Shown here: positions 1 through 64,000 of the stretch, in pieces | Numbering within the stretch: position 1 is the first letter of the stretch | Layout of the letters: each line of letters begins with the position of its first letter | Assembly (NCBI GenBank): GCA_017558505.1 | Contig: JAFYUM010000011.1 | Location: forward strand, 13,439-77,438 | Source: Ruminococcus sp. | Lineage (GTDB): Bacteria; Bacillota; Clostridia; Oscillospirales; Ruminococcaceae | Reading direction: 5' to 3' | DNA length: 64,000 bases | The notes under the pieces: model-generated | The model's input: only the letters and a program-made list of their open reading frames with translations | Database searches by the model: none | What the model was told of the DNA's origin: nothing | Made by a program: the position numbers and the translations under genes

Positions 1-774
1 AACAATCATATCCACAAATCCCTTGTCCTGCATAAACTCTGCAAGCTGGAAATCCTCGGGGAGACGCTGTTTCATTGTGCTTTCAATAACTCGTCTGCCT
101 GCGAAACCTATGAGTATTTTCGGCTCGGCTATGATGATATCGCCCAGCGAAGCAAAGCTTGCAGTAACTCCGCCTGTAGTGGGATCAGTCAGAACTGTGA
201 TATAAAGTCCGCCGTTATCACTGTGAAGCTTTACAGCCCCCGATGTTTTAGCCATCTGCATAAGAGATACGATACCCTCCTGCATACGTGCACCGCCCGA
301 TGCTGTAAACATAATAACAGGGAGATTATTTTCCGTGGCATATTCAAAGGCACGGGCAATTTTCTCTCCTACAACGCTTCCCATAGAAGCCATCATATAG
401 CGTGAGTCCATAATTCCCACAACAGCCTTTTCGCCCCTTACAAGAGCCGTACCTGTGACAATAGCATCGTTAAGTCCGGTGACTTCACGGAGCTCTGCCT
501 GTTTTTCGGGATAATTCGGAAAGCCGATAGGATCACAGCTTATCATATTGCTGTCAAATTCCTCAAAGCTGCCCTTGTCGAATGTAAGGGCAATACGCTC
601 TCTTGCGGACAGTCTGCCGTGGTAATTACAAGCGGGGCAGACTCTTAAAAGCTCTTCATAGCGTTCAAGGGGTACTGTACCCTGACAGCGTGGACATTTG
701 AAAGCAGGGCCGCTTACTTCTTCTTCGTTTCCGTTGAAACGGTGCTTTACAACCTTAAAAAAATCTTCAAACAT
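1..774 (-). CDS. accD: Acetyl-CoA carboxylase carboxyltransferase beta subunit (partial; runs off the left edge)
   Basis: Manual translation from ATG at 774: [10 protein letters not shown]...CPRC...CPAC zinc ribbon, [40 protein letters not shown]. Not in the ORF track because it is truncated. Confidence 0.93.
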
Positions 775-788
775 CTGAATTCACCGCC

Positions 789-2138
789 TTACTTGCGTTT
801 TTTCATATATCTTGTGAGGAATCCGTTATCGTAATTTCCACCCATAAATTCAGGCTGCTTGATAATTTCAAGCTGGAAGTCGATATTTGTATCAACACCG
901 TCAACGATAAATTCAGATAAAGCCCATCTCATTTTGCGTATAGCTTCATCACGGTCAGCACCGTGAACAATGAGCTTGCTTATCATGGAATCGTAATAAG
1001 GTGTGATTGTATACCCTTGATAAACGGCACTGTCTATACGTATACCCGGACCTCCGGGAACGTAGAGGGCATTGATTGTGCCGGGGGAGGGACGGAAATC
1101 CATATCGGGATTTTCTGCGTTTATACGGCACTCAATAGCATGACCTGTCAGTCTGATATCCTTCTGCTTCATACGCAGGGGCATATCGCAGGCAACCTCA
1201 ATCTGTGCCTTTACAAGGTCAAAGCCTGTAACTTCTTCTGTTATAGGATGTTCAACCTGAATACGTGTATTCATTTCCATAAAGTAGAAATTACGCTCCT
1301 CGTCAACGAGAAACTCAATTGTACCTGCATTGTAATAGCCGCATTCCTTTGCAGCTGTAACAGCCGCCTTGCCCATTTTTTCACGGAGCTCGGAGCTTAC
1401 AACGGGGCTGGGGCATTCTTCAAGAATTTTCTGGTTGCGTCGCTGCATAGAACAGTCACGCTCGCCCAGATATATGGTGTTGCCCATTTTATCAGCCATA
1501 ATCTGGATTTCAACGTGGTGGGGATTTACAAGGAATTTCTCGATGTATACTGTGTCGTCGCCGAAGAAGGAGAGTGCTTCCTGCTGTGCGGCGATAATCT
1601 GTGATTCAAGTTCATCGGGTGAATCAACACGGCGGATACCTCTGCCGCCGCCGCCTGCGGAAGCCTTGACAAGAACGGGATAACCGCATTTTTCAGCAAT
1701 TTTCTTTGCTTCATCAATGCTTTTTACAGCTCCCTTTGAGCCGGGGATAACGGGAACGCCTGCCGCAGCCATTGTTTCCTTTGCCGCAGCCTTATCGCCC
1801 AGCATCTCAATTGATTTATATGAAGGGCCTATGAAAACAATTCCGCTTTTTTCGCAGAGTCTTGCAAATTCTGCATTTTCCGAGAGAAAGCCGAATCCAG
1901 GGTGGATAGCCTCTGCACCAACATTTACAGCAGCCTGTATGACAGCGTTCATATTGAGATAGCTGTCCTTGGTAGCAGGAGGGCCGATACATACCGCCTC
2001 GTCGGCAATCTGTGCGTGGAGAGCGTTTTTGTCGGCGGTGGAATACACAGCCACACAGCGTACGCCCAGTTCACGGCAGGCACGGATAATACGAACCGCA
2101 ATTTCTCCACGGTTAGCAATCAATACTTTTTTAAACAT
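789..2138 (-). CDS. accC: Biotin carboxylase
   Basis: ANRGEIAVR, HPGFGFLSEN, KASAGGGGRG, FMEMNTRIQVEHP, YYDSMISKL. Confidence 0.97.
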   Translation of the reverse strand: MFKKVLIANRGEIAVRIIRACRELGVRCVAVYSTADKNALHAQIADEAVCIGPPATKDSYLNMNAVIQAAVNVGAEAIHPGFGFLSENAEFARLCEKSGIVFIGPSYKSIEMLGDKAAAKETMAAAGVPVIPGSKGAVKSIDEAKKIAEKCGYPVLVKASAGGGGRGIRRVDSPDELESQIIAAQQEALSFFGDDTVYIEKFLVNPHHVEIQIMADKMGNTIYLGERDCSMQRRNQKILEECPSPVVSSELREKMGKAAVTAAKECGYYNAGTIEFLVDEERNFYFMEMNTRIQVEHPITEEVTGFDLVKAQIEVACDMPLRMKQKDIRLTGHAIECRINAENPDMDFRPSPGTINALYVPGGPGIRIDSAVYQGYTITPYYDSMISKLIVHGADRDEAIRKMRWALSEFIVDGVDTNIDFQLEIIKQPEFMGGNYDNGFLTRYMKKRK

Positions 2139-2161
2139 TTATTGTACTCCTAATTGTTACA

Positions 2162-2611
2162 TCAATTGTTGTCACCGTCTGCAACAACAAAGGTAATTTC
2201 GCAGGAAACTGCCTTTTCGCCGTCTACAGAGGCAAGAGCCTTACCTGTGCCGATTGGTCCTCTCTGGCGGATAATCTCAACTTCAAGGTCAAGAACGTCC
2301 CCAGGAACAACCTGTCTGCGGAACTTAGCCTTGTCAATGCCGCCGAAAAGTCCGATTTTACCCTTGAATTCAGGCTTTGAAAGCATACATACAGCACCTG
2401 CCTGTGCAAGCATTTCAACCATAAGTACACCGGGAGTTACGGGGTAGTTCGGGAAATGTCCCTTGAACCAGAAATCGTCCTCCTTGATGTATTTTCTTGC
2501 CTTTACCTTAACGCCCACTTCCATTTCAACAATTTCGTCAATAAGAAGAAAGGGTTCACGGTGAGGGATAATTTCCATTATCTGTTCTTTATTCATTAAA
2601 ACATCTGACAT
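2162..2611 (-). CDS. fabZ: 3-hydroxyacyl-ACP dehydratase
   Basis: IPHREPFLLID, FKGHFPNYPVTPGVLMVE, FRRQVVPGD. Confidence 0.96.
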   Translation of the reverse strand: MSDVLMNKEQIMEIIPHREPFLLIDEIVEMEVGVKVKARKYIKEDDFWFKGHFPNYPVTPGVLMVEMLAQAGAVCMLSKPEFKGKIGLFGGIDKAKFRRQVVPGDVLDLEVEIIRQRGPIGTGKALASVDGEKAVSCEITFVVADGDNN

Positions 2612-2624
2612 AGTAATTACTTCC

Positions 2625-3092
2625 TTACTTGATTATCATAATAGGCTGGTCGAACTCAACAGCCTGACCGTCGGAAACGAGAATACGCTCTACAACGCCG
2701 TCAAATTCAGACTGCACCTCGTTCATAAGCTTCATTGATTCGATAATCATGATGATATCGCCTTTTTTAACCTTATCGCCCACCTTTACAAATGGCGGTT
2801 TATCGGGAGAGGGTGCCTGATAGAAAGTGCCTACAATGGGGGATTTCACTATATTACCCTCGGGAACAGCCTCAGCCTTGGGAGCTTCCGCAGTCTGTAC
2901 AGGAGCAGAGGCAGGAGTAGCCATTGGCATACCCATAGGCATTACAGGGGCAGGGGGAGGGCATTTTTTGCCCTTAATTGTTATATTGCAGTCGTCGTTG
3001 GAAATTGTGATTTCCGAAAGCTCGTTGTCTTTTACAATTTTAGCGAGTCTTTCAATTTTATCAAGCTCAACTGTATCAAGAATTTTACACAT
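2625..3092 (-). CDS. accB: Biotin carboxyl carrier protein
   Basis: Pro/Ala linker, SPIVGTFY, biotinylation motif ESMKLM. Confidence 0.96.
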   Translation of the reverse strand: MCKILDTVELDKIERLAKIVKDNELSEITISNDDCNITIKGKKCPPPAPVMPMGMPMATPASAPVQTAEAPKAEAVPEGNIVKSPIVGTFYQAPSPDKPPFVKVGDKVKKGDIIMIIESMKLMNEVQSEFDGVVERILVSDGQAVEFDQPIMIIK

Positions 3093-3103
3093 AGGCTTAC
3101 TCC

Positions 3104-4372
3104 TTATTCCTTAACTTTTTTGAAGCAGAGAGTTCCGTTATGACCGCCAAATCCGAGAGAGTTGGAAAGTGCGGCATTAACCTCCTGCTGAATATTTCCG
3201 TTTACACAGTAATCGAGATCACATTCCTCGTCTGGAACCTGATAACCGACTGTGGCATGAATAATTCCCTCGTCAATAGACTTTGCAACAACGATAGCTT
3301 CAATAGCGCCTGCGGCACCGAGAAGATGTCCTGTCATTGACTTTGTGGAATTTATCTTTACATTCTTTGCCTCGTCGCCGAAAGCAAGCTTTATAGCGGC
3401 TGTTTCATACTTGTCATTAAGACCTGTTGAAGTGCCGTGAGCGTTGATATAGTCAATATCTGCGGGAGTAAGACCTGCCTCCTGCATAGCAAGAGTCATA
3501 CCCATACCTGCGGCTTCTCCTGTAGGCATAGGAGAAGTCATGTGATAGCCGTCGTCTGTAGCACCGTAGCCAGCGATTTCAGCGTATATCTTTGCACCTC
3601 TTGCCTTTGCGTGTTCATATTCCTCAAGAACAATGACACCGCTTCCTTCGCTTAATACGAAGCCGTGACGCTCCTTGTCAAAAGGTATTGACGCTCTTTC
3701 AAGTTTATCTGCTTTTGTGAGAGCCTTCATATTTGCAAAGCCGGCGTAAGTAAATTCAACATTTGTACTTTCTGTACCGCCTGCAAGACATACATCAAGG
3801 TAACCGTCCTTGATTTTGCGGAAAGCTTCGCCGATAGCGTGGGTAGCAGTAGCACAGGCGGAGGAAATGTCAAAGTTAGCACCTCTGAAGCCTGTTTTCA
3901 TAGCGATAGTACCTGAAGCCATATTGCTTATCATCATAGGAATGTAGAAAGCGGAAACACGGCCCGCACCCTTTTCCAGATATCTTGTATATTCAGAAAG
4001 TGTGAGGTCGATACCGCCGATACCAGAGCCGACGAGAACGCCTGCTCTGTAGCAGTCGATGTCGGAGAAGTCTGTACCGGCGTCCACCATAGCTTCGTGA
4101 GCGGCAACAACGGCATATTTTGTGAACACATCCATACGCTTTGCCTCTTTTTTATCAAAGCAGCCCTTTACGTCGTAGTAAGCTGTTTCGTCGAAATCAC
4201 GTACAATACCTGCTATTTTAACGCCTGTCTTTTCAGTATCGAAAGCGTCGATATAAGAGAAACCAATTTTATTTGCCTTGATGCCCTCCCAGAATTTTTC
4301 AACGCCTGTGCCAAGGGGAGTAACGGCACCCAAACCTGTGATAACAACACGTCTGCTCATATATTTTATCAT
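3104..4372 (-). CDS. fabF: Beta-ketoacyl-ACP synthase II (start 4372 or 4360)
   Basis: RRVVITGLG, SSACAT (catalytic Cys), NAHGTST, KSMTGHLLGAAG, SNSLGFGGHN. Confidence 0.96.
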   Translation of the reverse strand: MIKYMSRRVVITGLGAVTPLGTGVEKFWEGIKANKIGFSYIDAFDTEKTGVKIAGIVRDFDETAYYDVKGCFDKKEAKRMDVFTKYAVVAAHEAMVDAGTDFSDIDCYRAGVLVGSGIGGIDLTLSEYTRYLEKGAGRVSAFYIPMMISNMASGTIAMKTGFRGANFDISSACATATHAIGEAFRKIKDGYLDVCLAGGTESTNVEFTYAGFANMKALTKADKLERASIPFDKERHGFVLSEGSGVIVLEEYEHAKARGAKIYAEIAGYGATDDGYHMTSPMPTGEAAGMGMTLAMQEAGLTPADIDYINAHGTSTGLNDKYETAAIKLAFGDEAKNVKINSTKSMTGHLLGAAGAIEAIVVAKSIDEGIIHATVGYQVPDEECDLDYCVNGNIQQEVNAALSNSLGFGGHNGTLCFKKVKE

Positions 4373-4392
4373 TTTCCTTTCTGTGTGCATTT

Positions 4393-4467
4393 TAATTCCT
4401 TTGCTGTGCAGGAACGGATAGTATCCGCCCGAAATGCTGAAGCAAACCGCGGCATTTCAAGGAATTA
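4393..4467. other. Multi-stem intergenic structure containing a REP-like palindrome
   Basis: Outer stem 4393-4401/4459-4467; inner hairpins CGGAT-AGT-ATCCG (4415-4427) and GAAATGC/GCATTTC (4431-4458). Confidence 0.45.
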
Positions 4468-4489
4468 ATTCTGTATTTTTTACTCTGAA

Positions 4490-5230
4490 TTACATTGAAA
4501 GTCCGCCTGAAATTTCGATTACCTGTCCTGTTATGTAGGACGAGTCGTCGGAAACAAGGAATGAAACAGCAGATGCTATTTCCTCAGGCTCGCCGTATCT
4601 GCCGAGAGCAACAGCGCCCAGCATCTTTGCTTTAAGCTCCTCGGGAAGTGCCGCTGTCATGGGTGTATTTATAAATCCCGGCGCAACGGCATTGCAAGTG
4701 ATATTACGTGAGCCGAACTCCTTTGCAATTGTCTTTGTCATACCGATAATAGCAGCCTTTGAAGCGGAATAGTTAACCTGTCCCGGATTGCCGTAAAGAC
4801 CTGCAACAGATGAAACATTTACAATTCTGCCGTGGCGCTGTTTCATCATAACAGCGCAGGTATGCTTTAACATATTGTAGACGCTTTTCTGATTTACAGC
4901 AATAACAGCGTCGTAATCTTCTTCTTTCATACGTGCAAGGAGAGTATCCTTTGTTATGCCTGCATTGTTTACAAGTGCGTCGATAGTGCCGAATTCAGCC
5001 TTGACCTGCTTTACCATAGCTTCACACTGGTCAAATTTTGAAACATCGGTACCAATACATAATGTTCTGACACCGAAAGCCTCACATTCAGCCGCAACAG
5101 CAAGAGCCTTTTCCTTACTGCTGTCGCTGGGATAGTAGTTTATAACGACATCAAAGCCGTCTTTTGCAAGTCTTTTTGCTATGCAAGCGCCTATTCCCTG
5201 GGATGCGCCTGTTATAATTGCTGTAGCCAT
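4490..5230 (-). CDS. fabG: 3-oxoacyl-ACP reductase
   Basis: TGASQGIG, VNNAGITKD, NYSASK (YxxxK), fab operon context. Confidence 0.96.
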   Translation of the reverse strand: MATAIITGASQGIGACIAKRLAKDGFDVVINYYPSDSSKEKALAVAAECEAFGVRTLCIGTDVSKFDQCEAMVKQVKAEFGTIDALVNNAGITKDTLLARMKEEDYDAVIAVNQKSVYNMLKHTCAVMMKQRHGRIVNVSSVAGLYGNPGQVNYSASKAAIIGMTKTIAKEFGSRNITCNAVAPGFINTPMTAALPEELKAKMLGAVALGRYGEPEEIASAVSFLVSDDSSYITGQVIEISGGLSM

Positions 5231-5298
5231 ATTTTACCTCCGAATTATTTTGTATGTATGGGACGGTGTTTTCGACGCCCCATTTTAATTAATGTGTT

Positions 5299-5517
5299 TT
5301 AATTTTCACAATCTTTTTCAAATACAAGGTCATAACTCATAAGAGAACCGTAACCTCCCGGATCAACGGGAAGCTTTCCGACAAACCGCCAACCTTCTAA
5401 AGCCATATTTCTGATAACTTCACGGTGGTCAGCATTTCCGTATTTTTCACTTGACCTGTACCCCGATTTGAACATTTTCATTTTCCACGTCATTCTTATA
5501 AATTTATATTTTTTCAT
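5299..5517 (-). CDS. Small DUF4177-like protein
   Basis: MKKYKFIR...IRNMALEGWRFV...YDLVFEK pattern; AGGGA RBS before ATG at 5517. Confidence 0.65.
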   Translation of the reverse strand: MKKYKFIRMTWKMKMFKSGYRSSEKYGNADHREVIRNMALEGWRFVGKLPVDPGGYGSLMSYDLVFEKDCEN

Positions 5518-5574
5518 AATAATCCCTATCCTTATATCAATTAAACGGAGCGATGTGGGCATCGCCCGTCAAGA

Positions 5575-6504
5575 TTACGCATTACGCATTAACTTCTCAG
5601 CCTGTTCCATAATTTCCTTAACGATAGCTTCACAGGGTTTCACATCATTAATCATACCTGCGATAAGTCCACAGAGGAACGAGCCTTCCTCAACATTACC
5701 GTCCTGAACGGCTTTACGGAGAGAACCAAGAGTTACTTCCTCGAATTGTTCGGGAGTGAGTGAGCCGTCCTTTTCGCCGTTTGCAAGCATTTTAGCAAAC
5801 TTTGTCTTGATATTTCTGCAAGGGTGACCTGTATAGCGTCCTGTTACGACATTGTCTGTATCCTTTGCTTTGACAACAAGCTCCTTGAATGTGGGGTGAA
5901 TCTGACATTCCTCAGATGCAAGGAAACGTGTGCCAATCTGTACGCCCTCAGCGCCGAGCATAAATGATGCCGCAACACCTCTGCCGTCAGCAATACCGCC
6001 TGCGGCAATTACGGGGATTTCAAGAGCGTCCACAACCTGCGGAACAAGGCACATTGTTGTATTTTCGCCGATATGTCCGCCTGACTCAGTACCCTCTGCA
6101 ACAACAGCGTCAGCGCCTGCACGCTCCATACGCTTTGCGAGAGCAACCGAGGGAATAACAGGAATTACCTTTATTCCCGCCTCTTTCCATGCAGGAATGA
6201 ACTTTCCCGGATTTCCTGCACCTGTTGTGACAACAGCAACCTTTTCATCAATACAGAGCTGTGCAAGGTCGTCAGCATTGGGGCTCATCAGCATAATATT
6301 CACACCGAATGGCTTATCTGTTTTCTCCTTGCAGAGTCTTATCTGCTCACGGAGATAGTCAATAGGTGCAGAGCCGCCTGCGATAAGACCGATACCGCCT
6401 GCATTTGATACAGCCGCCGCAAGGGTATGCTCTGCAATCCATGCCATACCGCCCTGAATAAGTGGGTACTGACAGCCCAGTAATTCTGTAATTCTTGTTT
6501 TCAT
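5575..6504 (-). CDS. fabK: Enoyl-ACP reductase II (FMN-dependent)
   Basis: YPLIQGGMAWIAE, EGTESGGHIG, IAAGGIADGRG; GGAGG RBS. Confidence 0.95.
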   Translation of the reverse strand: MKTRITELLGCQYPLIQGGMAWIAEHTLAAAVSNAGGIGLIAGGSAPIDYLREQIRLCKEKTDKPFGVNIMLMSPNADDLAQLCIDEKVAVVTTGAGNPGKFIPAWKEAGIKVIPVIPSVALAKRMERAGADAVVAEGTESGGHIGENTTMCLVPQVVDALEIPVIAAGGIADGRGVAASFMLGAEGVQIGTRFLASEECQIHPTFKELVVKAKDTDNVVTGRYTGHPCRNIKTKFAKMLANGEKDGSLTPEQFEEVTLGSLRKAVQDGNVEEGSFLCGLIAGMINDVKPCEAIVKEIMEQAEKLMRNA

Positions 6505-6784
6505 AATTTGTCCTCCTCTTTACTTTTTCTAAAAAAAGTTTTTGTTTTCTGTAAAATACTTCGTTATTTTAAATTTAAATTTCCCCCGAAATTTCGGGAA
6601 AAATTAACCATTCTTATTCCATTAGCAATTACAAAAATGTTTTTTTCGGAACAATATTTTAGTACACAAATACATCTCTTGAAGGAGGATTTAGTATCTG
6701 TGTTGTAAAATACTTTTCAACATTTATCTGTTTATGTGGGATAAAATCTTCAATGTATGGGCGGATATTACCGCCCGATTCAGA

Positions 6785-7771
6785 TTAATATTCTAAAATA
6801 ACGCTGCCGTAGGAAAGACCTGCACCGAAGCCTACCAGTGCAAGCTTCTGACCTCTTTTCACAATTCCCTTTTCAATAGCTTCATCAAGGGCAAGTGGAA
6901 TTGATGCGCTTGAAGTATTTCCGTGGTGGTCAAGGGTAACTATAAATTTATCTATTGGCGCACCGAGATTTTTTGCGGCTGTTTCGATAATTCTCACATT
7001 TGCCTGATGAGGTACGAACCAGTCGATTTCTTCGCTTGTAATGCCGATTTTTTCAGCGGCAGCCCTGAATGCTGTAGGAAGTGCCTTTACAGCAAACTTA
7101 TATACCTCTCTGCCGTCCTGATAAAGACTGTGGACAGCCTTCTTTTCAAATCCGTCCTCAAAGTCGGATTCCTGCTTTACAATAGGGGCAGGCTGACAAT
7201 TTCTTGCGTAAAGCTTTCTTGCGCCGCTTCCGTCAGAGTTGAGGAATGAGGAGTAAAGAGCGTCGCTCTTTTCAATAACTGCGGCAGCTGCACCGTCACC
7301 GAAAAGTATGCATGAGCCTCTGTCCTCGTAGTCACTGATACGTGAAATAGCCTCTGTTGAAATTACGAGTGCATACTTTATATTGTCATCTGTTTCAAGG
7401 AATCTTCTTGCTGTATCAAGTGAGAATACAAATCCCGAGCAGGCAGCATTGAGGTCGAAAGCGGCGGCATTTTCAATTCCCAGTTCATACTGGAGCAGGC
7501 TTGCAATACTTGGCGTTACAAAATCGCTTGTAACAGTACTTACAATGACAAGACCGATATCCTTCGGGGATATTCCGGCTCTTTCAATAGCCTTTTCAGC
7601 AGCTTTTTTACCCATATACCACACAGGTTCCCAGCCTGCCATATGACGCTGTGTAATTCCCGTACGTGTACGAATCCATTCGTCGTTTGTGTCGAGGAAT
7701 TTTGCAAAATCATCATTTGTCATGATTTTTTCAGGGAGATAGCTTCCCGTTGCCAATAATTTGATTCCCAT
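6785..7771 (-). CDS. fabH: Beta-ketoacyl-ACP synthase III
   Basis: WIRTRTGI, DLNAACSGF, LFGDGA, PHQANVRI, HGNTSSASIP. Confidence 0.97.
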   Translation of the reverse strand: MGIKLLATGSYLPEKIMTNDDFAKFLDTNDEWIRTRTGITQRHMAGWEPVWYMGKKAAEKAIERAGISPKDIGLVIVSTVTSDFVTPSIASLLQYELGIENAAAFDLNAACSGFVFSLDTARRFLETDDNIKYALVISTEAISRISDYEDRGSCILFGDGAAAAVIEKSDALYSSFLNSDGSGARKLYARNCQPAPIVKQESDFEDGFEKKAVHSLYQDGREVYKFAVKALPTAFRAAAEKIGITSEEIDWFVPHQANVRIIETAAKNLGAPIDKFIVTLDHHGNTSSASIPLALDEAIEKGIVKRGQKLALVGFGAGLSYGSVILEY

Positions 7772-7861
7772 TCAATTGCTCCTTTATCTTCTAACCCATT
7801 TCAGATGAAATTTTTCTGAAAAGTGTTGTAATATTTTCAAAATTATGTTATAGTAATATTA

Positions 7862-7878
7862 TACACCTGTCAGGTGTA
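7862..7878. promoter_or_regulatory. 17-bp perfect palindrome, operator-like, in the fabH leader
   Basis: TACACCTG-T-CAGGTGTA. Confidence 0.45.
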
Positions 7879-7910
7879 CTTGATTAGTATTTTACAGTAT
7901 ACACATATAT

Positions 7911-7963
7911 ATTGTAAATCATTTCCAAAAATTTTGCAAGAATTTTTTTCTCTTTTATATAAT
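7911..7963. promoter_or_regulatory. Back-to-back sigmaA promoters (fabH and fabD) sharing a palindromic -35
   Basis: TTGCAA at 7934-7939; plus strand 18 nt to TATAAT (7958-7963); minus strand 17 nt to TACAAT (7916-7911). Confidence 0.55.
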
Positions 7964-8064
7964 GGGAAATGAAATTTCAGCACTTTAGACAGGATTTATT
8001 AGAATAATCGGCTTAAATCGTTGATTAATTCGACGATTTGCACAGAAAGGAACAATAAAAAATT

Positions 8065-8979
8065 ATGACTATTTCACTTTTCGCAGGGCAGGGTTCACAG
8101 GCTCAGGGTATGGGAAAGGACATATACGACGCTTTCCCGAAAATGGCGGATTTGTATGATACAGCGTCGGAAATCCTCGGCAGGGATATGAAGCAGCTCT
8201 GCTTTGAAGCACCTATTGAGGAGCTTTCAAAGACAATAAATGCACAGCCTGCGATTATGCTTACATCTCTTGTGTGCCTTAATGCGGCAATTGAAAAGGG
8301 ATATAAATTCGACGGTGTGGCAGGTCATTCTCTTGGCGAATATGCCGCACTTGTAAGTTCGGGTATGGTATCCGTTGAGGACGGTTTCAGACTTATAAAA
8401 GCACGTGCAGAAGCTATGGAAATGGCTACAGCAGAGCAAAAGGGTGCAATGGCGGCAGTTATGAAGCTTGCTCCCGAAAAAATTGAGGAAGTATGTGCCA
8501 ACGCTTCAGATTATGTCACAGCTGTAAATTATAATTCTCCACAGCAGACTGTAATTGCAGGAACTCCTGAGGGCATTGCCGAGGTAAGCAAAGTTTTTGC
8601 AGAGTTAAAGGCAAGGGTTATAACTCTTAACGTGGCAGGAGCTTTCCATTCAAAGCTTATGCAGTCCGCCGCAGATAAGTTCTATGAAACAGCAAAGACA
8701 ATTACATTCAACGCTCCGCAGGTGAAGTATTACTCCAACGTAACAGGCGGCGAACTGACAGATTTCAGCGATATGCCGTCGCTTCTTGCAAAGCATATCG
8801 TTTCCCCTGTACGTTTTACTTCTGAACTTGCGGCAATGCAGGAAGCAGGAGCAGATACATTTGTGGAATTCGGCCCCGGAAAAACTCTTACAGGGCTTGT
8901 TAAAAAGACTCTCAAGGATGTTACAGCTCTCAATATAGAAAACCTTGCAGGGCTTGAAGGAGCTGAAATATATGGATAA
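8065..8979 (+). CDS. fabD: Malonyl-CoA:ACP transacylase
   Basis: FAGQGSQ, GHSLGEY, VNYNSPQQTVIAG, AFHSKLM, EFGPGKTL. Confidence 0.97.
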   Translation: MTISLFAGQGSQAQGMGKDIYDAFPKMADLYDTASEILGRDMKQLCFEAPIEELSKTINAQPAIMLTSLVCLNAAIEKGYKFDGVAGHSLGEYAALVSSGMVSVEDGFRLIKARAEAMEMATAEQKGAMAAVMKLAPEKIEEVCANASDYVTAVNYNSPQQTVIAGTPEGIAEVSKVFAELKARVITLNVAGAFHSKLMQSAADKFYETAKTITFNAPQVKYYSNVTGGELTDFSDMPSLLAKHIVSPVRFTSELAAMQEAGADTFVEFGPGKTLTGLVKKTLKDVTALNIENLAGLEGAEIYG

Positions 8980-9808
8980 ATACGGACTTATCGGTCATCC
9001 GCTGGGACATTCAATGTCGCCGCTTATACATAAAAAGCTTTTTGCCTTAAGCGGAATTGAGGATTACAGCTATGACCTTATTGATATTGCGCCTGAAAAG
9101 CTTGCAGAGAGCGAGAGTAGGCTCCGTGAGCTGAAAGGCTTTAATATAACAATTCCCTATAAAACGGAAATTATTCCAATGACTGACAAACTTGGAGAAA
9201 GTGCGGAGAGATACAGTTCCGTCAACTGTATCTCCAACGACAACGGTGTTATGACAGGATATAATACTGATTGTGACGGCTTTCTCCGTTCGGCGGAACT
9301 TCTTCCCCTTGGCGGAAAGGTGCTTCTTGTAGGCTGCGGCGGAGTTGGCAGAATGATTGCCATTGAAGCGGCTTTGCACGGTGCGGAGCTCACAATTGCC
9401 GTTCTTCCCGATTCTGTGAAAAATGCACAGCTTGTTATGGCGGAGATACTCGCAAAGTGCGGTAACGCTTCTGTTAAAATATGCCTTGTGAACGAAATAG
9501 AGGGTGGCTTTGATTTGCTTGTCAACGCAACCCCTGTGGGTATGTATCCGAAGGTTGATACCTGTCCCGTTTCCGATGAGGTAATTGAAAATTCTCTCTC
9601 CGTTTTTGATGTTATCTACAATCCTATTGAAACTCTCCTTGTGAGAAAGGCACGGGCTCTTGGACGTACTGCTGTAGGTGGTGCGGCAATGCTTGTGTAT
9701 CAGGCGGTAAAGGCTCACGAGCTTTGGTACGGCGGTGAATTTGATACGGAGGATATATCTGCTATTATCAAGGATGTTGAAGCCGAAGTTGAAAAGATGA
9801 ACGGGTGA
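8972..9808 (+). CDS. aroE: Shikimate dehydrogenase
   Basis: GLIGHPLGHSMSP, GFNITIPYK, GYNTD, GCGGVGR, NATPVGM, DVIYNP. Confidence 0.94.
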   Translation: MDKYGLIGHPLGHSMSPLIHKKLFALSGIEDYSYDLIDIAPEKLAESESRLRELKGFNITIPYKTEIIPMTDKLGESAERYSSVNCISNDNGVMTGYNTDCDGFLRSAELLPLGGKVLLVGCGGVGRMIAIEAALHGAELTIAVLPDSVKNAQLVMAEILAKCGNASVKICLVNEIEGGFDLLVNATPVGMYPKVDTCPVSDEVIENSLSVFDVIYNPIETLLVRKARALGRTAVGGAAMLVYQAVKAHELWYGGEFDTEDISAIIKDVEAEVEKMNG

Positions 9809-9814
9809 ATTGGT

Positions 9815-10315
9815 ATGACTGTATTTTTATGCGGATTTATGGGCTGCGGCAAAACGACTGTAGGCAGGCTTGCCGCAAGGAAGCTTGGTTATGGCTTCTG
9901 TGATTCCGATGAACTTATTGTGGAAAGAGAGGGTATGAGTATACCCGAAATATTTGAACGAAAGGGCGAGCCTTATTTCCGACAGGTCGAGGCTGAGGTT
10001 ATAAAGTCCCTCTGTGGAAAAAAGGCTGTTGTAGCCTGCGGTGGAGGTGCAATGCTCAATCCCGACTCTGCGGCTGCTGCGGCTAAGGCAGGAGTTGTCA
10101 TATTCCTTGAACTTGACTTTGAAGCCTGCTACAGCCGTATAAGCGGTGACTCAAATCGTCCAATTGTTGTCAATTCCACAAAGGATGAGCTTGAGGAACG
10201 CTTCAATGCCCGCTATGATGTGTATAAGAAACATTCCACAATACAAATAGACGGCAGCGGAAGTCCTATGAGTACGGTAGAGCTCATTGTTGACGCTGTC
10301 AGAATGCTGAAGTGA
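9815..10315 (+). CDS. aroK: Shikimate kinase
   Basis: GFMGCGKTT P-loop, GEPYFRQVE, ACGGG, RP motif. Confidence 0.94.
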   Translation: MTVFLCGFMGCGKTTVGRLAARKLGYGFCDSDELIVEREGMSIPEIFERKGEPYFRQVEAEVIKSLCGKKAVVACGGGAMLNPDSAAAAAKAGVVIFLELDFEACYSRISGDSNRPIVVNSTKDELEERFNARYDVYKKHSTIQIDGSGSPMSTVELIVDAVRMLK

Positions 10316-10333
10316 CATGAACGGAGGTTTTAA

Positions 10334-11509
10334 ATGCTTATATATAATGCAGAAATAATAACTATGGACGACAGGGGAACGATAAAAAAAGGCTGGCTTG
10401 AAACAGACGGCGGAAATATCGGTGCCATAGGCGAGGGTGATCCCGAAAATATCCCGGAGGACAGTCTTGACGCACAGGGCGGTTTACTTCTTCCTGGATT
10501 TATTGATGCTCATACCCACCTTGGAATTATTGAGGACGGTGTTGACTTCGAGGGGGACGACTGTAATGAATCCTCCGAGGCTTTCACTCCGCAGATGAGG
10601 GCAATTGACGGTATAAATCCATTTGACCGCTGTTTTGAAGAAGCGAGAATGAGAGGCATAACCACTGTTGCTTCATGCCCGGGAAGCGCCAATGCCTGCG
10701 GCGGTGAAATCGGAGTTATAAAGACGGCAGGCAGACGTGTTGATGATATGCTTATCAAGACCTGCGGTATGAAGTTTGCTCTGGGTGAAAATCCAAAGAG
10801 GGTATATAACGAAAAGGGGGAAGCTCCTGTTACACGTATGGCAACGGCAGCTATTATCCGTGAGGGCTTGTATAAGTCACGAAGGTATGCCCATGATATG
10901 GATATTTACTATTCTGATAACGAAAATTATGAGCCGCCTGAGTATGATATAAAATGTGAGGCACTTATGCCTCTTCTTGAACGAAAGCAGAAAGCCTTTT
11001 TCCATTGTCACCGCGCCGATGATATATGCACGGCTATGCGTATAGCAAAGGAATTTTCCCTTGAACTTGTAATTATTCACGGTACAGAAGGATATAAAAT
11101 TGCCGATATTTTAGGCGAGGAAGAAGTTCCTGTAATATGCGGCCCTATGATATGTGACCGTTGCAAGCCTGAAATGAAGGGGCTGGAGCTGAAAAATGCG
11201 GCTGTACTTGCAGAAAATGACGTAAAGCTTGCAATCTGCACAGATCACACGGTTATTCCGATACAATATCTTCCCATTTCTGCACAGGCGGCAGTAAAGG
11301 GTGGACTTGATACGGAAAAAGCTCTCCGCAGTCTTACTATAGATGCGGCGGAAATCCTCGGCGTTGACGATGTTGTCGGTAGCCTTACAGCAGGCAAGGA
11401 CGCAGATATTCAGCTTTACCGCAAGGGTGACTCTCCTCTTGACCTTATGTCAGAGCCTGTGCTTGTTATGATTGACGGTGAAATCATAAAAAGAGAGGGA
11501 CTGCAATGA
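10334..11509 (+). CDS. Metal-dependent amidohydrolase
   Basis: PGFIDAHTHLG, KFALGENPK, FHCHRADD, IHG, TDH, GSLTAGKDAD. Confidence 0.88.
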   Translation: MLIYNAEIITMDDRGTIKKGWLETDGGNIGAIGEGDPENIPEDSLDAQGGLLLPGFIDAHTHLGIIEDGVDFEGDDCNESSEAFTPQMRAIDGINPFDRCFEEARMRGITTVASCPGSANACGGEIGVIKTAGRRVDDMLIKTCGMKFALGENPKRVYNEKGEAPVTRMATAAIIREGLYKSRRYAHDMDIYYSDNENYEPPEYDIKCEALMPLLERKQKAFFHCHRADDICTAMRIAKEFSLELVIIHGTEGYKIADILGEEEVPVICGPMICDRCKPEMKGLELKNAAVLAENDVKLAICTDHTVIPIQYLPISAQAAVKGGLDTEKALRSLTIDAAEILGVDDVVGSLTAGKDADIQLYRKGDSPLDLMSEPVLVMIDGEIIKREGLQ

Positions 11510-12366
11510 AGCTTCTGGCGGCAATATTAAGCGGAATTATGGCTGTATCAGCCGCCTCCACGACGGCTGAAAAGGACAGCCGCAAGGAGATTTCAACAGT
11601 TATAAATGCGGTAGAATACACTATACTCGTAAATTCTGACGGTAAAACTGCGGAGCTTAAAAGTGCCTATCTTCCCTACAGCTATGCTGAAACTGATGTT
11701 CCTGCGGAGATAGAGGGATATAAAATAACTTCCATAGGTGAAAGGGCATATGCAGGAAATTTTATAGTTGAAAAGATAACAATCGGGCAGAATATAAAAA
11801 GTATCGGAGAAAAAGCTTTTATGAGCTGCTATGAGCTGAAAGAAGTTGAGCTCAATGAAAAAATTACTGCAATTCCCGATGATTGCTTTTTCTCATGTCC
11901 CAAGCTGGAAACGGTGGTGCTTCCCGATACGCTGAAAAGTATCGGTGATGACGCTTTTTATGGTTGCGTGGCTTACGATGCAGTTATACCATCAGGGGTG
12001 ACAAGCATAGGCACAAATGCAATAGGTATGACTGCTGAAACTCATGGTGAGGGAAGTGTGGCTATCCCCGGTTTTATCATAAGAGGTGCAACGGGGACGG
12101 CTGCGGATAAATACGCAAAAGAAAACGGCATTGAATTTATTGATGTGAAGAAAATTAATATCGGAGATGTGAACGGTGATGAAACTGTAAACTCTACTGA
12201 CGCTTCGGCAGTTCTTGAGGAATACGGAATTGTTTCCACTGGGGCAGCTTTTACTTTTACAAAAAAGCAGCGTATTTACGGTGATGTGAATTTTGACGGT
12301 GCGGTTGATTCTTCCGATGCTTCATGTATTCTTGAAATCTATGCAAAAAACTCTACAGGCGGTTAA
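11506..12366 (+). CDS. Secreted BspA-type leucine-rich-repeat protein with C-terminal dockerin
   Basis: Signal peptide; repeats IGERAY/IGEKAF/IPDDCF/IGDDAF; dockerin GDVNGDETVNSTDAS...GDVNFDGAVDSSDAS. Confidence 0.88.
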   Translation: MKLLAAILSGIMAVSAASTTAEKDSRKEISTVINAVEYTILVNSDGKTAELKSAYLPYSYAETDVPAEIEGYKITSIGERAYAGNFIVEKITIGQNIKSIGEKAFMSCYELKEVELNEKITAIPDDCFFSCPKLETVVLPDTLKSIGDDAFYGCVAYDAVIPSGVTSIGTNAIGMTAETHGEGSVAIPGFIIRGATGTAADKYAKENGIEFIDVKKINIGDVNGDETVNSTDASAVLEEYGIVSTGAAFTFTKKQRIYGDVNFDGAVDSSDASCILEIYAKNSTGG

Positions 12367-12521
12367 TGGACTATCAGGGGCGGCTATAATGTTATCATTG
12401 CAAGGTTTGCATATGTTCTCTATTTTAAGAGAGCCCCTATCTGATTTTTATATTACCCAAATTCGACAAATCGCTATGTTTATTCCACACATTTTTTCTA
12501 TGAAAGTTTTTTGAGTTTCTA

Positions 12522-12550
12522 TTGACATAATGATAAAAAAATGTTATCAT
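12522..12550 (+). promoter_or_regulatory. sigmaA promoter of guaB
   Basis: TTGACA-17-TATCAT with extended TGn. Confidence 0.7.
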
Positions 12551-12562
12551 TAAAGATAATAA

Positions 12563-14092
<1,530 letters not shown>

Positions 14093-14113
14093 TCGGCTGA
14101 TTAATATGATTTC

Positions 14114-14142
14114 AACGGCGTATCTTCGGATGCGCCGTTTTT
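14114..14142 (+). terminator. Intrinsic terminator after guaB
   Basis: AACGGCGTATC-TTCG-GATGCGCCGTT followed by T-run. Confidence 0.85.
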
Positions 14143-14184
14143 AATGCAGAGTGTTCCGGATTGATTAGGCATTATCAATAAACC

Positions 14185-14213
14185 TTGACATCCCCCACAT
14201 AAAATGATATAAT
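14185..14213 (+). promoter_or_regulatory. sigmaA promoter of purB
   Basis: TTGACA-17-TATAAT with TGn. Confidence 0.8.
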
Positions 14214-14261
14214 TGATAGGAAATCAAAACCACGGGAAACCGTAAAATAAGGAGAATAATT

Positions 14262-15701
14262 ATGAGTGGAAATGTAAAAAGCTACGAGTCACCATTTTGC
14301 ACAAGATATGCCAGCGAGGAAATGCAGTATATTTTCTCGGCTGATAAGAAATTCACAACATGGAGAAAGCTGTGGGTTGCTCTTGCAAGAGCAGAAATGA
14401 AGCTTGGACTTCCTGTGACAGAAGCACAGGTAAAGCAGCTTGAGGAGCATGTCAATGATGTGGATTATGAGGCAGCGGCAGAGCGTGAGAAGATTACACG
14501 TCATGACGTAATGGCACATGTTTTCACATACGGACAGGCTTGTCCCGATGCGGCAGGAATCATTCACCTCGGTGCAACTTCCTGCTATGTAGGCGATAAT
14601 ACAGACGTTATCATAATGCGTGATGCCCTTGCAATTGTCCGTAGAAAGCTTATCAATGTAATGAACAACCTTGCAAAGTTTGCGGAGGAATACAAGGATA
14701 TGCCTTGTCTTGGATACACACATCTCCAGCCTGCACAGCTTACAACAGTGGGCAAGAGAGTAACACTCTGGCTCAATGAGCTGCTTATGGATTTCAACGA
14801 CCTTGAATACAGAATATCCACATTAAGCCTTCTCGGCTCAAAGGGTACAACAGGTACGCAGGCTTCATTCGTGGAACTTTTTGAGGGTGATAATGACAAG
14901 GTAAAAGAGCTTGAAAGAATGATTGCAGAGGAAATGGGATTTGATAAAGTTGTTCCCGTTTCAGGTCAGACATATTCAAGAAAAATGGATTCACAGGTCC
15001 TTGCAGTTCTCAGCGGAATTGCACAGACAGCGAGCAAATTCTCCTACGATATGCGACTTCTCCAGAGCTTCAAGGAAATGGAGGAACCTCGTGGAAAGAA
15101 GCAGATAGGCTCATCTGCAATGGCTTATAAGCGTAATCCTATGAGATGCGAGAGAATTACTGCTCTTGCACGTTACGTAATGATTGACAGCCTTAACCCT
15201 GCATTTACAGCAGGTACACAGTGGTTCGAGAGAACTCTCGACGACTCCGCAAACAAGCGTATTTCCGTAGCTGAGGCATTCCTCGGAGTTGACGCTATAC
15301 TCAATATTATGATGAATGTAACTGACGGACTTGTGGTATATCCGGAAATTATCCGCCGCCGTGTAATGGCGGAGCTTCCCTTTATGGCAAGCGAAAATGT
15401 AATGATGAACGCTGTAAAGAAGGGCGGTAACCGTCAGGAACTCCACGACAGAATTATGGATTACTCAATGATTGCAGGCGAGCAGGTTAAGGTTTACGGT
15501 AAGGACAACAACCTCTGTGAGCTTATCCTTGCTGACCCGATGTTTATGGTTACAAGAGAGGAGCTTGAAGCTGTATTGAAGCCTGAAAATTACACAGGCA
15601 GAAGCTCACAGCAGGTTGACGAATTCCTTGCAGATTTCATCAAGCCTGTTCTTGAAGTAAATAAGGATATACTCGGCGAAAATTTTGAGATGAAGAATTG
15701 A
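14262..15701 (+). CDS. purB: Adenylosuccinate lyase
   Basis: TRHDVMAH, HLGATS, GYTHLQPAQ, GSSAMAYKRNPM signature. Confidence 0.96.
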   Translation: MSGNVKSYESPFCTRYASEEMQYIFSADKKFTTWRKLWVALARAEMKLGLPVTEAQVKQLEEHVNDVDYEAAAEREKITRHDVMAHVFTYGQACPDAAGIIHLGATSCYVGDNTDVIIMRDALAIVRRKLINVMNNLAKFAEEYKDMPCLGYTHLQPAQLTTVGKRVTLWLNELLMDFNDLEYRISTLSLLGSKGTTGTQASFVELFEGDNDKVKELERMIAEEMGFDKVVPVSGQTYSRKMDSQVLAVLSGIAQTASKFSYDMRLLQSFKEMEEPRGKKQIGSSAMAYKRNPMRCERITALARYVMIDSLNPAFTAGTQWFERTLDDSANKRISVAEAFLGVDAILNIMMNVTDGLVVYPEIIRRRVMAELPFMASENVMMNAVKKGGNRQELHDRIMDYSMIAGEQVKVYGKDNNLCELILADPMFMVTREELEAVLKPENYTGRSSQQVDEFLADFIKPVLEVNKDILGENFEMKN

Positions 15702-15790
15702 TTTTCTTTTAGCCAATGCGTAATTATTTTGTGTGGGCGCATTCTGTGCACCCACAATTACACATAATCTGGCTTATATCGTAATATCGT

Positions 15791-15894
15791 GTAGGGACAC
15801 GGTGAGCCGTGTCCGCAATTTCGGAACGAAATTCTATGATAAATAATTCGGAATTGATACCTTGCTTAACGGTCACGGCACGCCGTGACTCTAC
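15791..15894. repeat. Inverted pair of GTAG-type REP-like palindromes
   Basis: GTAGGGACACGG-TGAG-CCGTGTCC (15791-15814) and, on the minus strand, GTAGAGTCACGG-CGTG-CCGTGACC (15894-15871). Confidence 0.6.
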
Positions 15895-15955
15895 AAAAAT
15901 ATCAGCACACAAAAAATGAATGGCTAAAGGATAATGGCTAAATAAAGGGGGAGTT

Positions 15956-16477
15956 ATGAAAATTCTGACAATTCACGGATATAAGGGAAATGCCCATAAT
16001 GCCGTATATTCGGCTTTGCGCACTCTCGGAGCTGATACAATATCTCCGCAGTTTGACTATGATAAGGATTCTCCCGAATACGTTTTTGCAGCCTTGCGGA
16101 AAATCCTTGACGAAAATCAGGTTGATATGATAACAGGCACAAGTCTTGGGGGATTTTTTGCACTTACCCTTGCAATTGAAAGAGATTTGCCCGTAATGCT
16201 GACAAATCCCTGCCTTATGCCCTTTTTGCATCTGCCACGGCTTGGCTACACAGGGGAAATTGACACGTTTATGAAAGTTTTCCCCATATTCACAAAGGTT
16301 GACACAAGCAAGGCATATGCGGTAATCGGTGAAAAAGACCAGATAATTGATACCCACGATTTCACAAAGAGGATTATTCCGAATTATGATGTTGTTGAGG
16401 GTGCTGACCATTTCAGCCGAAATCTCAATTTAGAGTACTACTTCAGAAAAGAACTTGAAAAAGGCGGTTATATATGA
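15956..16477 (+). CDS. YqiA/YcfP-like alpha/beta hydrolase (esterase)
   Basis: IHGYKG, nucleophile elbow GTSLGG, LTNP, GEKDQII, GADH. Confidence 0.8.
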   Translation: MKILTIHGYKGNAHNAVYSALRTLGADTISPQFDYDKDSPEYVFAALRKILDENQVDMITGTSLGGFFALTLAIERDLPVMLTNPCLMPFLHLPRLGYTGEIDTFMKVFPIFTKVDTSKAYAVIGEKDQIIDTHDFTKRIIPNYDVVEGADHFSRNLNLEYYFRKELEKGGYI

Positions 16478-16974
16478 AAAAAGAATATCTTGAAGCAGGA
16501 AAAATTGTCACAACTCACGGCATACGTGGGGAAGTGAAAATAATGCCCTACACCGACACTCCCGAACTTCTCTGTGAATTTGACCGCCTGTTTATCGGCA
16601 AGGATAAGGCGGAAATTTACATCGACAGAGCGAGAGTGGCAAAAAATATGGTAATTGCCAAAATCGAGGGAATAGATACCGTTGAGGCGGCTGAAAAATA
16701 CCGCAATAAAGTACTGTTTATGCACCGTGATGACCTTGAACTTGATGAAGATACCTACTTCATACAGGATTTGATTGATATGGAAGTCAAGGACGCTGAC
16801 AGCGGCTTTGTATACGGAAAAATTACCGATGTTCTGCAAAATGGTGCTAATGATGTGTATGTGATAAAGGGTGACAGGGAATACCTTGTTCCTGCAATTC
16901 CCGATGTTGTAATATCAACCGATGTTGATAGCAATATAATGCTAATTCGTCCTCTTGACGGACTTTTTGATTAA
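16474..16974 (+). CDS. rimM: 16S rRNA processing protein RimM
   Basis: GKIVTTHGIRGEVKI, YFIQDLI, GANDVYVI, YLVPAI. Confidence 0.95.
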   Translation: MKKEYLEAGKIVTTHGIRGEVKIMPYTDTPELLCEFDRLFIGKDKAEIYIDRARVAKNMVIAKIEGIDTVEAAEKYRNKVLFMHRDDLELDEDTYFIQDLIDMEVKDADSGFVYGKITDVLQNGANDVYVIKGDREYLVPAIPDVVISTDVDSNIMLIRPLDGLFD

Positions 16975-16983
16975 GGTGAATTT

Positions 16984-17700
16984 ATGAAAATTGAAATAGC
17001 AACTCTTTTCCCCGAAATGTGCGAAGCCGTACTTGGCGAAAGTATAGTGGGCAGAGCGAGAAAAGCAGGAAAAATCGAGGTTTCCTGCCGACAGATACGT
17101 GAATATACGCAGGATAAGCACCGCAGAGTTGACGATACTCCCTATGGTGGCGGTATGGGTATGGTTATGCAGTGCGAGCCGATTTACAACTGTTACAAAG
17201 CAGTGTGCGAGGAACTTGGTACAAAGCCCCATACGATATATATGTCCCCGAAAGGCAAGGTGCTGACGGAGCAGAGAGCTGTGGAGTTGTCGAAAATGGA
17301 CAATATTCTCATTATCTGCGGTCATTACGAGGGCGTTGACCAGCGAGTTCTTGACAAAATCGTTGACGAGGAAATCTCAATCGGCGATTATGTCCTCACA
17401 GGGGGCGAATTGCCTGCTCTTGTGCTGACTGACGCTGTGGCACGCCTATGTCCGGGCGTTCTTTCCGATGATGTGTGCTTTACTGATGAAAGCATTTACA
17501 GCGGATTGCTGGAATATCCCCAGTATACACGCCCCGAAGTGTGGGAGGATATGGCTGTTCCGCCTGTGCTGTTGACGGGACATCATAAGAATATTGAAAA
17601 TTGGCGGCATGAACAAAGCCTTGAAATAACAAGGGAACGACGCCCTGATATGTATGAGAAGTATATTTCCGAAAATCCTGTCAAGAAAAAACGGAAATAG
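16984..17700 (+). CDS. trmD: tRNA (guanine-N1)-methyltransferase
   Basis: TLFPEM, VDDTPYGGGMGM, CGHYEGVDQR, SIGDYVLTGGE, LLEYPQYTRP. Confidence 0.97.
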   Translation: MKIEIATLFPEMCEAVLGESIVGRARKAGKIEVSCRQIREYTQDKHRRVDDTPYGGGMGMVMQCEPIYNCYKAVCEELGTKPHTIYMSPKGKVLTEQRAVELSKMDNILIICGHYEGVDQRVLDKIVDEEISIGDYVLTGGELPALVLTDAVARLCPGVLSDDVCFTDESIYSGLLEYPQYTRPEVWEDMAVPPVLLTGHHKNIENWRHEQSLEITRERRPDMYEKYISENPVKKKRK

Positions 17701-17970
17701 ACAAAATATATAAACAGTTGCATAATATAGGTTGTGAATATGCTTGTCTATATTCACTATAAACTGTTGGTATATATTGAATAAGCTTATCCTGATAGAA
17801 AATAACAACATATATTAACAATGAAAACTGTATAGTTTCTACAATATTCTATTCATATATCGTTCATATTCCCCATAGTGAATATGAACAAGGCAAAGTT
17901 GAAAACACATCACTCCTTGCACTTAAATGTAGAAAATATAGCGAAATGTCATTTTTAATACAAAAAGCCG

Positions 17971-17998
17971 TTGACTATGAAAAAAAATGAATGTATAA
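17971..17998 (+). promoter_or_regulatory. Probable sigmaA promoter of ptsH
   Basis: TTGACT-16-TATAAT. Confidence 0.5.
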
Positions 17999-18074
17999 TA
18001 TAATCAGCAAAGGAAATAAAATTTGCGGTGATGTATCACAGAGATATGTCAATATGAGAATAGGAGAGTTGAAT

Positions 18075-18347
18075 ATGTTTGTAAGAGAAGTATTGGTCAA
18101 GAATCAGGTAGGCCTTCATGCAAGACCTGCAACATTTTTCATCCAGAAGGCAAATGAGTTCAAGTCATCAATCTGGATTGAAAAGGAAGAGCGCAGAGTA
18201 AATGCAAAGAGCTTACTCGGTATCCTTTCACTCGGTATTGTTGGCGGCACAAATGTAAAGATTATCGCTGACGGTGCAGATGAGAGAGCAGCAGTTGACG
18301 CTCTTGTTGATCTCGTAGACAGCGGTTTCAGCGAGGAAAACAGATAA
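18075..18347 (+). CDS. ptsH: HPr family phosphocarrier protein
   Basis: GLHARPA (His15), VNAKSLLGILSLG (Ser46 region); AGGAG RBS before 18075. Confidence 0.92.
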   Translation: MFVREVLVKNQVGLHARPATFFIQKANEFKSSIWIEKEERRVNAKSLLGILSLGIVGGTNVKIIADGADERAAVDALVDLVDSGFSEENR

Positions 18348-18368
18348 TAGATATTTATTTTTGCTGAA

Positions 18369-18394
18369 AAGGGCGTTACGGATGTAACGCCCTT
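18369..18394. terminator. Terminator hairpin between convergent ptsH and spoIVB
   Basis: AAGGGCGTTAC-GGAT-GTAACGCCCTT. Confidence 0.8.
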
Positions 18395-18412
18395 AATTGT
18401 TATGGTTTTCTC

Positions 18413-19531
18413 TTATTGTTTCTGCATTTCATTGTACATGTTTTCAGCAAATATACCATAGCCACGGGTAGGATCAGCCACAAACACATGAGTTACCGCA
18501 CCGATAATGCGGTCATTCTGGATTATGGGGCTGCCGCTCATACCCTGTACTATACCGCCGGTTTCAGCAATAAGCTTTTCATCGGTTATGCGTATAATCA
18601 TATTCTTTGAAGGATCGTTGTTCCGGCAGTTTACTTCCTCGATACATACAGAGTACATCTGAGGAGCAGCTCCGTTTACTGTGGAAAGGATATATGCATC
18701 TCCTTCGGTTATATCTTCCGGATATCCAAGGCTGTACTCCTTCGGCTCCGAAAGACGGTCATATGCCGTTCTGCCAAAGGTTCCGAAAATTCCGCAGCTG
18801 TTATTTCCGGTAAGGCTTCCATATGAGGGAAGTCCTATGAACTGACCGTGTAAAGCTCCGGGAGTGCCTGACTTACCCTTCGATACGGAGGTTATTTTTA
18901 CAGGAACAGCCTCGCCGCTTTGCAGAGGTACAAGTTCACCTGTGTCGCAGTCGCAGACAGGATGACCAAGTCCCGAAAATTCTCCTGTTGCCTTATCGGA
19001 GAATGTCATTGTACCTATACCTGCAATGCTGTCACGTACCCACATGCCGCTGCGCCATATTTTTTCCTTTTCAGAAAAAACAGGAGATAAATCCGTGGTA
19101 ATCGGCGTACCCTCGCGGCGGATTTCAAGGGTAACGGTTTCACCACGGCTTTCTGCTATAATCCTGCTCAATTCCTTATTTGAGGTCAGCGGTGTATCAT
19201 TGGCGGAGATGATGATATCTCCTTTTTTAACTCCGGCGGCATCGGCGGGGCAGGATATGCCGTCAACCTTGCTGATGTCTGTAACCATAACGCCTTCCAT
19301 AAGAAGCTTTATTCCGAAAGGATAACCTCCGGCAATAAGCGTGGGAGGTTCTTTTCGGGCAGTTTCAGCAGATATTGCAGAGAAGCTGCCTGTAAATGAA
19401 ACGGAGGCTGTATTGAGTAAGGCTATATTCCGTGTGATGTTATAGCCTGTTACAGAGAATAATCCGAATAAAGCCGCAGATAATACAGCTGCGGAACATT
19501 TTTTGAAACAAATTTTCAACAGATTTTCCAA
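18413..19531 (-). CDS. spoIVB: SpoIVB-like S55 peptidase with PDZ domain (start may be TTG 19519)
   Basis: GGYPFGIKL, PDZ segment, WVRDSIAGIGTMTF, GLGHPV, GGIVQGMSGSPIIQ, GAVTHVF. Confidence 0.92.
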   Translation of the reverse strand: MENLLKICFKKCSAAVLSAALFGLFSVTGYNITRNIALLNTASVSFTGSFSAISAETARKEPPTLIAGGYPFGIKLLMEGVMVTDISKVDGISCPADAAGVKKGDIIISANDTPLTSNKELSRIIAESRGETVTLEIRREGTPITTDLSPVFSEKEKIWRSGMWVRDSIAGIGTMTFSDKATGEFSGLGHPVCDCDTGELVPLQSGEAVPVKITSVSKGKSGTPGALHGQFIGLPSYGSLTGNNSCGIFGTFGRTAYDRLSEPKEYSLGYPEDITEGDAYILSTVNGAAPQMYSVCIEEVNCRNNDPSKNMIIRITDEKLIAETGGIVQGMSGSPIIQNDRIIGAVTHVFVADPTRGYGIFAENMYNEMQKQ

Positions 19532-19643
19532 CTCCTTTCAGCCGATGTTTATAATGGAGATTTGTATCGGCTGAATTTATTATGTATAAAAAAAACTGAT
19601 GTATGAGTGAAAAATAATCTCAAATTAAAAAAAGAGGTAATAT

Positions 19644-20072
19644 ATGGAAAAAAACAAGAAAAAAGCGCTGTATATTGCATATATGATAATTATGGTCATT
19701 TTCACGGTGATTTATTCACTGATTATGGTATGTATGGCAGGTGCGGGATTGATATACAATGGCGACAGCTACGGCAGAGAGCTTGTAAACGTGGGAATAT
19801 GGCTTATTATATCAGGTGTACTTATGACTGCGGGCGCTGTTGTGTGCTTCTTTAAAAAGCGTATTTTCAGCATTGTATCGGCAGTTCTGACCATTGCAGG
19901 ACTTGCAGTATGTCTTATAATGCTATACATACTCTGTACACATGCAGACAGTGCAGGCTGGGCTGATAATTACACTATGGAGCCTGTCAGCCGAATGTAC
20001 AGAGAACGGTTATTGCCTGTTATAGCGCCTGCTGTAATGACGCTGGGAGTTGATTTCTTTAAATCAAGATAA
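19644..20072 (+). CDS. Hypothetical membrane protein (about 4 TM)
   Basis: Four hydrophobic segments; GAGG RBS. Confidence 0.7.
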   Translation: MEKNKKKALYIAYMIIMVIFTVIYSLIMVCMAGAGLIYNGDSYGRELVNVGIWLIISGVLMTAGAVVCFFKKRIFSIVSAVLTIAGLAVCLIMLYILCTHADSAGWADNYTMEPVSRMYRERLLPVIAPAVMTLGVDFFKSR

Positions 20073-20173
20073 TTTGTATTAAAATTAAGAACCGAGCCTT
20101 TGGAGTAATAAGGCCCGGTTCTTTAAGGAGGTGGAGTATATAAAAATTGGAATTATCAGATAATAATTACGTC

Positions 20174-20206
20174 CGGCTTCGGGAATTGTCCCGAAGCCGC
20201 TTTTTT
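20174..20206. terminator. Terminator between convergent membrane-protein and SBP genes
   Basis: CGGCTTCGGGA-ATTG-TCCCGAAGCCG followed by T-run; a second hairpin lies near 20087-20124. Confidence 0.8.
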
Positions 20207-20383
20207 GTCGTTCCTGCTGTCGGATAAAATGTCATATAGTCTGTTATACAAGCTGTCGGAATTATGTCGCTTAATTATGTCACACAAAGATGTCTTACAG
20301 GGATGTCGCAAAAATTGCGTTATACAAAGGTGTTATACAAGCTGTCAGATAAAATGTCGTACAAGTTGTCACACAAAGGTGTC
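20206..20383. repeat. Array of 15 TGTC/TGTT-centred units at 11-14 nt spacing
   Basis: Cores at 20206, 20218, 20230, 20242, 20254, 20265, 20278, 20291, 20304, 20318 (CGTT), 20331, 20343, 20355, 20367, 20380. Confidence 0.85.
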
Positions 20384-20403
20384 TGTATAGAACTAACCCA
20401 ATA

Positions 20404-22827
20404 TCAGGACTGTTCGCTTATGAGAATAGATACGCGGTTCTGAATGATTTCCGCTGTCTGCTCGGCTGTTTTATCGCCTGCAAAATACGCTTCAGATTCC
20501 TCAGAAATTATATCGTAAATATCCTGGTTGTAGTAATAAGGTGTGGGCTTTGCATTGGAAATATAATCTGCAACAAAGTCTCTTTCCGCCTGTGTGAGCG
20601 GATTGATTTTAATTTCCTCGCCGCCGATATACCACGTATCATCATATTCCTGTTTCTTGCCGTCTGAGTCAGTATAATAGGGTCTTTCCATTGATTCGTC
20701 AAGTTTTTTGTCAAATGCGGATTTGAGTGCAGGTAAGTCATAAAGAGTCTCAGAATTCTGATTTTCCTCGCTGAATATTTCCTTGATGAAATCCCAGCAG
20801 GCGTCCTTGTAGTCGGAATTTTCCATAATAGCGAAAGCGGTTGAATGATAAATCATTGCACCTGTACCATTGATTGAGGGATTTCCTACAAGGGTTACAT
20901 CATCACCGATTTCGCCGTGTACAGCACGTGCATAATCTCTTGGATTGCTGATATAAATTTCGGAAAGGAGCGCCTTATCATTGCGGATAGCAACTTCGGA
21001 TTCCTCCCAGTAAGCATTCATTTCCTCGTTTGTAGCGTTTTCCCAGTCGATTTCGTCGCCTTCTCCTGCACTGGGATATTCGTTGCAGAATTCGAGAACT
21101 TTGATGAATTCCGGACTGTTAAAATTGCAGGTAGCATTGTTGTAGTCGATAAAATCGTTGCTGTTGTAAACGAAACGAGAGAAAATTTCGGTATTTGTAT
21201 TTCCTGTTTTAAATGGTTTCATTCCCTCCGGGAGATTGCGGCAGGTTTCAATGAATTCGTCAATTGTCCAGTTTTCCTTGTCAAAATACTTGCTCTTGCA
21301 TCCAAGAGTACTGATATAGAAAGATGAGGCGAGAGATGTAAGCTTTCCTTCTGTTTCGCATACGGAGAGGATGGTAGGAACGAAATCGTCTTTTGAAAGC
21401 TCCTCGTCCTTTTCAAGATAGTCGTAGAAGTCAACAAGTGCGCCCTTTCTTGAAAGGTTGCTTAAAAGAGAAGAATATGATGAGCCCATACAGATGATGT
21501 CAACGTCTTTTCCTGCTGCAATATCCTGTTTCAGCTGCTTTTCAGGGGAGTTTGTCTGCTTTTCGCTTTCTTCATCCCATTCATAATATTGGTTGTAATC
21601 CTCAACCTTTATACGATATTCGCCGTTTGTCTTGTTGAATTCCTTTATCATTTCGATAACGCTCTGGTCGCTGTACTCCATAACCATATTGATGATCTGT
21701 ACATTTTCAATTTCGGAGGAGTCACGCTTTGTAAGGCGGTAGACGCTTGTTTCACCGGTTGACCAGTTATTCTCTACCATAAGGAAATCGCCGCCATCAA
21801 CGGGAATAAGTCCGGTGACATAGTCGCTTGAAAGATCGGAATCAATCCAGTTGATAAGCTCAACAAGAGTGCCGTCGTCCATTAATCCGTAAAGGGAAGT
21901 GGAGCCTGAAAGGAAGGCACGATACTCGCCTGAACCTTTTATAATATAGTTGAAATAAGATGTATCTTCAAGGGTGACAGAATCGGGCGAAAGCTCCATT
22001 GTATCGGCATTCAGTGTTTTTAATACATTGTCATCTCCGTCGTAGGATAAATAAACAAAGTTATTGTCTCTGTCTGTTCCGTAGGGATAGAAGTATTCGT
22101 CATCACCAAAATCAAGAGGCTCAGATAAGTTGCCTTCTGCATCAACGGTAACATATGTCGATTTTTGTGAACCGCTTATAGCTAAGCATACATTGTCGTT
22201 TCCCAGCGCAAAGCATTCGCCGACGTAAATCTGACCTTCAATGAAATCGTCATCTGCGTATTTTTCAAGTCCTGTAATAGGATTTTCAGTTATAATATTT
22301 CCTGCTTCGTCAAGGGTATAAATTGAATAGGTAGTTGTTGCTGCTTCTTCCATTGCCTCATAATCGAAGTTTTCATAGTCGAAATCGGGGTCGTTGTAGT
22401 CGGGCATTTCAAAATCGCCGTAGTCTGTAATCGTAACAACAGCAAAGATTTTTCCGCTGTTTGTTACAACATATTTCATATCAGGAAAAACGCTGTCAGA
22501 CGCATCAAGTCCAAGGTCAATCTCCTCGAATACAGAGAAATCATAGTCGGTAATAAACGCCTTGGGTTTATACTGGTCGTTCTCGGTTGCATAGCCTGAA
22601 ATGAGTATTTTTCCTGTATCGCCTATAGGGGTTATTGAATTGAGTTCGGTAATAGGAAGCTCTGCTTCGATTTCAATAGCCTTATAGGATTTTTCCATCA
22701 TTTCCTGTACCTGAGAGGAATTATTGGCTTTGTTTCCGTTTGGATCTTTCACGGGACCGCATGCTGCTGTTGAAAGCATACAAGTCATAGCCATAATACC
22801 TGCAAGAATTTTCTTTAATCTGTTCAT
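20404..22827 (-). CDS. Large (807 aa) lipoprotein, extracellular solute-binding protein family 1 with N-terminal extension
   Basis: Lipobox STAAC; C-terminal SBP motifs IKEFNKTNGEYRIKVEDY, LVDFYDYLEKD, EESEAYFAGDKTAEQTAEIIQNRV. Confidence 0.8.
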   Translation of the reverse strand: MNRLKKILAGIMAMTCMLSTAACGPVKDPNGNKANNSSQVQEMMEKSYKAIEIEAELPITELNSITPIGDTGKILISGYATENDQYKPKAFITDYDFSVFEEIDLGLDASDSVFPDMKYVVTNSGKIFAVVTITDYGDFEMPDYNDPDFDYENFDYEAMEEAATTTYSIYTLDEAGNIITENPITGLEKYADDDFIEGQIYVGECFALGNDNVCLAISGSQKSTYVTVDAEGNLSEPLDFGDDEYFYPYGTDRDNNFVYLSYDGDDNVLKTLNADTMELSPDSVTLEDTSYFNYIIKGSGEYRAFLSGSTSLYGLMDDGTLVELINWIDSDLSSDYVTGLIPVDGGDFLMVENNWSTGETSVYRLTKRDSSEIENVQIINMVMEYSDQSVIEMIKEFNKTNGEYRIKVEDYNQYYEWDEESEKQTNSPEKQLKQDIAAGKDVDIICMGSSYSSLLSNLSRKGALVDFYDYLEKDEELSKDDFVPTILSVCETEGKLTSLASSFYISTLGCKSKYFDKENWTIDEFIETCRNLPEGMKPFKTGNTNTEIFSRFVYNSNDFIDYNNATCNFNSPEFIKVLEFCNEYPSAGEGDEIDWENATNEEMNAYWEESEVAIRNDKALLSEIYISNPRDYARAVHGEIGDDVTLVGNPSINGTGAMIYHSTAFAIMENSDYKDACWDFIKEIFSEENQNSETLYDLPALKSAFDKKLDESMERPYYTDSDGKKQEYDDTWYIGGEEIKINPLTQAERDFVADYISNAKPTPYYYNQDIYDIISEESEAYFAGDKTAEQTAEIIQNRVSILISEQS

Positions 22828-22910
22828 TTTATCTTTCTCCTTTATAGAATAGATGTTTTATCGTTTTTGTCTTCTGAAAAAATACAAAATAAGATATAGG
22901 CTCGGAATTA

Positions 22911-22992
22911 TGTCACACATTTATGTCGCAAAATTATGTCAGGCAAAGATGTTGCACACGGTTGTCACGGTATAATGTCCTGCAATGATGTC
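22911..22992. repeat. Array of 7 TGTC/TGTT units at exact 13-nt period
   Basis: Cores at 22911, 22924, 22937, 22950, 22963, 22976, 22989. Confidence 0.85.
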
Positions 22993-23012
22993 TGTACAGA
23001 ATCAACCTGTTA

Positions 23013-25421
23013 TCAGGATTGTTCGCTTAAAAGTGCTGAAACACGATTCTGGAGGGCTTTTGCTGTTTTATCGGCTGTCTTACTGCCTGCAAAATATGCC
23101 TCAACTTCTTCAAGGATTACGTTGTTGATATCTTCATTGTAATAGAAAGGTACAGGCTTTGCATTGCGGATATAATCCTCAATGTAATCTCTTTCCTGTT
23201 TTGTAAGGGGAGAAACTATTATTTCCTTGCCGCTGAGATAGTATATATCCTCATATTCGACCTTGTTGCCGCTTTCGTCAGTATAATACGGATTTTCCAT
23301 AGTTTCATCAAGCTTCTTTTCAAATGCCGATGTGATTACTGGGAAATCGTAAATGTCTTCAGAGGACTGATGTTCCTCGCTGAATATTTCACTGATAAAC
23401 TCCCAGCAGGTATCCTTACAGTCAGAGCTTTCCATAATAGCGTAAGAATCTGAAAACTGAATCCGTGCTCCTGAACCATCAGATGTGGGATTTCCTACAA
23501 GGGTTATTTCATCGCCGAATTCCGCCTGTACAGCACGTACATATGCTCTTGCTGTGTCAAGGGTGATTTCGGAAAGGAGAGCCTTATCGTTGCGGACAGC
23601 AACTATAGATTCAGCCCAGTAGGCATTTGCTTCGTCTTCTGTAGCGGTATTTACATCAATTTCTCCCCCTTCTCCTGCGTTGTAGTATTCGTTGCAGAAT
23701 TCAAGGACTTTTATGAAATCGGGAGAGTCAAAATTGCAGGCAGAATTGTTAAAGTCAACAAAGTCATTGCTGCTGTAGATAAGGTGTGAGAAAATGTCGG
23801 TTTTGGTATTTCCGAGTTTGAATGGCTTCATTCCTTCGGGAAGATTGCGGCAGGTTTCTATAAACTCATCAACAGTCCAGTTTTCCTTGTCGAAATACTT
23901 ACTCTTGCAGGCAAGAGTGCTGATATAGAAGCTGGGGGGGAGCATTGTAAGTTTTCCGTTGTTTTCACATGTTGAAAAGATCATGGGGACAAAATCGTCT
24001 CTTGTCAGCTCGTCGTCCTTATCAATAAATTCATAGAGGTCTGCCAGCTTGCCGTTTTTTGAAAGGGTACTGAGGGCAGATGAACTGCCTGACACGTATA
24101 TAATGTCCACATCCTTACCTGCTTCGATATCCTGTCCGAGCTGCTTATCTGCGGTGTTCAGCAGTTTATTAGTTTCTTTATCCACTACGTTGTATTGGTT
24201 GTAATCTTCTACCTTTATACGGTATTCATCATTTGCTCTGTTGAAGTCTTTTACTTTTTCAAGAATTCTCTGGTCGCTGTATTCCATAACCATATTGATA
24301 ATCTGCAGATTTTCAATTTCGGATGTGTCACGCTTTGTAAGGCGGAATACAGTTGTTTTTTTGGTTGACTGGTTATTTTCGATTACGATGAAATCTCCGT
24401 TTTCGACGGGGGTTATTCCTGCAATAAAGCTGCCTGTAATGTCGCAGTCGAACCAGTTGATAACTTCGGTCATGGTACCGTCGTCTTTTATGCCGTAAAG
24501 TGCTGCGGTGCCTGAAAGGTATAAGCGGTAATCATCTTCGCCCTTCAGGATACTGCTGTAATGGGAGGTATTATCAAGGGTGATGAAATCAGGTGAAATT
24601 TCCAGTGTATCACCGTTCATTGTCTTCAGAAAACGTCCTGAATCCTCGTATGCCACATAGGCAAGATTGTTGTCTCTGTCTGTGCCGTAGGGTGATAAGG
24701 CTTTACTCATGCCGAAAGTTACAGGATCGGAAAGATTTCCGTCAGCGTCTGCTGTGACGTATATCTGTCTGCTTGTACCACGGATTGACAGGCATACCTT
24801 GTCTTTGCCGAGGGCAAAACAATCATTTAAGGCAACCTGTTCGCCTTCGAATACGCTGTTTCTGTATTCATCAATTCCTGTAAGGGTATTCTTTGATGTA
24901 ACCTTTCCTTTTTCGTCAAAAGTGTATATTGTGTGGATTTTGTTTGCTGCCGCATACAGTGCTTCGTAGTTGACGTTTTCAGAGTTGAAATCGGGTAATA
25001 CCAGGTTGCTGTGGTCTACAACAGTAACAACAGCAAATATCTTACCGCTGCTTGTTACTGCAAATTTTACTTCAGGCATAAAAAGGTCATATTCGCCCAG
25101 TTCAAGATCTATTTCACGGAAGTCTGAAAATTCAGAATCTGTGATGTATGCATGCGGAAAATACTGGTTGTTTCTGAGGGCATAGCCGGAAATTAGAATA
25201 TTCCCTGTATCGCCGATAGATATAATGTTTTGAATTTCACTAAATGGGAGATTTGCTTCTATTTCAACAGACTTGTAAAATATGTCGGTTTTTTCCTGAA
25301 TAGGTGAGGGCTGCTGTTCAGTTTTGATTTCACTGATTTTCTTTGACTCAAAACAGGATACGGTTGAAATCATGCAGGCCATTGCCATAGTGCCTGCGAG
25401 CATTCTTTTAAACTTGTTCAT
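23013..25421 (-). CDS. Large (802 aa) lipoprotein SBP, tandem paralogue of 20404-22827
   Basis: Lipobox STVSC; long shared blocks such as FRLTKRDTSEIENLQIINMVMEYSDQ and CKSKYFDKENWT. Confidence 0.8.
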   Translation of the reverse strand: MNKFKRMLAGTMAMACMISTVSCFESKKISEIKTEQQPSPIQEKTDIFYKSVEIEANLPFSEIQNIISIGDTGNILISGYALRNNQYFPHAYITDSEFSDFREIDLELGEYDLFMPEVKFAVTSSGKIFAVVTVVDHSNLVLPDFNSENVNYEALYAAANKIHTIYTFDEKGKVTSKNTLTGIDEYRNSVFEGEQVALNDCFALGKDKVCLSIRGTSRQIYVTADADGNLSDPVTFGMSKALSPYGTDRDNNLAYVAYEDSGRFLKTMNGDTLEISPDFITLDNTSHYSSILKGEDDYRLYLSGTAALYGIKDDGTMTEVINWFDCDITGSFIAGITPVENGDFIVIENNQSTKKTTVFRLTKRDTSEIENLQIINMVMEYSDQRILEKVKDFNRANDEYRIKVEDYNQYNVVDKETNKLLNTADKQLGQDIEAGKDVDIIYVSGSSSALSTLSKNGKLADLYEFIDKDDELTRDDFVPMIFSTCENNGKLTMLPPSFYISTLACKSKYFDKENWTVDEFIETCRNLPEGMKPFKLGNTKTDIFSHLIYSSNDFVDFNNSACNFDSPDFIKVLEFCNEYYNAGEGGEIDVNTATEDEANAYWAESIVAVRNDKALLSEITLDTARAYVRAVQAEFGDEITLVGNPTSDGSGARIQFSDSYAIMESSDCKDTCWEFISEIFSEEHQSSEDIYDFPVITSAFEKKLDETMENPYYTDESGNKVEYEDIYYLSGKEIIVSPLTKQERDYIEDYIRNAKPVPFYYNEDINNVILEEVEAYFAGSKTADKTAKALQNRVSALLSEQS

Positions 25422-25439
25422 TTTTTTCTCCTTAACATA

Positions 25440-26543
25440 CTAATGCTTTGAATCTTTCTGTTCCTTTAATATACTCCGTTTGTAGAGTACCTTTGTTACA
25501 CTGTCACTTAAATTTTCTGTAATTTTTTTTCGCAGTCTGCCTCCTGCACGCCAGCCTGTGACGATAAGGAGCAATAATGTCAGGATAGGAATGATATATG
25601 TAAACCTGCGGAAATAGTAAATTCCCGAAAGCTTAAACTCGGTTATACGTGATGCATTTTCCCAGTATGGGTAAATAACAGGCTTGTCGGCTATTGCGTA
25701 ATCTGATAGATTTTTATACTTTTTTGCAAGCACTGTGGGATTGAACCGCTTCGTATTGTTTACAACAGAGCTTGTATAGCTGTAGCTGCCGCCGAAATAG
25801 TCGTTAATTGCATTGTAGGCAAAATTTTCAACGGGATCCGGAACAATACATTCATAACAGGTGATATTGTTGAGGGGATTGCCACTCTCCTCTGCAAATT
25901 CTCCGTTTATGAGTTCAAGTCCCTCGTAGGAGATATATGCTCTTGAAATATCTCCGCTTGTACGTTTTTCCTGCTCTGTGGATGGAGTGTCAATAACTCC
26001 GGATATATAGAACTTAACGCCGTTGAGGTAGATATTCATGCCTGCAATATCCTCGGAGCCGTAAAGCTCCCATGCAAGAACTTTGTCAATAACAGCACCG
26101 TCCTGCATTAAGTCGTTTTCAGAGAAGTATGAGCCATCAAGAAGTCTGAAATCACGGAACAGAAAGAAATCTCCCCCCACCGCTGTAACCATAGCTTCGG
26201 AACGGGCTGTTCTGTCGCAGCGTACAGACATCTGACCGGCATTATTACTGTATGCTTCCGGGATGAGCTTTTGTCCCTCCTCAGCAATAATTCCTGCATT
26301 TTTCAGCTTATCCGTCAGCGTTTGCTTTACATATGGGACTGAATGGGTGTTAAATCCTGCTTCTTCTGTGAAAAAACAGCTTAGCTGTGTGTAGCCACCC
26401 TCGGAATCCCAGCGTTGAGCCGCATAGTTGCTGCTCTGGGATTTTGCAAGTGAACTGCCGACAGCCGTCAGGACAAGTCCAGTGCCGACAGAAAGCAAAT
26501 TTGCGGCTGCAAGGGCGGCAATTAAAACCTTTTTGATTTTCAT
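25440..26543 (-). CDS. MacB-like periplasmic-core membrane protein (2 TM)
   Basis: N-terminal TM; DFFLFRDFRLLDGSYF...AVIDKVLAWELYG...FYISGVI core; single C-terminal TM. Confidence 0.7.
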   Translation of the reverse strand: MKIKKVLIAALAAANLLSVGTGLVLTAVGSSLAKSQSSNYAAQRWDSEGGYTQLSCFFTEEAGFNTHSVPYVKQTLTDKLKNAGIIAEEGQKLIPEAYSNNAGQMSVRCDRTARSEAMVTAVGGDFFLFRDFRLLDGSYFSENDLMQDGAVIDKVLAWELYGSEDIAGMNIYLNGVKFYISGVIDTPSTEQEKRTSGDISRAYISYEGLELINGEFAEESGNPLNNITCYECIVPDPVENFAYNAINDYFGGSYSYTSSVVNNTKRFNPTVLAKKYKNLSDYAIADKPVIYPYWENASRITEFKLSGIYYFRRFTYIIPILTLLLLIVTGWRAGGRLRKKITENLSDSVTKVLYKRSILKEQKDSKH

Positions 26544-26555
26544 CAGCCCACCGCC

Positions 26556-28328
26556 TTATTCATCTTTCATACGAACCTGATCACCGGGCTTGACTGGAAG
26601 GCTTGAGGCAATAATAACATAGTCGCCATAATTTATGCTTCCGTTTACTGCGCTTGAAACTTCATCAGAGCATATTACTTCAACGGGTACACGCTGTGCA
26701 TAGTAGCGGTTGCCCAGAGGTGAATTCTTGGATTGTACAGTCAGTACGAATGAGCCTTTGTTATCAGTGTATACGGCACTTTTCGGGATGATTGTATCAT
26801 AGTTTCCGCTGCCGAGAGGAATGGAGAGGTCAAGATTCGTGTTGGATTCCACATCGCCTGTTACAGAGAATACAAGTATACGGCTCTTGGAGTTTGGCGT
26901 TGTGTCGTTTTTGATGTTGGTGAGAACAGCCTGAACATTTCCGCTCCAGTTGTTAAGTACCTCGGCTTCAACGCCTTTTTTGATTTTTCTTGTTTTTTCG
27001 CCGTCAACTGTTATTTCAACTGTATAACCCTCGGAGGAAATGTCAATTGTGATAATTTCCATATCGGGATATGTTTCATCTCCTGCCTTGGCGTTTACAG
27101 AGCTTACAATTCCGCTGTGTTTAGCTGTAATTTCAGTTGTTTCGTTTTCCTTTTTAAGCTTTTCAACCTTTGCCTTTGCCTTTTCGATATTATTTTTCAT
27201 GGAGGTAAGATTAAGGCTTTCAAGTTTATCCTGTGCTGCATTGTCTTTCTGTGCCTTGTCAAGCTGTGCGATAAGGTCTTCAAGGGCACGCTGTTTTGCC
27301 TTCACGTCCTCGTTGAGCATTTCAAGAGACATTCCCTCGCCGATCATGCCGGATTCATATTCTTCAATAAGGGCTGTGTAGTATTCGATATTGCTTTCTG
27401 TATCTGTAAGCTGTGCTGAGTATTCGTTCCGCAGCTCGTCTTTTTTTGTATCGTATGCGTCTGCAGCGGCATTACGTGCAGTTTCAGCTTCTTCCATAGC
27501 TGTTTTGGCAGCTGAAAGTGTTTCCTGTGAAACTACAGTCGGAACAGTTGTTTCTTCTTCTGTATTATTTTCACCTGAAAGCATTGCTGTGTATATTGAA
27601 AGCTTTTCCTGATATGTTTTTTCAGCGTCATCAAGTTCGGATTTCAGATTTATGAGCTCCCCTGTGTATTCGGCAGGAGCAGTTGAATAATCGTCCATAT
27701 CGATGGCAGATATAATAGCAGAAAGCTTTGTCCGGAGCTTTGTGCAGCTGTTAAGCTGCGACTTGTTTTCTTTGTAAGCGGATTTTTCAGCTTCCGCATT
27801 ATCCTGATTATCAATGGCATCATCTCTTTTGCTGATAGCCTCTGCAAGATCCTCACGGGCGTGCTTGATAGCCTGATTTTCAGAACTGTAATCAGCGCCG
27901 GGTGAAAGAAGTGCCTTGTTATATTCAAGTTCAAGTGTTTCAAGAGCTTCAATGGCTGCGTTGAGTTCCTCGCTTTCTCCTGTGCCTACAGTCATAAGCA
28001 CATCGCCCTTTTCAACTTCCTTGCCTACTTTTACATTTATAGTATCAATAATCTTGTTTCCGTCAACAGTAACACTGTAAGACTGATTTGACATCACCAT
28101 ACCGCTTCCACGTAGTCTTTCCGTAAGTTTTCCGCTGGTGGTGCGTTCTGTGGTAATCTGCGGGAGTGATCTGTTCATAATGGTGTTTGAGAAAAAGAGA
28201 AGAATTAGAAGTACTGCAAGGAAAATAATAAGAATTGTTTTTATAATTTCACGTTTGCGTCTGGGATTGTATTCTTCTTTATCTCCTTTTATATCCTTGA
28301 CATCTTTGATTTCTTTTATTTCAGCCAT
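26556..28328 (-). CDS. Membrane-fusion/periplasmic adaptor-like protein with very long coiled coil
   Basis: N-terminal TM; split lipoyl-like motifs VKVGKEVEKGDVL and AKHSGIVSSVNAKAGD flanking about 280 aa of coiled coil; AAAGGA RBS before 28328. Confidence 0.75.
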   Translation of the reverse strand: MAEIKEIKDVKDIKGDKEEYNPRRKREIIKTILIIFLAVLLILLFFSNTIMNRSLPQITTERTTSGKLTERLRGSGMVMSNQSYSVTVDGNKIIDTINVKVGKEVEKGDVLMTVGTGESEELNAAIEALETLELEYNKALLSPGADYSSENQAIKHAREDLAEAISKRDDAIDNQDNAEAEKSAYKENKSQLNSCTKLRTKLSAIISAIDMDDYSTAPAEYTGELINLKSELDDAEKTYQEKLSIYTAMLSGENNTEEETTVPTVVSQETLSAAKTAMEEAETARNAAADAYDTKKDELRNEYSAQLTDTESNIEYYTALIEEYESGMIGEGMSLEMLNEDVKAKQRALEDLIAQLDKAQKDNAAQDKLESLNLTSMKNNIEKAKAKVEKLKKENETTEITAKHSGIVSSVNAKAGDETYPDMEIITIDISSEGYTVEITVDGEKTRKIKKGVEAEVLNNWSGNVQAVLTNIKNDTTPNSKSRILVFSVTGDVESNTNLDLSIPLGSGNYDTIIPKSAVYTDNKGSFVLTVQSKNSPLGNRYYAQRVPVEVICSDEVSSAVNGSINYGDYVIIASSLPVKPGDQVRMKDE

Positions 28329-28419
28329 TATATTTAATCCTTTCTCAGAACTTGTCTTAAAGTTTCCCACTCATATACATTCGTATGAGGCAGGGGAAAC
28401 TGGACATATTTTTTTAATT

Positions 28420-29310
28420 TTAACCCTTGATACCGCCTGAATAGGTGATACCCTCAAGGAGATAGTCCTCGCCATAGAGGAACATAAGTATTGTGGGAAC
28501 CATATATACCGTACCTACCGCAAAGGCAAGTCCGATATCGCCTGTATTAATCTGTGACAGGAATACCGAAAGCGGGTGCATATAAGCGTCCTTCATAAGA
28601 ATAAGGGGTTGTTCCACCATATTCCAGTAGTCGATAAATACAAGCATGGCAATTGATACAATAGCACCCTTGCACAGTGGAACGTGGATTTTTGTCAGTA
28701 TCTGAAATTCGCTTGCTCCGTCAAGCTTTGCAGCTTCTACATATGAAGCAGGTATACGCTTCATAACCTTGCTTAACAGAAATACACTGAAAGGGGAAAA
28801 TATACCCGGAAGGATAATTGCCCAGCGTGTATTGAGAATGTTGAATTTTTCTGCTACAAGAAAGTTTGGTACAAGTGTTACCTGATAGGGCATTATCATA
28901 AGTATAATATACGTGAAGAAAATTATATTTTTGAATTTGTTCGGGTAACGTGAAAAGCCATAGGATGTAATTATTGCAAGAAGCATCTGGAATACAGTAA
29001 TCGGAACGGTCAGGAGTATTGAGTTCCAGAATTTCATCAGATAATCGGGATTTTTCAGCAATACATTTTTGTACTGGTCGAAAGTTACCTTGTCAGGGAT
29101 GAATTTGAGGTTTACGCTGTCGGATATGTATGTCTTTTTGTCCTCGGTCATATTTTCCAGCATTGCACCGTAGTTTGCGGAAATTTCCGTTGATGTCATA
29201 AAGGAATTTGCAATTGTAAGCACCGTGGGCATCAGAAATAGGAAAGCTGCAGTAACTGCGAATATCAGAACGAAAGTGTTGAGAATTTTTTCCTTTTTTC
29301 GCTTGTTCAT
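28420..29310 (-). CDS. Carbohydrate (CUT1) ABC permease, MalG-like
   Basis: FWNSILLT, TSYGFSR, IPASYVEAAKLDGAS EAA loop, FIDYWN. Confidence 0.9.
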   Translation of the reverse strand: MNKRKKEKILNTFVLIFAVTAAFLFLMPTVLTIANSFMTSTEISANYGAMLENMTEDKKTYISDSVNLKFIPDKVTFDQYKNVLLKNPDYLMKFWNSILLTVPITVFQMLLAIITSYGFSRYPNKFKNIIFFTYIILMIMPYQVTLVPNFLVAEKFNILNTRWAIILPGIFSPFSVFLLSKVMKRIPASYVEAAKLDGASEFQILTKIHVPLCKGAIVSIAMLVFIDYWNMVEQPLILMKDAYMHPLSVFLSQINTGDIGLAFAVGTVYMVPTILMFLYGEDYLLEGITYSGGIKG

Positions 29311-30191
29311 TATTCCACATCCTTTCCTAAATGATTTTCAATGGCAAGGAGAATGGCAACAATCACAATCATAATAAGTGAGAAAAGCACAGCCGCCGAT
29401 GACAGTTTCTGATAGTCCAGACTGTTGAAGGTGTTGTTCATGAAGTGCTGGAGCATATACATTTTATCGTAGGGATAATCACCTGTAAGGAGATAGACCT
29501 CACGGAAAATCTTGAATGAGTTGATAAGTGAGAGTATCAGCACGAAAAGGATTGTGGGGGAAAGATATCTCAATTTGATATGTACAAACTGATACCAGCC
29601 GCTTGCTCCCTCCAGTTTTGCAACCTCGATAATATCACGGGGAATAGAGGCAAGGGCAGACATAAAGAGTATCATATTATAACCCATGTTTTTCCACAGG
29701 AACATCACTATAATGATAGTTTGTCCGTGAGAGGATTTCATCCAGTCGATAGATCCTCCGCCGAATGTTTCGATAATCTGATTGAGAGTTCCGTTTGTAT
29801 GGAAAAGAACCTGCCATACAAGTACAACTGAGGCGGTGGGAACCATGAGCGGACTGAGAAAAAATGTTCTCACAACACTTTTTCCGGGAATGTCCCTTTC
29901 AAGAAGAACTGCCATCCATAGCGAAAGAATAACAGCAAGAGGAACCGATATAAGCGAAAATGAGGCTGTATTTGCAGCGGCTTTCCTGAATGCTATAGTT
30001 TCCATCAGCCTTTTATAGTTTTCAAGTCCTACGAAATCATGTATAATGGGATTGTTGATTACAGAGTAGTAAACAACAATGCCGAATGGTATCAGAAAAA
30101 ATATCAGAACGCCGATAAGACTTGGCATAACACATATATTGCTGAATATGCGCTCGCCCCTTCGGCCGCACTGGTCTTTTCGTTTTTTCAA
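29310..30191 (-). CDS. Carbohydrate (CUT1) ABC permease, MalF-like
   Basis: FVGLENY, RTFFLSP, WKNMGYNMILF, EVAKLEGAS EAA loop; TTG at 30191 lies 9 nt after AAGGAG. Confidence 0.9.
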   Translation of the reverse strand: MKKRKDQCGRRGERIFSNICVMPSLIGVLIFFLIPFGIVVYYSVINNPIIHDFVGLENYKRLMETIAFRKAAANTASFSLISVPLAVILSLWMAVLLERDIPGKSVVRTFFLSPLMVPTASVVLVWQVLFHTNGTLNQIIETFGGGSIDWMKSSHGQTIIIVMFLWKNMGYNMILFMSALASIPRDIIEVAKLEGASGWYQFVHIKLRYLSPTILFVLILSLINSFKIFREVYLLTGDYPYDKMYMLQHFMNNTFNSLDYQKLSSAAVLFSLIMIVIVAILLAIENHLGKDVE

Positions 30192-30558
30192 ATTAAACAA
30201 CTCCTTTTATGTACAGGGGAACCCACTTTTTCTCTTTAAATATCCCTCTATATATAAGTGTCTTAAAAAGCCAAAAAAAACAAAGACTTGATAAATTTTT
30301 ATTTTTTAATCAAAGCTGTATTGCCGGCTGGTTGTTGAAAATGAAAAAACGGAAATTTAAAAAACAGGGATTTGCCAGTTTATAGCTGTTTTTTACATCG
30401 GGTTTTCTTCCGGTATAAAGCTTGATCGGGTAATACTATTACGAGATGAAAATAAAACCTTATATATTATAGTGGTGGTTTTGTTAACTGCGGTTTACAA
30501 ATGCAAACTTTCTTTTCACAAATCGTACTACATATAATAATACGGTTGTTACAATATC

Positions 30559-30587
30559 ATGATATCATATTAAATCAGATTTGTCAA
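30559..30587 (-). promoter_or_regulatory. Probable sigmaA promoter of the hybrid ABC locus
   Basis: Minus strand TTGACA (30587-30582)-17-TATCAT (30564-30559) with TGn. Confidence 0.55.
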
Positions 30588-30852
30588 TAGTTTTTTTAAA
30601 ATAACCCAAAGTAATTCTACATAAAGATTATATAATACAAAAATGAAAGTTGTCTGATAATTTTCTTAAAAGTTTCTTATAATTTCAATATATCTCTGAA
30701 AATCTGTCTGATTAAAGAAAAAGCAGATGACCTGCATAGCTGCTTTTAAAAATGGGCTTTTGTAGTTGCTCTTTAGTTTTTGAAAATATAAGGCAAAATT
30801 GTAATGGCGCATTGCTTTAATTTGTTAATAGTGCCAAAATTTCAAAACCCCC

Positions 30853-30881
30853 TTGACATTCGCTTCTGTTTGTGATATAAT
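30853..30881 (+). promoter_or_regulatory. sigmaA promoter of the tRNA operon
   Basis: TTGACA-17-TATAAT with TGn. Confidence 0.85.
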
Positions 30882-30903
30882 AATTAACGTTGAAACACAG
30901 AAT

Positions 30904-30977
<74 letters not shown>

Positions 30978-31011
30978 TTTAAAAGCAGCTTTGGCTGCTG
31001 ATTTTATCTAT

Positions 31012-31085
31012 GCGCCTTTAACTCAGCTGGATAGAGTAACTGCCTTCTAAGCAGTAAGCCGCTGGTTCGAATCCAGCAAGGCGCG
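31012..31085 (+). tRNA. tRNA-Arg(TCT)
   Basis: Acceptor GCGCCTT/AAGGCGC; anticodon arm ACTGC-CT-TCT-AA-GCAGT; no encoded CCA. Confidence 0.95.
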
Positions 31086-31093
31086 CTATATAT

Positions 31094-31168
31094 GGTGGGT
31101 GTAGCTTAGCTGGTTAAAGCGTCGGATTGTGGTCCCGAAGATCGTGGGTTCGAATCCCATCTCCCACC
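31094..31168 (+). tRNA. tRNA-His(GTG)
   Basis: G-1 plus GTGGGTG acceptor, anticodon loop TT-GTG-GT, GGTTCGAATCC T arm, C discriminator. Confidence 0.92.
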
Positions 31169-31180
31169 CTCATGAAACAG

Positions 31181-31208
31181 ACACTTTCGATTTTCGAAAG
31201 TGTTTTTT
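31181..31208 (+). terminator. Terminator after the tRNA operon
   Basis: ACACTTTCGA-TTT-TCGAAAGTGT followed by T-run. Confidence 0.8.
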
Positions 31209-31299
31209 GCTTTTGGGATACTTTTTATGTCTGACTGTTCAGAGTATGCCTGATGGCTTTGTGCTGAATTATATTATTAAAACGGAGGTTGAACTGACA

Positions 31300-33111
31300 A
31301 TGATGAAAACTGACAGTAAACCGCAGAACAGACTTAATATACCTATATGGATATTATGCTTTTTGAGCCTGATTTTAGTTTTTATTGTAGAAACAGAAAA
31401 ATTCTTTCCGCTGGATTCTCCTATGTTAGGTCATGATGCAAGCTATCATTATTTAAGGGTTGACGCATTGGCAGAAAGGATAAAAAGCGGAAATATACTT
31501 TCTGGAGGAATAGATTATCTCTTTCTTGATGGTCTTGGATATGCAAGCTCGCTTGCTTATCCTGATGTGATGCTGTACATTCCGGCATTTATGAGAGCTG
31601 CAGGGTGCGGCATCGGAGAAAGCATGGCAATTTTTCTGATGGTGTGTAATACCTTGTTTCTTATATCATCATTCTGGTGTACATACAGAATTTCAAAGTC
31701 GCCTGTGTGTGCAGCTGTTGCCACGGTGATTTTCTCAACCTCTTTTTATAGAAGTGACAATTTGTACACACGATTTGCCCTTGGAGAGGTTCAGGCTTTT
31801 ATTTTCTGGCCCTTAATCATATATGGTCTTTATGATTTCATTTTTGAAGATTTTAAAAAGCCATATGTTTTAGGTCTGGGAATTGTAGGAATGCTTTTCA
31901 CACATACAATATCAACGGCTCTGGCGGTTATTATGTGTGTCTTTATATGCCTTATATATATAAAGCGAATTATTAAATCCCCTAAAAATATATTAAAGCT
32001 TGCAGTAACAGCAGTTTGTGTTCTTGCGGTTACTTCGTTTTATTGGATACCGCTTCTTGAGCTTATGAGTTCCTGTGAACTTACAGTAAAGCATCCTATA
32101 GATAAGGCTTCAAAGTATACAGTTGAATTTATGACATTATTTAAGGATGTAAGCATAGGATACGGCAATGCCGGTCTGGGCATATTGATTTTTGCAGTTT
32201 GCGGTATAAGAGTGTTTGTAAAGCCGCAGGGTAAGAAAGCTGATACATCGCAGGATGTGCTACGGAAAAGGGAACTTCTTAAATTTGCAGATGTCTGCCT
32301 GATTCTTGCATTTGTATTTGTATTCATGACTGTAAAAACTCCTGCCTGGAAACTGCTTGCACCGCTGCTTGATTTTATGCAGTTCCCATGGAGAATGTTT
32401 GCGGTAGTTACCCTGCTTATCTCAATTGCAGTTGCCATATACGCTCATCTGATTGCAACTACTTTCAGAAGTAAGATGCTTCTTCCGCTGGTTGCTTCAT
32501 CTGTATTCATTCTGAATGTTGCAGTACATATGCATAACGTAGGTGCAGCCAGTCACGTATTACTACCATATAATGATGATTACTTTACGGGAAATCCCCA
32601 GGCAACATATAGTATAGGATATGGCGAATGGCTTCCATGGAGCGCTAAAAACTCCATGGATACATTAAAGCAGAATACACGTAAGGTTACTTCGAATGAC
32701 GGAACGGAACTGAAATACGAAAAGAAAAGCGATTATCTTGTATTTTCGCCTGATAAAGCATATGAATATGTAGTTGTTCCTTATATATGGTATAAAGGCT
32801 ATGCTGCATACGATGAGGGCGGAAATGAATATACGACTTCAATTTCTGATATCGGATTTGTCAAGGTAGAGTTGAATGGAAGAGAAGCTGATGGGGATAT
32901 TCGTGTAGAATATCGCTTTACCCCATTGAGAAAGGTTTCTGTTGCAATAAGCATTGTAACATCTGTACTTGTGCTTGCCTATTTCGTTACAGCAAGGATT
33001 AGAAAAAATAAAAAAACTGATGATAAAATGAAAGAAAATAACATAGAAAATTCAGAAGACACAAAAGAGGAAAATATATCTGTTGAGATTCATCAGGCAG
33101 AGGAAATATAA
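31300..33111 (+). CDS. Polytopic membrane protein, GT-C-fold glycosyltransferase-like (YfhO/PTPS-related type)
   Basis: GHDASYHYLRV, RFALGEVQAFIF, QFPWRMF, many TM helices, extracellular C-terminal domain; GGAGG RBS before 31300. Confidence 0.7.
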   Translation: MMKTDSKPQNRLNIPIWILCFLSLILVFIVETEKFFPLDSPMLGHDASYHYLRVDALAERIKSGNILSGGIDYLFLDGLGYASSLAYPDVMLYIPAFMRAAGCGIGESMAIFLMVCNTLFLISSFWCTYRISKSPVCAAVATVIFSTSFYRSDNLYTRFALGEVQAFIFWPLIIYGLYDFIFEDFKKPYVLGLGIVGMLFTHTISTALAVIMCVFICLIYIKRIIKSPKNILKLAVTAVCVLAVTSFYWIPLLELMSSCELTVKHPIDKASKYTVEFMTLFKDVSIGYGNAGLGILIFAVCGIRVFVKPQGKKADTSQDVLRKRELLKFADVCLILAFVFVFMTVKTPAWKLLAPLLDFMQFPWRMFAVVTLLISIAVAIYAHLIATTFRSKMLLPLVASSVFILNVAVHMHNVGAASHVLLPYNDDYFTGNPQATYSIGYGEWLPWSAKNSMDTLKQNTRKVTSNDGTELKYEKKSDYLVFSPDKAYEYVVVPYIWYKGYAAYDEGGNEYTTSISDIGFVKVELNGREADGDIRVEYRFTPLRKVSVAISIVTSVLVLAYFVTARIRKNKKTDDKMKENNIENSEDTKEENISVEIHQAEEI

Positions 33112-33236
33112 ACAGGCGTGTCGCAATAATTTTGATGTTCCTGTGGCTATATTCTTTTTATAGAGAATTGAGAGCAGATTTATCAAGAGGTTTATATATC
33201 GTAAATATTATATAAAGTTTCGGAGTTTTTTATGGT

Positions 33237-33285
33237 ATGCCGAATTGATTGAGAAGTAAATTCTTGATTAATTCGGCATTTTTTG
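33237..33285 (+). terminator. Strong terminator insulating the rSAM cluster
   Basis: 19-bp stem ATGCCGAATTGATTGAGAA/TTCTTGATTAATTCGGCAT whose three mismatches are all G-U on the plus strand, followed by T-run. Confidence 0.8.
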
Positions 33286-33320
33286 TTTGCTCAATATTGT
33301 AAAAATAGAGTTAAAATACT

Positions 33321-33391
33321 GTTTACTCCCTTTTTTATATCGTTTACTCTCTGTTTGTTGTAAATATACGAATAAGATGATATCATATAAT
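33321..33391 (+). promoter_or_regulatory. Activator-dependent (LytTR-type) promoter of the RiPP operon
   Basis: GTTTACTC at 33321 and 33342 (21-bp period), 36 nt, then TATAAT at 33386-33391; no -35 consensus. Confidence 0.72.
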
Positions 33392-33453
33392 CACAGAATA
33401 AATGTCATACGGATTTCACAAGAAATACTAACTGAATGAAAATGGAGGATGAA

Positions 33454-34749
33454 ATGAATTTATTTGAAGAAAAAGTTGCGTTTGCAGGATATGTAAGAAT
33501 TTACAATAGAGAGAAACGTACTCTTATTGCCAGTACTGAAAATAACAAATGCATTATGGTGAGCAGGGAAATATCCGATATTTTTAAACAGGCCGAAAAA
33601 GAAAACCTTACTTTTGGTGAACTGTTTGATAGCGTTGAAGACGAAGCATCACGTGAACTTTTAGTTCATCTCAGTGAGAAACTTCAAAGTTTGGCAATGT
33701 GGAAGCATATTGAAGATGAGCTCGAAAAAATCCCGAGAAGTGAAGTGTCTATTGATATAACAAACAATTGTAATCTCAGATGTAAGCATTGTTGTATATC
33801 GGCAGGAGATAATAAAAGAGGTTGTGATTTAACTACAAATGAGCTTTTAGAGCTCGCGGACAGAATTCTTCTGTTAAATCCCGCGACAATTTCCGTTTCT
33901 GGAGGTGAGCCTTTAGTCAGAAAGGATTTTAGAGAGTTCACTGATAGATTAAGAAGCAAATATAAAGGTACACTTATACTTATGACAAATGCGGTTCTTA
34001 TTAATAACGATGAGATTGCTAAATATCTTACAGATAATTATGATGGATTTGATATAAGTCTTGATGGATATGATGAAGAGACATGTGCTATGATAAGAGG
34101 CGAAGGTGTATTTGAAAAAGTGCTCAACGCTGTAAAGCTTTTACAAAAATATAATGGAAAAATAAGTCTGTCAATGGTTAAGACGAAGAAAACAGCTGAT
34201 AACATTATAAAATTTTCAGAGCTTTGTGAAAAACTGGGTGTGAAATCTCTTGTAAGATGTTTTGAACCAATGGGCAGAGGAGAAAAAAATAAGGATTTGT
34301 TTGAAATTAAAGAGGATCATACATGCGCTTGCGGTACGGATTGGACAAGGGAAAAAGATGTGTTCGAAAAAAAGAAAATGTATACAATAGCTCCGAACAT
34401 TTTTTCTTGTCATGGCGCTAAAACAGAGTTTCAGATAGATCAGAAGGGTGATGTATTCCCGTGTCCTATGTTTATGTCAATAGAATACAAACTTTTTAAT
34501 ATACTTGATATTGAAAATCCTGAAGAATTTATATCCGAAAAAAAATACATGGAATCAGACGGATATAAGAACTTCATGAAGTTTATGCCTTATAATTGTG
34601 ATAATTGTAAGGGTTGTGATAAGCAACTGTTTTGTTTTAGTTGTGCAGCAACTGTAAGAAAATGCGTTGAGGAGAATGATTTCGAATACTTCTGCAATGA
34701 ATGTGGAAAGTATTACGATATGTATTGGGAGAATCATGGGACTGTTTAA
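33454..34749 (+). CDS. Radical SAM/SPASM peptide maturase 1 with N-terminal RRE-like extension
   Basis: CNLRCKHC, SGGEPL, MTNA, ISLDG, MIRG, C...GDVFPC...CxxCxxCx5CxxC...C; about 90-aa beta/helical N-terminal domain; GGAGG RBS before 33454. Confidence 0.9.
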   Translation: MNLFEEKVAFAGYVRIYNREKRTLIASTENNKCIMVSREISDIFKQAEKENLTFGELFDSVEDEASRELLVHLSEKLQSLAMWKHIEDELEKIPRSEVSIDITNNCNLRCKHCCISAGDNKRGCDLTTNELLELADRILLLNPATISVSGGEPLVRKDFREFTDRLRSKYKGTLILMTNAVLINNDEIAKYLTDNYDGFDISLDGYDEETCAMIRGEGVFEKVLNAVKLLQKYNGKISLSMVKTKKTADNIIKFSELCEKLGVKSLVRCFEPMGRGEKNKDLFEIKEDHTCACGTDWTREKDVFEKKKMYTIAPNIFSCHGAKTEFQIDQKGDVFPCPMFMSIEYKLFNILDIENPEEFISEKKYMESDGYKNFMKFMPYNCDNCKGCDKQLFCFSCAATVRKCVEENDFEYFCNECGKYYDMYWENHGTV

Positions 34750-35737
34750 TATATGGCTTACTGAAGCTTGTAATCTTAAATGTACATATTGCTATGAAAG
34801 TAACAAAAGCATGAAGTATATGCAGAAAGATACCATTGAAAGAACAATAGAATTTATCTGTAGAAAAAGTGTTGGTATGGATAGTTGTATTATAAATTTT
34901 CATGGTGGAGAGCCTTTACTTGCATTTGATAACATTTTGTATTTTGTTTCGGAATTTAATAAACGTGGAGTTAGTGCAGTATATTCACTTACTACAAATG
35001 GCGTCTTACTTGATGAAGAAAAGATAAAAAGGTTTTATGAAAACAAGATTTATCTTTCATTAAGTCTTGATGGCAACGCTGAGGTAAATGATAAATGTAG
35101 AATATCCTGTGACGGAAAAGGGACATATGAAAAGGTAGCAGTAAAAATTCCATTAATAATGAAATATTACCCTGAACTTCGAATCAGGATGACAGTTACA
35201 CCGGAAACTTCAATTCATTTATTTGATTCAGTAAAACACATAAGTCAATTAGGCGGAAAACTTATTATTGCTGTTCCAGACCTTTATGATAATAAATGGA
35301 CGAAGGAACTTATAAACAACGTTGAAAAACAAGTAATTGATTTGTATAAAGAATTTAAAGATAGTGATACGGAATTTCTGTTTTTTGAAAAGCTTGAGAA
35401 TTGCAAAAAAGGTAAATGCGATGGCGGAATTAATGAGTTCAACATAAGCATAGAGGGAAAGCTTTATCCTTGTTCGTTTGTTACGGGTAATGATGACTAT
35501 CTCATAGGTAATGTTGTTGATGATGTTGATGAAGCTTTATTATCAAAATTCAGTGCTGTTTATGGAAAATCAAATTACACATGCAGTGGATGTGGACGTG
35601 AAGAAATATGTACCGCTTCAAGATGTAAGTTTGTAAATGCAATGATGACCGGAGATCCTTTAAAAGTACATCCTGTTATTTGTACTTTTGAACATATGAT
35701 CAATAACATTTCAAGAAAAATTAAAAATCAAGTATAA
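34736..35737 (+). CDS. Radical SAM/SPASM maturase 2, no RRE
   Basis: CNLKCTYC at residues 12-19, FHGGEPLL, TTNG, LSLDG, CDGG...GKLYPC, CxxCx5Cx4C...C; overlaps the end of rSAM1. Confidence 0.9.
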   Translation: MGLFNIWLTEACNLKCTYCYESNKSMKYMQKDTIERTIEFICRKSVGMDSCIINFHGGEPLLAFDNILYFVSEFNKRGVSAVYSLTTNGVLLDEEKIKRFYENKIYLSLSLDGNAEVNDKCRISCDGKGTYEKVAVKIPLIMKYYPELRIRMTVTPETSIHLFDSVKHISQLGGKLIIAVPDLYDNKWTKELINNVEKQVIDLYKEFKDSDTEFLFFEKLENCKKGKCDGGINEFNISIEGKLYPCSFVTGNDDYLIGNVVDDVDEALLSKFSAVYGKSNYTCSGCGREEICTASRCKFVNAMMTGDPLKVHPVICTFEHMINNISRKIKNQV

Positions 35738-35766
35738 AAATAAGCGTTAAAAGGATAGGATAATCT

Positions 35767-35997
35767 ATGAAAGTGGAAAGAATCGGGAATGCATATTTTA
35801 ATGAATTTGAAGGTATGGCGCAGAGTTGTTGGAATGAATGTGCTGAATACCGTGGTAAAACATCGATGATAAATACGCTTATAAGGAATGCGGGATTTAA
35901 GGGCGACGGAACCGATAAAGAAAAAGAAATGCTGGAGAAGGCTTTTGGAAGTTATTGCTGCAAAGAACGATCTCCGAAAACCAGTATGTTCTGGTGA
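35767..35997 (+). CDS. Putative RiPP precursor 1 (76 aa)
   Basis: NEFEGMAQ-SCWNECAEYRGKTS...GFKGD...FGSYCCKE.SPKTSMFW; own RBS; paralogy with three neighbours. Confidence 0.85.
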   Translation: MKVERIGNAYFNEFEGMAQSCWNECAEYRGKTSMINTLIRNAGFKGDGTDKEKEMLEKAFGSYCCKERSPKTSMFW

Positions 35998-36019
35998 GTA
36001 AACACAAGGAGAATTCGCA

Positions 36020-36250
36020 ATGAAGATTGAAAAAATAGATGAAGTATATATAAATGAGTTTGATGGAGAAGCACAGGGGTGTTTTGCAGATTGTGCAGAA
36101 TATCGTGGAAAAACATCGGGCGTTTATAAACAGCTTTCTGTTTCCGGGTATTATGGTGATGGATCAGACAGGAACACACAGGAGATAATTAAAGTATTCG
36201 GTAGTTATTGTTATAAGGAGTACTCGCCAAAAACCTGTATGTACTGGTGA
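36020..36250 (+). CDS. Putative RiPP precursor 2 (76 aa)
   Basis: NEFDGEAQ-GCFADCAEYRGKTS...GYYGD...FGSYCYKE.SPKTCMYW; AAGGAG RBS. Confidence 0.85.
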   Translation: MKIEKIDEVYINEFDGEAQGCFADCAEYRGKTSGVYKQLSVSGYYGDGSDRNTQEIIKVFGSYCYKEYSPKTCMYW

Positions 36251-36283
36251 TTATAGATATTAAATATTAAAGGAGGTGATATC

Positions 36284-36523
36284 GTGAAGATTGAGAGAAT
36301 TGAAAATGGATTTGTAAACGAATTTGAGGGCGAGGCACAGAACTGCTGGGATGATTGTACAGAGTACAGAGGCAAGACATCCGGAATTAATTCTCTGATC
36401 AGACGTGCAGGTTATAAGGGCGACGCTTCAAGATCAGACCTTAATCAACTTGCAGAAATCAAAGATGTTTTTGGCTACTACTGCTACAGAGAAAAGACAC
36501 CCAAGACAAGTATTTACCTTTAA
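36284..36523 (+). CDS. Putative RiPP precursor 3 (79 aa, GTG start)
   Basis: NEFEGEAQ-NCWDDCTEYRGKTS...FGYYCYRE.TPKTSIYL; AAGGAGGT RBS. Confidence 0.85.
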   Translation: MKIERIENGFVNEFEGEAQNCWDDCTEYRGKTSGINSLIRRAGYKGDASRSDLNQLAEIKDVFGYYCYREKTPKTSIYL

Positions 36524-36562
36524 TGGTAGATAAAATATAAAAATCTTAAGGAGGATAAAATT

Positions 36563-36802
36563 ATGAAAATTGAGAAAATTGAAAATGGATTTGTAAACGA
36601 ATTTGAGGGCGAAGCACAGAGCTGCTGGGATGATTGTACAGAGTACAGAGGCAAGACATCCGGAATTAATTCTCTGATCAGACGTGCAGGTTATAAGGGC
36701 GACGCTTCAAGATCAGACCTTAATCATCTTGCAGAAATCAAAGATGTTTTTGGTTACTACTGCTACAGAGAAAAGACACCCAAGACATGTATTTATTGGT
36801 AA
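36563..36802 (+). CDS. Putative RiPP precursor 4 (79 aa)
   Basis: 74 of 79 residues identical to precursor 3; ends PKTCIYW; AAGGAGG RBS. Confidence 0.85.
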   Translation: MKIEKIENGFVNEFEGEAQSCWDDCTEYRGKTSGINSLIRRAGYKGDASRSDLNHLAEIKDVFGYYCYREKTPKTCIYW

Positions 36803-36840
36803 TCCATTAAGAATAGGAGATATCAGTACATTTTACGGCA

Positions 36841-36867
36841 TACTGCACAAAGTTTATTTGTGCAGTA
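36841..36867 (+). other. Stem-loop after the precursor array, no U-tract
   Basis: TACTGCACAA-AGTTTAT-TTGTGCAGTA. Confidence 0.6.
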
Positions 36868-36895
36868 CTGCTGTAATAAAGTACTTGTAAAAAAT

Positions 36896-37837
36896 ATGAA
36901 ATATAATATAGCTATAATCGACAGCAGTGTTGATTATTCTCTTATCTCTGAAAAAAGCAGGGATAAAATCGTCACATATAATATGGTAGAACCCGAAGGC
37001 AATATGAGTCATGCAGCTTATGTTATAGATACTTTGTTTAAATATAGCAATAATATAAATAAAATCTATTTATATGATGTTTTCGGTGATAATCCGCGTG
37101 CAAGCGGCAGAGCTGTAATCAATTCTCTTGAAAAAATCGCAACACAGGATGATGTGCGCCTTATACTCGTTTGTCTTACTTTGGCAAATAAAGAGAGATT
37201 TGAAGAAACAAAAGAGATATGCAATTTACTTGCTGCTCAAAACAAGGTTATTATAGCATCATATGCAAATCGTGGAACAGATACTGATAATCATTATCCT
37301 GCATGTTTCGAATGTACGATAGGTGTATATCAGGGGGCTTATGAAAAAGAACCGTTTTTTGGTAAAATATCTGATAAATCTGATTTGCCTGGAGATGCAT
37401 CTCCGGAGTTTATTAAAACAGGAGAAAATCAATATGCTATATTTGGCGGTACAAGTAAAGCTGTTCCTAAGCTTGCTGCTTATATAATAAATATGTTTGA
37501 GGAAGACAATATAAACATCGACAAAGTGCTGGAATATCTTGCTCGGAAGAGTAATGATGAAGATGATAATATTCTTGAACTTTTAAAAAGCAATTGCGAA
37601 GGTTCTGTAAAGAATGAAAACAAAGCACTTAACAGAGAACTCTTTCAAAAATACAAAAAATATAATGATATATCAGATGAATGTGATGATGCATCAATAA
37701 TGCAGCTCGGAAACAATGCGGGTGAATATGTTTCAGAGGTTTTAAATGAATATAAATCTGATATGACTCCCGATATGCTTATGTGTAGAGATTTTTACAC
37801 CGTAAAGTCTTTGAGCAAATTTGTTGACAGGGGCTGA
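36896..37837 (+). CDS. Cytoplasmic S8 (subtilisin-like) peptidase with C-terminal ACP-like extension (start uncertain, 36860 or 36896)
   Basis: IAIIDS (Asp), SHAAYV (His), ASYAN (oxyanion Asn), YPA, GGTSKAVP (Ser); no signal peptide. Confidence 0.8.
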   Translation: MKYNIAIIDSSVDYSLISEKSRDKIVTYNMVEPEGNMSHAAYVIDTLFKYSNNINKIYLYDVFGDNPRASGRAVINSLEKIATQDDVRLILVCLTLANKERFEETKEICNLLAAQNKVIIASYANRGTDTDNHYPACFECTIGVYQGAYEKEPFFGKISDKSDLPGDASPEFIKTGENQYAIFGGTSKAVPKLAAYIINMFEEDNINIDKVLEYLARKSNDEDDNILELLKSNCEGSVKNENKALNRELFQKYKKYNDISDECDDASIMQLGNNAGEYVSEVLNEYKSDMTPDMLMCRDFYTVKSLSKFVDRG

Positions 37838-37841
37838 AAAA

Positions 37842-39527
37842 ATGAATAAAAGTAAAAACAGAAGTTTTTTTACTAAACTCAAAAATGTAGAAAGAAAATA
37901 CCATCTTGATATTTTCTGGTGTATTTTGAAAAAATTCAAAAAATATTATTTCATAGCCATGGTTATTGCACTTCTGAAATCGGTAACAGGATACGCAGCT
38001 CCGCTTATAAATATCCTGATAATTGACCATGGTATCGGAAAAAAGAATATTAATTTGTTATTGCTTGCGGTTATGCTCATGATAGCATTATATGTGATAT
38101 GTGAGGTAATTGCTTATATTGATACAAAATTCAATATGTTTTTTCGATATAAAATCGAATTATTTGTAAAAAAGAAAGTAATATCATATTGTATATACAA
38201 CAGTTTTTCTGAAAATTCGTCTGGAGAATATGAAACATTAATAACAAGCGATTCAGAAAGAGTTGTTTCTCTTTCTTTGTCGCTTTTTTCAAGCATAGCT
38301 CTTAGTCTGTTTAATACCATAACATCATTGGTTGTACTTTTGAAAATACAGCCTCTGCTATCAATCCCGGCTGTTATTATGCAGGTTGTCATGGTTCTTA
38401 TTCGTCTTAAAACTTCAAATATAGAAGAGAAAAACGGTTCGATGGCAAGAGAAAGCTTTGTTAAGTTATGGTCTGTAATAACTGAATTGGTTAATAATAT
38501 AAGAAATATAGCTATTCTTGGTGCAGGTAGATATGCAGAAAAACGTTTTGAAAATGCGATGAAAAATGATTATAATGTAAGAAGCAGAAATAATTTGTTT
38601 AGTACTAAGATATGCAGTTTTGTTTCAGTTGGAATGTCTGCTTCAACTTGTATTCTTCTTGCATTAGGTGGTATATTAGTTATATTGGAAAAGATGACGG
38701 TGGGAAAACTTGTAACATTTAATCAGTATGCAGGTAATTTGTCAACACCGTTGCTTGAACTATTTACTATACCTACTGATATGAGTGCAGAGCTTGCATC
38801 TCTTGATCGCGTGGCACATATATTCAATTACAAATATGATAAGGATATAAATCAACTTAAACACGTTTCGAGTATTAAGGTAGATAAATTGTCATTTTCA
38901 TATGGTGAGAAGAAGATTCTTGAAAATGTAGTGGCTGAATTTGAAAAAGGAACCAAGTATTATATAAGGGGCAAAAGTGGTTCAGGTAAGTCTACATTTA
39001 TTAATCTTATATCAGGCAGGCAGTCATATGAAAGCGGTGAGATTTTTTATGACGGAATTTCTCTTAAAGATATTGATGTAGAAAGTCGAATGGAACTTAT
39101 ATCTTTTGTTTCACAGGATGCGGTATTATTTAACGATTCTATAGAAAATAATATAATACTTGATCTAGAATATAATAAAGAAAAATTAGAAAAAGTATGT
39201 AAATGTTGCAGAATTTATGATGATATAATAAATCTTCCGGACAGCTTTTCAACTATGGTTTCGGAGAATGGCATTAATTTTTCCGGTGGACAGAAAAGCA
39301 GACTTTGTTTAGCAAGAGCGTTGTATCAAGAGAAACCAATAATTATTATAGATGAAGTAACGGCAGGTCTTGATAGTGACACCGAAAGTGAACTCCGTGA
39401 CAATCTTGTTAATGAATTATCGGACAAAATTACGTTGATAATTACGCATAGCAATAATTTTGTTATGTTGAATTCTGTAATTTATTACCTGAATAAAAAT
39501 CATCTCAATGTAAAGGAGAATACATAA
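37842..39527 (+). CDS. ABC exporter (TMD+NBD) without C39 peptidase domain
   Basis: 6-TM N-terminus, GKSGSGKST, FSGGQ, IIIIDE. Confidence 0.9.
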   Translation: MNKSKNRSFFTKLKNVERKYHLDIFWCILKKFKKYYFIAMVIALLKSVTGYAAPLINILIIDHGIGKKNINLLLLAVMLMIALYVICEVIAYIDTKFNMFFRYKIELFVKKKVISYCIYNSFSENSSGEYETLITSDSERVVSLSLSLFSSIALSLFNTITSLVVLLKIQPLLSIPAVIMQVVMVLIRLKTSNIEEKNGSMARESFVKLWSVITELVNNIRNIAILGAGRYAEKRFENAMKNDYNVRSRNNLFSTKICSFVSVGMSASTCILLALGGILVILEKMTVGKLVTFNQYAGNLSTPLLELFTIPTDMSAELASLDRVAHIFNYKYDKDINQLKHVSSIKVDKLSFSYGEKKILENVVAEFEKGTKYYIRGKSGSGKSTFINLISGRQSYESGEIFYDGISLKDIDVESRMELISFVSQDAVLFNDSIENNIILDLEYNKEKLEKVCKCCRIYDDIINLPDSFSTMVSENGINFSGGQKSRLCLARALYQEKPIIIIDEVTAGLDSDTESELRDNLVNELSDKITLIITHSNNFVMLNSVIYYLNKNHLNVKENT

Positions 39528-41900
39528 ATGTTCAAATTAGCCTACAGATACATGAAAAGCAACATAAAAAGCAGTATCAGAGCAGTGTTTGGAATTGCTT
39601 TTTCGATAATGCTGATGTTTAGTCTTGTGCAGATAAGCGGCTATATTATGGATAGTTTTAAAGAACTTGTCAGTACAGGAATGCGTCGTGACTTCACAGT
39701 GTATAACATAAGTGGTGAAGAAACAATTGAAATTCATCATAAACTTACAGAATCCCCGGTTACAGATAAACAAAAGATTATGTCTATGATCTGGGTAGGT
39801 TCTGTTTATGAAACAGAACTTGAAGAATATAAAGTGCTTGGAGTTTCGGGAGATATTGATTATTTTAAAGATACCAGAATGATAAGTAATTCTCTACCAA
39901 CTGGCAACAATGAAATATGCATAGAAAAAAGTTATGCTGACAGAAAAAATCTAAAAGCAGGTGATGAAATATCACTTAATATATTCTTCTTTAATGAATT
40001 GAGCGGTGAAAGTGCAGAGAAGACATTTGATTTTACAATAAGCAGTATTATTGATGATCTTGTTGATGATGGAACGTATTTTTTTACAAGTCTTCCCTGT
40101 GCAGTAAACATTATTAAAGAAAGTGGCATAAGCAGCGATAATCTTTCTAACTCAATTGCTTTTGAAACAATCGAGGGCGATTATGATGTTGAAAAGACAG
40201 TTGATGCAGAATATCTGATTAAAGATATATTAGCGACAAAAAATCCTGAGAAAGCAGAAACTTTTTTTAAGGAATGTATCATAAATAATGATCAGAAATC
40301 TATGAATTATGACGAAAAAGGTACATTTACTTCGGTTTCCTTCGGAGTGCTTGCGATTTCTGTGATTATTGCGTTATGTATGATTATTTTTGTTTATAAT
40401 TCTCTTAATATAAGTCTTATTCAGAAACTGGATAATCTTGCTGTTATGAGATGTATAGGAATGAATAACCGACAGCTTGCACAAATGGTGCTTGCAGAGG
40501 CTATAATTCTTACTAATATTTCATTTGTTGCAGGTGTGGTAGCTGGTAATTTGCTGAATATGCTGGTGGCAGAAAAAATTGTCGGAACGCTTATACAGGG
40601 TGGAGCAGATGTGAGTATTTCCCAAAACCCAATTATATATTTAACAGTGTATATACTTGCAATGCTTTCTGTTCTTATTGCTTGTGTGCGTCTTATATTG
40701 AGATTTTATAAAATAAAGCCTATTAACCTTTCTAAATTTGGAAGCGGGAAGGAAATAAAGAGCAATTTTTCCAAGGGTGGATTAAGTGGAAAAAGATATT
40801 TCTATGGTTTTGCTACAAGAAATATAAAGCGTAATTTTTCTAAAAGTATCACACAGATTGTAACAGTTTCTTTGAGCTATCTCCTCTGTTTTGTAATTTG
40901 TAATACATTTCTTACTGTAAGTACAGGTTCATCCAAAAGTCTTGCTGATATATGTGATTATTCGTTAAAGGCAGATATTGTTCTCAGTCAGAGTTGCTTT
41001 ACTGAAGTTGATGTGGATGTTTTGAAAGATAAATACAAGATTGATACTATTTATACACAATCAGATTTAATGAATGAAGTTGAATGTAATGTTAACGATA
41101 ATTCAGTTCAGCCTATTGTATATAGTAATAATCTTGCAAGTGTACTTGCAAAAAACCTGAAGCTTGATTATAATAGTGAAAAGCCTTTTGCGGTACTTAT
41201 CGGTGAAGGATGCTCTGATAAAAAGGATATAAGTGTTAAGGTAAATGATAAGGAACACATAATTAAGCTTAATGGTTCATATGATGATGTTTCTGATAGC
41301 TTGCAAAGTGTACTTCGTTCAATTGGAACATATCTTCTCATGAATGAGAAAGCTGCTTCTGAAATTGGTTGTAAAACAGATACATTTTCGTCTGTTTTAC
41401 TTGAAACAAATGAAAAAATCACAATCGAGTCAATTAATGAAGAATTTGAAGGTATTGAGTTGGTTGTTGAAGATATGAACGAAGGTAAAAAACAGAGTGC
41501 ACAGCAGCTTCTTGGAATAGTAATGCTTGCGATTTATATTGTAGCTGCAACTATCTTATTAAGCTTTATGATAATCAATAATACCATAAGAGAAAACGCT
41601 GTTACAAGAAAGCGTGAATTTGGAATTATGTGTGCTATTGGTATGAAACGAAAAAGTCTTTGTAAAATATGCTGTTGGGAAAATGTAATACTCAACGTTA
41701 TATCATGTGTTGCAGGCACAGTTTTGTCATTGCCGATAAATATATATATTACTATGACGCTTCATAACAATATACGTGTTTCTGCGACAGCTTACGTAGT
41801 TGTTATTGCGGTATTTACAACTGTAACTGCGTTTTTCTCATATTTATTCATGAAGAAATATTCGAACAGTTCCATTGTTGATATGATTAAGATTGATTAA
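39528..41900 (+). CDS. FtsX/MacB-type ABC permease with two FtsX domains
   Basis: LAVMRCIGMNNRQL and REFGIMCAIGMKRKSL FtsX motifs, two large extracellular domains. Confidence 0.85.
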   Translation: MFKLAYRYMKSNIKSSIRAVFGIAFSIMLMFSLVQISGYIMDSFKELVSTGMRRDFTVYNISGEETIEIHHKLTESPVTDKQKIMSMIWVGSVYETELEEYKVLGVSGDIDYFKDTRMISNSLPTGNNEICIEKSYADRKNLKAGDEISLNIFFFNELSGESAEKTFDFTISSIIDDLVDDGTYFFTSLPCAVNIIKESGISSDNLSNSIAFETIEGDYDVEKTVDAEYLIKDILATKNPEKAETFFKECIINNDQKSMNYDEKGTFTSVSFGVLAISVIIALCMIIFVYNSLNISLIQKLDNLAVMRCIGMNNRQLAQMVLAEAIILTNISFVAGVVAGNLLNMLVAEKIVGTLIQGGADVSISQNPIIYLTVYILAMLSVLIACVRLILRFYKIKPINLSKFGSGKEIKSNFSKGGLSGKRYFYGFATRNIKRNFSKSITQIVTVSLSYLLCFVICNTFLTVSTGSSKSLADICDYSLKADIVLSQSCFTEVDVDVLKDKYKIDTIYTQSDLMNEVECNVNDNSVQPIVYSNNLASVLAKNLKLDYNSEKPFAVLIGEGCSDKKDISVKVNDKEHIIKLNGSYDDVSDSLQSVLRSIGTYLLMNEKAASEIGCKTDTFSSVLLETNEKITIESINEEFEGIELVVEDMNEGKKQSAQQLLGIVMLAIYIVAATILLSFMIINNTIRENAVTRKREFGIMCAIGMKRKSLCKICCWENVILNVISCVAGTVLSLPINIYITMTLHNNIRVSATAYVVVIAVFTTVTAFFSYLFMKKYSNSSIVDMIKID

Positions 41901-41916
41901 TTCAGGAGGATAGATT

Positions 41917-42585
41917 ATGTCAGTAATTACAGTGAAAAATCTCAATAAATATTATAAAACAGGAAATGAAAGCTATCATGCATTAAAAAACATTAATTTT
42001 GAGGTTGGTGAGGGTGAATTTGTAGTAATCCTTGGCCAGAGTGGCTCTGGTAAGAGTACTTTGCTTAATATAATAGGCGGTCTTGATGACTATGATTCGG
42101 GTGATGTATGTCTCAATGCTATGAATTATAAGGATACAGATGATATCACGATGTCAAATTTCAGATGCAGTACAATAGGGTTTGTATTCCAGTCATACAA
42201 TCTTATACCAGTTCTTAATGTGTATGAAAATATAGTTTTTCCTGTAAACATAAGTAATAAAAAAGTAGATGAGGAATATATCAGTCAGCTTATGACAAAA
42301 CTTGGTATAGCGGACAAGAGAAAATCATTTCCATCCATGCTGTCAGGTGGTCAGCAGCAGAGGGTAGCGATTGCCAGAGCCCTTGCGAATAAGCCGAAAA
42401 TCATTTTAGCTGATGAGCCTACAGGAAATCTTGATACAATTACAGGAAATGATGTTTTACAGATATTGCTTGATGGTGTTCATACCTATGGTCAGACTCT
42501 GGTTATGATAACACATAATCCAAGTATTGCTGAATATGCTGATCGTGTGATAAGAATTGAGAATGGAGTAATTGTGCAGCAATAA
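41917..42585 (+). CDS. LolD/MacB-type ABC ATP-binding protein
   Basis: GQSGSGKST, IGFVFQSYNLI, LSGGQQQRVAIARAL, ILADEPTGNLD. Confidence 0.93.
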   Translation: MSVITVKNLNKYYKTGNESYHALKNINFEVGEGEFVVILGQSGSGKSTLLNIIGGLDDYDSGDVCLNAMNYKDTDDITMSNFRCSTIGFVFQSYNLIPVLNVYENIVFPVNISNKKVDEEYISQLMTKLGIADKRKSFPSMLSGGQQQRVAIARALANKPKIILADEPTGNLDTITGNDVLQILLDGVHTYGQTLVMITHNPSIAEYADRVIRIENGVIVQQ

Positions 42586-42623
42586 AAGTGTGATTGCTTT
42601 TTGGATGAAAGGAAATGTGTTGT

Positions 42624-43064
42624 ATGCAGATAGTGGAAAATCAAAATTTATATTTTGATAATGTTCTTTCATATGTTTCTGGTATGGATAATACGCAGAC
42701 TATGGGGCTTGTAAATCATATCTTGAAGAATCTTGAAAGTATAGGACTTGAAGTGAGAGAAAAAGTTATGTTCACCTATTCTGATTCGGAAACAGAATTT
42801 CTTATTCCTTTGAAAAATGAAAAAACGTATGAAAACAGTGGGTATAGAATTAAACCAAAATTCAAGATGATAAATGCTGTGAAAATCAGATTTGAAGGGG
42901 ATTTTGGCGACATTGATATAGCGTTGAAAGCGTTGGAAAAGTATATATCTGAAAAAAAGTACAGGGTGATTTCACGGCCATATTATGTAGTTGTAAGAAG
43001 TAATGTGAATTCAAACAGTGGGATTTGGGATATATATATCAGTATTGACGGTAATATATTTTAG
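42624..43064 (+). CDS. GyrI-like/DUF5085-type small-molecule-binding protein
   Basis: About 146 aa, beta-alpha-beta-beta pattern, AVKIRFEG...LEKYISEKKY...PYYVV...WDIYISIDGNIF. Confidence 0.55.
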   Translation: MQIVENQNLYFDNVLSYVSGMDNTQTMGLVNHILKNLESIGLEVREKVMFTYSDSETEFLIPLKNEKTYENSGYRIKPKFKMINAVKIRFEGDFGDIDIALKALEKYISEKKYRVISRPYYVVVRSNVNSNSGIWDIYISIDGNIF

Positions 43065-43077
43065 TTTTTTGTAAAGT

Positions 43078-43240
43078 TATTGCTCCACCAATAAAACCTT
43101 GCTAAAAAAGACGAATACAGAAAGATAATTTATCAAGGAAGAAAAACGTAGAAATAAATCTTCATTTCAAGTTTTTCTAACGTAGAGAAATTTTCTTTGT
43201 GTCTGGTGTTTGATGGTAAGGGTTAGTTGGTGGAGCAATA
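43078..43240. repeat. 163-bp element bounded by perfect 14-bp inverted repeats
   Basis: TATTGCTCCACCAA (43078-43091) and TTGGTGGAGCAATA (43227-43240). Confidence 0.6.
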
Positions 43241-43305
43241 TTTATAGGGATTTTAATATTTCCCTTATGACTCGATTGTATATAGAAAATTACAGCATGA
43301 AAGCG

Positions 43306-43341
43306 AAAAACCTTCTTAAACATGATGTTTTAAGAAGGTTT
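43306..43341 (-). terminator. Probable terminator of the micro-ORF transcript
   Basis: Perfect 13-bp stem AAACCTTCTTAAA/TTTAAGAAGGTTT, ending in U5 on the minus strand. Confidence 0.65.
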
Positions 43342-43366
43342 AATTATATCAATTTCCAAAAAACAA

Positions 43367-43395
43367 TTGACAATTGGCTCGAAATGTTGTATAAT
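43367..43395 (+). promoter_or_regulatory. Consensus sigmaA promoter of the LytTR/HK pair
   Basis: TTGACA-17-TATAAT. Confidence 0.78.
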
Positions 43396-43418
43396 AAAAT
43401 ACGAAAAACATTTAATGT

Positions 43419-43460
43419 TTAATACCAGAGTGAATTTAACCATTCTACTAATTTTGACAT
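43419..43460 (-). CDS. 13-aa micro-peptide MSKLVEWLNSLWY (candidate signalling peptide)
   Basis: GGAGG (43472-43468) 7 nt before ATG; own promoter upstream and terminator downstream. Confidence 0.62.
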   Translation of the reverse strand: MSKLVEWLNSLWY

Positions 43461-43535
43461 TTTACTTCCTCCATTTTGTTTAATTATAGTAATATAGAAC
43501 TTTAGAAATGATTTTAACACGTGTTTATTAGCATG

Positions 43536-43606
43536 ATTATATAATAACTCATTCGGAGAAATTATGCCACAAAAGTGGAGCGAAAGGATATGTTTTTTGA
43601 GTAAAC
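43536..43606 (-). promoter_or_regulatory. LytTR-type promoter of the micro-peptide
   Basis: GTTTACTC (43606-43599), N13, TTTCGCTC (43585-43578), N36, TATAAT (43541-43536); same spacing as at 33321-33391. Confidence 0.65.
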
Positions 43607-43645
43607 GGGAAATAAAAATGATTTTGGAATTTATTTGGAGGAAAA

Positions 43646-44359
43646 ATGAAAATAGCAATATGTGATGATCAAAAGATTATGCGCGAACTTCTGAAAACAC
43701 AATTGGAAAAATACGCTCATAAGAAAAAATTGTGTTTTGTTTATAATGAATACGATAACGGGTTTGAGATGATTAAAAATGCCATAGATAATGATCTGAT
43801 TTTTATGGATTATCAAATGGACAAGATAGATGGGATACAAACCGCTAAAGAATTAAGAAAAAAGAAAATTGAAACGCCTATTATATTTCTTACAAGTTTT
43901 CCAGACGTTGTTTTCGATGTTTTTGAAGTAAAAGCATATCGTTTTTTGACAAAACCAATTAGCGAACAACAATTAACCAATGCGCTTGATTCACTTATTG
44001 AAGAATTTGCAGAAGAAAACTTTCTTGTCATAAAAACCGATGATGGAATAAAAAGAATAAATATCAATGATATAATATGTGCAGAAGCAGTCGATAAGTA
44101 CTGTTATATAAGTACGACCAGTGGCACAGTTTTATATAAAAAGACATTATCTGTTTTAGAAGAACAATTGCCATCAAATTTGTTTTTTCGTTCACACAGA
44201 ACATATCTTGTAGGTTATAGTCATATTCTGTCTCATACTAATACGGAAATCTTACTTGACAGTAAAGAAAAAGCGTTGATAAGTAAAACGAAAGCTTCGG
44301 CTTTTAAAAAAAATTTTTTAGAATATATAAAGAATTACAGTATGAGAGGGCGAAGTTAA
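43646..44359 (+). CDS. LytTR-family (AgrA-like) response regulator
   Basis: IAICDD, LIFMD, FLTS, AYRFLTKP, FFRSHRTYLV; GGAGG RBS. Confidence 0.93.
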   Translation: MKIAICDDQKIMRELLKTQLEKYAHKKKLCFVYNEYDNGFEMIKNAIDNDLIFMDYQMDKIDGIQTAKELRKKKIETPIIFLTSFPDVVFDVFEVKAYRFLTKPISEQQLTNALDSLIEEFAEENFLVIKTDDGIKRININDIICAEAVDKYCYISTTSGTVLYKKTLSVLEEQLPSNLFFRSHRTYLVGYSHILSHTNTEILLDSKEKALISKTKASAFKKNFLEYIKNYSMRGRS

Positions 44360-44360
44360 G

Positions 44361-45668
44361 ATGGTAGCGGGAATTATTGACGGTTTATTGTGCTTTCTGA
44401 TTGATTTTCTTTTTGTGAATTTTATTTCAGAAATGTTTTCTTTTAAAGTTGATTGGTGTAAAACTTCAGTAATACTTGTTCTATATACTTCATTTTCAGA
44501 ATTTATTTACCATATAAGCTCGCCTGAATTGCCAGTTGCATTCAAAGTATTGATAATGCTTTTTATTCCGCTGCGTACTTTTATTGTATGCTTAATTATA
44601 TTCAAAAAATTCGACTGGAATATACTCTATTTTACGTTGATGCACATTGTATTGTCCCAGATTCCTGATTCAATGATTGTAATTATTGCTCCGGATATAA
44701 GTGAATTTTTAAGAAATATTCTTGTGCCGCTTGTTATAATAATTTCACTTTTTTTAATCTGGCTTTTAATAAAAAACAGAAACAGATTCAATATGTTTCG
44801 TGACAGTTATAATAAAATCAACTGGCTAACCAGAATGATATTGTTGTTTTCAGTGTGGATATTTACATTGTACCTTACAGTTGTACTTGATCCGGAAGAA
44901 AGACCATTTTCTGTATTTATAAGACGAATGCTGACTTTCCCAATGTTTATAATAATGGGCATTTTAGTAGCATTTATCGCATCAGTTTCAGTTTCAGATA
45001 AGAAAAATAACGAAACAGCACAAATTCTTGCAAATCAGATTGACGATCAGGTAAGATACTATGAAAAATTAATCAAGATAAATGATGATATCCGAGGGTT
45101 CAGACATGATTTCAAAAACCATCTTATATGTCTGAGAAGCTTGCTTAACAGTGGACTGACCTCTCAGGCGATTGAATACCTTGATGATATAGAGCATATA
45201 TCATCCGTAACAACAGATAAATACAAAACAGGAAACATTATTGTCGATTCACTTCTTGATGATAAATCAGACAAGGCAGCTACTGTTTCGGCAACAATAG
45301 AATTCAGTGGATTTGTACCGACTATAGGAATAAGCAATGCGGATATATGTATAATACTGTCGAACGCTTTGGATAATGCTATTGAAGCTTGTGAAAGAAA
45401 CGGCGGAGGTATCATTAATATTAAATCTGATTTCAGACAGGGATATTTCTTTCTTGAAATATCAAATCCTGTACCTGTTGATGTCAAGATACAAAACACG
45501 CAGCGCTTAACAACGTCAAAAAGAGATAAAAATATTCATGGTTTCGGAATGCTTAATATATATAAAACGGCTGAAAAATATAACGGTAATTCAAAAGCTA
45601 CAGCTGAAAACGGTGTATTTACGCTTAATGTGGAATTGCAGCTTTCTGACGAATTTTCATCAATATGA
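44361..45668 (+). CDS. AgrC/ComD-like (HPK10) GHKL membrane histidine kinase
   Basis: 6-7 TM sensor, FRHDFKNHL H-box, ILSNALDNAIEAC, TTSK...HGFGMLNI. Confidence 0.92.
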   Translation: MVAGIIDGLLCFLIDFLFVNFISEMFSFKVDWCKTSVILVLYTSFSEFIYHISSPELPVAFKVLIMLFIPLRTFIVCLIIFKKFDWNILYFTLMHIVLSQIPDSMIVIIAPDISEFLRNILVPLVIIISLFLIWLLIKNRNRFNMFRDSYNKINWLTRMILLFSVWIFTLYLTVVLDPEERPFSVFIRRMLTFPMFIIMGILVAFIASVSVSDKKNNETAQILANQIDDQVRYYEKLIKINDDIRGFRHDFKNHLICLRSLLNSGLTSQAIEYLDDIEHISSVTTDKYKTGNIIVDSLLDDKSDKAATVSATIEFSGFVPTIGISNADICIILSNALDNAIEACERNGGGIINIKSDFRQGYFFLEISNPVPVDVKIQNTQRLTTSKRDKNIHGFGMLNIYKTAEKYNGNSKATAENGVFTLNVELQLSDEFSSI

Positions 45669-45730
45669 TAGGAACTTCGAAAAACTCTGTAAATTGTGAT
45701 AAAAACGTTAGATAGGAGTGTCCTGAAATG

Positions 45731-45807
45731 AAATGCTCCTCTTTTGTTAAGACTTTGATTTGGTATATTGCTATTATACCACGTTGTCTAACAAAAGGGG
45801 AGCATTT
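45731..45807. terminator. Long inverted repeat between convergent genes at the right end of the island
   Basis: AAATGCTCCTCTTTTGTTAAGAC / GTCTAACAAAAGGGGAGCATTT with inner hairpin GGTATA/TATACC. Confidence 0.65.
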
Positions 45808-45863
45808 AATTTTTTCTGAACTTGTGCAGTTTGTTCATTAAGAAAGTGGGTGTATCGGTTATA

Positions 45864-47705
45864 TTACCACAACGGATTTTGTCCGGTGGATACGGCAGAA
45901 TAATATTCCAGTATTCTTGAAGCATCAGAGGAGTCGATAACTGTATCGCCGTTTACATCGGCGGCAAGGAGCTGAAACTCTGACAAAACAGAGCCGATAC
46001 CTGTCTGTGTAGCTGCATATTCTGCAAGAATAAGCGAACCGTCTGAAGAATCAATAATTTTATCCTCATTTACATCGCCAAGAACATATTCGGGCTGTCC
46101 GATTATATGATAATCCATATTGTATGTGTTTATATAATCCTGAGCCGTTGAATTTTCGTGACAATAAATTCTTGCCGTTGAGGGTATAGTATCCTCCGAG
46201 TCGTAAATTACACATTCCGGATTTTCGATAGTGATTTTTTTCAGCGATGTACATTCAAAAAATGCACCGTTTCCAATAATATTTACGCTTTGCGGCAGTG
46301 TAATATCATCGAGACTTTCGCAGAGGGAAAATGACATTTCGCCTATGCTTTCCACAGCTTCGGGAATGGTGATCTCTGCAAGACTTTCGCACCATGAAAA
46401 CATATTGTTCTCAATAGTGCTTATGTTTTTCGGCAGAGTGATTGATGTCAGCTCTGTGCAGGCGAAAAATGCACCTTTGCCTATGTGTGAAATGTTGTCG
46501 GGCAGTTCTACGGAAACAAGTCCGCACGAATAAAAAGCTTCTGTTCCGATATCTGTGATGTTATCAGGGAGTTTGATTTCTTTAAGATTAAGGCATTCAT
46601 AAAATGCAACATCTCCCACGGAGATAAGACTATAAGGCAGGGTAATTGTTTTCAGATTATGGCAATAAGCAAATAGCCATTCAGGAAGCTGTTTTATACC
46701 ATTAGGGAAATTAACTGAATTAAGCTCTGTGCAGCCGAAAAAGGCACCGTCAGCTAATGCCGTGACTCCGTCGGGAATTGAAATATCTTCTGTACAATTT
46801 TTACCGTCTATGAGTATTCCTTTTGAGATGACAAGTGGATTTTTTGCTCTTTCGGCGTCAAGCCACGGTGTTCCCTCAAAGGCATTTATTCCTATGCTGC
46901 TTATGCTTCCGGAAATATCCATCTGCGCCAGTTTTTTACAGCCAGAAAAGGCATATTCGCCTACATAGCAAACGGTATCAGGCATTGCTACAGATGTTAT
47001 GTTCGTACAATAGGCGAAAGCACCTCCGCATATTGCAGATACTCCCTCGGGGATAACAATATCGTTTTCGCACAGACTGCCGTCGATAAGGAGATTATTG
47101 AATGTAACAATAGGTGATACTGACCGTTGTCCATCGAGCCATGGAGTTGATTCAAAGGCAGATGTGCCGATATATGTCACACTTTCGGGAATGTTTACGT
47201 TTTCAAGTTCCCGACAGAAGCCGAAAGAAGATGAGCCGATTTCTTCAAGGGTATCGGGGAGAGTAACTTCTGTCAGGTTTATGCAGTCTGAAAAAGCATA
47301 GTTGCCGATAGAAACAAGGGTATCGGGGAGCTGTACTGTCTGTAAGGCGGAACAGCCGCGGAAAACCTCGTCGGGGATATGGTCAATTGTTGAGGGCAGG
47401 GAAACTTCTGTAAGAGAACTGCAGAATGAAAATGAACTGCTTCCTATTGAAGTAACTCCCTCCTCTATGGTTACAGATGTGATAAAATCTCTGTAATCTG
47501 CCCATACAGTATAATCGGAGGTGCGCCAATCGGTCATATCTCCATGACCGCTTATTGTAAGAGCTCCGGTATTATCAAGAATCCAGTAAAGGCTGTCTCC
47601 GCAGGTTCCCTCCACCGTGCTGCCGGCAGCAAGAGAATATCCGTTTATGGATAAAATGGCAGTTGTACAGGTGCTGATGAAGGAAATATATTTTTTGAGT
47701 TTCAT
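45864..47705 (-). CDS. Secreted BspA-type LRR protein with C-terminal dockerin
   Basis: Signal peptide; many 22-23 aa LxxVxLPxxLxxIGxxAFxxC repeats; GDVNEDKIIDSSDGS...ADVNGDTVIDSSDAS. Confidence 0.92.
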   Translation of the reverse strand: MKLKKYISFISTCTTAILSINGYSLAAGSTVEGTCGDSLYWILDNTGALTISGHGDMTDWRTSDYTVWADYRDFITSVTIEEGVTSIGSSSFSFCSSLTEVSLPSTIDHIPDEVFRGCSALQTVQLPDTLVSIGNYAFSDCINLTEVTLPDTLEEIGSSSFGFCRELENVNIPESVTYIGTSAFESTPWLDGQRSVSPIVTFNNLLIDGSLCENDIVIPEGVSAICGGAFAYCTNITSVAMPDTVCYVGEYAFSGCKKLAQMDISGSISSIGINAFEGTPWLDAERAKNPLVISKGILIDGKNCTEDISIPDGVTALADGAFFGCTELNSVNFPNGIKQLPEWLFAYCHNLKTITLPYSLISVGDVAFYECLNLKEIKLPDNITDIGTEAFYSCGLVSVELPDNISHIGKGAFFACTELTSITLPKNISTIENNMFSWCESLAEITIPEAVESIGEMSFSLCESLDDITLPQSVNIIGNGAFFECTSLKKITIENPECVIYDSEDTIPSTARIYCHENSTAQDYINTYNMDYHIIGQPEYVLGDVNEDKIIDSSDGSLILAEYAATQTGIGSVLSEFQLLAADVNGDTVIDSSDASRILEYYSAVSTGQNPLW

Positions 47706-47712
47706 ATATTAA

Positions 47713-49950
47713 TCACCGTTTTTCTGTAACGATAATAGTGTTTGTTTTCTTCTTTTTACCGAAAACATCTGTAATTTCACAGTAAAGCATACAGCCTTTT
47801 GTTTCATCTGTGATGACGCATGAATAATTAGGTGATACTGTTGAAGTGGAATGCCAGTAAATGTCGTTGCTGTATCGTATAAACCAGCGATAACGCAGAC
47901 CGCTTCCGGATGCATTGAGAGATGTTCTTGCAACTTCTCCCATAGGTGCTGAAACGTTTGTGGGCTGTCGGAGAATTTCAAGCGGCAAGCCTAAAGTTGC
48001 GGTGCGTGTTTTTATTTTATTGCCGAAAGCGTCAGTTATTTCGCAGTATACTTCTTTGCCGTTTCTGAATTTTGTAAGAGTACAGGAGTAGGTAGCGTCT
48101 GTGTCACTGGAGCGTCCCCAGTAGGTTGTACCTGCATTCCGTTCGTACCACTGATATTTAAGGCCACAGCCTGTTGCCTTTACCGATGTGCTTACAATAC
48201 TGTTCAATTGACCTGTGGTATTGGCAGGGTTTGAGATTATTTCAACAGGTGTACCTGCGGTTATTGTTTCAGTACGGAGAGTTTTGCTGTATCTGTCTGT
48301 AACGTCACAGTAAATCTGTCTGCCGTTGTTTTCTTCTGTAAGAGTGTAGGAATAAGTTGGACTGTCGATATTTTCAACTTTTGGGATGTATCCGTTGGGT
48401 TCAAGGACATACCATTGATATTTTACTTTCTCGCCCGAAGCGGCAACTGTAACGGAAATTGTATCGCCTATAGCAGCTGAAATATTTTTCGGCTGCTTTG
48501 TTATTTCAAGAGGTGCTTCAATATTGCTGCGGACAAAACGCTGAATAAGGTCGGTGCCGCTGTTATCGTCGGGGGCGCCGTTATTGAATTCCACATCTAT
48601 GAATTTCTTGAATGAAGCGTCTTCAAAAGAGGGGTGATCCCAGCATAGCATATAAAGCCTGTGAAGAACGTTTACAAATTTAAGGTACTCAGGGTTTGTT
48701 TCAGATACATCAAGTCCGAGATAATCTTTCAGTACAGAGGCGGCATGGAGGTTTGTATCGCATGAATAACTGTGGTCATAATCCGAATGGGTTGTATCGG
48801 CACTAAAGAAGAATTCAAGCTTGTTCCAGCCGTATTTTTCGCCGATATTAACCATTTTTTTCGCCATATAGTACACGAAATCGTTGGCGTCAGGAGTTTT
48901 CAGGTTATATATGGTGTTGTACGTACCTTTATCGCCGTTTTCCCATATGGTTATATCGCGGATATTTTCGCAGTTGAATATAGCTGTGATACCTCTTACG
49001 TTGGTGTGAACTTCATCGTGGTAGTTGTAATTGGTATCGAAAGTATTGTTTGCTGTGTGACAGGCATATGAGTGGGAAAGTTCATGCATAACGCACCATG
49101 TTATAGCGTTTCTTTCACTTTCCATAACGGAGATAGCTTCTTCGGTGGTGTTGAGTCCGAAAACGGTAAATCCGTTTATTTGCTTCTTACTGTCAAGTTT
49201 ATAGTTGGCGGAATGAGCCGTTGCACACTCTGCGTCGTTGAAAAGCATATACATAGTTCCGCGGCTGAAACCTGTAACGTCGCTTAAACTGTTGATATAC
49301 ACAGTTATGTTATTCAGCCATTTTTTTAAAGCCGCAGTATCAACTTTATCAGGTATGCTTACGAAAAGATTTTCGCCGTCTGGAGTAATGGCTTCAGCCT
49401 TGATGTAATCGCTGCTGTTGCTGATTAAATTGCAGTATGATGCGGCAAAATTATTTACGCCTGAAAAGTATGCGGTTTCAAACCGCATATCGGTGCCGTA
49501 TGTTATGAAATCATAGATGATTTCATATTTTGTATTGGATTTTTTTACAACTGAACTTGGAAGAATAATTCTTACGGGGCACTCTGCTCCGTTGAGGGTG
49601 TGATATACGTAAAGATTGATTGAGCTGAGCCTGCTGTGAGAAAGTCCTGCTGAAGCTTCAACTACGAGAGAGAGCGAAACTCTGTCCAGCATTTCACAGG
49701 GAGTTACAGCTCCTTTTACTATATTGTTTTCAGTGGAAACGGCAATAGGGCTGTTCATTTGCTCGTAAGGCGTTATACGTAAGTCTATTTTTGTTTCGTC
49801 TATTGTGATAGCACTTTGGTCATTGCTGGGGGAAACGAGCGTGCCGAATGCAACGGTGTTGACAATTGGGTGAATTGGCATTGCGTAAAGGGAAAGTAAA
49901 GCGGAGATACCGGCAGCGGCAAGGCTTTTTATGAACTTTTTGCTTTTCAT
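47713..49950 (-). CDS. Secreted M60-like zinc metallopeptidase with three C-terminal Ig-like repeats
   Basis: Signal peptide; VMHELSH plus DEVHTN; three repeats P[LV]EI..P.N.....G......A.G..[VL][KR]Y[QR]W[YF]. Confidence 0.65.
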   Translation of the reverse strand: MKSKKFIKSLAAAGISALLSLYAMPIHPIVNTVAFGTLVSPSNDQSAITIDETKIDLRITPYEQMNSPIAVSTENNIVKGAVTPCEMLDRVSLSLVVEASAGLSHSRLSSINLYVYHTLNGAECPVRIILPSSVVKKSNTKYEIIYDFITYGTDMRFETAYFSGVNNFAASYCNLISNSSDYIKAEAITPDGENLFVSIPDKVDTAALKKWLNNITVYINSLSDVTGFSRGTMYMLFNDAECATAHSANYKLDSKKQINGFTVFGLNTTEEAISVMESERNAITWCVMHELSHSYACHTANNTFDTNYNYHDEVHTNVRGITAIFNCENIRDITIWENGDKGTYNTIYNLKTPDANDFVYYMAKKMVNIGEKYGWNKLEFFFSADTTHSDYDHSYSCDTNLHAASVLKDYLGLDVSETNPEYLKFVNVLHRLYMLCWDHPSFEDASFKKFIDVEFNNGAPDDNSGTDLIQRFVRSNIEAPLEITKQPKNISAAIGDTISVTVAASGEKVKYQWYVLEPNGYIPKVENIDSPTYSYTLTEENNGRQIYCDVTDRYSKTLRTETITAGTPVEIISNPANTTGQLNSIVSTSVKATGCGLKYQWYERNAGTTYWGRSSDTDATYSCTLTKFRNGKEVYCEITDAFGNKIKTRTATLGLPLEILRQPTNVSAPMGEVARTSLNASGSGLRYRWFIRYSNDIYWHSTSTVSPNYSCVITDETKGCMLYCEITDVFGKKKKTNTIIVTEKR

Positions 49951-50022
49951 TATAGCTCACTCTTTTCTTATAAAATTTAGCGAATTTTCAAAATGATAAT
50001 TTTATTTTTATAACCAGTTTTC

Positions 50023-50051
50023 ATTATATCAAAATAAAATATTTTTGTCAA
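50023..50051 (-). promoter_or_regulatory. sigmaA promoter of the M60-like/LRR-dockerin operon
   Basis: Minus strand TTGACA-17-TATAAT with TGn. Confidence 0.75.
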
Positions 50052-50205
50052 GGTGTTTTTTACGATAAATCCCGAAAAACAGCGGATTTATCAATTGTTG
50101 CGGAGTTTTGTGAAATACCCCGAAAACACGGTTTGTTTAATAGCGTCAAAAGAAATCAACACTCTTGTTTATATTAACCAAATAGCTTATGGAATAAAAT
50201 GTGAA

Positions 50206-50234
50206 TTGACAAATTGAGTTAAAAATGTTATAAT
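50206..50234 (+). promoter_or_regulatory. sigmaA promoter of the DUF3810 gene
   Basis: TTGACA-17-TATAAT with TGn. Confidence 0.8.
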
Positions 50235-50267
50235 GAGGGTATAATCTTGACAAGAAAGGAGATTGCT

Positions 50268-51542
50268 ATGGATACATTAATAAAAGAAGAAACAGTTGTA
50301 TCTGAAGTTATAGAGGAGAAAACTCCGGAAAAAAAGAAAAAATCAAAATACTGGCGGATTGCTGCTGCTGTTTTTTTAATTACGGTAATTCTTGCATTGC
50401 TGTCATTTATTACTCCTTTCTGCGACTGGTATGCAAATAATGCTTATATTTATTTATGCGACGGTTTGACCTATATGACCGCATATCTTCCATTTTGCCT
50501 TGGAGAAATGATGATGTATCTGGGAATTGCAATGGTCATCTTCAGCGTCATATTTTTAATTCTGCTTATTTTTCTTAGGAAAAAGCCGAAATACCGCCGT
50601 TTCTGCGGAGGATATTTCAAAACATTCCTGATGATGCTCCTCTGCGTCCTCTTTTTGTATATGCCTATGTGGCTTATCCCTTTCAGAAGCTCTGTTATGG
50701 GTGAGGGCGAAACGGGAAAGAGGACGGAATTTACATATGATGAGATTTACGCCCTCCTCGAATATTCGGTAAATGGTCTTAATCAGGCTGCGGAAGAAAT
50801 AGAAATTGCCGAGGACGGAAAGGTTTTATTTCCCACAACTGAGGAAACACAGTCTCTTATAAATGAGGCTTTGGTGAATATTTCCGAGGAATTTCCACGT
50901 ATGAGTGGATTCTATCCCACTGTAAAGCCAGCCTTGTGCTCCGATATTCTGGAACGGATGTGGATTGGCGGATATACATATCCTTTTACAATGGAAGCAA
51001 CTCATAACAAGTACACCTCCCCCACATATCAGCCTATTCTTGACGCTCATGAGCTTACACACCACAAGGGCTACTACAAGGAAAATGAAGCTGAATTTTT
51101 AAGCCAGCTTGCCTTGATTAAGAGTGATAACCCGCTGCTGAGATTTTCGGCTTTTGACCAGATGTATGGTTTTGTGTGGGATGAATATGATGAAACAACA
51201 ACGGCGATAGTCGAGGATTTGATAGCAAAAGGCGAGCTTGAACGACCTGACCTTAATGATGTGGAAAGTGTGAAAAATTATATTGACAAGCTCAACCAGA
51301 TATTCAAGCCTGAACCGCAACCCAGCGAAAGAGTGTATCAGATAGCAGATGCAGGTTATGTAATAGCTCAGGAGATATATGAGGAGGATTCCCACCCAAT
51401 TGACGAAATGCCTGCAGTCAACGAGGTTATTGAAGAAACCGCCGATGTTGGCTGGGAAACGCAGGGAGAGATTTTGCAGGAAAACACCTATGACGGTGTG
51501 ACATTGCTTCTTTTGCAGTATTTTGACGGAATTTTATATTGA
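50268..51542 (+). CDS. DUF3810-family membrane protein (putative zincin)
   Basis: Three N-terminal TM segments, GYTYPFTMEA, HELTHHKGY..ENEAEF. Confidence 0.8.
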   Translation: MDTLIKEETVVSEVIEEKTPEKKKKSKYWRIAAAVFLITVILALLSFITPFCDWYANNAYIYLCDGLTYMTAYLPFCLGEMMMYLGIAMVIFSVIFLILLIFLRKKPKYRRFCGGYFKTFLMMLLCVLFLYMPMWLIPFRSSVMGEGETGKRTEFTYDEIYALLEYSVNGLNQAAEEIEIAEDGKVLFPTTEETQSLINEALVNISEEFPRMSGFYPTVKPALCSDILERMWIGGYTYPFTMEATHNKYTSPTYQPILDAHELTHHKGYYKENEAEFLSQLALIKSDNPLLRFSAFDQMYGFVWDEYDETTTAIVEDLIAKGELERPDLNDVESVKNYIDKLNQIFKPEPQPSERVYQIADAGYVIAQEIYEEDSHPIDEMPAVNEVIEETADVGWETQGEILQENTYDGVTLLLLQYFDGILY

Positions 51543-51546
51543 TATA

Positions 51547-51577
51547 ATCCCCGAAGTGACACGCTTCGGGGATTTGT
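51547..51577 (+). terminator. Palindromic terminator; near-copy at 53161-53191
   Basis: ATCCCCGAAG-TGACACG-CTTCGGGGAT-TTGT. Confidence 0.7.
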
Positions 51578-51758
51578 GTTGTGAAAAAACACAATTTATT
51601 ACACATCAAAGGGGGATTTGATTTTCAAAAACAACAAAAATAATAGAGATTTGAGATTGTTTACAATTTATCCATTGATTTTTCGTGTAGACGTAGTATA
51701 ATCGTATCATAATATTTTTAACAATATTATATAAGGATTATTTTTGGAGGATTTAAAA

Positions 51759-52460
51759 ATGAAGAAAATGAAAAAAATTGCAGCTATGGCTGCGGCACTT
51801 GTGGTGTGTTCAGGAACAGCGTCGTATATGCCGCAGGACACATCAGACAATGGTGTAATCACTGCATCGGCATCCAATGTTATTAGTTTCGGTTCTCAAA
51901 TGGAAGTTTTCGGTGATGAAGAAGCTTACGTCTTCCACGTAAACGACAACCTTATTGAAAATCCAGCCAGTTATTTAGGCTATTTAAAGGCAAGGGTTTA
52001 CGATGAGGACGGAAGACCCCTGATTTCTGATTGCTGGCTTGATAGCGGTTACTTTGAATTTAATTTATCGAATGTTGATATGACAAAAGCAGGTACATAT
52101 CCTGTTGAAGTAATATATACTGGAGATGAAACAATCCGCACTACTATCAATATCACAATTGTACCTAAGGATTCACCTTTAACAACAGCACCTGTTGTAA
52201 CAACAGTAACTACTACAAAACCCACAACAACTACTACAAAGCCTACAACAACAACTACAGCTACAACCACAACAACAACTACTACAACTACAGCTGTAAC
52301 AACAGAAAATGAAACTCCCGAAACAACTACAACTGTAACAACACTGCCCCAGACAGGTTATTCCACAGTTTACAATTACATTATGCTTATGGCAGTTGTA
52401 ATGTCAATTCTTGGTGGATTTGCAATGGCAAAGAGCAGAAGAAAACTGAATAACAACTAA
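51759..52460 (+). CDS. Sortase substrate: signal peptide, Ig-like domain, Thr-rich linker, LPQTG anchor
   Basis: VDMTKAGTYPVEVIY Ig-like motif, poly-Thr stretch, LPQTG followed by TM and KSRRK. Confidence 0.88.
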   Translation: MKKMKKIAAMAAALVVCSGTASYMPQDTSDNGVITASASNVISFGSQMEVFGDEEAYVFHVNDNLIENPASYLGYLKARVYDEDGRPLISDCWLDSGYFEFNLSNVDMTKAGTYPVEVIYTGDETIRTTINITIVPKDSPLTTAPVVTTVTTTKPTTTTTKPTTTTTATTTTTTTTTTAVTTENETPETTTTVTTLPQTGYSTVYNYIMLMAVVMSILGGFAMAKSRRKLNNN

Positions 52461-52471
52461 TTCAACAATTA

Positions 52472-52500
52472 AAAGGAGCATCTTTTTTCGATGCTCCTTT
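52472..52500 (+). terminator. Terminator after the LPQTG gene
   Basis: AAAGGAGCATC-7-GATGCTCCTTT. Confidence 0.75.
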
Positions 52501-52561
52501 GTTGCAATATGAGTTAAAATATGCTATAATAGTATGAGATGCGTTTAAAGGAGATATTATA

Positions 52562-53074
52562 ATGACAGAAAAAAAGAGAAAAGTGATTTTTACCCTCGGA
52601 TTTATAGCAATGGTGATAGGCATTACTGTGCTTGGAATTTTCGGCTGGAAACGTATCAGCAGGGAAATTGAAAAACATAGGCTTCTTAAAGAATGTGTAG
52701 TATTTGAAATTCCCGACTTGGATATAAAAGCTCCCGTTATGGACGGAACAGAGCATGAAGTTCTGTCGAAAGCGGCAGGTCATTTTCCAAATACAGGCAG
52801 AGTCGGCGGTGGAAATTACTGCATTGCAGGTCATAACAGCACAATTTATGCTGAAATTTTCAACGAACTGAAAAATATTGAGCTTGGAATGGAAATGAAA
52901 TTAATTGACAACAATGAAAACAGAACGGTATATACTTATACCGTAACGGAAAATTTCATTGTAAATCCCAGTGAAACATGGATTCTTAAAGATTTCGGAG
53001 ATGACCGTATTACAATCGTGACCTGCACCGATGACGGAACACAGCGGCAGATAGTTGTGGGACAGCTGAAATAG
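52562..53074 (+). CDS. Sortase (class D-like)
   Basis: N-terminal TM, AAGHF, CIAGHN (His), ITIVTC (Cys), downstream Arg; own TTGCAA-17-TATAAT promoter at 52502-52530. Confidence 0.9.
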   Translation: MTEKKRKVIFTLGFIAMVIGITVLGIFGWKRISREIEKHRLLKECVVFEIPDLDIKAPVMDGTEHEVLSKAAGHFPNTGRVGGGNYCIAGHNSTIYAEIFNELKNIELGMEMKLIDNNENRTVYTYTVTENFIVNPSETWILKDFGDDRITIVTCTDDGTQRQIVVGQLK

Positions 53075-53266
53075 CTGTTGGTGTAATATTGCTCCCCCGA
53101 CTAAACCTTGCTTTTATCTTTTCGGCAAGGTTTAATTGATGAAGCAATAAATAATAAAATTTCCCTGAAGTGTCACACTTCGGGGATTTGTACATACTTT
53201 ATTCATTGCATTTCGACTGTTGATGTGTTATAATTGTATCAACACAGGAACGGCGGAGGTGAGAGA

Positions 53267-53632
53267 ATGAAAGGTTTTAAAAAAACATTGACTATCGTAG
53301 TTTCTGCGGCGGTTTGTGCAGGTGCTTCGGAAATACCGATACATTTCTCTGACAGCCATAAAAACGACAATTCTTCTGATACTTTTATCCTTGGCGATGT
53401 TCTGGAGGATGGTGCAGTTAATGCAAGTGACGCTTCGATTGTTCTGTCGGAATATTCAATTCTCTCAACGGGTAAAACTTCCTCATTTACCGAAAAACAG
53501 ATGAAAGCCGCCGATGTGAACGGCGACGGGAAATTTGATTCTATTGACGCTACTATTATTCTGGCTTATTACAGTCATATTTCCACAAGTGAGTATATGT
53601 CTGTTGAGGAATTTGTGGAGAATGAGTATTGA
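53267..53632 (+). CDS. Small secreted dockerin-only protein
   Basis: Signal peptide, short linker, GDVLEDGAVNASDAS...ADVNGDGKFDSIDAT; promoter TTGCAT-17-TATAAT at 53206-53234. Confidence 0.85.
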   Translation: MKGFKKTLTIVVSAAVCAGASEIPIHFSDSHKNDNSSDTFILGDVLEDGAVNASDASIVLSEYSILSTGKTSSFTEKQMKAADVNGDGKFDSIDATIILAYYSHISTSEYMSVEEFVENEY

Positions 53633-53650
53633 TTAATGCGGAATTATACT

Positions 53651-53704
53651 GTAAGGGAGCAATGTCCACGATGTCCCGTTAATTTTATTGTTATCCGCCC
53701 CTAC
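53651..53704. repeat. Degenerate GTAG-type REP-like pair
   Basis: GTAAGGGAGCAATGTCCACGATGTCCCG and TTATCCGCCCCTAC (reverse complement GTAGGGGCGGATAA). Confidence 0.4.
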
Positions 53705-53770
53705 ACGTATACTTGCAAATCAGCACATTCGGCAAGAACTACCAAAGGCAGCCCCTGCAAAAATAACAAT

Positions 53771-53813
53771 ATAAAAAGGCGGCAGATTTCCGATTAACGT
53801 GAAATCTGCCGCC
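53771..53813 (-). terminator. Terminator of cbp
   Basis: GGCGGCAGATTTC/GAAATCTGCCGCC with U-run on the minus strand. Confidence 0.85.
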
Positions 53814-53840
53814 GTTATTATTTATGCATAAGGCATTTAA

Positions 53841-56297
53841 TTAGCCCATTACAACTTCAACAGTATGCTCGCCACTCTCGAAAGCAGGAATTACATTGCC
53901 CTCAACAGCCTGTCCGTCAACAGTCATTGATACAACGCCCTTGCAAACGTGGTTGGGATTCTTAACTGTGATATTATAAGTTGCACCACGGAACTTTCTT
54001 GTAGCTGTAAAGCCGTCCCACTCGTGAGGAATTGAAGGATCAACCTTTAATCCGTCCCAATCAGGAGAAATTCCGAGAATATACTGGGAAATAGCAACCA
54101 TATTCCATGCTGCTGTACCTGTAAGCCATGAGTTCTTACCCTCACCGAAGCGACTTGCGTCCTTACCGGCAATCATCTGACCGTATACATAAGGCTCAGT
54201 CTTGTGGAGGTCGGAAATTTCCTCGTTGAATGCAGGAGCAATCTTGCTGTAGTACTCGAATGCCTTGTCACCTCTGCCAGCGTAAGCTTCAGCACAGATA
54301 ATCCAAGCATTGTTGTGTGTGAAGATACCTGCGTTTTCCTTGTATCCGCCTGGATATGTGGAAATCTCACCGTACTGGATATAGTACTTGGAGAATGCAG
54401 GGTTATTGAGAACAAGACCATACTTTGTATTGAGGTACTTGTCGATAGAATCAAGAGTCTTGATGTCAGCTCCCTCTTCCTTACCGATTTCAGACATAAC
54501 AGCAAAGCCCTGTGGTTCGATGAATATCTTACCTTCCTCGCACTCCTTGGAGCCCATTTTAGCACCTGTGGAGTCATAAGCACGGAGGAACCAATCGCCG
54601 TCAAATGCGGATTCCATAACGCACTTCTTCATATTGTCGATTTCAGCCTGTGCAGCAGCAGCCTCATCGTCCTTACCGAGATGCTTGAGAATAGCAACAT
54701 AGTTAGGACCTGCATATGTAAACAGAGTAGCAACCATTACAGATTCAGCAATCTTGGAGTAGCCGCCCTCAGCAGCAAACTTGGGATTTGTATAAGTCTG
54801 GAAGCTTTCGCCGGGAGTATCGGAGAAGCATGAAAGGTTGATACAGTCGTTCCAGTCAGCACGCATAGCAAGGGGCAGACCGTGAGGACCGAGGTTGTTT
54901 ACAATCTTGTAGAATGAAACTTTGAGGTGGTCAAGCATTGGCTTAGCCTTTGACATATCGTTGTCGTAAGGAACAAGCTCATCAAGGAGTGACCAATCGC
55001 CTGTTTCTCTGATATACGCGGAAACAGAAAGAATCATCCACAGCGGATCGTCTGAGAAGTCGCCGCCGATATCGGAGTTACCCTTCTTTGTAAGAGGCTG
55101 GTACTGGTGATAGCATCCGCCGTCTTCGAGCTGGGTTGAAGCGATGTCGATAATACGCTCTCTTGCACGGTCGGGAATCTGGTGAACGAAACCGAGAATG
55201 TCCTGATTGGAGTCACGGAAGCCCATACCACGGCCGATACCGCTTTCAAAGTAAGAAGCAGAACGTGAAAGGTTGAAAGTAACCATACACTGATACTGGT
55301 TCCAGATATTAACCATACGGTTAACCTTATCATCGGAAGTATTAACATTGAGGATACCGAGAAGCTCGTCCCATGCAGCCTTAAGCTCTGCAAGACCTGC
55401 GGCAACCTTTTCAGGTGTGTTGTACTGGTCAATCATAGCAAGAGCCTTTTCCTTGTTGATTGTTACGCCGTCAGCCTCGAACTTCTTGTCAACGGGCATT
55501 TCAACGTAGCCGAGGATAAAGATAAGAGTCTTTGACTCGCCGGGAGCGAGAGTAATCTTCTTGTAGTGTGAAGCAATGGGTGACCAGCCGTCAGCAAATG
55601 AGTTTGTAGCAGCACCTGCCATAACAGCCTGAGGATCGTTGAAGCCATTGTAAAGACCGATGAATGAATCTCTGTCTGTATCGTAGCCGTCGATTTCATC
55701 GTTTACTGTATAGAATGCGAAGTGGTCACGTCTGTCTCTGTACTCTGTCTTGTGATAGATTGTGGAGCCAACAACTTCTACACGGCCGGTAGAGAAGTTT
55801 CTCTGGAAGTTTGTGCAGTCGTCCTGTGCGTCCCAGAGACACCATTCAGCAAATGAGAAAAGTGAGAATGACTTTTCTTCTGTACCTTCGTTTGTGAGTA
55901 CAACCTGCTGAACTTCGCCGTTGTAATTCTGGGGAACGAAGAAAGTAACCTGTGCTTTAAGGTCATTCTTCTTACCTGTGATGATTGTATATCCCATACC
56001 GTGACGGCACTCGTAGGAATCAAGCTCTGTCTTGACAGGTGACCAGCCGGGGTTCCATACTGTACCATTGTCGTTGATATAGAAGTAACGTCCGCCCATA
56101 TCAATCGGTACGTTGTTGTAGCGGTAACGTGTGATACGTCTTAAACGAGCGTCCTTATAGAAGCTGTAACCGCCTGCTGTGTTTGAAATCAGTGAAAAGA
56201 AAGCCTGTGTTCCGAGGTAGTTAATCCACGGATAGGGTGTTCTGGGGGAATTAATGACATATTCCTTATTTGCGTCATCAAAAAATCCGAACTTCAT
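53841..56297 (-). CDS. cbp: Cellobiose phosphorylase (GH94)
   Basis: [40 protein letters not shown] (catalytic Asp), [17 protein letters not shown]. Confidence 0.93.
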
Positions 56298-56547
56298 TGT
56301 AATCTACTCCTTACTTATTATATTGATAGTTGATAATAACGCTGCTTTTTTATGTTGGTTAATACAGACAGCGTATATGATACCAGCTAAAAGTCCGATA
56401 ACTCAAATATCACTTACTATTATAACATAAAATGAACAATAATACAAGTGCTTGCGTATCTTTTAGATGTACTATTTTTTTATTTAAATTTGTGCATTTC
56501 GACTAAATACATTCCCTAAATATTACCTTTTAAGGAATACAAGTCTG

Positions 56548-57555
56548 TTATTTGGAGAAAAATCTCTGATGTGCAGTAAATACTTCGCCGGGTTTTACTT
56601 CACGGTAGCCTGTAACATCAGGGGAGAGAGACAGATTTGGAGCATCAATCATAGCTGTCATAGGCTCGGGACAGAAATAGTGGTTGAAGCCACGGTCATT
56701 CCAGATAATCCAGAAGCCGTATTCCTCTGAAACCTCGTAGCAGAGCTTCTTTCCGCTTGCAGTATCCTCGGCAATAACACCATAGAAGTCCTGTTCGTCA
56801 AGCTTGGCAGTCTCGGCTGTGTACATATCGTTGTCAACAACCTGTAAAACAGGGCACTTTGTACCTTCCTTATACTCTAAATCCCACATTGTGAGAGTTT
56901 TAAGCTGCTCTGTGGGGAGACATCTTTCGTTCAGCTCGCACTTCTTGCCAATCGGCACTGTAAGGCGGATATCCTCCTCCTTTGCACCATCAACGAAGGG
57001 AGCACTGATAGCTGTATGGGATGCAAGGGACATAGGAAGAACCTTGTCGTCGTTGTTTATGAAGCAGATGTCCTGTTCAAGACCGCTTGCGGAGAGAGTG
57101 AAAGTATATTCTGCTGTGAAGCGTACAGGAAGATACTGGAAGAACTCGTCTTTTTCGTCATAAACGTAGCGTGTTTTCAGCCACGCACAGTTACTGTCAG
57201 AGCTGTGCTCCACAACCTCGAATTTGCGCTTGTGGATAAAGCCATGAATATGGTTGTTATATGGCGCTTTTTCGTTTACGGGGAGCTGATATACAGCGTC
57301 GCTTGTTTTGAGAACGCCGTCTGCGAAACGGTTGGGGAGATAAAGTGTAGGAAGTCCCCATACTTCGGCGGATTTGAAAATATCGTCGAAGGTATTGTCG
57401 GGATTCCAGCGGAAGAACTCCATTCCCTCGTTGTTGTTGCGGAGGCGGATAACATTACAGCCGATTTCGTATGCAATAAGTGCCTCATAGCCTCCTGCGG
57501 ACAGTTTAACGCAGGTCATTCCGTTGTGAGTCATAATCTGTGTTGTGTTGCTCAT
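56548..57555 (-). CDS. Aldose 1-epimerase family protein
   Basis: LYLPNRFADG, NNHIHG, SLASH, FCPEPMT; upstream of cbp. Confidence 0.85.
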   Translation of the reverse strand: MSNTTQIMTHNGMTCVKLSAGGYEALIAYEIGCNVIRLRNNNEGMEFFRWNPDNTFDDIFKSAEVWGLPTLYLPNRFADGVLKTSDAVYQLPVNEKAPYNNHIHGFIHKRKFEVVEHSSDSNCAWLKTRYVYDEKDEFFQYLPVRFTAEYTFTLSASGLEQDICFINNDDKVLPMSLASHTAISAPFVDGAKEEDIRLTVPIGKKCELNERCLPTEQLKTLTMWDLEYKEGTKCPVLQVVDNDMYTAETAKLDEQDFYGVIAEDTASGKKLCYEVSEEYGFWIIWNDRGFNHYFCPEPMTAMIDAPNLSLSPDVTGYREVKPGEVFTAHQRFFSK

Positions 57556-57656
57556 AAAAATCAAAACCTTTCTTTGAGTATTTACAATAATATCATTTCT
57601 ATTATAACATATTTTGGTTTGTTTGTAAAGCTTTTTTTGTAAATTTTGCCATGATA

Positions 57657-57677
57657 GTGGCGGATAATATCCGCTAC
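57657..57677. repeat. REP-like palindrome
   Basis: GTGGCGGATAATATCCGCTAC (minus strand starts GTAG). Confidence 0.5.
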
Positions 57678-57706
57678 GTCGCAGTCAGTTGAAATAATTA
57701 CACATT

Positions 57707-57732
57707 AAAAAGGCACCGAAAGGTGCCTTTTT
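57707..57732 (-). terminator. Terminator of citrate synthase
   Basis: AAAAAGGCACC-GAAA-GGTGCCTTTTT. Confidence 0.85.
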
Positions 57733-57736
57733 AAAA

Positions 57737-59083
57737 TCAGTCCATTCTGTTTTCCATATCCGTATATGCTCTTACAGGCGATATTGCCTTGTAAGCAGGA
57801 CGGATAATCTTATTGGAGTTGATAAGCTCTTCGATACGGTGTGCAGACCAGCCGGCAATACGTGATATTGCAAAAAGTGGCGTAAACAGTTCGTCAGGTA
57901 TGCCAAGCATACGATAAACAAATCCGCTGTAGAAGTCTACGTTTGCACATACGCCCTTGTAAATGCGTCTTTCCTCGGCGATAACCTGTGGAGCAAGGCG
58001 TTCAACCATAGCGTAAAGATTAAATTCGTCGTGGAGTCCCTTTTCGTTGCTGAGCTTCTCAACAAATCCCTTGAATACAGTTGCTCTGGGATCAGAGTGT
58101 GAGTATACAGCGTGTCCCATACCGTAGATAAGGCCAGCCTGGTCGAAAGCTTCCTTGTGAAGCAGCTTTTTCAGATATTCCTTTACCTCGTTTTCGTCTG
58201 TCCAGTCCTTGACATTTTTCTTCATATCGTCAAACATAAGTGCAACCTTGATATTTGCACCGCCGTGTTTGGGTCCTTTGAGAGAGCCTAAAGCTGCTGC
58301 AATAGCGGAATAGGTATCAGTTCCCGATGAAGATACAACGTGAACTGTGAATGTAGAGTTGTTTCCGCCGCCATGTTCAGCGTGAAGTACAAGTGCCATA
58401 TCAAGAATACGTGCTTCCAGTTCTGTATATTTTTTATCGGGACGGAGCATATAGAGCAGATTTTCTGCAATTGAAAGCTCAGGGTTTGGATCGTGGATGA
58501 AGAAGCTTCCGCCGCTTCGTGTATATCTGTATGTGTGATAGCCATAAACCGCAAGCAGAGGGAACAGCGTAATAAGTGAAACACTCTGTCTTAATACGTT
58601 GGGGATAGTTATGTTATTTGCGTCGTCATCGTAGGAATAGAGGGCAAGAACAGATTTTGCAAGAATATTCATCATGTTGTCGCTGGGGGATTTCATTATG
58701 ATATCCCTTATAAAAGTGGAGGGGAGATTTCTCGCTTCAACGAGAATTTTTCTGAATTTGTCAAGTTCTGCAGCTGTCGGCATTTCCCCGAATAAAAGGA
58801 GGTATATAGTTTCTTCAAAGCCGAAACGCTTTTCCTTGATAAATCCGTTTACAATATCCTCAACGTCAATACCACGGTAGAAAAGTTTTCCGTGACCGTT
58901 TTCGTCTACGTTTATAGTGCTGATGTTGGTAAGACCTGCAACAACTCCGTTACCGTTGATATCACGCAGACCTCTTTTTACGTCATATTGGGTATAAAGC
59001 GTCGGGTCAATGCGGTATCCTTCAATTGATTTGTCAGCAAGTCCTTTTATTTCGGGTGTGAGTTCGATTAAGCCATAGCCCAT
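57737..59083 (-). CDS. gltA: Citrate synthase (Si-type family)
   Basis: LFYRG, LHAEHGGGNNSTF, GPKHGGAN, YGMGHAVY..DPR, NVDFYSG; promoter TTGACA-17-TATAAT at 59168-59140. Confidence 0.93.
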   Translation of the reverse strand: MGYGLIELTPEIKGLADKSIEGYRIDPTLYTQYDVKRGLRDINGNGVVAGLTNISTINVDENGHGKLFYRGIDVEDIVNGFIKEKRFGFEETIYLLLFGEMPTAAELDKFRKILVEARNLPSTFIRDIIMKSPSDNMMNILAKSVLALYSYDDDANNITIPNVLRQSVSLITLFPLLAVYGYHTYRYTRSGGSFFIHDPNPELSIAENLLYMLRPDKKYTELEARILDMALVLHAEHGGGNNSTFTVHVVSSSGTDTYSAIAAALGSLKGPKHGGANIKVALMFDDMKKNVKDWTDENEVKEYLKKLLHKEAFDQAGLIYGMGHAVYSHSDPRATVFKGFVEKLSNEKGLHDEFNLYAMVERLAPQVIAEERRIYKGVCANVDFYSGFVYRMLGIPDELFTPLFAISRIAGWSAHRIEELINSNKIIRPAYKAISPVRAYTDMENRMD

Positions 59084-59248
59084 GATTTTGTCCTCCTTTT
59101 TGTTTTAATACATCGGGTAGAATAGTGTGTGATATATACATTATAACATATACAGCTATATTTGTCAAGAGAGGTTCTTTGCCGTGTGAATTTCTGTTCA
59201 AAAGTAACATAATAATGACATACATAATATGTACATATTTATTTAATT

Positions 59249-59645
59249 TTACAATATAGATATAAAGCTTTCAATTGAGTCCGTGCCGCCTATTGAAGTG
59301 TAGGCGTAATATGCAAGAGAAAGAGAAGCGTCTGTAGAGTCGTATTTGCTGTCGCTGTTTATATCGGCTGATTTTTTTCTGCTACGTCAATTTCTGATAC
59401 GCTAAAAATTTCATTTTCAGAAAGGATACCGTTACAGTCTTCGTCGAAGCTTTCTGCAACATATTGGCGGAAATCCGGATCGGGGAAAGTGAGTTCGCTG
59501 ATTTCCACATTTCCGACAACAATTTCTCCTGCTGCGTTTGATTTGAAATCATTGACAGTTAAAGTTCCCTTTGGCATATATGAAAATGCACCTGAACAAA
59601 TCAGCAATGCTGTTGAAAAAGCTGTGAACTGTTTTATTTTTTCAT
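59249..59645 (-). pseudogene. Internally deleted, frameshifted LRR-dockerin gene remnant
   Basis: GGGAGG RBS then ATG AAA AAA TAA (one A missing); signal peptide; FPDPDFRQYV...DEDCNGILS LRR-cap motif; then, out of frame, dockerin half SADINSDSKYDSTDASLSLAYYAYTS. Confidence 0.75.
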
Positions 59646-59736
59646 TTGTAATTCCTCCCTGCTACTTATGCTTGGATATGTTATTATATCATACATTTAC
59701 AAGAAATGCAAGAAATACATTTTCACAGAAAATTCA

Positions 59737-59765
59737 TTGACAATAAATTTAAATGGTGTTATACT
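59737..59765 (+). promoter_or_regulatory. sigmaA promoter of the ABC heterodimer
   Basis: TTGACA-17-TATACT with TGn. Confidence 0.7.
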
Positions 59766-59815
59766 TTTATAGTACGAAAAAATAATATATTGTATCGGAA
59801 AGGAGAAGTGATACA

Positions 59816-61552
59816 ATGCTGAAAAAGCTGTTGTCCTATGTGGGTGATTACAAAAAGCAGGCAATTCTGTGTCCGCTTACAATTCTCGGAGAGGTTGCTA
59901 TGGAGGTGCTTATACCCTACGTTATGGCTTCTATAATCAACGAGGGTATACGAAAGGAAAATGTAAAGCACGTGGCACTTATGGGTGTGCTTATGGTGGG
60001 AATGGCTCTTGTTTCCCTTGCTTTCGGAGCTATTGCAGGCAGATTTTCCGCAGTTGCCGCTGTGGGATTTGCTAAAAATCTCCGTAAGGCACTTTTTGAA
60101 AAGGTACAGGGATTTTCCTTTGCAAATGTGGATAAATTCTCCACAGCCTCACTTACAACACGTCTTACAACGGACGTTTCAAATGTGCAGAACTCTTTTA
60201 TGATGTTCATCAGAACAGCTGTAAGAGCGCCTATGATGCTTATTTTCGCATTTATTATGGCACTTACTACCAACGCAAGGCTTTCGCTGGTTTTTGTGTG
60301 TGCAATTCCCGTTCTTGCAATCGCTATAGCCGCTGTAATGACAAAAGCACATCCAAGATTTAAAAAAATGCTGTCACTGTATGACAATATGAATGGCAGA
60401 GTTCAGGAAAATCTCATAGGTATCCGCACGGTAAAGGCATTTGTACGTGAGGATTACGAAAAGAAGAAATTCACCGACAGTACCGAGTCAGTACGTGCAG
60501 CACAGGTCAATGCTGAAAAGCTTGTTATTATGACAATGCCATTTATGCAGATCTGTATGTATGCAAGTACAGTTGCAATTCTGTTTTTCGGCGGGCACCT
60601 CATTGTGGGCGGTGATATGCTCACAGGTGATTTAACCCAGTTTATTACATACGTAACACAGATACTTATGTCCCTTATGATGCTTTCGTTCCTCTTTATG
60701 ATGTTCGTTATCTCAAGGGCTTCAATGCAGCGTATTCATGAGGTGCTTACAGAGGAGATTGATATTGTATCCCCGGAAAATGCTGTAACAGAGGTAGCAA
60801 ACGGCTCTATAAGCTTTAAGAACGTATCATTCAGCTATTTCAAGGATATGAATAATCTTGCTCTTGATAAAATCAATCTTGATATAAAATCGGGTGAAAC
60901 GATAGGTATTATCGGTGGTACAGGTTCATCAAAAACAAGCCTTGTACAGCTTATTCCGCGACTTTATGATACTACAGAGGGTGAAGTTCTCGTAGGCGAC
61001 AGAAATGTCCGTGAATATGACCTTGAAGCCCTCCGAAATCAGGTTGCAATGGTATTGCAGAAGAATGTGCTGTTTTCAGGTACTATCAAGGATAATCTGA
61101 AGTGGGGAAATGCCGAGGCTACCGATGAGGAAATCATAGAAGCCTGCAAGCAGGCTTGCGCCCACGATTTTATCACATCGTTCCCGGACGGCTATGAGCA
61201 GAATTTAGGGCAGGGTGGTGTAAATGTATCGGGCGGACAAAAGCAAAGACTCTGTATTGCCCGTGCATTGCTGAAAAAGCCGAAGATACTCATTCTTGAT
61301 GACTCCACAAGTGCAGTTGACACCGCAACGGACGCAAGCATAAGAAAGGCGTTCCGTGAAAATCTCGGAGATGTAACAACATTTATAATAGCACAGCGTA
61401 TTTCTTCCGTAAAGGACGCAGACAGAATTGTTGTTATGGATGACGGAAAAATCACAGATGTGGGTACTCATGATGAACTTCTGAAAACAAGTGAGATTTA
61501 CCGTGAGGTATATGATTCACAGCAGAAAGGCGGTGACGCTGATGCCTCCTAA
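59816..61552 (+). CDS. Heterodimeric multidrug-type ABC exporter, subunit with degenerate Walker B
   Basis: TMD, GGTGSSKTS, VSGGQ, ILILDD. Confidence 0.9.
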   Translation: MLKKLLSYVGDYKKQAILCPLTILGEVAMEVLIPYVMASIINEGIRKENVKHVALMGVLMVGMALVSLAFGAIAGRFSAVAAVGFAKNLRKALFEKVQGFSFANVDKFSTASLTTRLTTDVSNVQNSFMMFIRTAVRAPMMLIFAFIMALTTNARLSLVFVCAIPVLAIAIAAVMTKAHPRFKKMLSLYDNMNGRVQENLIGIRTVKAFVREDYEKKKFTDSTESVRAAQVNAEKLVIMTMPFMQICMYASTVAILFFGGHLIVGGDMLTGDLTQFITYVTQILMSLMMLSFLFMMFVISRASMQRIHEVLTEEIDIVSPENAVTEVANGSISFKNVSFSYFKDMNNLALDKINLDIKSGETIGIIGGTGSSKTSLVQLIPRLYDTTEGEVLVGDRNVREYDLEALRNQVAMVLQKNVLFSGTIKDNLKWGNAEATDEEIIEACKQACAHDFITSFPDGYEQNLGQGGVNVSGGQKQRLCIARALLKKPKILILDDSTSAVDTATDASIRKAFRENLGDVTTFIIAQRISSVKDADRIVVMDDGKITDVGTHDELLKTSEIYREVYDSQQKGGDADAS

Positions 61553-63434
61553 GAAGAATATGGCGCCCGTACAGAAACCCAAGGATGTAAAGGGCATAAT
61601 CAAGCGTATTTTCAGCTATATGTACGGCTTTAAAATTCACTTTTTCCTTGTTGTGGCTGGTGTAATATTCAGTGCCCTTGCAGGAATTGCAGGAAACGCA
61701 TTGCTTACACCTCTTGTTAATAATATAGAGGAAGCCTGCACCACAGGAACATGGGAAAAGGGTAAATTCATTGGAATACTTGCCTTAATGGGCGTAATTT
61801 ACGTCTTTGGAGCACTTTGTACACTGCTTTTTCAGCGTATGATGATGAAGATTTCTACCACAACCCTTATGCGTATACGTAACGACCTGTTCAACAAAAT
61901 GGAGTCGCTGCCTGTAAAATTCTTTGATAAGCGTACTCACGGCGAACTGATGTCCCTTTACACAAATGATACTGATACTCTCCGTGAAATGATGAGCAAC
62001 AGTATTGCCAATGTTATCAGCTCCGCAATTACAATTGTAGGTGTGTTTGCCCTTATGGTGGCATACAGTTGGATTTTAACAATTATTGTAATCGTAATGC
62101 TCTTTATAATTGTAGGAGTAATTGGTGCAATCGGCTCACGAAGCGGTGCAGGCTTTATTGCACAGCAGAAAGCTATAGGTAAGGCAAATGGCTATATTGA
62201 GGAGCTTATTGACGGTCAGAAGGTTGTAAAGGTATTCTGTCATGAGGATGCGGCAAATGAGGAATTTGACAAGCTGAACAACGAACTCTGTGAAGCGGCA
62301 ACAAAGGCAAATACCTTTGCCAATATCCTTATGCCGATTATGAATAACCTTTCTTATCTCCACTATGCGGCAACTGCAATAGTGGGCGGTATTATGGCTG
62401 TAAGCGGCTTTGGTGGTATGAATATCGGCAAGCTTATATCATATCTTCAGTTTACACGACAGTTTGCACAGCCTATTACGCAGGTTTCACAGCAGCTCAA
62501 TGCAGTTCTTACTGCTCTTGCAGGTGCGGAGAGAATTTTTGCGGTAATTGATGAAGAACCTGAAGCTGATGAGGGATATGTAACCCTTGTAAGCGCTGTA
62601 AGAGGTGCTGACGGAAAGCTTGCGGAATCTGCAGAAAAAACAGGCTTATGGGCATGGAAGCATCCACATAAGGCTGACGGTTCTGTGACTTATACAGAGG
62701 TAAGAGGACACGTTGAATTTGACGATGTAGTTTTCGGCTATGAACCTGAAAAAATCGTTCTCAACGGAATAAGTCTTTACGCTGATGCAGGGCAGAAAAT
62801 CGCATTTGTAGGCTCAACCGGAGCAGGCAAGACGACTATTACAAATCTGATTAACCGTTTTTATGACGTTCCCGACGGAAAAATCAGATATGACGGAATT
62901 AACATCAACAAGATAAAAAAGAGCGATTTAAGACGCTCCCAGTCCATAGTATTGCAGGATACCCACCTTTTCACTGGTACGGTTATGGACAATATCCGTT
63001 ACGGTAAGCTTGATGCAACAGATGAGGAAGTTTACGCAGCAGCAAAGCTTGCAAATGCCCACGGCTTTATAACACACCTTGAAAACGGCTATAATACAAT
63101 GCTTACAGCTGACGGAGCAAATCTTTCGCAGGGACAAAGACAGCTCCTTGCAATTGCAAGAGCAGCTATTGCAAATCCTCCTGTGCTTATCCTTGACGAG
63201 GCTACAAGTTCAATTGATACAAGAACGGAAGCCCTTATTGAAAAGGGTATGGATTCTCTTATGGAGGGACGCACCGTGTTTGTAATTGCTCACCGTTTGT
63301 CAACAGTTCGCAATTCCAAGGCGATTATGGTGCTGGAGAAAGGTAAAATTATCGAGCGTGGCTCTCACGATGATCTTATTGCTCAGAAGGGTAAATATTA
63401 TCAGCTTTATACGGGTATGTTCGAGCTGTCATAA
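61542..63434 (+). CDS. Heterodimeric ABC exporter, subunit with consensus Walker B
   Basis: TMD, GSTGAGKTT, LSQGQ, VLILDE; overlaps the preceding gene. Confidence 0.9.
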   Translation: MPPKKNMAPVQKPKDVKGIIKRIFSYMYGFKIHFFLVVAGVIFSALAGIAGNALLTPLVNNIEEACTTGTWEKGKFIGILALMGVIYVFGALCTLLFQRMMMKISTTTLMRIRNDLFNKMESLPVKFFDKRTHGELMSLYTNDTDTLREMMSNSIANVISSAITIVGVFALMVAYSWILTIIVIVMLFIIVGVIGAIGSRSGAGFIAQQKAIGKANGYIEELIDGQKVVKVFCHEDAANEEFDKLNNELCEAATKANTFANILMPIMNNLSYLHYAATAIVGGIMAVSGFGGMNIGKLISYLQFTRQFAQPITQVSQQLNAVLTALAGAERIFAVIDEEPEADEGYVTLVSAVRGADGKLAESAEKTGLWAWKHPHKADGSVTYTEVRGHVEFDDVVFGYEPEKIVLNGISLYADAGQKIAFVGSTGAGKTTITNLINRFYDVPDGKIRYDGININKIKKSDLRRSQSIVLQDTHLFTGTVMDNIRYGKLDATDEEVYAAAKLANAHGFITHLENGYNTMLTADGANLSQGQRQLLAIARAAIANPPVLILDEATSSIDTRTEALIEKGMDSLMEGRTVFVIAHRLSTVRNSKAIMVLEKGKIIERGSHDDLIAQKGKYYQLYTGMFELS

Positions 63435-63455
63435 ATTTCAATGATAGGTATAACT

Positions 63456-63490
63456 AAAAGCAGGGCGACTATTCTTCGCCCTGCTTTTTT
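63456..63490. terminator. Bidirectional terminator; pnuC stop codon lies in its loop
   Basis: AAAAGCAGGGCGA-CTATTCT-TCGCCCTGCTTTT. Confidence 0.8.
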
Positions 63491-64000
63491 TCCATTTTCT
63501 TCCAGTTTATAAATCCGTACAAATCATTTATCAGAAATGCCGCGAAGCAGACAGCAACAGATATTCCTGATTTGTTGTGCTTTGCTGCCATTATCCACAT
63601 GATTATCAGCACAATATCATTAGCGGCATACCCTACCGCATAAAACGGACTTCTGCGGAATGTAAGGTAAACCGCAAAAAAACTTGTTGCCACAGATAAT
63701 GTGCTGAAAAACATATTTGCCGTATTGAAATAATCAAGTATAAAATAAAACATCACAGTTACCGTTGCTGTGAGGACTGCCACAAAAAAATACTCGCTCA
63801 TTTTCAGCTGATTTACGGCAACCTCTGATTTGTTTCCCTTATAGGGATTTTTCAGCCATGAAACAAGAGCAATAACTGCCATAGGCATAGTCATTCCCAG
63901 ATATGTCACCATTTCGCCATAATAGGCGAATTTGTATGAGATTATGCCGTAAAGCAGGCTGAAAATTACCATAAGTACCTGCCCGAATGGATTGCCCTTG
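63469..64000 (-). CDS. pnuC: PnuC-family nicotinamide riboside/vitamin transporter (5' part off the window)
   Basis: KGNPFGQVL, YYGEMVTYL, WLKNPY, DTLS-like STLSVATSF, FRRSP, NDLYGFINW. Confidence 0.75.
   Translation of the reverse strand, partial: KGNPFGQVLMVIFSLLYGIISYKFAYYGEMVTYLGMTMPMAVIALVSWLKNPYKGNKSEVAVNQLKMSEYFFVAVLTATVTVMFYFILDYFNTANMFFSTLSVATSFFAVYLTFRRSPFYAVGYAANDIVLIIMWIMAAKHNKSGISVAVCFAAFLINDLYGFINWKKMEKKQGEE

What the first reader, a model, noticed from the sequence alone, without database searches (positions are those of the whole stretch)
20206..20383. Unexplained periodic TGTC (GACA on the transcribed strand) array in the 3' region of SBP gene 1
Seen: 15 consecutive units with a fixed 4-nt core and variable 7-10 nt spacers fill the whole gap between the stop codon and the terminator. 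Spacers vary, so it is not a simple satellite. It is too short-spaced for CRISPR, and 13-nt units break any frame. Inference: a binding platform for an oligomeric RNA- or DNA-binding protein (TRAP-like logic) or an RNase-processing array.
Basis: partly seen in the sequence, partly recalled or inferred. Interest (0 to 1): 0.62.

Follow-up and report, generated by a model that had tools for sequence, protein, structure and literature searches.

The report
Periodic GACA array in mRNA tails
A rumen Ruminococcus carries, just after the stop codons of two transporter binding-protein genes, real and conserved runs of the 4-letter word GACA repeated every 12-13 bases. About 14 related species have the same kind of run, always on the mRNA strand behind genes for exported proteins. 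It is most likely an undescribed multi-site RNA docking platform, but its partner is unknown.

Summary
Window 20206-20383 has 12 exact and 3 degenerate TGTC cores (GACA on the SBP mRNA strand) spaced 11-13 nt, against 0.7 cores expected by chance. A second array lies at 22911-22992 after the paralogous SBP gene. They are the only two such arrays in the 2.47 Mb genome.

The same kind of array occurs in about 14 of 162 species of this Ruminococcus genus and in none of 400 other genomes of the order. There are five unrelated loci: SBPs, a dockerin-LRR protein, a dockerin-serpin, a dockerin-bearing putative anti-sigma protein and a pilus sortase. In all five, GACA is on the sense strand and starts 5-24 nt after the stop codon in four of them, about 100-280 nt after it in the fifth. 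The array ends at a hairpin or at the next gene's ribosome-binding site.

Two spacer families, one U-rich and one A-rich, share only the (U/A)GACA(U) core and the 13-nt period. Middle units turn over quickly between strains, while the array ends are conserved.

Rho, TRAP and HutP are absent from the genus. RNase Y and an EndoA-type MazF are in every genome tested. There is no Rfam match, no dispersed copies and no coding potential.

My best reading, at about 0.4, is an unstructured multivalent 3'-UTR RNA platform, with RNase Y as the most concrete candidate reader. The function is not shown, and no RNA-seq data could be consulted.

The parts
20404..22827 (-). SBP gene 1 (807 aa), the last gene of the minus-strand ABC-type operon. 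Its stop codon TGA is at 20404-20406.
   Evidence: ORF list. Pfam SBP_bac_1 and SBP_bac_8.
20384..20403 (-). Conserved 20-nt linker (5' module) between the stop codon and the first core. On the mRNA it reads UAUUGGGUUAGUUCUAUACA.
   Evidence: Almost identical in all clade-A orthologues (..TGATAACAGGTTAGTTCTATAC..) although the SBP proteins are only 53-97% identical.
20206..20383 (-). Array 1: 15 units of GACA plus a 7-9 nt spacer on the mRNA strand (12 exact cores, 3 degenerate), period 11-13 nt.
   Evidence: The sense RNA is less structured than shuffles (z +1.9) and is mostly unpaired in the centroid fold.
20174..20206 (+). Hairpin CGGCTTCGGG-AATT-GTCCCGAAGCCG followed by CTTTTTTG on the + strand. 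It is an intrinsic terminator for transcription running against the SBP gene. On the mRNA strand it is an A-tract plus a stable hairpin that closes the array.
   Evidence: Terminator scan and fold. It is conserved at the far end of every terminal SBP array in clade A.
20125..20149 (-). Conserved motif CAAUUUUUAUAUACUCCACCUCCUU on the mRNA. It resembles the 3' end of 16S rRNA (anti-Shine-Dalgarno-like). It is not part of the array; it marks the ancestral 3' UTR.
   Evidence: Present in at least 20 orthologous loci, including those without arrays. Unique in the genome.
20087..20123 (-). Hairpin followed by AAUUUUAAU on the minus strand: the probable terminator of the SBP operon.
   Evidence: Equivalent hairpins with U-tracts follow the motif in orthologues.
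22911..22992 (-). Array 2: 7 units (6 exact TGTC cores plus TGTT at 22950) between the SBP2 stop codon (23013-23015) and the SBP1 ribosome-binding site. A lone extra core lies at 22868.
   Evidence: It is identical in strains whose terminal array differs.
23013..25421 (-). SBP gene 2 (802 aa), a paralogue of SBP1 (59% identity).

Best explanation
The array is a cis-acting RNA element in the 3' untranslated or intercistronic part of mRNAs for exported proteins. It is a largely unstructured track that presents the word (U/A)GACA(U) every 12-13 nt, 6 to about 20 times.

One GACA carries no information in this genome. The track can therefore only work through avidity, by binding several copies or subunits of a single-strand RNA-binding factor side by side.

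The most concrete candidate is the membrane-anchored, KH-domain endoribonuclease RNase Y. Published work shows it prefers G|A in AU-rich, unstructured RNA upstream of a hairpin, and that it meets mRNAs at the membrane. Docking or cutting in the track would detach the protective 3' hairpin, or separate the cistrons, and so set the half-life and relative dosage of these mRNAs.

Shown here: the array's reality, strand specificity, placement, conservation pattern and lack of predicted structure. Inferred: that it acts as RNA, that a protein reads it, and which protein.
For: - Significance: 12 cores against 0.68 expected, and only two arrays in the genome.
- Conservation: arrays are present at the orthologous SBP locus in clade A. 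These are G029, G105, G117, G125, G161, G104, G114, G144 and G146, plus strains with 70-97% SBP identity.
- Four further unrelated loci have arrays: dockerin-LRR (G146), dockerin-serpin and a dockerin-bearing putative anti-sigma protein (G122, G164 and three rumen metagenome contigs), and a pilus sortase (G149, G027).
- In all five loci GACA is on the sense strand of the upstream gene. The array starts 5-24 nt after the stop codon in four loci. Terminal arrays end at a hairpin or terminator, internal ones at the next ribosome-binding site. No array lies in a divergent promoter region.
- All the upstream genes encode exported or surface proteins.
- The two unit families differ in spacer make-up (U-rich GACAKYUUNNUNU versus A-rich GACAUCAYGNANA) but share core and period. 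GACA is the most frequent 4-mer and the most frequent 4-mer recurring at +12/13 in both.
- The sense RNA folds less well than shuffles in 14 of 17 arrays (z about +1 to +3.5). Two others are near zero and one, whose stretch ran on into the terminal hairpin, is clearly negative. The antisense strand shows no such trend.
- GACA is frequent in coding sequence (7,833 copies, observed/expected 0.85), so specificity needs multivalency.
- An antisense-facing terminator is conserved just outside the terminal arrays, which would keep the track single-stranded.
- RNase Y is encoded in 10 of 10 genomes tested. Its published preference is G|A, U at -2/-3, AU-rich, low structure and a downstream stem (PMC4608709; bioRxiv 10.1101/2023.03.12.532304). 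This fits the U-rich family.
Against: - Transcription, 3' ends and cleavage are all unobserved.
- No partner protein co-varies with the arrays. RNase Y and MazF are in every genome of the genus tested, with or without arrays.
- Each genome has only 1-3 arrays, and most orthologous loci in the genus do without one, so the element is dispensable.
- In closely related strains, substitutions that destroy the core are about as frequent as spacer substitutions (about 5 of 60 versus about 14 of 130 columns). Whole units are gained and lost at 97% protein identity.
- RNase Y's known consensus does not explain why ACA after the G is kept, and the A-rich family lacks U at -2/-3.
Confidence: 0.4

Rival explanations
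1. The array is a slippage-born 13-nt minisatellite with little or no sequence-specific function. A 13-nt segment of the 3' UTR was amplified by replication slippage or unequal exchange and persists because 3' UTRs tolerate it. At most it acts as a spacer.
For: - Units are duplicated, lost and reshuffled between strains whose SBP is 97% identical, and copy number ranges from 9 to 17.
- There is higher-order 26/39-nt repetition.
- In near relatives, core substitutions occur at about the spacer rate.
- Arrays are absent from most orthologous loci and most species.
- 13-bp satellites containing TGTC are common across bacteria.
- Several outgroup 3' UTRs carry a single GACATCT(T/A)CAATTT that could have seeded an array.
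Against: - About 85-92% of units keep all four core letters, while other positions match their consensus at 40-85%.
- Two spacer families with different composition share only the core and the period.
- Five unrelated loci all have the sense orientation, sit behind a stop codon and follow genes for exported proteins.
- The array ends and the flanking non-coding modules are more conserved than the adjacent protein.
- The satellites found elsewhere are near-perfect repeats, unlike these.
Confidence: 0.25
2. The array is read as double-stranded DNA. It would be an iteron-like track of direct repeats coated by a DNA-binding protein, as in TubR-tubC, ParR-parC, omega-heptad or winged-helix response-regulator sites. 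It would act as a transcription roadblock or insulator behind highly expressed genes, or as an upstream operator for the next paralogue.
For: - Direct repeats with a 12-13 bp period resemble the 12-bp tubC iterons, and TGTCA with A-rich spacers resembles Pho-box half-sites (from my own knowledge, not tested here).
- About half of the arrays lie upstream of a co-directional gene.
- Direct repeats are polar on DNA as well, so orientation alone does not exclude DNA.
Against: - Many arrays are terminal, with no downstream gene on that strand: single-SBP loci, the sortase locus, the anti-sigma locus and the serpin locus in L209.
- None lies in a divergent promoter region.
- A 13-bp period is out of phase with the DNA helix.
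- No DNA-binding protein gene travels with the arrays. The neighbours differ at each locus, and the conserved 142-aa neighbour is a membrane protein also present where there is no array.
- The reduced-structure signal is specific to the sense RNA.
Confidence: 0.15
3. The array is a loading track for the hexameric terminator Rho. Rho binds about 13 nt of RNA per subunit and reads YC dinucleotides. On the strand opposite the SBP gene the array reads UGUC every 13 nt in C>G, A-rich RNA, so it would stop antisense transcription.
For: The 13-nt period equals the classical Rho site size per monomer (from my own knowledge). In the clade-A arrays shown, the antisense strand carries a UC at each core and reads C>G and A-rich.
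Against: The Rho RNA-binding domain (PF07497) is absent from 32 of 32 genomes of the genus, with or without arrays, while the control genomes score. Internal arrays face no convergent promoter.
Confidence: 0.01
4. The array is a repeat RNA of a defence or addiction system: a miniature CRISPR-like array or a type III antitoxin (ToxI-like) precursor.
For: Tandem short repeats with variable segments lie next to a hairpin or terminator.
Against: The units are 13 nt, whereas CRISPR units (repeat plus spacer) are around 60 nt or more and ToxI repeats are about 36 nt. No cas or toxin gene is adjacent; the neighbours are SBP, serpin, sortase and GH11 genes. There is no Rfam CRISPR or antitoxin match. 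The 'spacers' recur as a few unit types.
Confidence: 0.02

Closest known systems
TRAP binding site in the Bacillus subtilis trp leader (11 (G/U)AG triplets read by the 11-mer TRAP ring)
   Same: A very short core repeated at a fixed short period with free spacers in single-stranded RNA. Specificity comes only from multivalency.
   Different: The core is GACA, not (G/U)AG. The period is 12-13 nt, not 5-6. The location is the 3' UTR or intercistronic region, not the 5' leader. There are up to about 20 units. No TRAP homologue exists in the genus.
CsrB/RsmZ-type protein-sponge RNAs (many GGA motifs that titrate CsrA)
   Same: Many copies of a degenerate short motif in one RNA, with rapid turnover of copy number between species.
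   Different: The motif is not GGA. It is not displayed in hairpin loops but in unstructured RNA. The spacing is strictly periodic. The array is embedded in mRNA 3' ends rather than in a separate sRNA gene.
RNase Y cleavage/entry sites of Firmicutes (G|A in AU-rich unstructured RNA, stem-loop downstream; cggR-gapA, saePQRS)
   Same: Each unit offers U-U-G|A-C-A-U in low-structure, AU-rich RNA with a stable hairpin downstream. The targets are mRNAs translated at the membrane, where RNase Y sits. RNase Y is encoded in the genomes tested.
   Different: Known sites are single and weakly defined. No tandem array of sites has been described in the papers I read. The conservation of ACA is not explained. 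Cleavage was not tested.
Modular or tandem intergenic repeats of unknown function: pneumococcal BOX (boxA-(boxB)n-boxC), cyanobacterial STRR heptamers, TAACTGA direct repeats of Beggiatoaceae, Cyanobacteria and Bacteroidetes (PMC4679880)
   Same: A lineage-restricted, transcribed, strand-biased repeat array with conserved ends and a variable number of middle units. A post-transcriptional role is suspected but no reader is known.
   Different: Those elements are dispersed in tens to hundreds of copies and their units are contiguous and near-identical. Here there are 1-3 arrays per genome, no dispersed copies of the flanks, only 4-5 conserved letters per 13-nt unit, and a position behind stop codons.
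Centromere-like iteron arrays such as tubC (12-bp repeats bound by TubR) or parC (11-bp repeats bound by ParR)
   Same: Direct repeats with an 11-13 bp period in runs of about 7-10 or more.
   Different: Those act as DNA, lie beside their partition genes on plasmids or phages, and are upstream of the operon. None of this holds here.

Membership tests
TRAP / trp-leader type attenuation site | TRAP (MtrB, Pfam TrpBP) encoded in the genome | tested here: not met
   PF02081 is absent from 35 of 35 genomes of the genus, and the B. subtilis control is positive.
TRAP / trp-leader type attenuation site | 9-11 (G/U)AG triplets separated by 2-3 nt in a 5' leader | tested here: not met
   The core is GACA, the spacers are 7-9 nt and the location is 3' of the stop codon.
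HutP-type antiterminator site | HutP encoded; UAG triplets with 4-nt spacers | tested here: not met
   PF09021 is absent; there is one sub-threshold hit in 35 genomes. The motif is different.
Rho utilisation (rut) site | Rho factor present | tested here: not met
   PF07497 is absent from 32 of 32 genomes, with positive controls.
RNase Y substrate site | RNase Y encoded | tested here: met
   RNase_Y_N is found in 10 of 10 genomes, including G000.
RNase Y substrate site | G|A in AU-rich, weakly structured RNA with a downstream stem-loop | tested here: met
   Unit logos, fold z-scores and the hairpin after terminal arrays. The preference is taken from PMC4608709 and bioRxiv 10.1101/2023.03.12.532304. 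The fit is better for the U-rich family than for the A-rich one.
RNase Y substrate site | RNase Y-dependent cleavage in vivo or in vitro | not testable with these tools
CsrB/RsmZ-type sponge | Multiple A(N)GGA motifs, mostly in hairpin loops | tested here: not met
   The repeated word is GACA, and the array is predicted to be unstructured.
CRISPR array | Repeats of 23-50 nt with unique spacers of similar size; cas genes or a leader nearby | tested here: not met
   The units are 13 nt, the spacers recur as a few types, there are no cas neighbours and there is no Rfam CRISPR hit over threshold.
Type III toxin-antitoxin (ToxI-like RNA repeats) | About 34-45-nt repeats followed by a terminator and a toxin endoribonuclease gene | tested here: not met
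   The unit is 13 nt (39-nt higher order only in part). The downstream genes are SBP or serpin genes, or a convergent membrane-protein or GH11 gene.
Simple minisatellite (VNTR) | Head-to-tail units whose copy number varies between strains | tested here: met
   There are 9-17 units, with gains and losses at 91-97% SBP identity.
Simple minisatellite (VNTR) | Divergence spread evenly over the unit | tested here: not met
   The four adjacent core positions are kept in about 85-92% of units, while other positions match at 40-85%. The same core occurs in two spacer families. In very close strains the core and spacer rates are similar, so the constraint is weak per unit.
Dispersed repeat / MITE (BOX, REP, ERIC type) | Many dispersed copies with shared end modules | tested here: not met
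   The flank modules and terminal units have no other copy in G000. There are 1-3 arrays per genome.
Iteron / centromere array (tubC, parC) | Adjacent gene for the cognate DNA-binding protein; position upstream of its operon | tested here: not met
   The neighbours differ at every locus and include no DNA-binding protein, apart from an ECF sigma factor upstream of the preceding gene at one locus.

The most novel reading that the evidence does not exclude
The GACA-every-13-nt track is a dedicated 3'-UTR code for mRNAs of exported proteins in a Rho-less genus. It would thereby set decay, cistron dosage or even 'torpedo'-type transcription termination, a bacterial counterpart of cleavage-dependent 3'-end formation.
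Probability: 0.15. Interest if true: 0.8.

Novelty: new variant of a known kind. Interest (0 to 1): 0.5.

Why it matters
Bacterial 3' UTRs are only beginning to be recognised as regulatory. Very few RNA elements are known whose specificity rests purely on the periodic repetition of a 3-4-letter word; TRAP sites are the textbook case.

This element has a clean grammar: core, period, strand, position behind the stop codon and a closing hairpin. It evolves quickly but under constraint, and it is tied to genes for surface and cellulosome-associated proteins of fibre-degrading rumen bacteria. It could therefore point to a new RNA-binding reader, or to a new way of using RNase Y.

It is also directly testable with simple reporters and pull-downs. 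If it turns out to be a tolerated minisatellite, it is still a useful example of how such arrays can mimic function.

Tried and rejected
Nearly all are perfect 13-bp satellites in unrelated phyla, so it says nothing about distribution. A metagenome scan with the A-rich unit gave the same problem but did yield three real arrays.
2. A protein-guided metagenome scan with SBP1 found nothing.
3. Rfam gave no credible match in 19500-23500.
4. The Rho loading-site idea was rejected because no Rho exists in the genus. TRAP and HutP are also absent.
5. MazF/EndoA as a reader: one core copy is present in every genome, with or without arrays. The published EndoA motif is UACAU(A), not GACAU, and GACA is common in coding sequence, so constitutive cutting at GACA is implausible.
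6. The neighbouring 142-aa ORF (19644-20072) as a partner: it is a membrane protein that is also conserved next to array-less loci.
7. Coding potential: no reading frame through the arrays is conserved across genomes. The RBS-like motif on the opposite strand has no conserved ORF behind it.
8. A long-range stem enclosing the array, suggested by the fold of the G000 3' UTR, is not conserved. The relatives' last units differ, and their 5' module forms its own small hairpin CCUGAUAACAGG.
9. A mobile element or MITE: the flank modules have no other copies.
10. Promoter-like reading (TTGACA at unit joints): the scan finds no more promoter-like sites than in shuffles, and the A-rich family lacks TTGACA.
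12. Literature searches for GACA/TGTC periodic repeats and for Ruminococcus 3'-UTR repeats found no description.

Full report
**What is there.** The minus strand of the window carries an operon: two ABC permeases (29310-30200 and 28420-29310), an HlyD-like adaptor (26556-28370), a MacB-core-like protein (25440-26543) and two paralogous 800-aa solute-binding proteins, SBP2 (23013-25421) and SBP1 (20404-22827).

Directly after the SBP1 stop codon comes a 20-nt linker. It is followed by 15 units that read GACA plus 7-9 variable letters on the mRNA strand (TGTC on the + strand, 20206-20383). Twelve cores are exact. Three are degenerate but in register: TGTT, TGCG/CGTT and TGTT.

A shorter copy with 7 units (22911-22992) sits in the same position after SBP2 and in front of the SBP1 ribosome-binding site.

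**Is it more than chance.** From the window's TGTC frequency, 0.68 cores are expected in 178 nt, and 12 are seen. The three-unit periodic pattern occurs 4 times in the window, only in these arrays, against 0.02 in shuffles. A chain search of the whole 2.47 Mb assembly finds only these two arrays, and none in shuffled genomes. TRF calls period 13 independently.

**Anatomy of the 3' region.** On the mRNA strand the order is:

1. The stop codon.
2. A conserved linker, UAUUGGGUUAGUUCUAUACA.
3. The array.
4. An A-tract plus the stable hairpin at 20174-20199.
5. About 25 nt of further sequence.
6. The motif CAAUUUUUAUAUACUCCACCUCCUU (20125-20149).
7. The hairpin at 20087-20123 followed by AAUUUUAAU.

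The first hairpin has its T-tract on the opposite strand. It scores as a + strand terminator, so it would stop transcription coming from the convergent 142-aa gene before it enters the array. The second hairpin is the likelier terminator of the SBP mRNA. In the predicted ensemble the two hairpins form and the array stays mostly unpaired.

**Relatives.** Named homologues and earlier notes place the organism in rumen Ruminococcus.

- In more distant orthologous SBP loci (52% identity or less) the stop codon is followed after about 20 nt by the same anti-SD-like motif and a terminator, with no array.
- In the closest clade (SpoIVB 71-79% identical to the window's, against 61% or less for the rest) every orthologous locus examined has arrays: G029, G105, G117, G125, G161, G104, G114, G144 and G146.
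- G029 has three very regular arrays of 10-13 units after three tandem SBP genes.
- Strains with SBP1 homologues of 97, 96, 91, 83, 80 and 70% identity all have a terminal array of 9-14 units.

The array plus its closing hairpin therefore looks like an insertion or expansion between the stop codon and the ancestral 3'-UTR motif, at the base of this clade.

**Independent loci.** A scan of all 162 genomes of the genus found further arrays in distant species (SpoIVB 49-54%):

- After a dockerin-serpin gene, and after a 795-aa dockerin-bearing protein that follows an ECF sigma factor, in G122 and G164.
- After the sortase of a pilin operon in G149 and G027.
- After a dockerin-LRR protein in G146.

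Three rumen-type metagenome contigs repeat the serpin and anti-sigma contexts. There the array is followed by a clean sense-strand terminator. Four hundred other genomes of the order gave only two perfect satellites.

In all five loci GACA is on the sense strand of the upstream gene. In four of them the array begins 5-24 nt after the stop codon. No array lies between divergent genes. All the upstream genes encode exported or surface proteins.

**Unit grammar.** In the clade-A family the 13-nt unit is GACA-K-Y-U-U-N-N-U-N-U (U-rich). In the second family it is GACAUCAYGNANA (A-rich). Spacing is 13 nt in 56-65% of steps and 12 nt in 7-28%.

Without any segmentation, GACA is the commonest 4-mer in both families. 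It is also by about twofold the commonest 4-mer recurring at +12/13. About 85-92% of units keep all four core letters, while other positions match their consensus at 40-85%.

**Dynamics.**

- The ends of the terminal array are conserved across the clade. These are the linker, the last units (GACAUUUUAUCC, GACAGC.... and GACAAAAAAGCGG) and the hairpin.
- The middle units are duplicated, lost or replaced even between strains with 97% identical SBP1.
- The internal SBP2-SBP1 array is identical in those same strains.
- In an alignment of six near-colinear arrays, substitutions that destroy a core (GACG, TACA) are about as frequent as spacer substitutions, about 5 of 60 against about 14 of 130 columns.

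So each single unit is expendable and the constraint acts on the array as a whole.

**RNA or DNA.** Several observations favour RNA:

- The sense orientation is invariable.
- The arrays sit inside transcription units behind stop codons.
- Many arrays are terminal, with nothing downstream on that strand.
- The sense strand, but not the antisense strand, tends to fold less well than shuffles.
- An antisense-blocking terminator is conserved next to the terminal arrays.

Favouring DNA, there is only the general resemblance to iteron arrays. No DNA-binding gene travels with the arrays.

**Who could read it.** GACA alone is common in this genome's mRNAs, with 7,833 copies in 1.7 Mb of long ORFs and an observed/expected ratio of 0.85. 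A reader must therefore depend on several sites at once.

- The 13-nt period suggested Rho, which binds about 13 nt per subunit. The genus has no Rho.
- TRAP and HutP are also absent.
- RNase Y and one EndoA-type MazF are present in every genome tested, with or without arrays.

Published mapping shows that RNase Y prefers to cut at G|A, with U at -2/-3, in AU-rich, weakly structured RNA with a stem-loop downstream. It is confined to the membrane (PMC4608709; bioRxiv 10.1101/2023.03.12.532304). The U-rich units (..U-U-G|A-C-A-U..), the closing hairpin and the exported-protein genes fit this. The kept ACA and the A-rich family are not explained by it. KH domains in general read about 4-nt words, and paired KH domains need spacers of about 10 nt or more (from my own knowledge), so a KH-type reader is plausible.

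**Verdict.** The element is lineage-restricted, strand-specific and under array-level constraint, and it matches no catalogued RNA family and no paper I could find.

I rate the readings as follows:

- An RNA-level multivalent platform, with RNase Y as the first candidate: about 0.4.
- A tolerated minisatellite: about 0.25.
- A DNA-level array: about 0.15.

No expression data could be consulted, so function remains inferred.

Noticed in passing
window 20125-20149 (mRNA strand: minus): The SBP operon's 3' UTR contains CAAUUUUUAUAUACUCCACCUCCUU, which includes a 9-nt copy of the 16S rRNA 3' end (CACCUCCUU, an anti-Shine-Dalgarno mimic), just upstream of the terminator hairpin. It is conserved at the nucleotide level in at least 20 orthologous loci of the genus, with or without arrays. 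It occurs only once in this genome and has no conserved ORF behind its RBS-like complement. It could pair with Shine-Dalgarno sequences of the same mRNA, as described for the S. aureus icaR 3' UTR (from my own knowledge).
   Followed up: partly
whole genus (32 genomes incl. G000): No Rho factor (the PF07497 RNA-binding domain) was detectable in any genome of this Ruminococcus genus, while the control genomes were positive.
   Followed up: partly
L184:2907-5835, L213:170-3602, L190 (G122, G164, rumen metagenome): An ECF sigma factor gene overlaps the start of a 795-937-aa protein that carries a type I dockerin. This may be an anti-sigma factor plugged into the cellulosome. A GH11-dockerin xylanase gene lies convergent to it.
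   Followed up: no
G000 whole genome: There is very strong avoidance of the 4-bp palindromes CTAG (observed/expected 0.06), CGCG, GGCC, CCGG, GCGC and GATC in both coding and 3' regions. This suggests pressure from several restriction systems.
   Followed up: no
L093:3090-3800 (Ekhidna sp., Bacteroidota): About 55 tandem 13-nt units alternate between GACACUCUUGUAA and GACACUCUUACUU. This is a GACA-initial 13-nt array in an unrelated phylum. It looks more satellite-like, with 9 conserved letters per unit, and its context was not examined.
   Followed up: no
G062:C23/C24, G016:C1, G162:C244: Long (GACA)n tetranucleotide microsatellites occur in three other species of the genus. They have no apparent relation to the 13-nt arrays.
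   Followed up: no
window 20384-20403 and orthologues: In most clade-A relatives the stop codon lies inside a small hairpin, CCUG-AUAA-CAGG (UGA UAA tandem stops), followed by the invariant GUUAGUUCUAUA. This linker is more conserved than the SBP protein, and its role is unknown.
   Followed up: partly

What the first reader, a model, noticed from the sequence alone, without database searches (positions are those of the whole stretch)
33321..33391. Cognate LytTR operator: identical promoter geometry at two sites 10 kb apart
Seen: GTTTACTC-N13-GTTTACTC-N36-TATAAT before the rSAM operon and GTTTACTC-N13-TTTCGCTC-N36-TATAAT on the minus strand at 43606-43536; neither has a -35. Established: LytTR regulators such as AgrA bind direct repeats of 21-bp period upstream of -35-less promoters. 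Inference: the cluster's own LytTR protein (43646) activates both.
Basis: partly seen in the sequence, partly recalled or inferred. Interest (0 to 1): 0.78.

Follow-up and report, generated by a model that had tools for sequence, protein, structure and literature searches.

The report
LytTR operator of a mini-peptide regulon
Two matching DNA sites in a rumen Ruminococcus genome are very probably the docking sites of the neighbouring LytTR regulator, which switches on a peptide-antibiotic-like operon and a tiny 13-codon candidate signal-peptide gene; the layout recurs in dozens of Ruminococcus species and I found no published description of it.

Summary
A matrix trained on unrelated genomes scores them 31.4 and 29.9 bits (next hit 4.4, shuffles at most 18.1).

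In 80 loci with homologues of this regulator, exact TTYRCTC pairs occur 51 times at 21 bp spacing and at most twice at any other spacing. 33 of 41 regulators with about 49 % identity or more have a pair just upstream, on the opposite strand. Orthologous rSAM operons with other regulators, or none, lack the boxes.

Corrections:
- The family-conserved -10 lies 31 bp after box 2, not 36 bp: TATCAT 33381-86 and TATTAT 43546-41.
- A weak TTG sits at the -35 position.
- The predicted starts are 33393 (+) and 43534 (-).
- In R. albus, a metatranscriptome contig carrying a 5' adapter places an RNA end exactly on the equivalent base.

New findings:
- The minus-strand site drives a 13-codon leaderless ORF (MSKLVEWLNSLWY).
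- Every relative has a 7-20 codon aromatic ORF there, and it co-varies with the kinase's membrane sensor.
- A near-perfect sigma-70 promoter for the regulator-kinase operon faces it.

Binding itself is untested.

The parts
33237..33279 (+). Intrinsic terminator (19-bp stem followed by a T-run) that closes the upstream gene, so a new transcription unit starts at the operator.
   Evidence: Terminator scan and inverted repeat I1.
33319..33349 (+). Operator 1: two direct repeats, ctGTTTACTC (33319-28) and tcGTTTACTC (33340-49), with 21 bp start-to-start. They lie at about -71 to -44 relative to the predicted start.
   Evidence: Sequence read; repeat D1; weight-matrix score 31.4 bits.
33358..33363 (+). 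Weak -35-like hexamer TTGTAA, 8 bp after box 2 and 17 bp before TATCAT. TTG is the family-conserved part.
   Evidence: Promoter scan; columns 48-50 of the 57-site consensus.
33378..33391 (+). The -10 region, TGaTATCATATAAT. The family-aligned -10 is TATCAT 33381-86, with a TG extension at 33378-79.
33393..33393 (+). Predicted transcription start: the A of the conserved 'CA', 7 nt after the family -10.
   Evidence: Consensus columns 82-83. The equivalent base in R. albus L017 (3809) carries a 5'-adapter junction.
33454..43064 (+). Cargo operon. It holds rSAM/SPASM 1 (33454-34749); rSAM/SPASM 2, which is PapB-like (ORF 34667-35737; gene callers start it near 34736); four 76-79 aa precursor paralogues (35767-36802); a subtilisin-like protease (36860-37837); an ABC exporter (37821-39527); an FtsX-type permease (39528-41900); an ABC ATPase (41917-42585); and a GyrI-like protein (42624-43064).
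43308..43341 (-). Hairpin terminator (13-bp stem plus T-run) that ends the mini-peptide RNA. Being a near-palindrome, it probably also ends the cargo operon on the + strand.
43367..43395 (+). Perfect sigma-70 promoter, TTGACA-17-TATAAT, aimed at the regulator-kinase operon (predicted start about 43402). It lies beyond the mini-ORF, so its transcript is antisense to the mini-peptide RNA over about 133 nt.
   Evidence: Conserved in position across the family: 11 of the 23 perfect promoters in 314 kb fall in this slot. 33 of 40 loci score at least 10/12, and the median overlap is 139 nt for the 22 loci scoring at least 11/12.
43419..43460 (-). Mini-ORF MSKLVEWLNSLWY: 13 codons plus stop, with a GGAGG Shine-Dalgarno at 43472-43468, 7 nt before the ATG. 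It is the candidate leaderless pheromone.
   Evidence: The relative L009 encodes MSKLVEWLNMLWS, with three synonymous and two replacement codon changes. Co-variation with the kinase sensor domain is shown.
43534..43534 (-). Predicted start of the mini-peptide RNA (about 227 nt, running to the terminator).
   Evidence: Consensus alignment; the homologous 5' end in R. albus.
43536..43546 (-). The -10 region, TATTATATAAT.
43578..43608 (-). Operator 2: ccGTTTACTC (43608-43599) and ccTTTCGCTC (43587-43578), 21 bp period. Box 1 lies 40 bp from the regulator's ATG, on the opposite strand.
   Evidence: weight-matrix score 29.9 bits. The six same-species contigs fetched all carry an exact box pair at this position.
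43646..44359 (+). Response regulator: a receiver domain (D7, D8, D55, T83, K103 conserved) plus a LytTR DNA-binding domain.
   Evidence: Pfam PF00072 at 6e-20 and PF04397 at 1e-17; conserved columns.
44361..45668 (+). Histidine kinase: six membrane segments in residues 1-211, an H-box FRHDFKNHL, and a GHKL (HATPase_c_5) domain. This is the AgrC/ComD architectural type.

Best explanation
The two sites are operators of the locus's own LytTR response regulator (43646-44359). Each is a pair of 9-10 bp direct repeats (family consensus CCGTTYACTC) separated by 12 bp, at about -71 to -44 of a promoter that has a good -10 but only a vestigial -35.

Proposed mechanism. When the polytopic kinase (44361-45668) senses its signal, it phosphorylates the regulator on D55. 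A head-to-tail regulator dimer then occupies the two boxes and recruits RNA polymerase. Two units are switched on.
1. The roughly 9.7 kb rSAM/RiPP production, export and immunity operon, starting near 33393.
2. A short RNA of about 230 nt, starting near 43534 on the minus strand, which encodes the 13-residue leaderless peptide MSKLVEWLNSLWY.

That peptide is most likely the secreted signal that the kinase senses, which closes an auto-induction loop. The regulator-kinase operon itself is read from a consensus sigma-70 promoter (43367-43395) placed beyond the mini-ORF. The two transcripts therefore run face to face and overlap by about 133 nt. This could add transcriptional interference or antisense control to the switch.

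Shown: the sequence anatomy; family-wide conservation and co-occurrence of boxes, mini-ORF and facing promoter; an RNA 5' end at the predicted base in an R. albus homologue; and peptide-sensor co-variation.

Inferred: binding, dependence on phosphorylation, activation rather than repression, export and sensing of the peptide, and any role of the antisense overlap.
For: Anatomy.

Specificity in the window: only two sites, at 31.4 and 29.9 bits against 4.4 for the next hit.

Family signal: 51 exact pairs at 21 bp against at most 2 at other spacings, and about 0.2 in shuffles. The 57-site consensus is CCGTTtACTC-N11-CCGTTtACTCC...TtG-(20 nt)-TAtAATA..atCA.

Position: 33 of 41 loci with a regulator of about 49 % identity or more have a pair within 260 bp upstream, on the opposite strand.

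Rearranged relative: L007-L012 keep both promoters exactly (boxes, N13, same -10 offsets) although the two-component system has moved to the other side of the operon.

Negative controls: rSAM orthologues paired with agr-type, OmpR-type or no regulator have no pair even at 2 mismatches.

Published LytTR geometry: 9 bp repeats, 12-13 bp apart, 4-11 bp upstream of the -35 (PMC5600425; PMC4005675; PMC6193735).

RNA: the X22 contig covering L017 3544-3810 runs on into the reverse complement of the Illumina 5' RNA adapter, which places a minus-strand 5' end at A3809, the predicted +1. Contigs from six further runs start at the terminator hairpin (about 3545-3569); three of them end at 3802-3821.

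Mini-ORFs with a Shine-Dalgarno lie downstream of the divergent site in essentially every relative. Sensor-domain divergence tracks peptide divergence: rho 0.73, and in L051/L052 the regulator is 100 % identical, the kinase core 95 % and the sensor 57 %.
Against: There is no binding, footprint or reporter evidence for any member of this family.

No RNA data exist for the window's own organism, so its starts are extrapolated. In this lineage two overlapping -10 hexamers exist, and either could be used.

The 5'-end evidence is a single adapter-tagged assembled contig in one metatranscriptome. Fragment ends can also acquire adapters.

Contigs carry no strand information, and some of them read through the site.

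Co-occurrence cannot exclude a second, linked factor.

The mini-peptide has no recognisable export or processing partner in the minimal module, and it has never been detected.

The pairs in the co-variation test are phylogenetically non-independent.

Box 2 of operator 2 (TTTCGCTC) departs from box 1 at three positions.
Confidence: 0.8

Rival explanations
1. The boxes are real regulatory sites but are bound by another factor, for example a paralogous LytTR regulator elsewhere in the genome or an unrelated protein. The adjacent regulator only happens to be linked to them.
For: Some genomes carry several paralogous copies of this two-component family; for example L041/L046 and L067/L083 come from the same assemblies. 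All copies share the same box consensus, so cross-talk is possible. Only 64 kb of this genome could be inspected.
Against: The boxes track this regulator clade across about 40 species and disappear when the same cargo is paired with other regulators. They fade as regulator identity falls below about 45 %. Their geometry is the LytTR geometry.
Confidence: 0.07
2. The regulator binds the boxes but the short minus-strand RNA acts mainly as a regulatory RNA, antisense to the 5' leader of the regulator-kinase mRNA in the manner of RNAIII. The mini-ORF is not the kinase's signal, and the true ligand is something else, such as the mature RiPP.
For: The RNA fully overlaps the leader of the regulator-kinase transcript, and that arrangement is conserved. 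Lantibiotic-type auto-induction by the product is a known design (own knowledge). No exporter or protease for the mini-peptide is evident.
Against: The ORFs keep a strong Shine-Dalgarno, a length of 7-20 codons and aromatic composition while the nucleotide sequence diverges. Window against L009 shows synonymous changes in MSKLVEWLN. The sensor domain co-varies with the peptide. The same module occurs with unrelated cargo or with none, so the ligand cannot be this RiPP in general. Some loci carry up to three tandem peptide genes, each with its own operator (L026).
Confidence: 0.1
3. The resemblance is chance, or a by-product of AT-rich intergenic sequence or a duplicated promoter cassette, and has no regulatory meaning.
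For: The single 8-mer is not significantly enriched: 4 hits against 1.55 expected, and 8 of 100 shuffles reach 4. AT-rich DNA yields many TATAAT-like hexamers: 74 promoter-like hits against 68 expected.
Against: The composite pattern and the independent weight matrix single out exactly these two sites. The 21-bp spacing is exclusive across 598 kb of related loci. The flanks diverge while the boxes stay fixed.
Confidence: 0.01
4. The regulator represses rather than activates at these sites.
For: Operator 2 lies inside the transcribed leader of the regulator-kinase operon, where a bound dimer could act as a roadblock for that transcript.
Against: For the two promoters downstream of the boxes, the sites lie at about -71 to -44, upstream of a poor -35. 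That is the activator position in AgrA, ComE and HdrR promoters. A repressor would be expected to overlap the -35, the -10 or +1.
Confidence: 0.02

Closest known systems
Staphylococcus aureus agr (AgrA boxes in P2/P3; AgrBDCA)
   Same: A LytTR response regulator with a polytopic HPK10-type kinase. Two imperfect 9-bp direct repeats lie 12-13 bp apart, just upstream of a sub-optimal promoter (PMC5600425). The design is auto-inducing, and the signal gene and the regulator genes are read from adjacent, oppositely oriented promoters. A short induced RNA encodes a small peptide, as RNAIII encodes hld.
   Different: There is no AgrB, no AgrD-type precursor and no cysteine for a thiolactone in MSKLVEWLNSLWY. 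The box sequence is CCGTTYACTC rather than ACAGTTAAG. The promoters here are face to face and overlapping, whereas P2 and P3 are back to back. The kinase matches the AgrC model only at E = 1e-4, far below its cut-off.
ComCDE / BlpRH / PlnABCD-type bacteriocin and competence pheromone systems
   Same: A LytTR regulator and HPK10-type kinase. DR1-12 nt-DR2 operators stand before both the pheromone gene and the cargo operons (PMC4005675). An unmodified linear peptide is the signal. Pherotype diversification of the peptide together with the sensor domain is seen here as well.
   Different: Those pheromones are made with a double-glycine leader that is removed by a C39-peptidase ABC exporter. Here the whole ORF is 7-20 codons with no leader, and no C39 domain is present: the ABC exporter has only ABC_membrane and ABC_tran domains. 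Those systems usually co-transcribe pheromone, kinase and regulator, whereas here they are convergent.
Streptococcus mutans LytTR regulatory systems (HdrRM, BrsRM)
   Same: Direct repeats 12 bp apart and 4-11 bp upstream of the -35, driving auto-regulation and bacteriocin genes (PMC6193735).
   Different: Those regulators lack a receiver domain and are held by a membrane inhibitor, with no kinase. Here there is a canonical receiver plus a kinase.
ComRS / Rgg-SHP short hydrophobic peptide signalling (including control of rSAM RiPPs in streptococci)
   Same: Very short, unmodified, aromatic or hydrophobic gene-encoded peptides, some with WW motifs like XIP. A tiny unannotated ORF lies next to the receptor gene, often convergent with it. 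rSAM RiPP operons are the cargo (PMC13361665 for the theme; peptide details from my own knowledge).
   Different: Those peptides are re-imported and bind cytoplasmic RRNPP/Rgg receptors. Here no Rgg or TPR gene is present, and the receptor is a membrane kinase signalling to a LytTR regulator.
pCF10 prgQ/prgX convergent-promoter pheromone switch (Enterococcus faecalis)
   Same: A pheromone-responsive promoter and the regulator's promoter face each other, and the transcripts overlap by a couple of hundred nucleotides (PMC3181467, PMC5552905). That precedent shows such overlaps can give reciprocal RNA-mediated control.
   Different: The regulator family (PrgX, an RRNPP repressor) and the logic are different. 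No evidence yet shows that the overlap here is functional.

Membership tests
LytTR-family response-regulator operator (AgrA/ComE/PlnC type) | A LytTR-domain regulator is encoded in the same locus. | tested here: met
   PF04397 at E = 1.1e-17 and PF00072 at E = 6.4e-20 for 43646-44359.
LytTR-family response-regulator operator (AgrA/ComE/PlnC type) | Two direct repeats of about 9 bp separated by 12-13 bp (21-22 bp period). | tested here: met
   21 bp period at both sites. Family-wide, 51 pairs at 21 bp against at most 2 at any other spacing. Published standard: PMC5600425 and PMC4005675.
LytTR-family response-regulator operator (AgrA/ComE/PlnC type) | The repeats lie a few bp (4-11) upstream of the -35 position of a promoter with a weak -35. 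| tested here: met
   Box 2 ends 8 bp before the TTG at the -35 position, which lies 17 bp from the family -10. Published standard: PMC6193735.
LytTR-family response-regulator operator (AgrA/ComE/PlnC type) | The repeat matches the broad LytTR consensus [TA][AC][CA]GTTN[AG][TG]. | tested here: inconclusive
   The family consensus nCCGTTTAC fits 7 of the 8 specified positions. Box 1 of operator 1 in the window (ACTGTTTAC) fits 6 of 8; the other three boxes were not scored. The most conserved part here (ACTC) extends beyond that consensus (consensus quoted from PMC5600425).
LytTR-family response-regulator operator (AgrA/ComE/PlnC type) | The regulator binds the repeats and transcription depends on them. 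| not testable with these tools
   This needs EMSA or footprinting and reporter mutagenesis. The only support is indirect: co-occurrence and an RNA 5' end at the predicted +1 in a homologue.
agr-type quorum sensing (AgrBDCA) | An AgrB peptidase and an AgrD precursor with a Cys/Ser for a thiolactone or lactone ring. | tested here: not met
   No PF04647 among the ten proteins of the locus scanned, and the peptide has no Cys. True agr modules with AgrB sit next to orthologous rSAM operons in L096-L099 and use different repeats.
Double-glycine-leader pheromone systems (ComC/BlpC/PlnA) | A GG-type leader on the pheromone precursor and a C39-peptidase ABC exporter. | tested here: not met
   The ORF is 13 codons in total with no GG motif. 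Relatives are 7-20 codons. The ABC exporter lacks a peptidase domain.
Rgg/ComR (RRNPP) short-peptide signalling | A cytoplasmic TPR/Rgg receptor gene adjacent to the short peptide gene. | tested here: not met
   The neighbours are a LytTR regulator and a GHKL kinase. No HTH or TPR receptor was found among the proteins of the locus scanned.
S. mutans-type LytTR regulatory systems (LRS) | A LytTR regulator without a receiver domain, paired with a membrane inhibitor and no kinase. | tested here: not met
   A receiver domain and a kinase are present.

The most novel reading that the evidence does not exclude
Ruminococcus and related Oscillospiraceae carry a widespread, undescribed class of two-component quorum sensing. 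The pheromone is translated at essentially its final size: a leaderless, aromatic peptide of 7-20 residues, such as MFGWWDW, MLEWFDWWLW, MGGFWDFIFGR and, here, MSKLVEWLNSLWY. It is sensed by a six-helix membrane kinase that co-diversifies with it into pherotypes. The system is wired through a CCGTTYACTC-N11-CCGTTYACTC operator. The peptide promoter and a consensus promoter for the kinase-regulator operon fire into each other, giving an antisense and interference layer that sharpens the switch. The module is portable and has been plugged onto different cargo: this rSAM RiPP operon, GyrI-like binding proteins, secreted proteins and others.
Probability: 0.55. Interest if true: 0.8.

Novelty: new variant of a known kind. 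Interest (0 to 1): 0.66.

Why it matters
As a LytTR operator, the finding is a textbook mechanism with a new recognition sequence. What lifts it is what the operator reveals. It gives a ready-made, sequence-defined handle (a weight matrix) for mapping a peptide-signalling regulon in the main fibre-degrading bacteria of the rumen and hindgut. For those bacteria, a 2025 review of rumen quorum sensing lists only AHL, agr-type AIP and AI-2 signals (PMC13131436).

It also points to unannotated 7-20 codon genes as candidate pheromones that could be synthesised and tested directly. It predicts pherotypes within R. albus and R. flavefaciens. It shows how RiPP antibiotic clusters are swapped between different quorum-sensing controllers. 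If the leaderless peptides are the ligands, this would be an unusual case of a membrane histidine kinase sensing a peptide made without a leader or a dedicated processing enzyme.

Tried and rejected
1. A genome-contig scan with the single rSAM1 protein found no relative. I replaced it with protein-database searches and exact-protein look-ups and a profile scan with the regulator.

2. RNA runs for the window itself: none are available, so the window's own starts could not be mapped.

3. Metatranscriptome contigs on the R. flavefaciens-type locus L031 were of low depth and read across the site, so they were uninformative. Runs X36-X40 proved to be DNA-like.

4. It is perfect in only a subset of the 57 sites, whereas the hexamer 5 bp upstream, the TTG 17 bp before it and the CA 7 nt after it are family-wide. 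The one mapped 5' end also fits the upstream hexamer.

5. The third GTTTACTC, at 35996-36003 (-), is a lone box inside a precursor gene with no partner at 21 bp. I treat it as chance.

6. The 79-aa TTG ORF at 43419-43658 (-) that contains the mini-ORF is rejected. It spans the operator and promoter, was not called by any gene caller, and the Shine-Dalgarno sits in front of the internal ATG.

7. Pfam, NCBIfam and PDB sequence searches of the 146/149-aa protein gave nothing. Only the fold comparison was informative.

8. Searches for prior descriptions found none in the held library. That is not proof of absence.

Full report
OBSERVATION

On the + strand, GTTTACTC lies at 33321-28 and at 33342-49, followed by 36 nt and TATAAT at 33386-91. 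On the - strand, GTTTACTC lies at 43606-43599 and TTTCGCTC at 43585-78, followed by 36 nt and TATAAT at 43541-36.

The 8-mer alone is unremarkable: 4 hits against 1.55 expected. The two-box pattern is different. It hits only these two places in 64 kb, against 0.2 expected. A 34-nt weight matrix trained only on sites from unrelated genomes scores them 31.4 and 29.9 bits. The next window hit scores 4.4, and 20 shuffled windows peak at 2.0-18.1. The window therefore holds exactly two such sites.

SETTING

Site 1 follows a strong terminator (33237-79). It precedes a RiPP-type operon with these genes:
- two radical-SAM/SPASM enzymes, the second PapB-like at 185 bits, below the family cut-off of 340;
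- four paralogous 76-79 aa precursors;
- a subtilisin-like protease;
- an ABC exporter;
- an FtsX-type permease with its ATPase;
- a 146-aa protein that folds as a stand-alone GyrI-like ligand binder.

Site 2 lies on the opposite strand, 40 bp from the ATG of a response regulator with receiver and LytTR domains. A GHKL kinase follows, with six membrane segments in its first 211 residues.

It drives a 13-codon ORF, MSKLVEWLNSLWY (43460-43419), with GGAGG 7 nt before the ATG and a hairpin terminator at 43341-43308.

COMPARATIVE TEST OF 'COGNATE'

The window comes from an uncultured herbivore-gut Ruminococcus, with dockerin genes nearby and gut-metagenome sources.

Rearranged relative. A relative whose regulator is 77 % identical has the two-component system on the other side of the operon. 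Both promoters still keep the architecture: ATTCACTC-N13-ATTCGCTC before rSAM1, and ATTCACTC-N13-TTTCACTC before a 13-codon ORF, MSKLVEWLNMLWS. The flanks differ. In one strain (L007) an inverted-repeat element of about 155 bp has inserted between box 2 and the -10 of the peptide promoter.

Wider scan. A profile scan of representative genomes returned 80 loci with regulator homologues of 35-60 % identity. In those 598 kb, exact TTYRCTC pairs occur 51 times at a start-to-start distance of 21 bp, at most twice at any other distance from 8 to 59 bp, and about 0.2 times in shuffles. 33 of the 41 loci with a regulator of about 49 % identity or more have a pair within 260 bp upstream of the regulator, on the opposite strand. 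Below about 45 % identity the boxes largely vanish.

Negative controls. Orthologues of the same rSAM operon (about 50 % identity) are attached to a classical agr module with AgrB (L096-L099), to an OmpR-type regulator (R. albus, L014), or to no regulator on a plasmid (L100/L101). None has a TTYRCTC pair, even allowing two mismatches.

The boxes therefore travel with this regulator clade and not with the cargo. This is the strongest evidence obtainable without a binding assay.

REVISED PROMOTER ANATOMY

Aligning 57 sites gives the consensus CCGTTtACTC-N11-CCGTTtACTCC..t.TtG-(20 nt)-TAtAATA..atCA.

- The conserved -10 begins 31 nt after box 2, not 36 nt. In the window it is TATCAT 33381-86, preceded by a TG extension, and TATTAT 43546-41.
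It is perfect in this lineage and in a few others, but it is not family-wide.
- A TTG sits at the -35 position, 17 bp before the family -10 and 8 bp after box 2. Individual hexamers are poor (TTGTAA, GTGGCA, and TATCGT in R. albus).
- These are -35-poor, activator-type promoters, with boxes at about -71 to -44.

This is the published LytTR arrangement:
- 9-bp imperfect repeats 12-13 bp apart, upstream of the -35, for AgrA (PMC5600425);
- DR1-12 nt-DR2 for ComE (PMC4005675);
- repeats 4-11 bp upstream of the -35 for the S. mutans systems (PMC6193735).

The conserved CA predicts starts at 33393 and 43534.

TRANSCRIPT EVIDENCE IN A HOMOLOGUE

No RNA run holds the window, but several metatranscriptomes hold the R. 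albus 8-type locus L017.

In run X22 a contig covers 3544-3810 and then continues with ATCGTCGGACTGT. Together with the G at 3810, that is the reverse complement of the Illumina 5' RNA adapter (adapter sequence from my own knowledge). It marks a minus-strand RNA 5' end at A3809. That base is the one predicted from the consensus, 7 nt after TATAAT 3821-3816.

Contigs from six other runs cover this region:
- Bounded near the predicted start: 3569-3821, 3569-3802 and 3595-3785.
- Reading past it: 3563-3864, 3559-3897 and 3642-3954.

Those starting at 3559-3569, and the X22 contig at 3544, begin at a hairpin-plus-T-run terminator. A discrete RNA of about 265 nt therefore covers the mini-ORF MLDWFDWWGW.

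This is one adapter junction in assembled data. It is supportive, not conclusive. A second locus (L031) was uninformative.

THE MINI-ORFS

Downstream of the divergent operator, essentially every relative has a 7-20 codon ORF with a Shine-Dalgarno, rich in Trp, Phe and Leu. Examples are MLEWFDWWLW, MQDWFDFWGWFL, MFGWWDW, MGGFWDFIFGR, MWNWLFG, MTWSTILDFLFGNK, MGDFLDWLFGGRK and MWNWLFNYIFRKG. MGGFWDFIFGR occurs in up to three tandem copies, each with its own operator.

Between the window and L009, the codons for V5, L8 and L11 differ synonymously, while residues 10 and 13 are replaced.

The kinase sensor domain diverges with the peptide. In pairs with identical peptides, sensor identity is within 0-6 points of kinase-core identity. 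In pairs with different peptides it lags by a median of 16.5 points. The extreme case is L051/L052, where the regulator is 100 % identical, the core 95 % and the sensor 57 %. Spearman rho is 0.73 over 33 pairs, which are not independent.

This is the signature of a pheromone-receptor pair. There is no AgrB, no double-glycine leader, no C39 exporter and no Rgg-type receptor. If these peptides are the signals, they are made without a leader.

FACING PROMOTER

A perfect TTGACA-17-TATAAT on the regulator's strand lies at 43367-95, beyond the mini-ORF. Of the 23 perfect promoters in 314 kb of related loci, 11 fall in the same slot, 200-405 bp upstream of the regulator. Of the 40 loci with a divergent box pair, 33 have a promoter there scoring at least 10/12. 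For the 22 loci scoring at least 11/12, the median predicted transcript overlap is 139 nt. In the window the overlap is 133 nt.

There is no room for a promoter between box 1 and the regulator's ribosome-binding site. The regulator-kinase mRNA therefore probably starts near 43402 and reads antisense through the mini-ORF and across the operator. Whether this gives interference or antisense control, as in pCF10 prgQ/prgX (PMC3181467, PMC5552905), is an inference.

MECHANISM AND VERDICT

Most likely (0.8), the phosphorylated regulator binds the two boxes as a tandem dimer and activates both the RiPP operon and the mini-peptide RNA. With somewhat lower confidence (about 0.55), the mini-peptide is the kinase's ligand and closes an auto-induction loop.

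Rivals:
- another factor binds the boxes (0.07);
- the RNA, not the peptide, is the effector (0.10);
- repression (0.02);
- chance (0.01).

As an operator, this is a new member of a well-known kind. The leaderless mini-peptide, the family-specific box and the conserved face-to-face promoters make the system a new variant. I found no description of it in the held literature, including a 2025 review of rumen quorum sensing.

Noticed in passing
window 43419-43460 (-): An unannotated 13-codon ORF, MSKLVEWLNSLWY, with a strong Shine-Dalgarno, directly downstream of the minus-strand operator. Gene callers on identical contigs call nothing here.
   Followed up: yes
window 43367-43395 (+): A perfect consensus sigma-70 promoter (TTGACA-17-TATAAT) that faces the mini-peptide promoter. 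Its position is conserved across the regulator family. It implies overlapping antisense transcripts of about 133 nt.
   Followed up: yes
window 42624-43064 (+); homologues in L021, L027, L031, L034, L036, L038, L043, L046, L048: A protein of about 150 aa with no Pfam or NCBIfam match that models as a stand-alone GyrI-like fold. Its best PDB matches are ligand- or antibiotic-sequestering proteins: CTR107, CtaZ, STM3175, SbmC and the BmrR C-domain. In other loci it is driven directly by its own TTYRCTC operator, so it is a core regulon member. It may act in immunity or peptide binding.
   Followed up: partly
L007 about 9730-9884: An inverted-repeat (MITE-like) element of about 155 bp inserted between box 2 and the -10 of the mini-peptide promoter in one strain. 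It is absent from the sibling contigs L008-L010 and would uncouple the peptide gene from its operator.
   Followed up: partly
L025, L026, L028 (minus strand, 3000-3960): Two to three tandem copies of the mini-peptide gene (MGGFWDFIFGR), spaced about 280-300 bp apart, each with its own two-box operator and -10.
   Followed up: partly
L096-L099, L100/L101, L014: The same rSAM RiPP cassette (about 50 % identity) is attached to a classical agr module with AgrB, to an OmpR-type regulator, or sits on a Rep3/Mob plasmid with no regulator. The cargo and its quorum-sensing controller are exchanged as modules.
   Followed up: partly
window 35767-36802 (+): Four tandem paralogous precursor genes (76-79 aa) with a conserved N-terminal MKIEKIxN..NEFEGEAQ.CW.DC.EYRGKTS region and a Cys/Tyr-rich C-terminus (..GSYCYKEYSPKTCMYW). 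None matches a Pfam or NCBIfam precursor family.
   Followed up: no
window 43516-43525 (-); also L008 and L009: A perfect palindrome, AACACGTGTT, in the 5' leader of the mini-peptide RNA. It is conserved in the 77 % relative but not in more distant family members. Its function is unknown.
   Followed up: no
L017 about 3903-3917 and runs X25, X26, X31, X36: Strain-level structural variation (a segment of about 76 bp) between the operator and the regulator's start codon in R. albus populations. The boxes and the -10 themselves show no variants in four DNA-like runs.
   Followed up: no
window 45864-49950 (-): Two large secreted leucine-rich-repeat proteins, the first ending in a type I dockerin. 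This fits a cellulosome-bearing Ruminococcus host.
   Followed up: no

What the first reader, a model, noticed from the sequence alone, without database searches (positions are those of the whole stretch)
33454..35737. Division of labour between two rSAMs: only the first has an RRE-like domain
Seen: rSAM1 has about 90 extra N-terminal residues (strands then helices) and an extra HTCAC segment. rSAM2 starts 11 residues before its CxxxCxxC and overlaps rSAM1 by 14 nt. Their SPASM Cys spacings differ. Inference: two different crosslink chemistries, with rSAM2 borrowing leader recognition from rSAM1 in a complex.
Basis: partly seen in the sequence, partly recalled or inferred. Interest (0 to 1): 0.68.

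Follow-up and report, generated by a model that had tools for sequence, protein, structure and literature searches.

The report
Paired radical-SAM peptide maturases, one RRE
Two overlapping genes encode a conserved pair of radical-SAM enzymes that tailor the same small secreted peptides; only the first carries a leader-peptide-binding (RRE) domain, and this pairing defines a widespread, apparently undescribed peptide gene cluster of gut and rumen Firmicutes.

Summary
rSAM1 (33454-34749, 431 aa) has 105 residues before its CxxxCxxC. rSAM2 (34736-35737, 333 aa) has 11 and overlaps rSAM1 by 14 nt. Their SPASM cysteine spacings differ (Cx2Cx5Cx2C against Cx2Cx5Cx4C).

The rSAM1 N-terminus is RRE-like. 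AlphaFold2 (pLDDT 93) gives three strands then three helices, and the top 11 Foldseek PDB hits are all RREs. The 'HTCAC' segment is a non-conserved, low-confidence loop and probably has no role.

The pair is a family trait. In 23 of 23 related loci sampled, one short rSAM without an N-terminal domain sits beside at least one long rSAM with the RRE-like domain. These loci come from Ruminococcus, Eubacterium, Roseburia, Blautia, Acetivibrio, Ruminiclostridium and Paenibacillus. The pair is usually translationally coupled and comes with an S8 protease, ABC transport genes and precursors that share a leader MKIxKI and a core C-x-x-D-C.

Neither enzyme reaches any NCBIfam family cut-off, and I found no paper on the cluster.

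That rSAM2 uses rSAM1's RRE, through a complex or a hand-over, is plausible but untested. It is backed by comparative evidence and by precedents (PapB RRE supplied in trans, TrnC/TrnD, HghB/HghC/HghD). Leader-independent action of rSAM2 is a serious rival.

Verdict: a real feature, partly supported interpretation, and a new variant of a known logic.

The parts
33358..33386 (+). promoter-like site upstream of rSAM1 (weak evidence); a strong terminator-like hairpin at 33237-33279 closes the upstream gene
   Evidence: The promoter-like count for the region is not above the shuffle expectation.
33454..34749 (+). rSAM1: three-domain RRE-rSAM-SPASM peptide maturase, 431 aa
   Evidence: Pfam Radical_SAM 1.4e-22. 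Full-length AF2 model pLDDT 91.7, with best PDB matches CteB, SkfB, SuiB and TigE over about 450 columns. Orthologues of 403-439 aa are found in every related locus.
33454..33729 (+). RRE-like (PqqD-fold) leader-recognition domain of rSAM1, residues 1-92
   Evidence: AF2 pLDDT 93 with a beta3-alpha3 winged-helix topology. The top 11 Foldseek PDB hits are ThcOx, TbiB1 with leader, CteB and lasso B1 RREs, with probability 0.91-1.0 and TM 0.49-0.58. A domain HMM matches every long partner at E 1e-35 to 2e-6. It is the only copy in the window.
33769..33792 (+). rSAM1 radical-SAM cluster motif C106-x3-C110-x2-C113
   Evidence: invariant in 53 homologues
34318..34332 (+). HTCAC segment of rSAM1: a non-conserved loop, probably without function
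   Evidence: its cysteines are absent from orthologues; pLDDT below 50 at residues 290-293
34408..34695 (+). rSAM1 SPASM region with seven conserved Cys (319, 337, 385, 388, 394, 397, 414)
34727..34732 (+). Shine-Dalgarno of rSAM2 (GGGAGA), spelled by the Trp-Glu codons of rSAM1's conserved C-terminal tail
   Evidence: The same arrangement (TGG followed by GAG, AGA or GGG) occurs in nearly all loci.
34736..34749 (+). 14-nt overlap of rSAM1 stop and rSAM2 start (translational coupling)
   Evidence: the 14-nt overlap is identical in L001-L008; other loci show a 4-nt overlap or a 0-12-nt gap
34736..35737 (+). rSAM2: two-domain rSAM-SPASM maturase without an RRE, 333 aa, PapB/CteB/QhpD lineage
   Evidence: NCBIfam best hit is PapB at 1.2e-54 (185.7 bits, cut-off 340). 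The PDB best hit is CteB, aligned from CteB residue 103 onward, which skips CteB's RRE. The family of 325-350 aa proteins has 8-16 residues before CxxxCxxC.
34769..34792 (+). rSAM2 radical-SAM cluster motif C12-x3-C16-x2-C19
   Evidence: invariant in 36 homologues
35417..35683 (+). rSAM2 SPASM region with seven conserved Cys (228, 246, 283, 286, 292, 297, 316)
35767..35997 (+). precursor peptide A1 (76 aa): leader MKVERI..., core C-W-N-E-C ... C-C ... W
36020..36250 (+). precursor peptide A2 (76 aa)
36284..36523 (+). precursor peptide A3 (79 aa, GTG start, ends in Leu)
36563..36802 (+). precursor peptide A4 (79 aa)
   Evidence: homologous precursors follow rSAM2 in L002-L009
36860..37837 (+). 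subtilisin-like (S8, QhpE-like) putative leader protease; the likely true start is ATG 36896
   Evidence: NCBIfam QhpE 1.3e-11, below cut-off. An S8 gene was seen in 20 of the 23 related loci; L001 ends before it, and none lies within the stretch read for L115 or L116.
37821..39527 (+). ABC exporter (transmembrane domain plus ATPase); the likely start is ATG 37842
39528..42585 (+). FtsX-type permease (39528-41900) and its ABC ATPase (41917-42585), a probable immunity or export pump
43646..45668 (+). LytTR response regulator (43646-44359) and GHKL histidine kinase (44361-45668), the probable regulator of the locus

Best explanation
The region encodes the two core maturases of a conserved RiPP cassette: rSAM1, rSAM2, precursor(s), an S8 protease, an ABC exporter and an FtsX/ABC pump.

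rSAM1 is a canonical three-domain enzyme (RRE, radical-SAM barrel, SPASM with two auxiliary clusters). Its RRE binds the conserved leader (MKIxKI...).

rSAM2 is a PapB/CteB/QhpD-type radical-SAM/SPASM core that has no recognition domain. It keeps every cluster ligand and the SAM motif, so it is most likely an active second catalyst rather than a scaffold.

The two enzymes most likely install different cross-links in the same core peptide. rSAM2 is the one enzyme present in a single copy in every locus. I assign it a Cys-to-Asp thioether at the nearly invariant C-x-x-D-C motif. rSAM1 would act on the remaining Cys or aromatic positions.

rSAM2 most likely reaches its substrate through rSAM1, which holds the leader on its RRE. 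This could be a hetero-complex or a hand-over. The two proteins are made in fixed proportion by translational coupling.

Shown here: domain architecture, RRE-like fold (predicted), lineage assignment, strict co-occurrence and coupling, and the conserved precursor motifs.

Inferred: leader binding, the chemistry of each enzyme, and the dependence of rSAM2 on rSAM1.
For: RRE fold:
- The N-domain AF2 model has pLDDT 93, and the top 11 Foldseek PDB hits are all RREs.
- The full-length model aligns over about 450 columns with the RRE-rSAM-SPASM maturases CteB, SkfB, SuiB and TigE.

rSAM2 lacks the domain:
- Its alignment to CteB starts at CteB residue 103.
- There are 11 residues before CxxxCxxC.
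- No second RRE-like domain occurs anywhere in the window.

Both enzymes look intact: CxxxCxxC, GGEP and seven SPASM Cys are conserved in each family.

The pairing is conserved:
- In 23 of 23 loci, exactly one short rSAM is adjacent to at least one long RRE-bearing rSAM. This holds down to about 30% identity and in L108, where the gene order is inverted.
- The 14-nt overlap is identical in eight loci, and the Shine-Dalgarno is embedded in rSAM1's conserved YW[ERG] tail.

Comparative argument: more distant relatives of rSAM2, such as a SCIFF maturase and a ParLac-system maturase, have about 100-120 residues before the motif, and PapB is reported to carry an N-terminal RRE (PMC12715619). The clade that is always partnered has none.

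Substrate link: C-x-x-D-C is present in every cluster's precursors, including the remote L117 cluster. PapB cross-links Cys to Asp with 0-6 intervening residues (PMC9413430).

Precedents:
- PapB without its RRE is inactive in vivo but is rescued by the RRE in trans (reported in PMC12715619).
- TrnC and TrnD form an obligate complex (PMC12093266).
- HghB and HghC are two rSAMs served by one RRE protein, HghD, and act in a fixed order (PMC11002830).
Against: - No direct evidence of a complex.
- PapB modifies leaderless peptides, and PapB without its RRE is active in vitro (PMC12715619). A PapB-type core may therefore need no RRE at all.
- In loci with two long rSAMs (L029, L112, L115), both long enzymes keep their own RRE. 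One RRE per cluster is evidently not enough for every enzyme, so RRE sharing is not general.
- Operon coupling shows co-function, not physical contact.
- RRE assignment rests on predicted structure with modest Foldseek E-values (6e-3 to 0.3). Sequence profiles did not hit PqqD or any solved RRE.
- The chemistry of both enzymes is unassigned. rSAM1's nearest families include sactisynthases, C-C cross-linkers and MftC.
Confidence: 0.55

Rival explanations
1. rSAM2 is autonomous. It recognises the C-x-x-D-C core motif directly and needs neither leader, RRE nor rSAM1. The two enzymes merely share an operon and a substrate.
For: PapB, the closest characterised relative of rSAM2, processes leaderless peptides and stays active without its RRE in vitro (PMC12715619). 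anSME, another relative (E 1e-19), is naturally RRE-less. Distant short relatives occur alone in other contexts. In three-rSAM loci every long enzyme keeps its own RRE.
Against: In every locus sampled from this clade (23 of 23, plus L117) the short enzyme sits in a cluster with an RRE-bearing rSAM. In the 23 it is adjacent to it, mostly with overlapping or abutting genes. PapB without its RRE was reported inactive in vivo unless the RRE was supplied (PMC12715619).
Confidence: 0.3
2. Ordered pathway without a stable complex. rSAM1 acts first, guided by its RRE. rSAM2 then recognises the constrained, rSAM1-modified peptide, as HghB requires HghC-modified HghA.
For: The bicyclostreptin precedent (PMC11002830). 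rSAM1 is translated first. The precursor has separate conserved elements, C-x-x-D-C and a further Cys with [ND]AY.
Against: No data on order. The inverted gene order in L108 shows that translation order is not essential.
Confidence: 0.25
3. One of the two is mainly structural. The pair works like TrnC/TrnD, where both proteins are needed but only one radical-SAM activity is strictly essential.
For: The TrnC/TrnD precedent (PMC12093266).
Against: Both families keep CxxxCxxC, the GGEP SAM motif and all seven SPASM Cys across about 30% identity. The two belong to different lineages rather than being near-duplicates (24% identity). rSAM2 has no N-terminal domain, which is the element that mediates TrnC-TrnD contact.
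Confidence: 0.07
4. Each rSAM serves a different subset of the four precursors (for example A1/A2 against A3/A4).
For: The window has four precursor paralogues in two sequence pairs.
Against: Related loci such as L002-L008, L110, L114 and L116 have a single precursor gene but still both rSAMs.
Confidence: 0.05

Closest known systems
PapB / freyrasin (ranthipeptide maturase, Paenibacillus polymyxa)
   Same: rSAM2's best NCBIfam match. Both have a radical-SAM core plus a seven-Cys SPASM. The substrate here has Cys and Asp a few residues apart, and PapB accepts C-X0-6-D (PMC9413430). A PapB core can use an RRE supplied in trans in vivo (as reported in PMC12715619).
   Different: rSAM2 scores 185.7 bits against a cut-off of 340, so it is not a family member. 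PapB is reported to carry its own N-terminal RRE (residues 1-86), which rSAM2 lacks. The freyrasin enzyme described in those papers is a single rSAM acting on six C-X3-D repeats; this cassette has one C-x-x-D-C and a second rSAM. The auxiliary motif here is Cx2Cx5Cx4C.
CteB (thermocellin/SCIFF maturase, PDB 5WGG/5WHY)
   Same: Best solved-structure match of rSAM2 by sequence (3.8e-26) and of the full-length rSAM1 model by fold (8e-16). The CteB RRE is among the top fold matches of rSAM1's N-domain.
   Different: CteB is a single enzyme with its own RRE. rSAM2 corresponds to CteB residues 103-417 only.
Thuricin CD TrnC/TrnD
   Same: Two rSAM/SPASM enzymes are encoded together and act on the same peptides. 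They form an obligate tight complex, and only one has a canonical RRE (PMC12093266).
   Different: Both Trn proteins have N-terminal domains, and these mediate the complex. Both are sactisynthases of the same kind. Here the second enzyme has no N-terminal domain and belongs to another lineage.
Bicyclostreptin HghB/HghC/HghD
   Same: Two rSAMs with different chemistries, one RRE for the pathway, and ordered action on one precursor (PMC11002830).
   Different: The RRE there is a discrete protein. Here it is fused to one of the two rSAMs. The enzymes, precursor and chemistry (O-C and N-C links) are unrelated.
StsB / SkfB type sactisynthases
   Same: rSAM1's best NCBIfam hit (StsB, 1.8e-29) and best PDB sequence hit (SkfB, 2.3e-10). 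They share the RRE-rSAM-auxiliary-cluster layout.
   Different: 102.9 bits against a cut-off of 625, so rSAM1 is not a member. MftC, WgkB and NirJ score almost as well, so the chemistry is open.
QhpD/QhpE (quinohemoprotein amine dehydrogenase maturation)
   Same: A Cys-to-Asp/Glu thioether rSAM lineage (rSAM2 scores 8e-33 to QhpD) together with a QhpE-like S8 leader protease.
   Different: No dehydrogenase subunits are present. Both scores are below cut-off. The substrate is an exported peptide with ABC transporters.

Membership tests
RiPP recognition element (RRE, PqqD-like fold) | three-stranded antiparallel sheet followed by a three-helix winged-helix bundle | tested here: met
   AF2 pLDDT 93; strands 14-19, 22-27, 33-37; helices 38-49, 54-59, 64-79. 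The same elements appear in the full-length model.
RiPP recognition element (RRE, PqqD-like fold) | structural similarity to solved RREs | tested here: met
   The top 11 Foldseek PDB hits are all RREs (ThcOx, TbiB1 with leader, CteB, lasso B1), with probability 0.91-1.0 and TM 0.49-0.58. E-values are only 6e-3 to 0.3.
RiPP recognition element (RRE, PqqD-like fold) | sequence match to Pfam PqqD (PF05402) or to a solved RRE | tested here: not met
   No PqqD hit among 45 family members at E<=10. A profile search of PDB sequences found no RRE. I therefore file it as RRE-like by fold, not as a PF05402 member.
RiPP recognition element (RRE, PqqD-like fold) | binds the leader of the cognate precursor | not testable with these tools
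   Needs a binding assay or a multimer prediction.
Radical SAM / SPASM peptide maturase (both enzymes) | CxxxCxxC radical-SAM cluster motif and a PF04055 match above cut-off | tested here: met
   rSAM1 81.1 bits and rSAM2 48.2 bits against a cut-off of 29.5. The motifs are invariant.
Radical SAM / SPASM peptide maturase (both enzymes) | seven-Cys SPASM motif for two auxiliary [4Fe-4S] clusters | tested here: met
   Seven conserved Cys in each family. Pfam SPASM scores (18.3 and 17.8) are just below the 21.5 cut-off.
PapB family ranthipeptide maturase (NF047865) | score at or above the curated cut-off (340 bits) | tested here: not met
   rSAM2 scores 185.7 bits. Orthologues and neighbouring clades score 184-238 bits.
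PapB family ranthipeptide maturase (NF047865) | own N-terminal RRE (PapB residues 1-86 according to PMC12715619) | tested here: not met
   11 residues before CxxxCxxC. Caveat: the NCBIfam model itself starts at the radical-SAM core (matched profile positions 7-328 of 330).
StsB family sactisynthase (NF045574) | score at or above the curated cut-off (625 bits) | tested here: not met
   rSAM1 scores 102.9 bits.
Ranthipeptide (class) | thioether from Cys sulfur to a non-alpha carbon | not testable with these tools
   Only the sequence prerequisite is seen: a nearly invariant C-x-x-D-C.
Sactipeptide (class) | thioether from Cys sulfur to an alpha carbon | not testable with these tools
   Needs MS/NMR or desulfurisation labelling.
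TrnC/TrnD-type obligate two-rSAM complex | both partners carry N-terminal domains that mediate the complex | tested here: not met
   rSAM2 has no N-terminal domain.
Two rSAMs served by one RRE (HghB/HghC/HghD logic) | a single RRE in a cluster with two rSAM maturases | tested here: met
   The window holds one RRE-like domain and two rSAMs. It is fused here rather than discrete.

The most novel reading that the evidence does not exclude
This is a new RiPP class of gut and rumen Firmicutes, defined by a C-x-x-D-C core. An RRE-bearing rSAM and an RRE-less PapB-type rSAM form an obligate hetero-complex, so one recognition domain feeds two different radical catalysts. Together they build a mixed-chemistry product, for example a sactionine or C-C link plus a Cys-Asp ranthionine.
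Probability: 0.3. Interest if true: 0.75.

Novelty: new variant of a known kind. Interest (0 to 1): 0.55.

Why it matters
If the pair works as proposed, it is a natural example of one recognition domain serving two unrelated radical-SAM catalysts while fused to one of them. That bears on an open debate: do PapB-type thioether synthases need leader or RRE guidance in the cell?

The pair also marks a precursor family (leader MKIxKI, core C-x-x-D-C) that matched no NCBIfam model here. Relatives occur in abundant human-gut species. The Eubacterium rectale type is listed in 9563 index blocks. These products may matter for competition or signalling in gut and rumen communities. The small RRE-less core may also be a convenient peptide-stapling catalyst.

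Tried and rejected
- **Sequence-level detection of the RRE.** Pfam scans of 45 N-domains and a profile search of PDB sequences found no PqqD or RRE. Only the fold-level test worked.
- **Fused-chain AF2 as a stand-in for a multimer.** The construct was rSAM1, linker, rSAM2, linker, precursor, with 16 paired rows. Local MAFFT also misplaced unpaired rSAM2 rows.
- **JGI metagenome scan with the rSAM2 profile.** Only 2 of 80 loci (L028, L029) belonged to the clade. The others were 24-33% relatives, unpaired, about half with their own long N-terminus and some in non-RiPP contexts. They say little about this cassette.
- **RNA runs.** None were found. DNA is present in bovine and other gut metagenomes.
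- **HTCAC as an extra cluster ligand.** Rejected.
- **A discrete RRE elsewhere in the island.** None found.
- **P0297 (752 aa) as a natural rSAM2-rSAM1 fusion.** Rejected; it is an S8 protease fused to the long rSAM.
- **Programmed +1 frameshift across the 14-nt overlap.** Rejected; the junction sequence is not conserved as a slippery site (L001 has GTA TAA).
- **Resolving a mismatch about PapB.** The NCBIfam PapB model (330 positions) starts at the catalytic core, while the literature gives PapB an N-terminal RRE. No PapB-family member turned up among the homologues, so this stays open.
- **Original PapB truncation paper (PMC7362900).** Not held. The in-trans rescue is cited second-hand.
Full report
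**What is at the coordinates**

The finding spans exactly two overlapping genes on the + strand.
- rSAM1 starts at ATG 33454, which has GGAGGA five nt upstream. An in-frame ATG at 33436 lacks a ribosome-binding site. It ends at 34749 (431 aa).
- rSAM2 starts at ATG 34736, preceded by GGGAGA at 34727-34732, and ends at 35737 (333 aa).
- The overlap is 14 nt.

Both genes match Pfam Radical_SAM above cut-off and SPASM just below it. BLASTP aligns rSAM1 99-394 with rSAM2 5-292 at 24% identity. The first 98 residues of rSAM1 have no counterpart.

rSAM1 has 105 residues before C106xxxC110xxC113. rSAM2 has 11 before C12xxxC16xxC19.

**The observation checked piece by piece**

Conserved cysteines were read from family alignments.
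- rSAM1 family (53 sequences): C319, C337, C385-x2-C388-x5-C394-x2-C397, C414.
- rSAM2 family (36 sequences): C228, C246, C283-x2-C286-x5-C292-x4-C297, C316.

The 'HTCAC' segment (residues 289-293, window 34318-34332) does lie in a gap of rSAM2. Its cysteines are absent from orthologues. It also falls in the only stretch of three or more residues with pLDDT below 50 (290-293). I treat it as an idiosyncratic loop.

The short N-terminus of rSAM2 is real.
- About 65 homologues start 8-16 residues before the motif.
- In L028 and L029 an upstream in-frame stop allows at most 10 residues.

**Is the N-terminus of rSAM1 an RRE?**

Sequence methods say nothing. There was no Pfam PqqD hit among 45 family N-domains, and a profile search of PDB sequences found no RRE.

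Structure prediction is clear.
- With a 45-sequence alignment, AlphaFold2 gives pLDDT 93 and pTM 0.81. It predicts three strands (14-19, 22-27, 33-37) followed by helices 38-49, 54-59 and 64-79, plus a linker helix.
- The 11 best Foldseek matches in the PDB are all RREs: the ThcOx N-domains, TbiB1 bound to its leader, CteB and a lasso-peptide B1 protein. PbtF's RRE appears further down the list.
- Probabilities are 0.91-1.0 and TM-scores 0.49-0.58. E-values are modest (6e-3 to 0.3).
- The full-length model (pLDDT 91.7) aligns over about 450 columns with the three-domain RiPP maturases CteB, SkfB, SuiB and TigE.

I accept 'RRE-like by fold'. Leader binding itself is untested.

rSAM2 aligns to CteB from CteB residue 103 onward without large insertions, so it lacks CteB's RRE. 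An HMM of the rSAM1 N-domain finds exactly one copy in all six-frame ORFs of the 64-kb window (E 3e-31; the next best is 0.13).

**Context in the window**

After rSAM2 come:
- four precursor genes (35767-35997, 36020-36250, 36284-36523, 36563-36802);
- an S8, QhpE-like protease;
- an ABC exporter;
- an FtsX permease with its ATPase;
- an unknown 149-aa ORF;
- a LytTR/GHKL two-component pair.

The cassette lies in a low-GC stretch (0.31-0.36 against 0.40-0.47) that begins just after three tRNA genes. A strong terminator-like hairpin at 33237-33279 precedes it. No terminator-like site separates rSAM1, rSAM2 and the precursors.

**The pair is a family trait**

I sampled loci from four sources.
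- A species-representative genome scan gave nine loci: Ruminococcus flavefaciens, R. albus and Ruminococcus spp., Eubacterium, Roseburia, Acetivibrio mesophilus and a Clostridiales MAG. They show the same order rSAM1, rSAM2, precursor, S8, ABC, FtsX.
- Look-ups of more remote homologues of rSAM2 (27-36% identity) gave the same pairing. Sources were Paenibacillus durus, P. odorifer, MAGs and a JGI genome.
- Look-ups of remote homologues of rSAM1 (31-37% identity) also gave it. Sources were the Eubacterium rectale type, Blautia coccoides, Ruminiclostridium josui, the Metaclostridioides type and a Clostridiaceae genome.
- Two metagenome loci added further cases.

Across the window plus 22 loci:
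- every long partner has 92-111 residues before its CxxxCxxC, matching the RRE-domain HMM at E 1e-35 to 2e-6;
- every short partner has 9-16 residues and no match.

The short enzyme is always single. Three loci have two long enzymes, and both keep the domain (L029, L112, L115). In L108 the order is inverted (short then long), yet the pair persists.

A more distant Paenibacillus durus cluster, L117, has four rSAMs. Two of them lack an N-terminal domain, and one of those is PapB-like. One 444-aa enzyme has a weak RRE-HMM match. Its precursor again has C-Y-H-D-C.

A profile search of 1.84 billion representatives finds 351 clusters with this N-domain. Full-length members are about 403-438 aa.

**Coupling**

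The 14-nt overlap is identical in L001-L008. Other loci have a 4-nt overlap or a 0-12-nt gap.

The conserved C-terminal tail of the long enzyme (YW[ERG]; W425 is at least 90% conserved) spells the Shine-Dalgarno of the short gene (GGAG, GGGAG or GGGGG) in nearly all loci, including remote ones. This argues for co-translation in fixed proportion. It does not prove contact.

**Substrate**

Twenty-one precursors align with these shared features:
- a leader M-K-I-x-K-I followed by an acidic or hydrophobic stretch ending near G/A-Q;
- an invariant C21 and C25, with D24 in at least 90% (C-x-x-D-C);
- a third Cys;
- often [ND]-A-Y and a C-terminal aromatic residue.

The window's peptides carry a roughly 30-residue insert between the two Cys regions.

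C-x-x-D-C also appears in the precursors of L029, L112, L114, L115, L116 and L117. The exceptions are E in window A1 and N in one L028 peptide.

The single-copy short enzyme and C-x-x-D-C are the two constants of the cassette. The number and kind of long enzymes, and the position of the other Cys, vary. From this I infer that rSAM2 acts on C-x-x-D-C. This is an inference only.

**Lineages**
- rSAM2's best family is PapB (1.2e-54), followed by nif11-type, CcpM, QhpD and SCIFF maturases. Its best structure match is CteB.
- rSAM1's best families are StsB (a sactisynthase, PMC10288494), WgkB, MftC and NirJ. Its best structure match by sequence is SkfB.
- Neither enzyme, nor any orthologue tested, reaches a curated cut-off. 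The precursors match no NCBIfam model.

Six literature searches found no paper on this cassette. A 2014 genome-mining table lists a putative sactipeptide rSAM in R. albus 7 without characterisation (PMC4289311).

**How it most likely works**

Established knowledge frames the question.
- RREs bind leaders and deliver substrates to one or several enzymes (PMC12710340).
- PapB makes Cys-Asp/Glu thioethers and tolerates 0-6 intervening residues (PMC9413430).
- PapB without its RRE is reported inactive in vivo but rescued by the RRE in trans. In vitro, however, it is active, and PapB works without a leader (PMC12715619).
- TrnC and TrnD act only as a tight complex (PMC12093266).
- HghB and HghC share one RRE protein and act in a fixed order (PMC11002830).

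Against this background, the best reading has four parts.
- rSAM1 holds the leader on its RRE and makes one kind of link.
- rSAM2 makes a Cys-Asp thioether at C-x-x-D-C.
- rSAM2 reaches its substrate via rSAM1.
- The comparative pattern supports dependence. More distant relatives of rSAM2 carry about 100-120 residues before the motif, and PapB is reported to have an RRE. The always-partnered clade has none.

Two points weaken the dependence.
- PapB is independent of leader and RRE in vitro.
- In three-rSAM loci every long enzyme keeps its own RRE, so RRE sharing is not general.

I put about 0.85 on the RRE assignment, about 0.75 on two active catalysts acting on one peptide, and about 0.45 on true dependence of rSAM2 on rSAM1's RRE.

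**Novelty and verdict**

The logic of two rSAMs, one RRE and a division of labour has precedents. The concept is therefore not new.

What appears new:
- the architecture, with the RRE fused to one partner and the other a naturally RRE-less PapB-type core;
- its strict conservation;
- the precursor family.

I rate it a new variant of a known kind, of moderate interest. It is directly testable by single and double co-expression.

**Caveats**
- All structural statements rest on predictions.
- The loci were sampled from homologue lists, not drawn at random.
- No expression data were available.

Noticed in passing
window 30000-46000; tRNAs at 30904-31169: The cassette sits in a low-GC island (0.31-0.36 against 0.40-0.47 in the flanks). 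The island starts right after tRNA-Gly, tRNA-Arg and tRNA-His, which suggests horizontal acquisition.
   Followed up: no
window 34720-34738 and the same junction in L001-L116: The conserved Trp-Glu/Arg/Gly codons of the long rSAM's C-terminal tail double as the Shine-Dalgarno of the short rSAM in nearly all loci, so one sequence is under both protein and translational constraint.
   Followed up: partly
P0297 (752 aa): A protein in which an S8 peptidase is fused N-terminally to an RRE-rSAM of this family (domain at residues 332-418). It could be a real fusion or a gene-call or frameshift artefact.
   Followed up: partly
L112 (Eubacterium rectale type), L029, L115: Variants with two long RRE-rSAMs plus one short rSAM. 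Their precursors carry an extra Cys upstream of C-x-x-D-C. The E. rectale version sits next to an AgrB gene and is listed in 9563 index blocks, so it is very common in gut metagenomes.
   Followed up: partly
L117 (Paenibacillus durus, second cluster): A four-rSAM cluster: a PapB-like 376-aa enzyme without an N-terminal domain, a B12-binding rSAM, a 363-aa rSAM and a 444-aa SPASM enzyme with a weak RRE match. It also has an S8 protease and a 47-aa precursor containing C-Y-H-D-C.
   Followed up: partly
window 35767-36802: Four tandem precursor paralogues in two sequence pairs. A3 starts with GTG and ends in Leu instead of Trp. All carry a roughly 30-residue insert between C-x-x-D-C and the C-terminal Cys region, compared with the 50-60-aa precursors of Paenibacillus and other loci.
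   Followed up: partly
window 42615-43064 (+): A 149-aa ORF with no Pfam match lies between the ABC ATPase and the LytTR regulator. It may be an immunity or accessory protein.
   Followed up: no
window 43646-45668 (+): A LytTR response regulator and a GHKL histidine kinase lie at the end of the island, a pair usually seen with peptide-sensing regulation of bacteriocin-type loci.
   Followed up: no
window 45864-47705 (-): A BspA-type leucine-rich-repeat protein with a dockerin domain points to a cellulosome-bearing Ruminococcus-type host. The cassette DNA is found in bovine and other gut metagenomes.
   Followed up: no
window 31129-33111 (+): The 660-aa ORF upstream begins inside tRNA-His, so its N-terminus is an ORF-listing artefact. 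The real gene is probably a polytopic membrane protein that starts further downstream, with a weak EpsG-like match.
   Followed up: no
NCBIfam NF047865 against the literature: The NCBIfam 'PapB family' model has 330 positions and starts at the radical-SAM core. PMC12715619 describes an N-terminal RRE (residues 1-86) in PapB. None of the homologues tested passes the model's cut-off, so the mismatch stays unresolved.
   Followed up: partly
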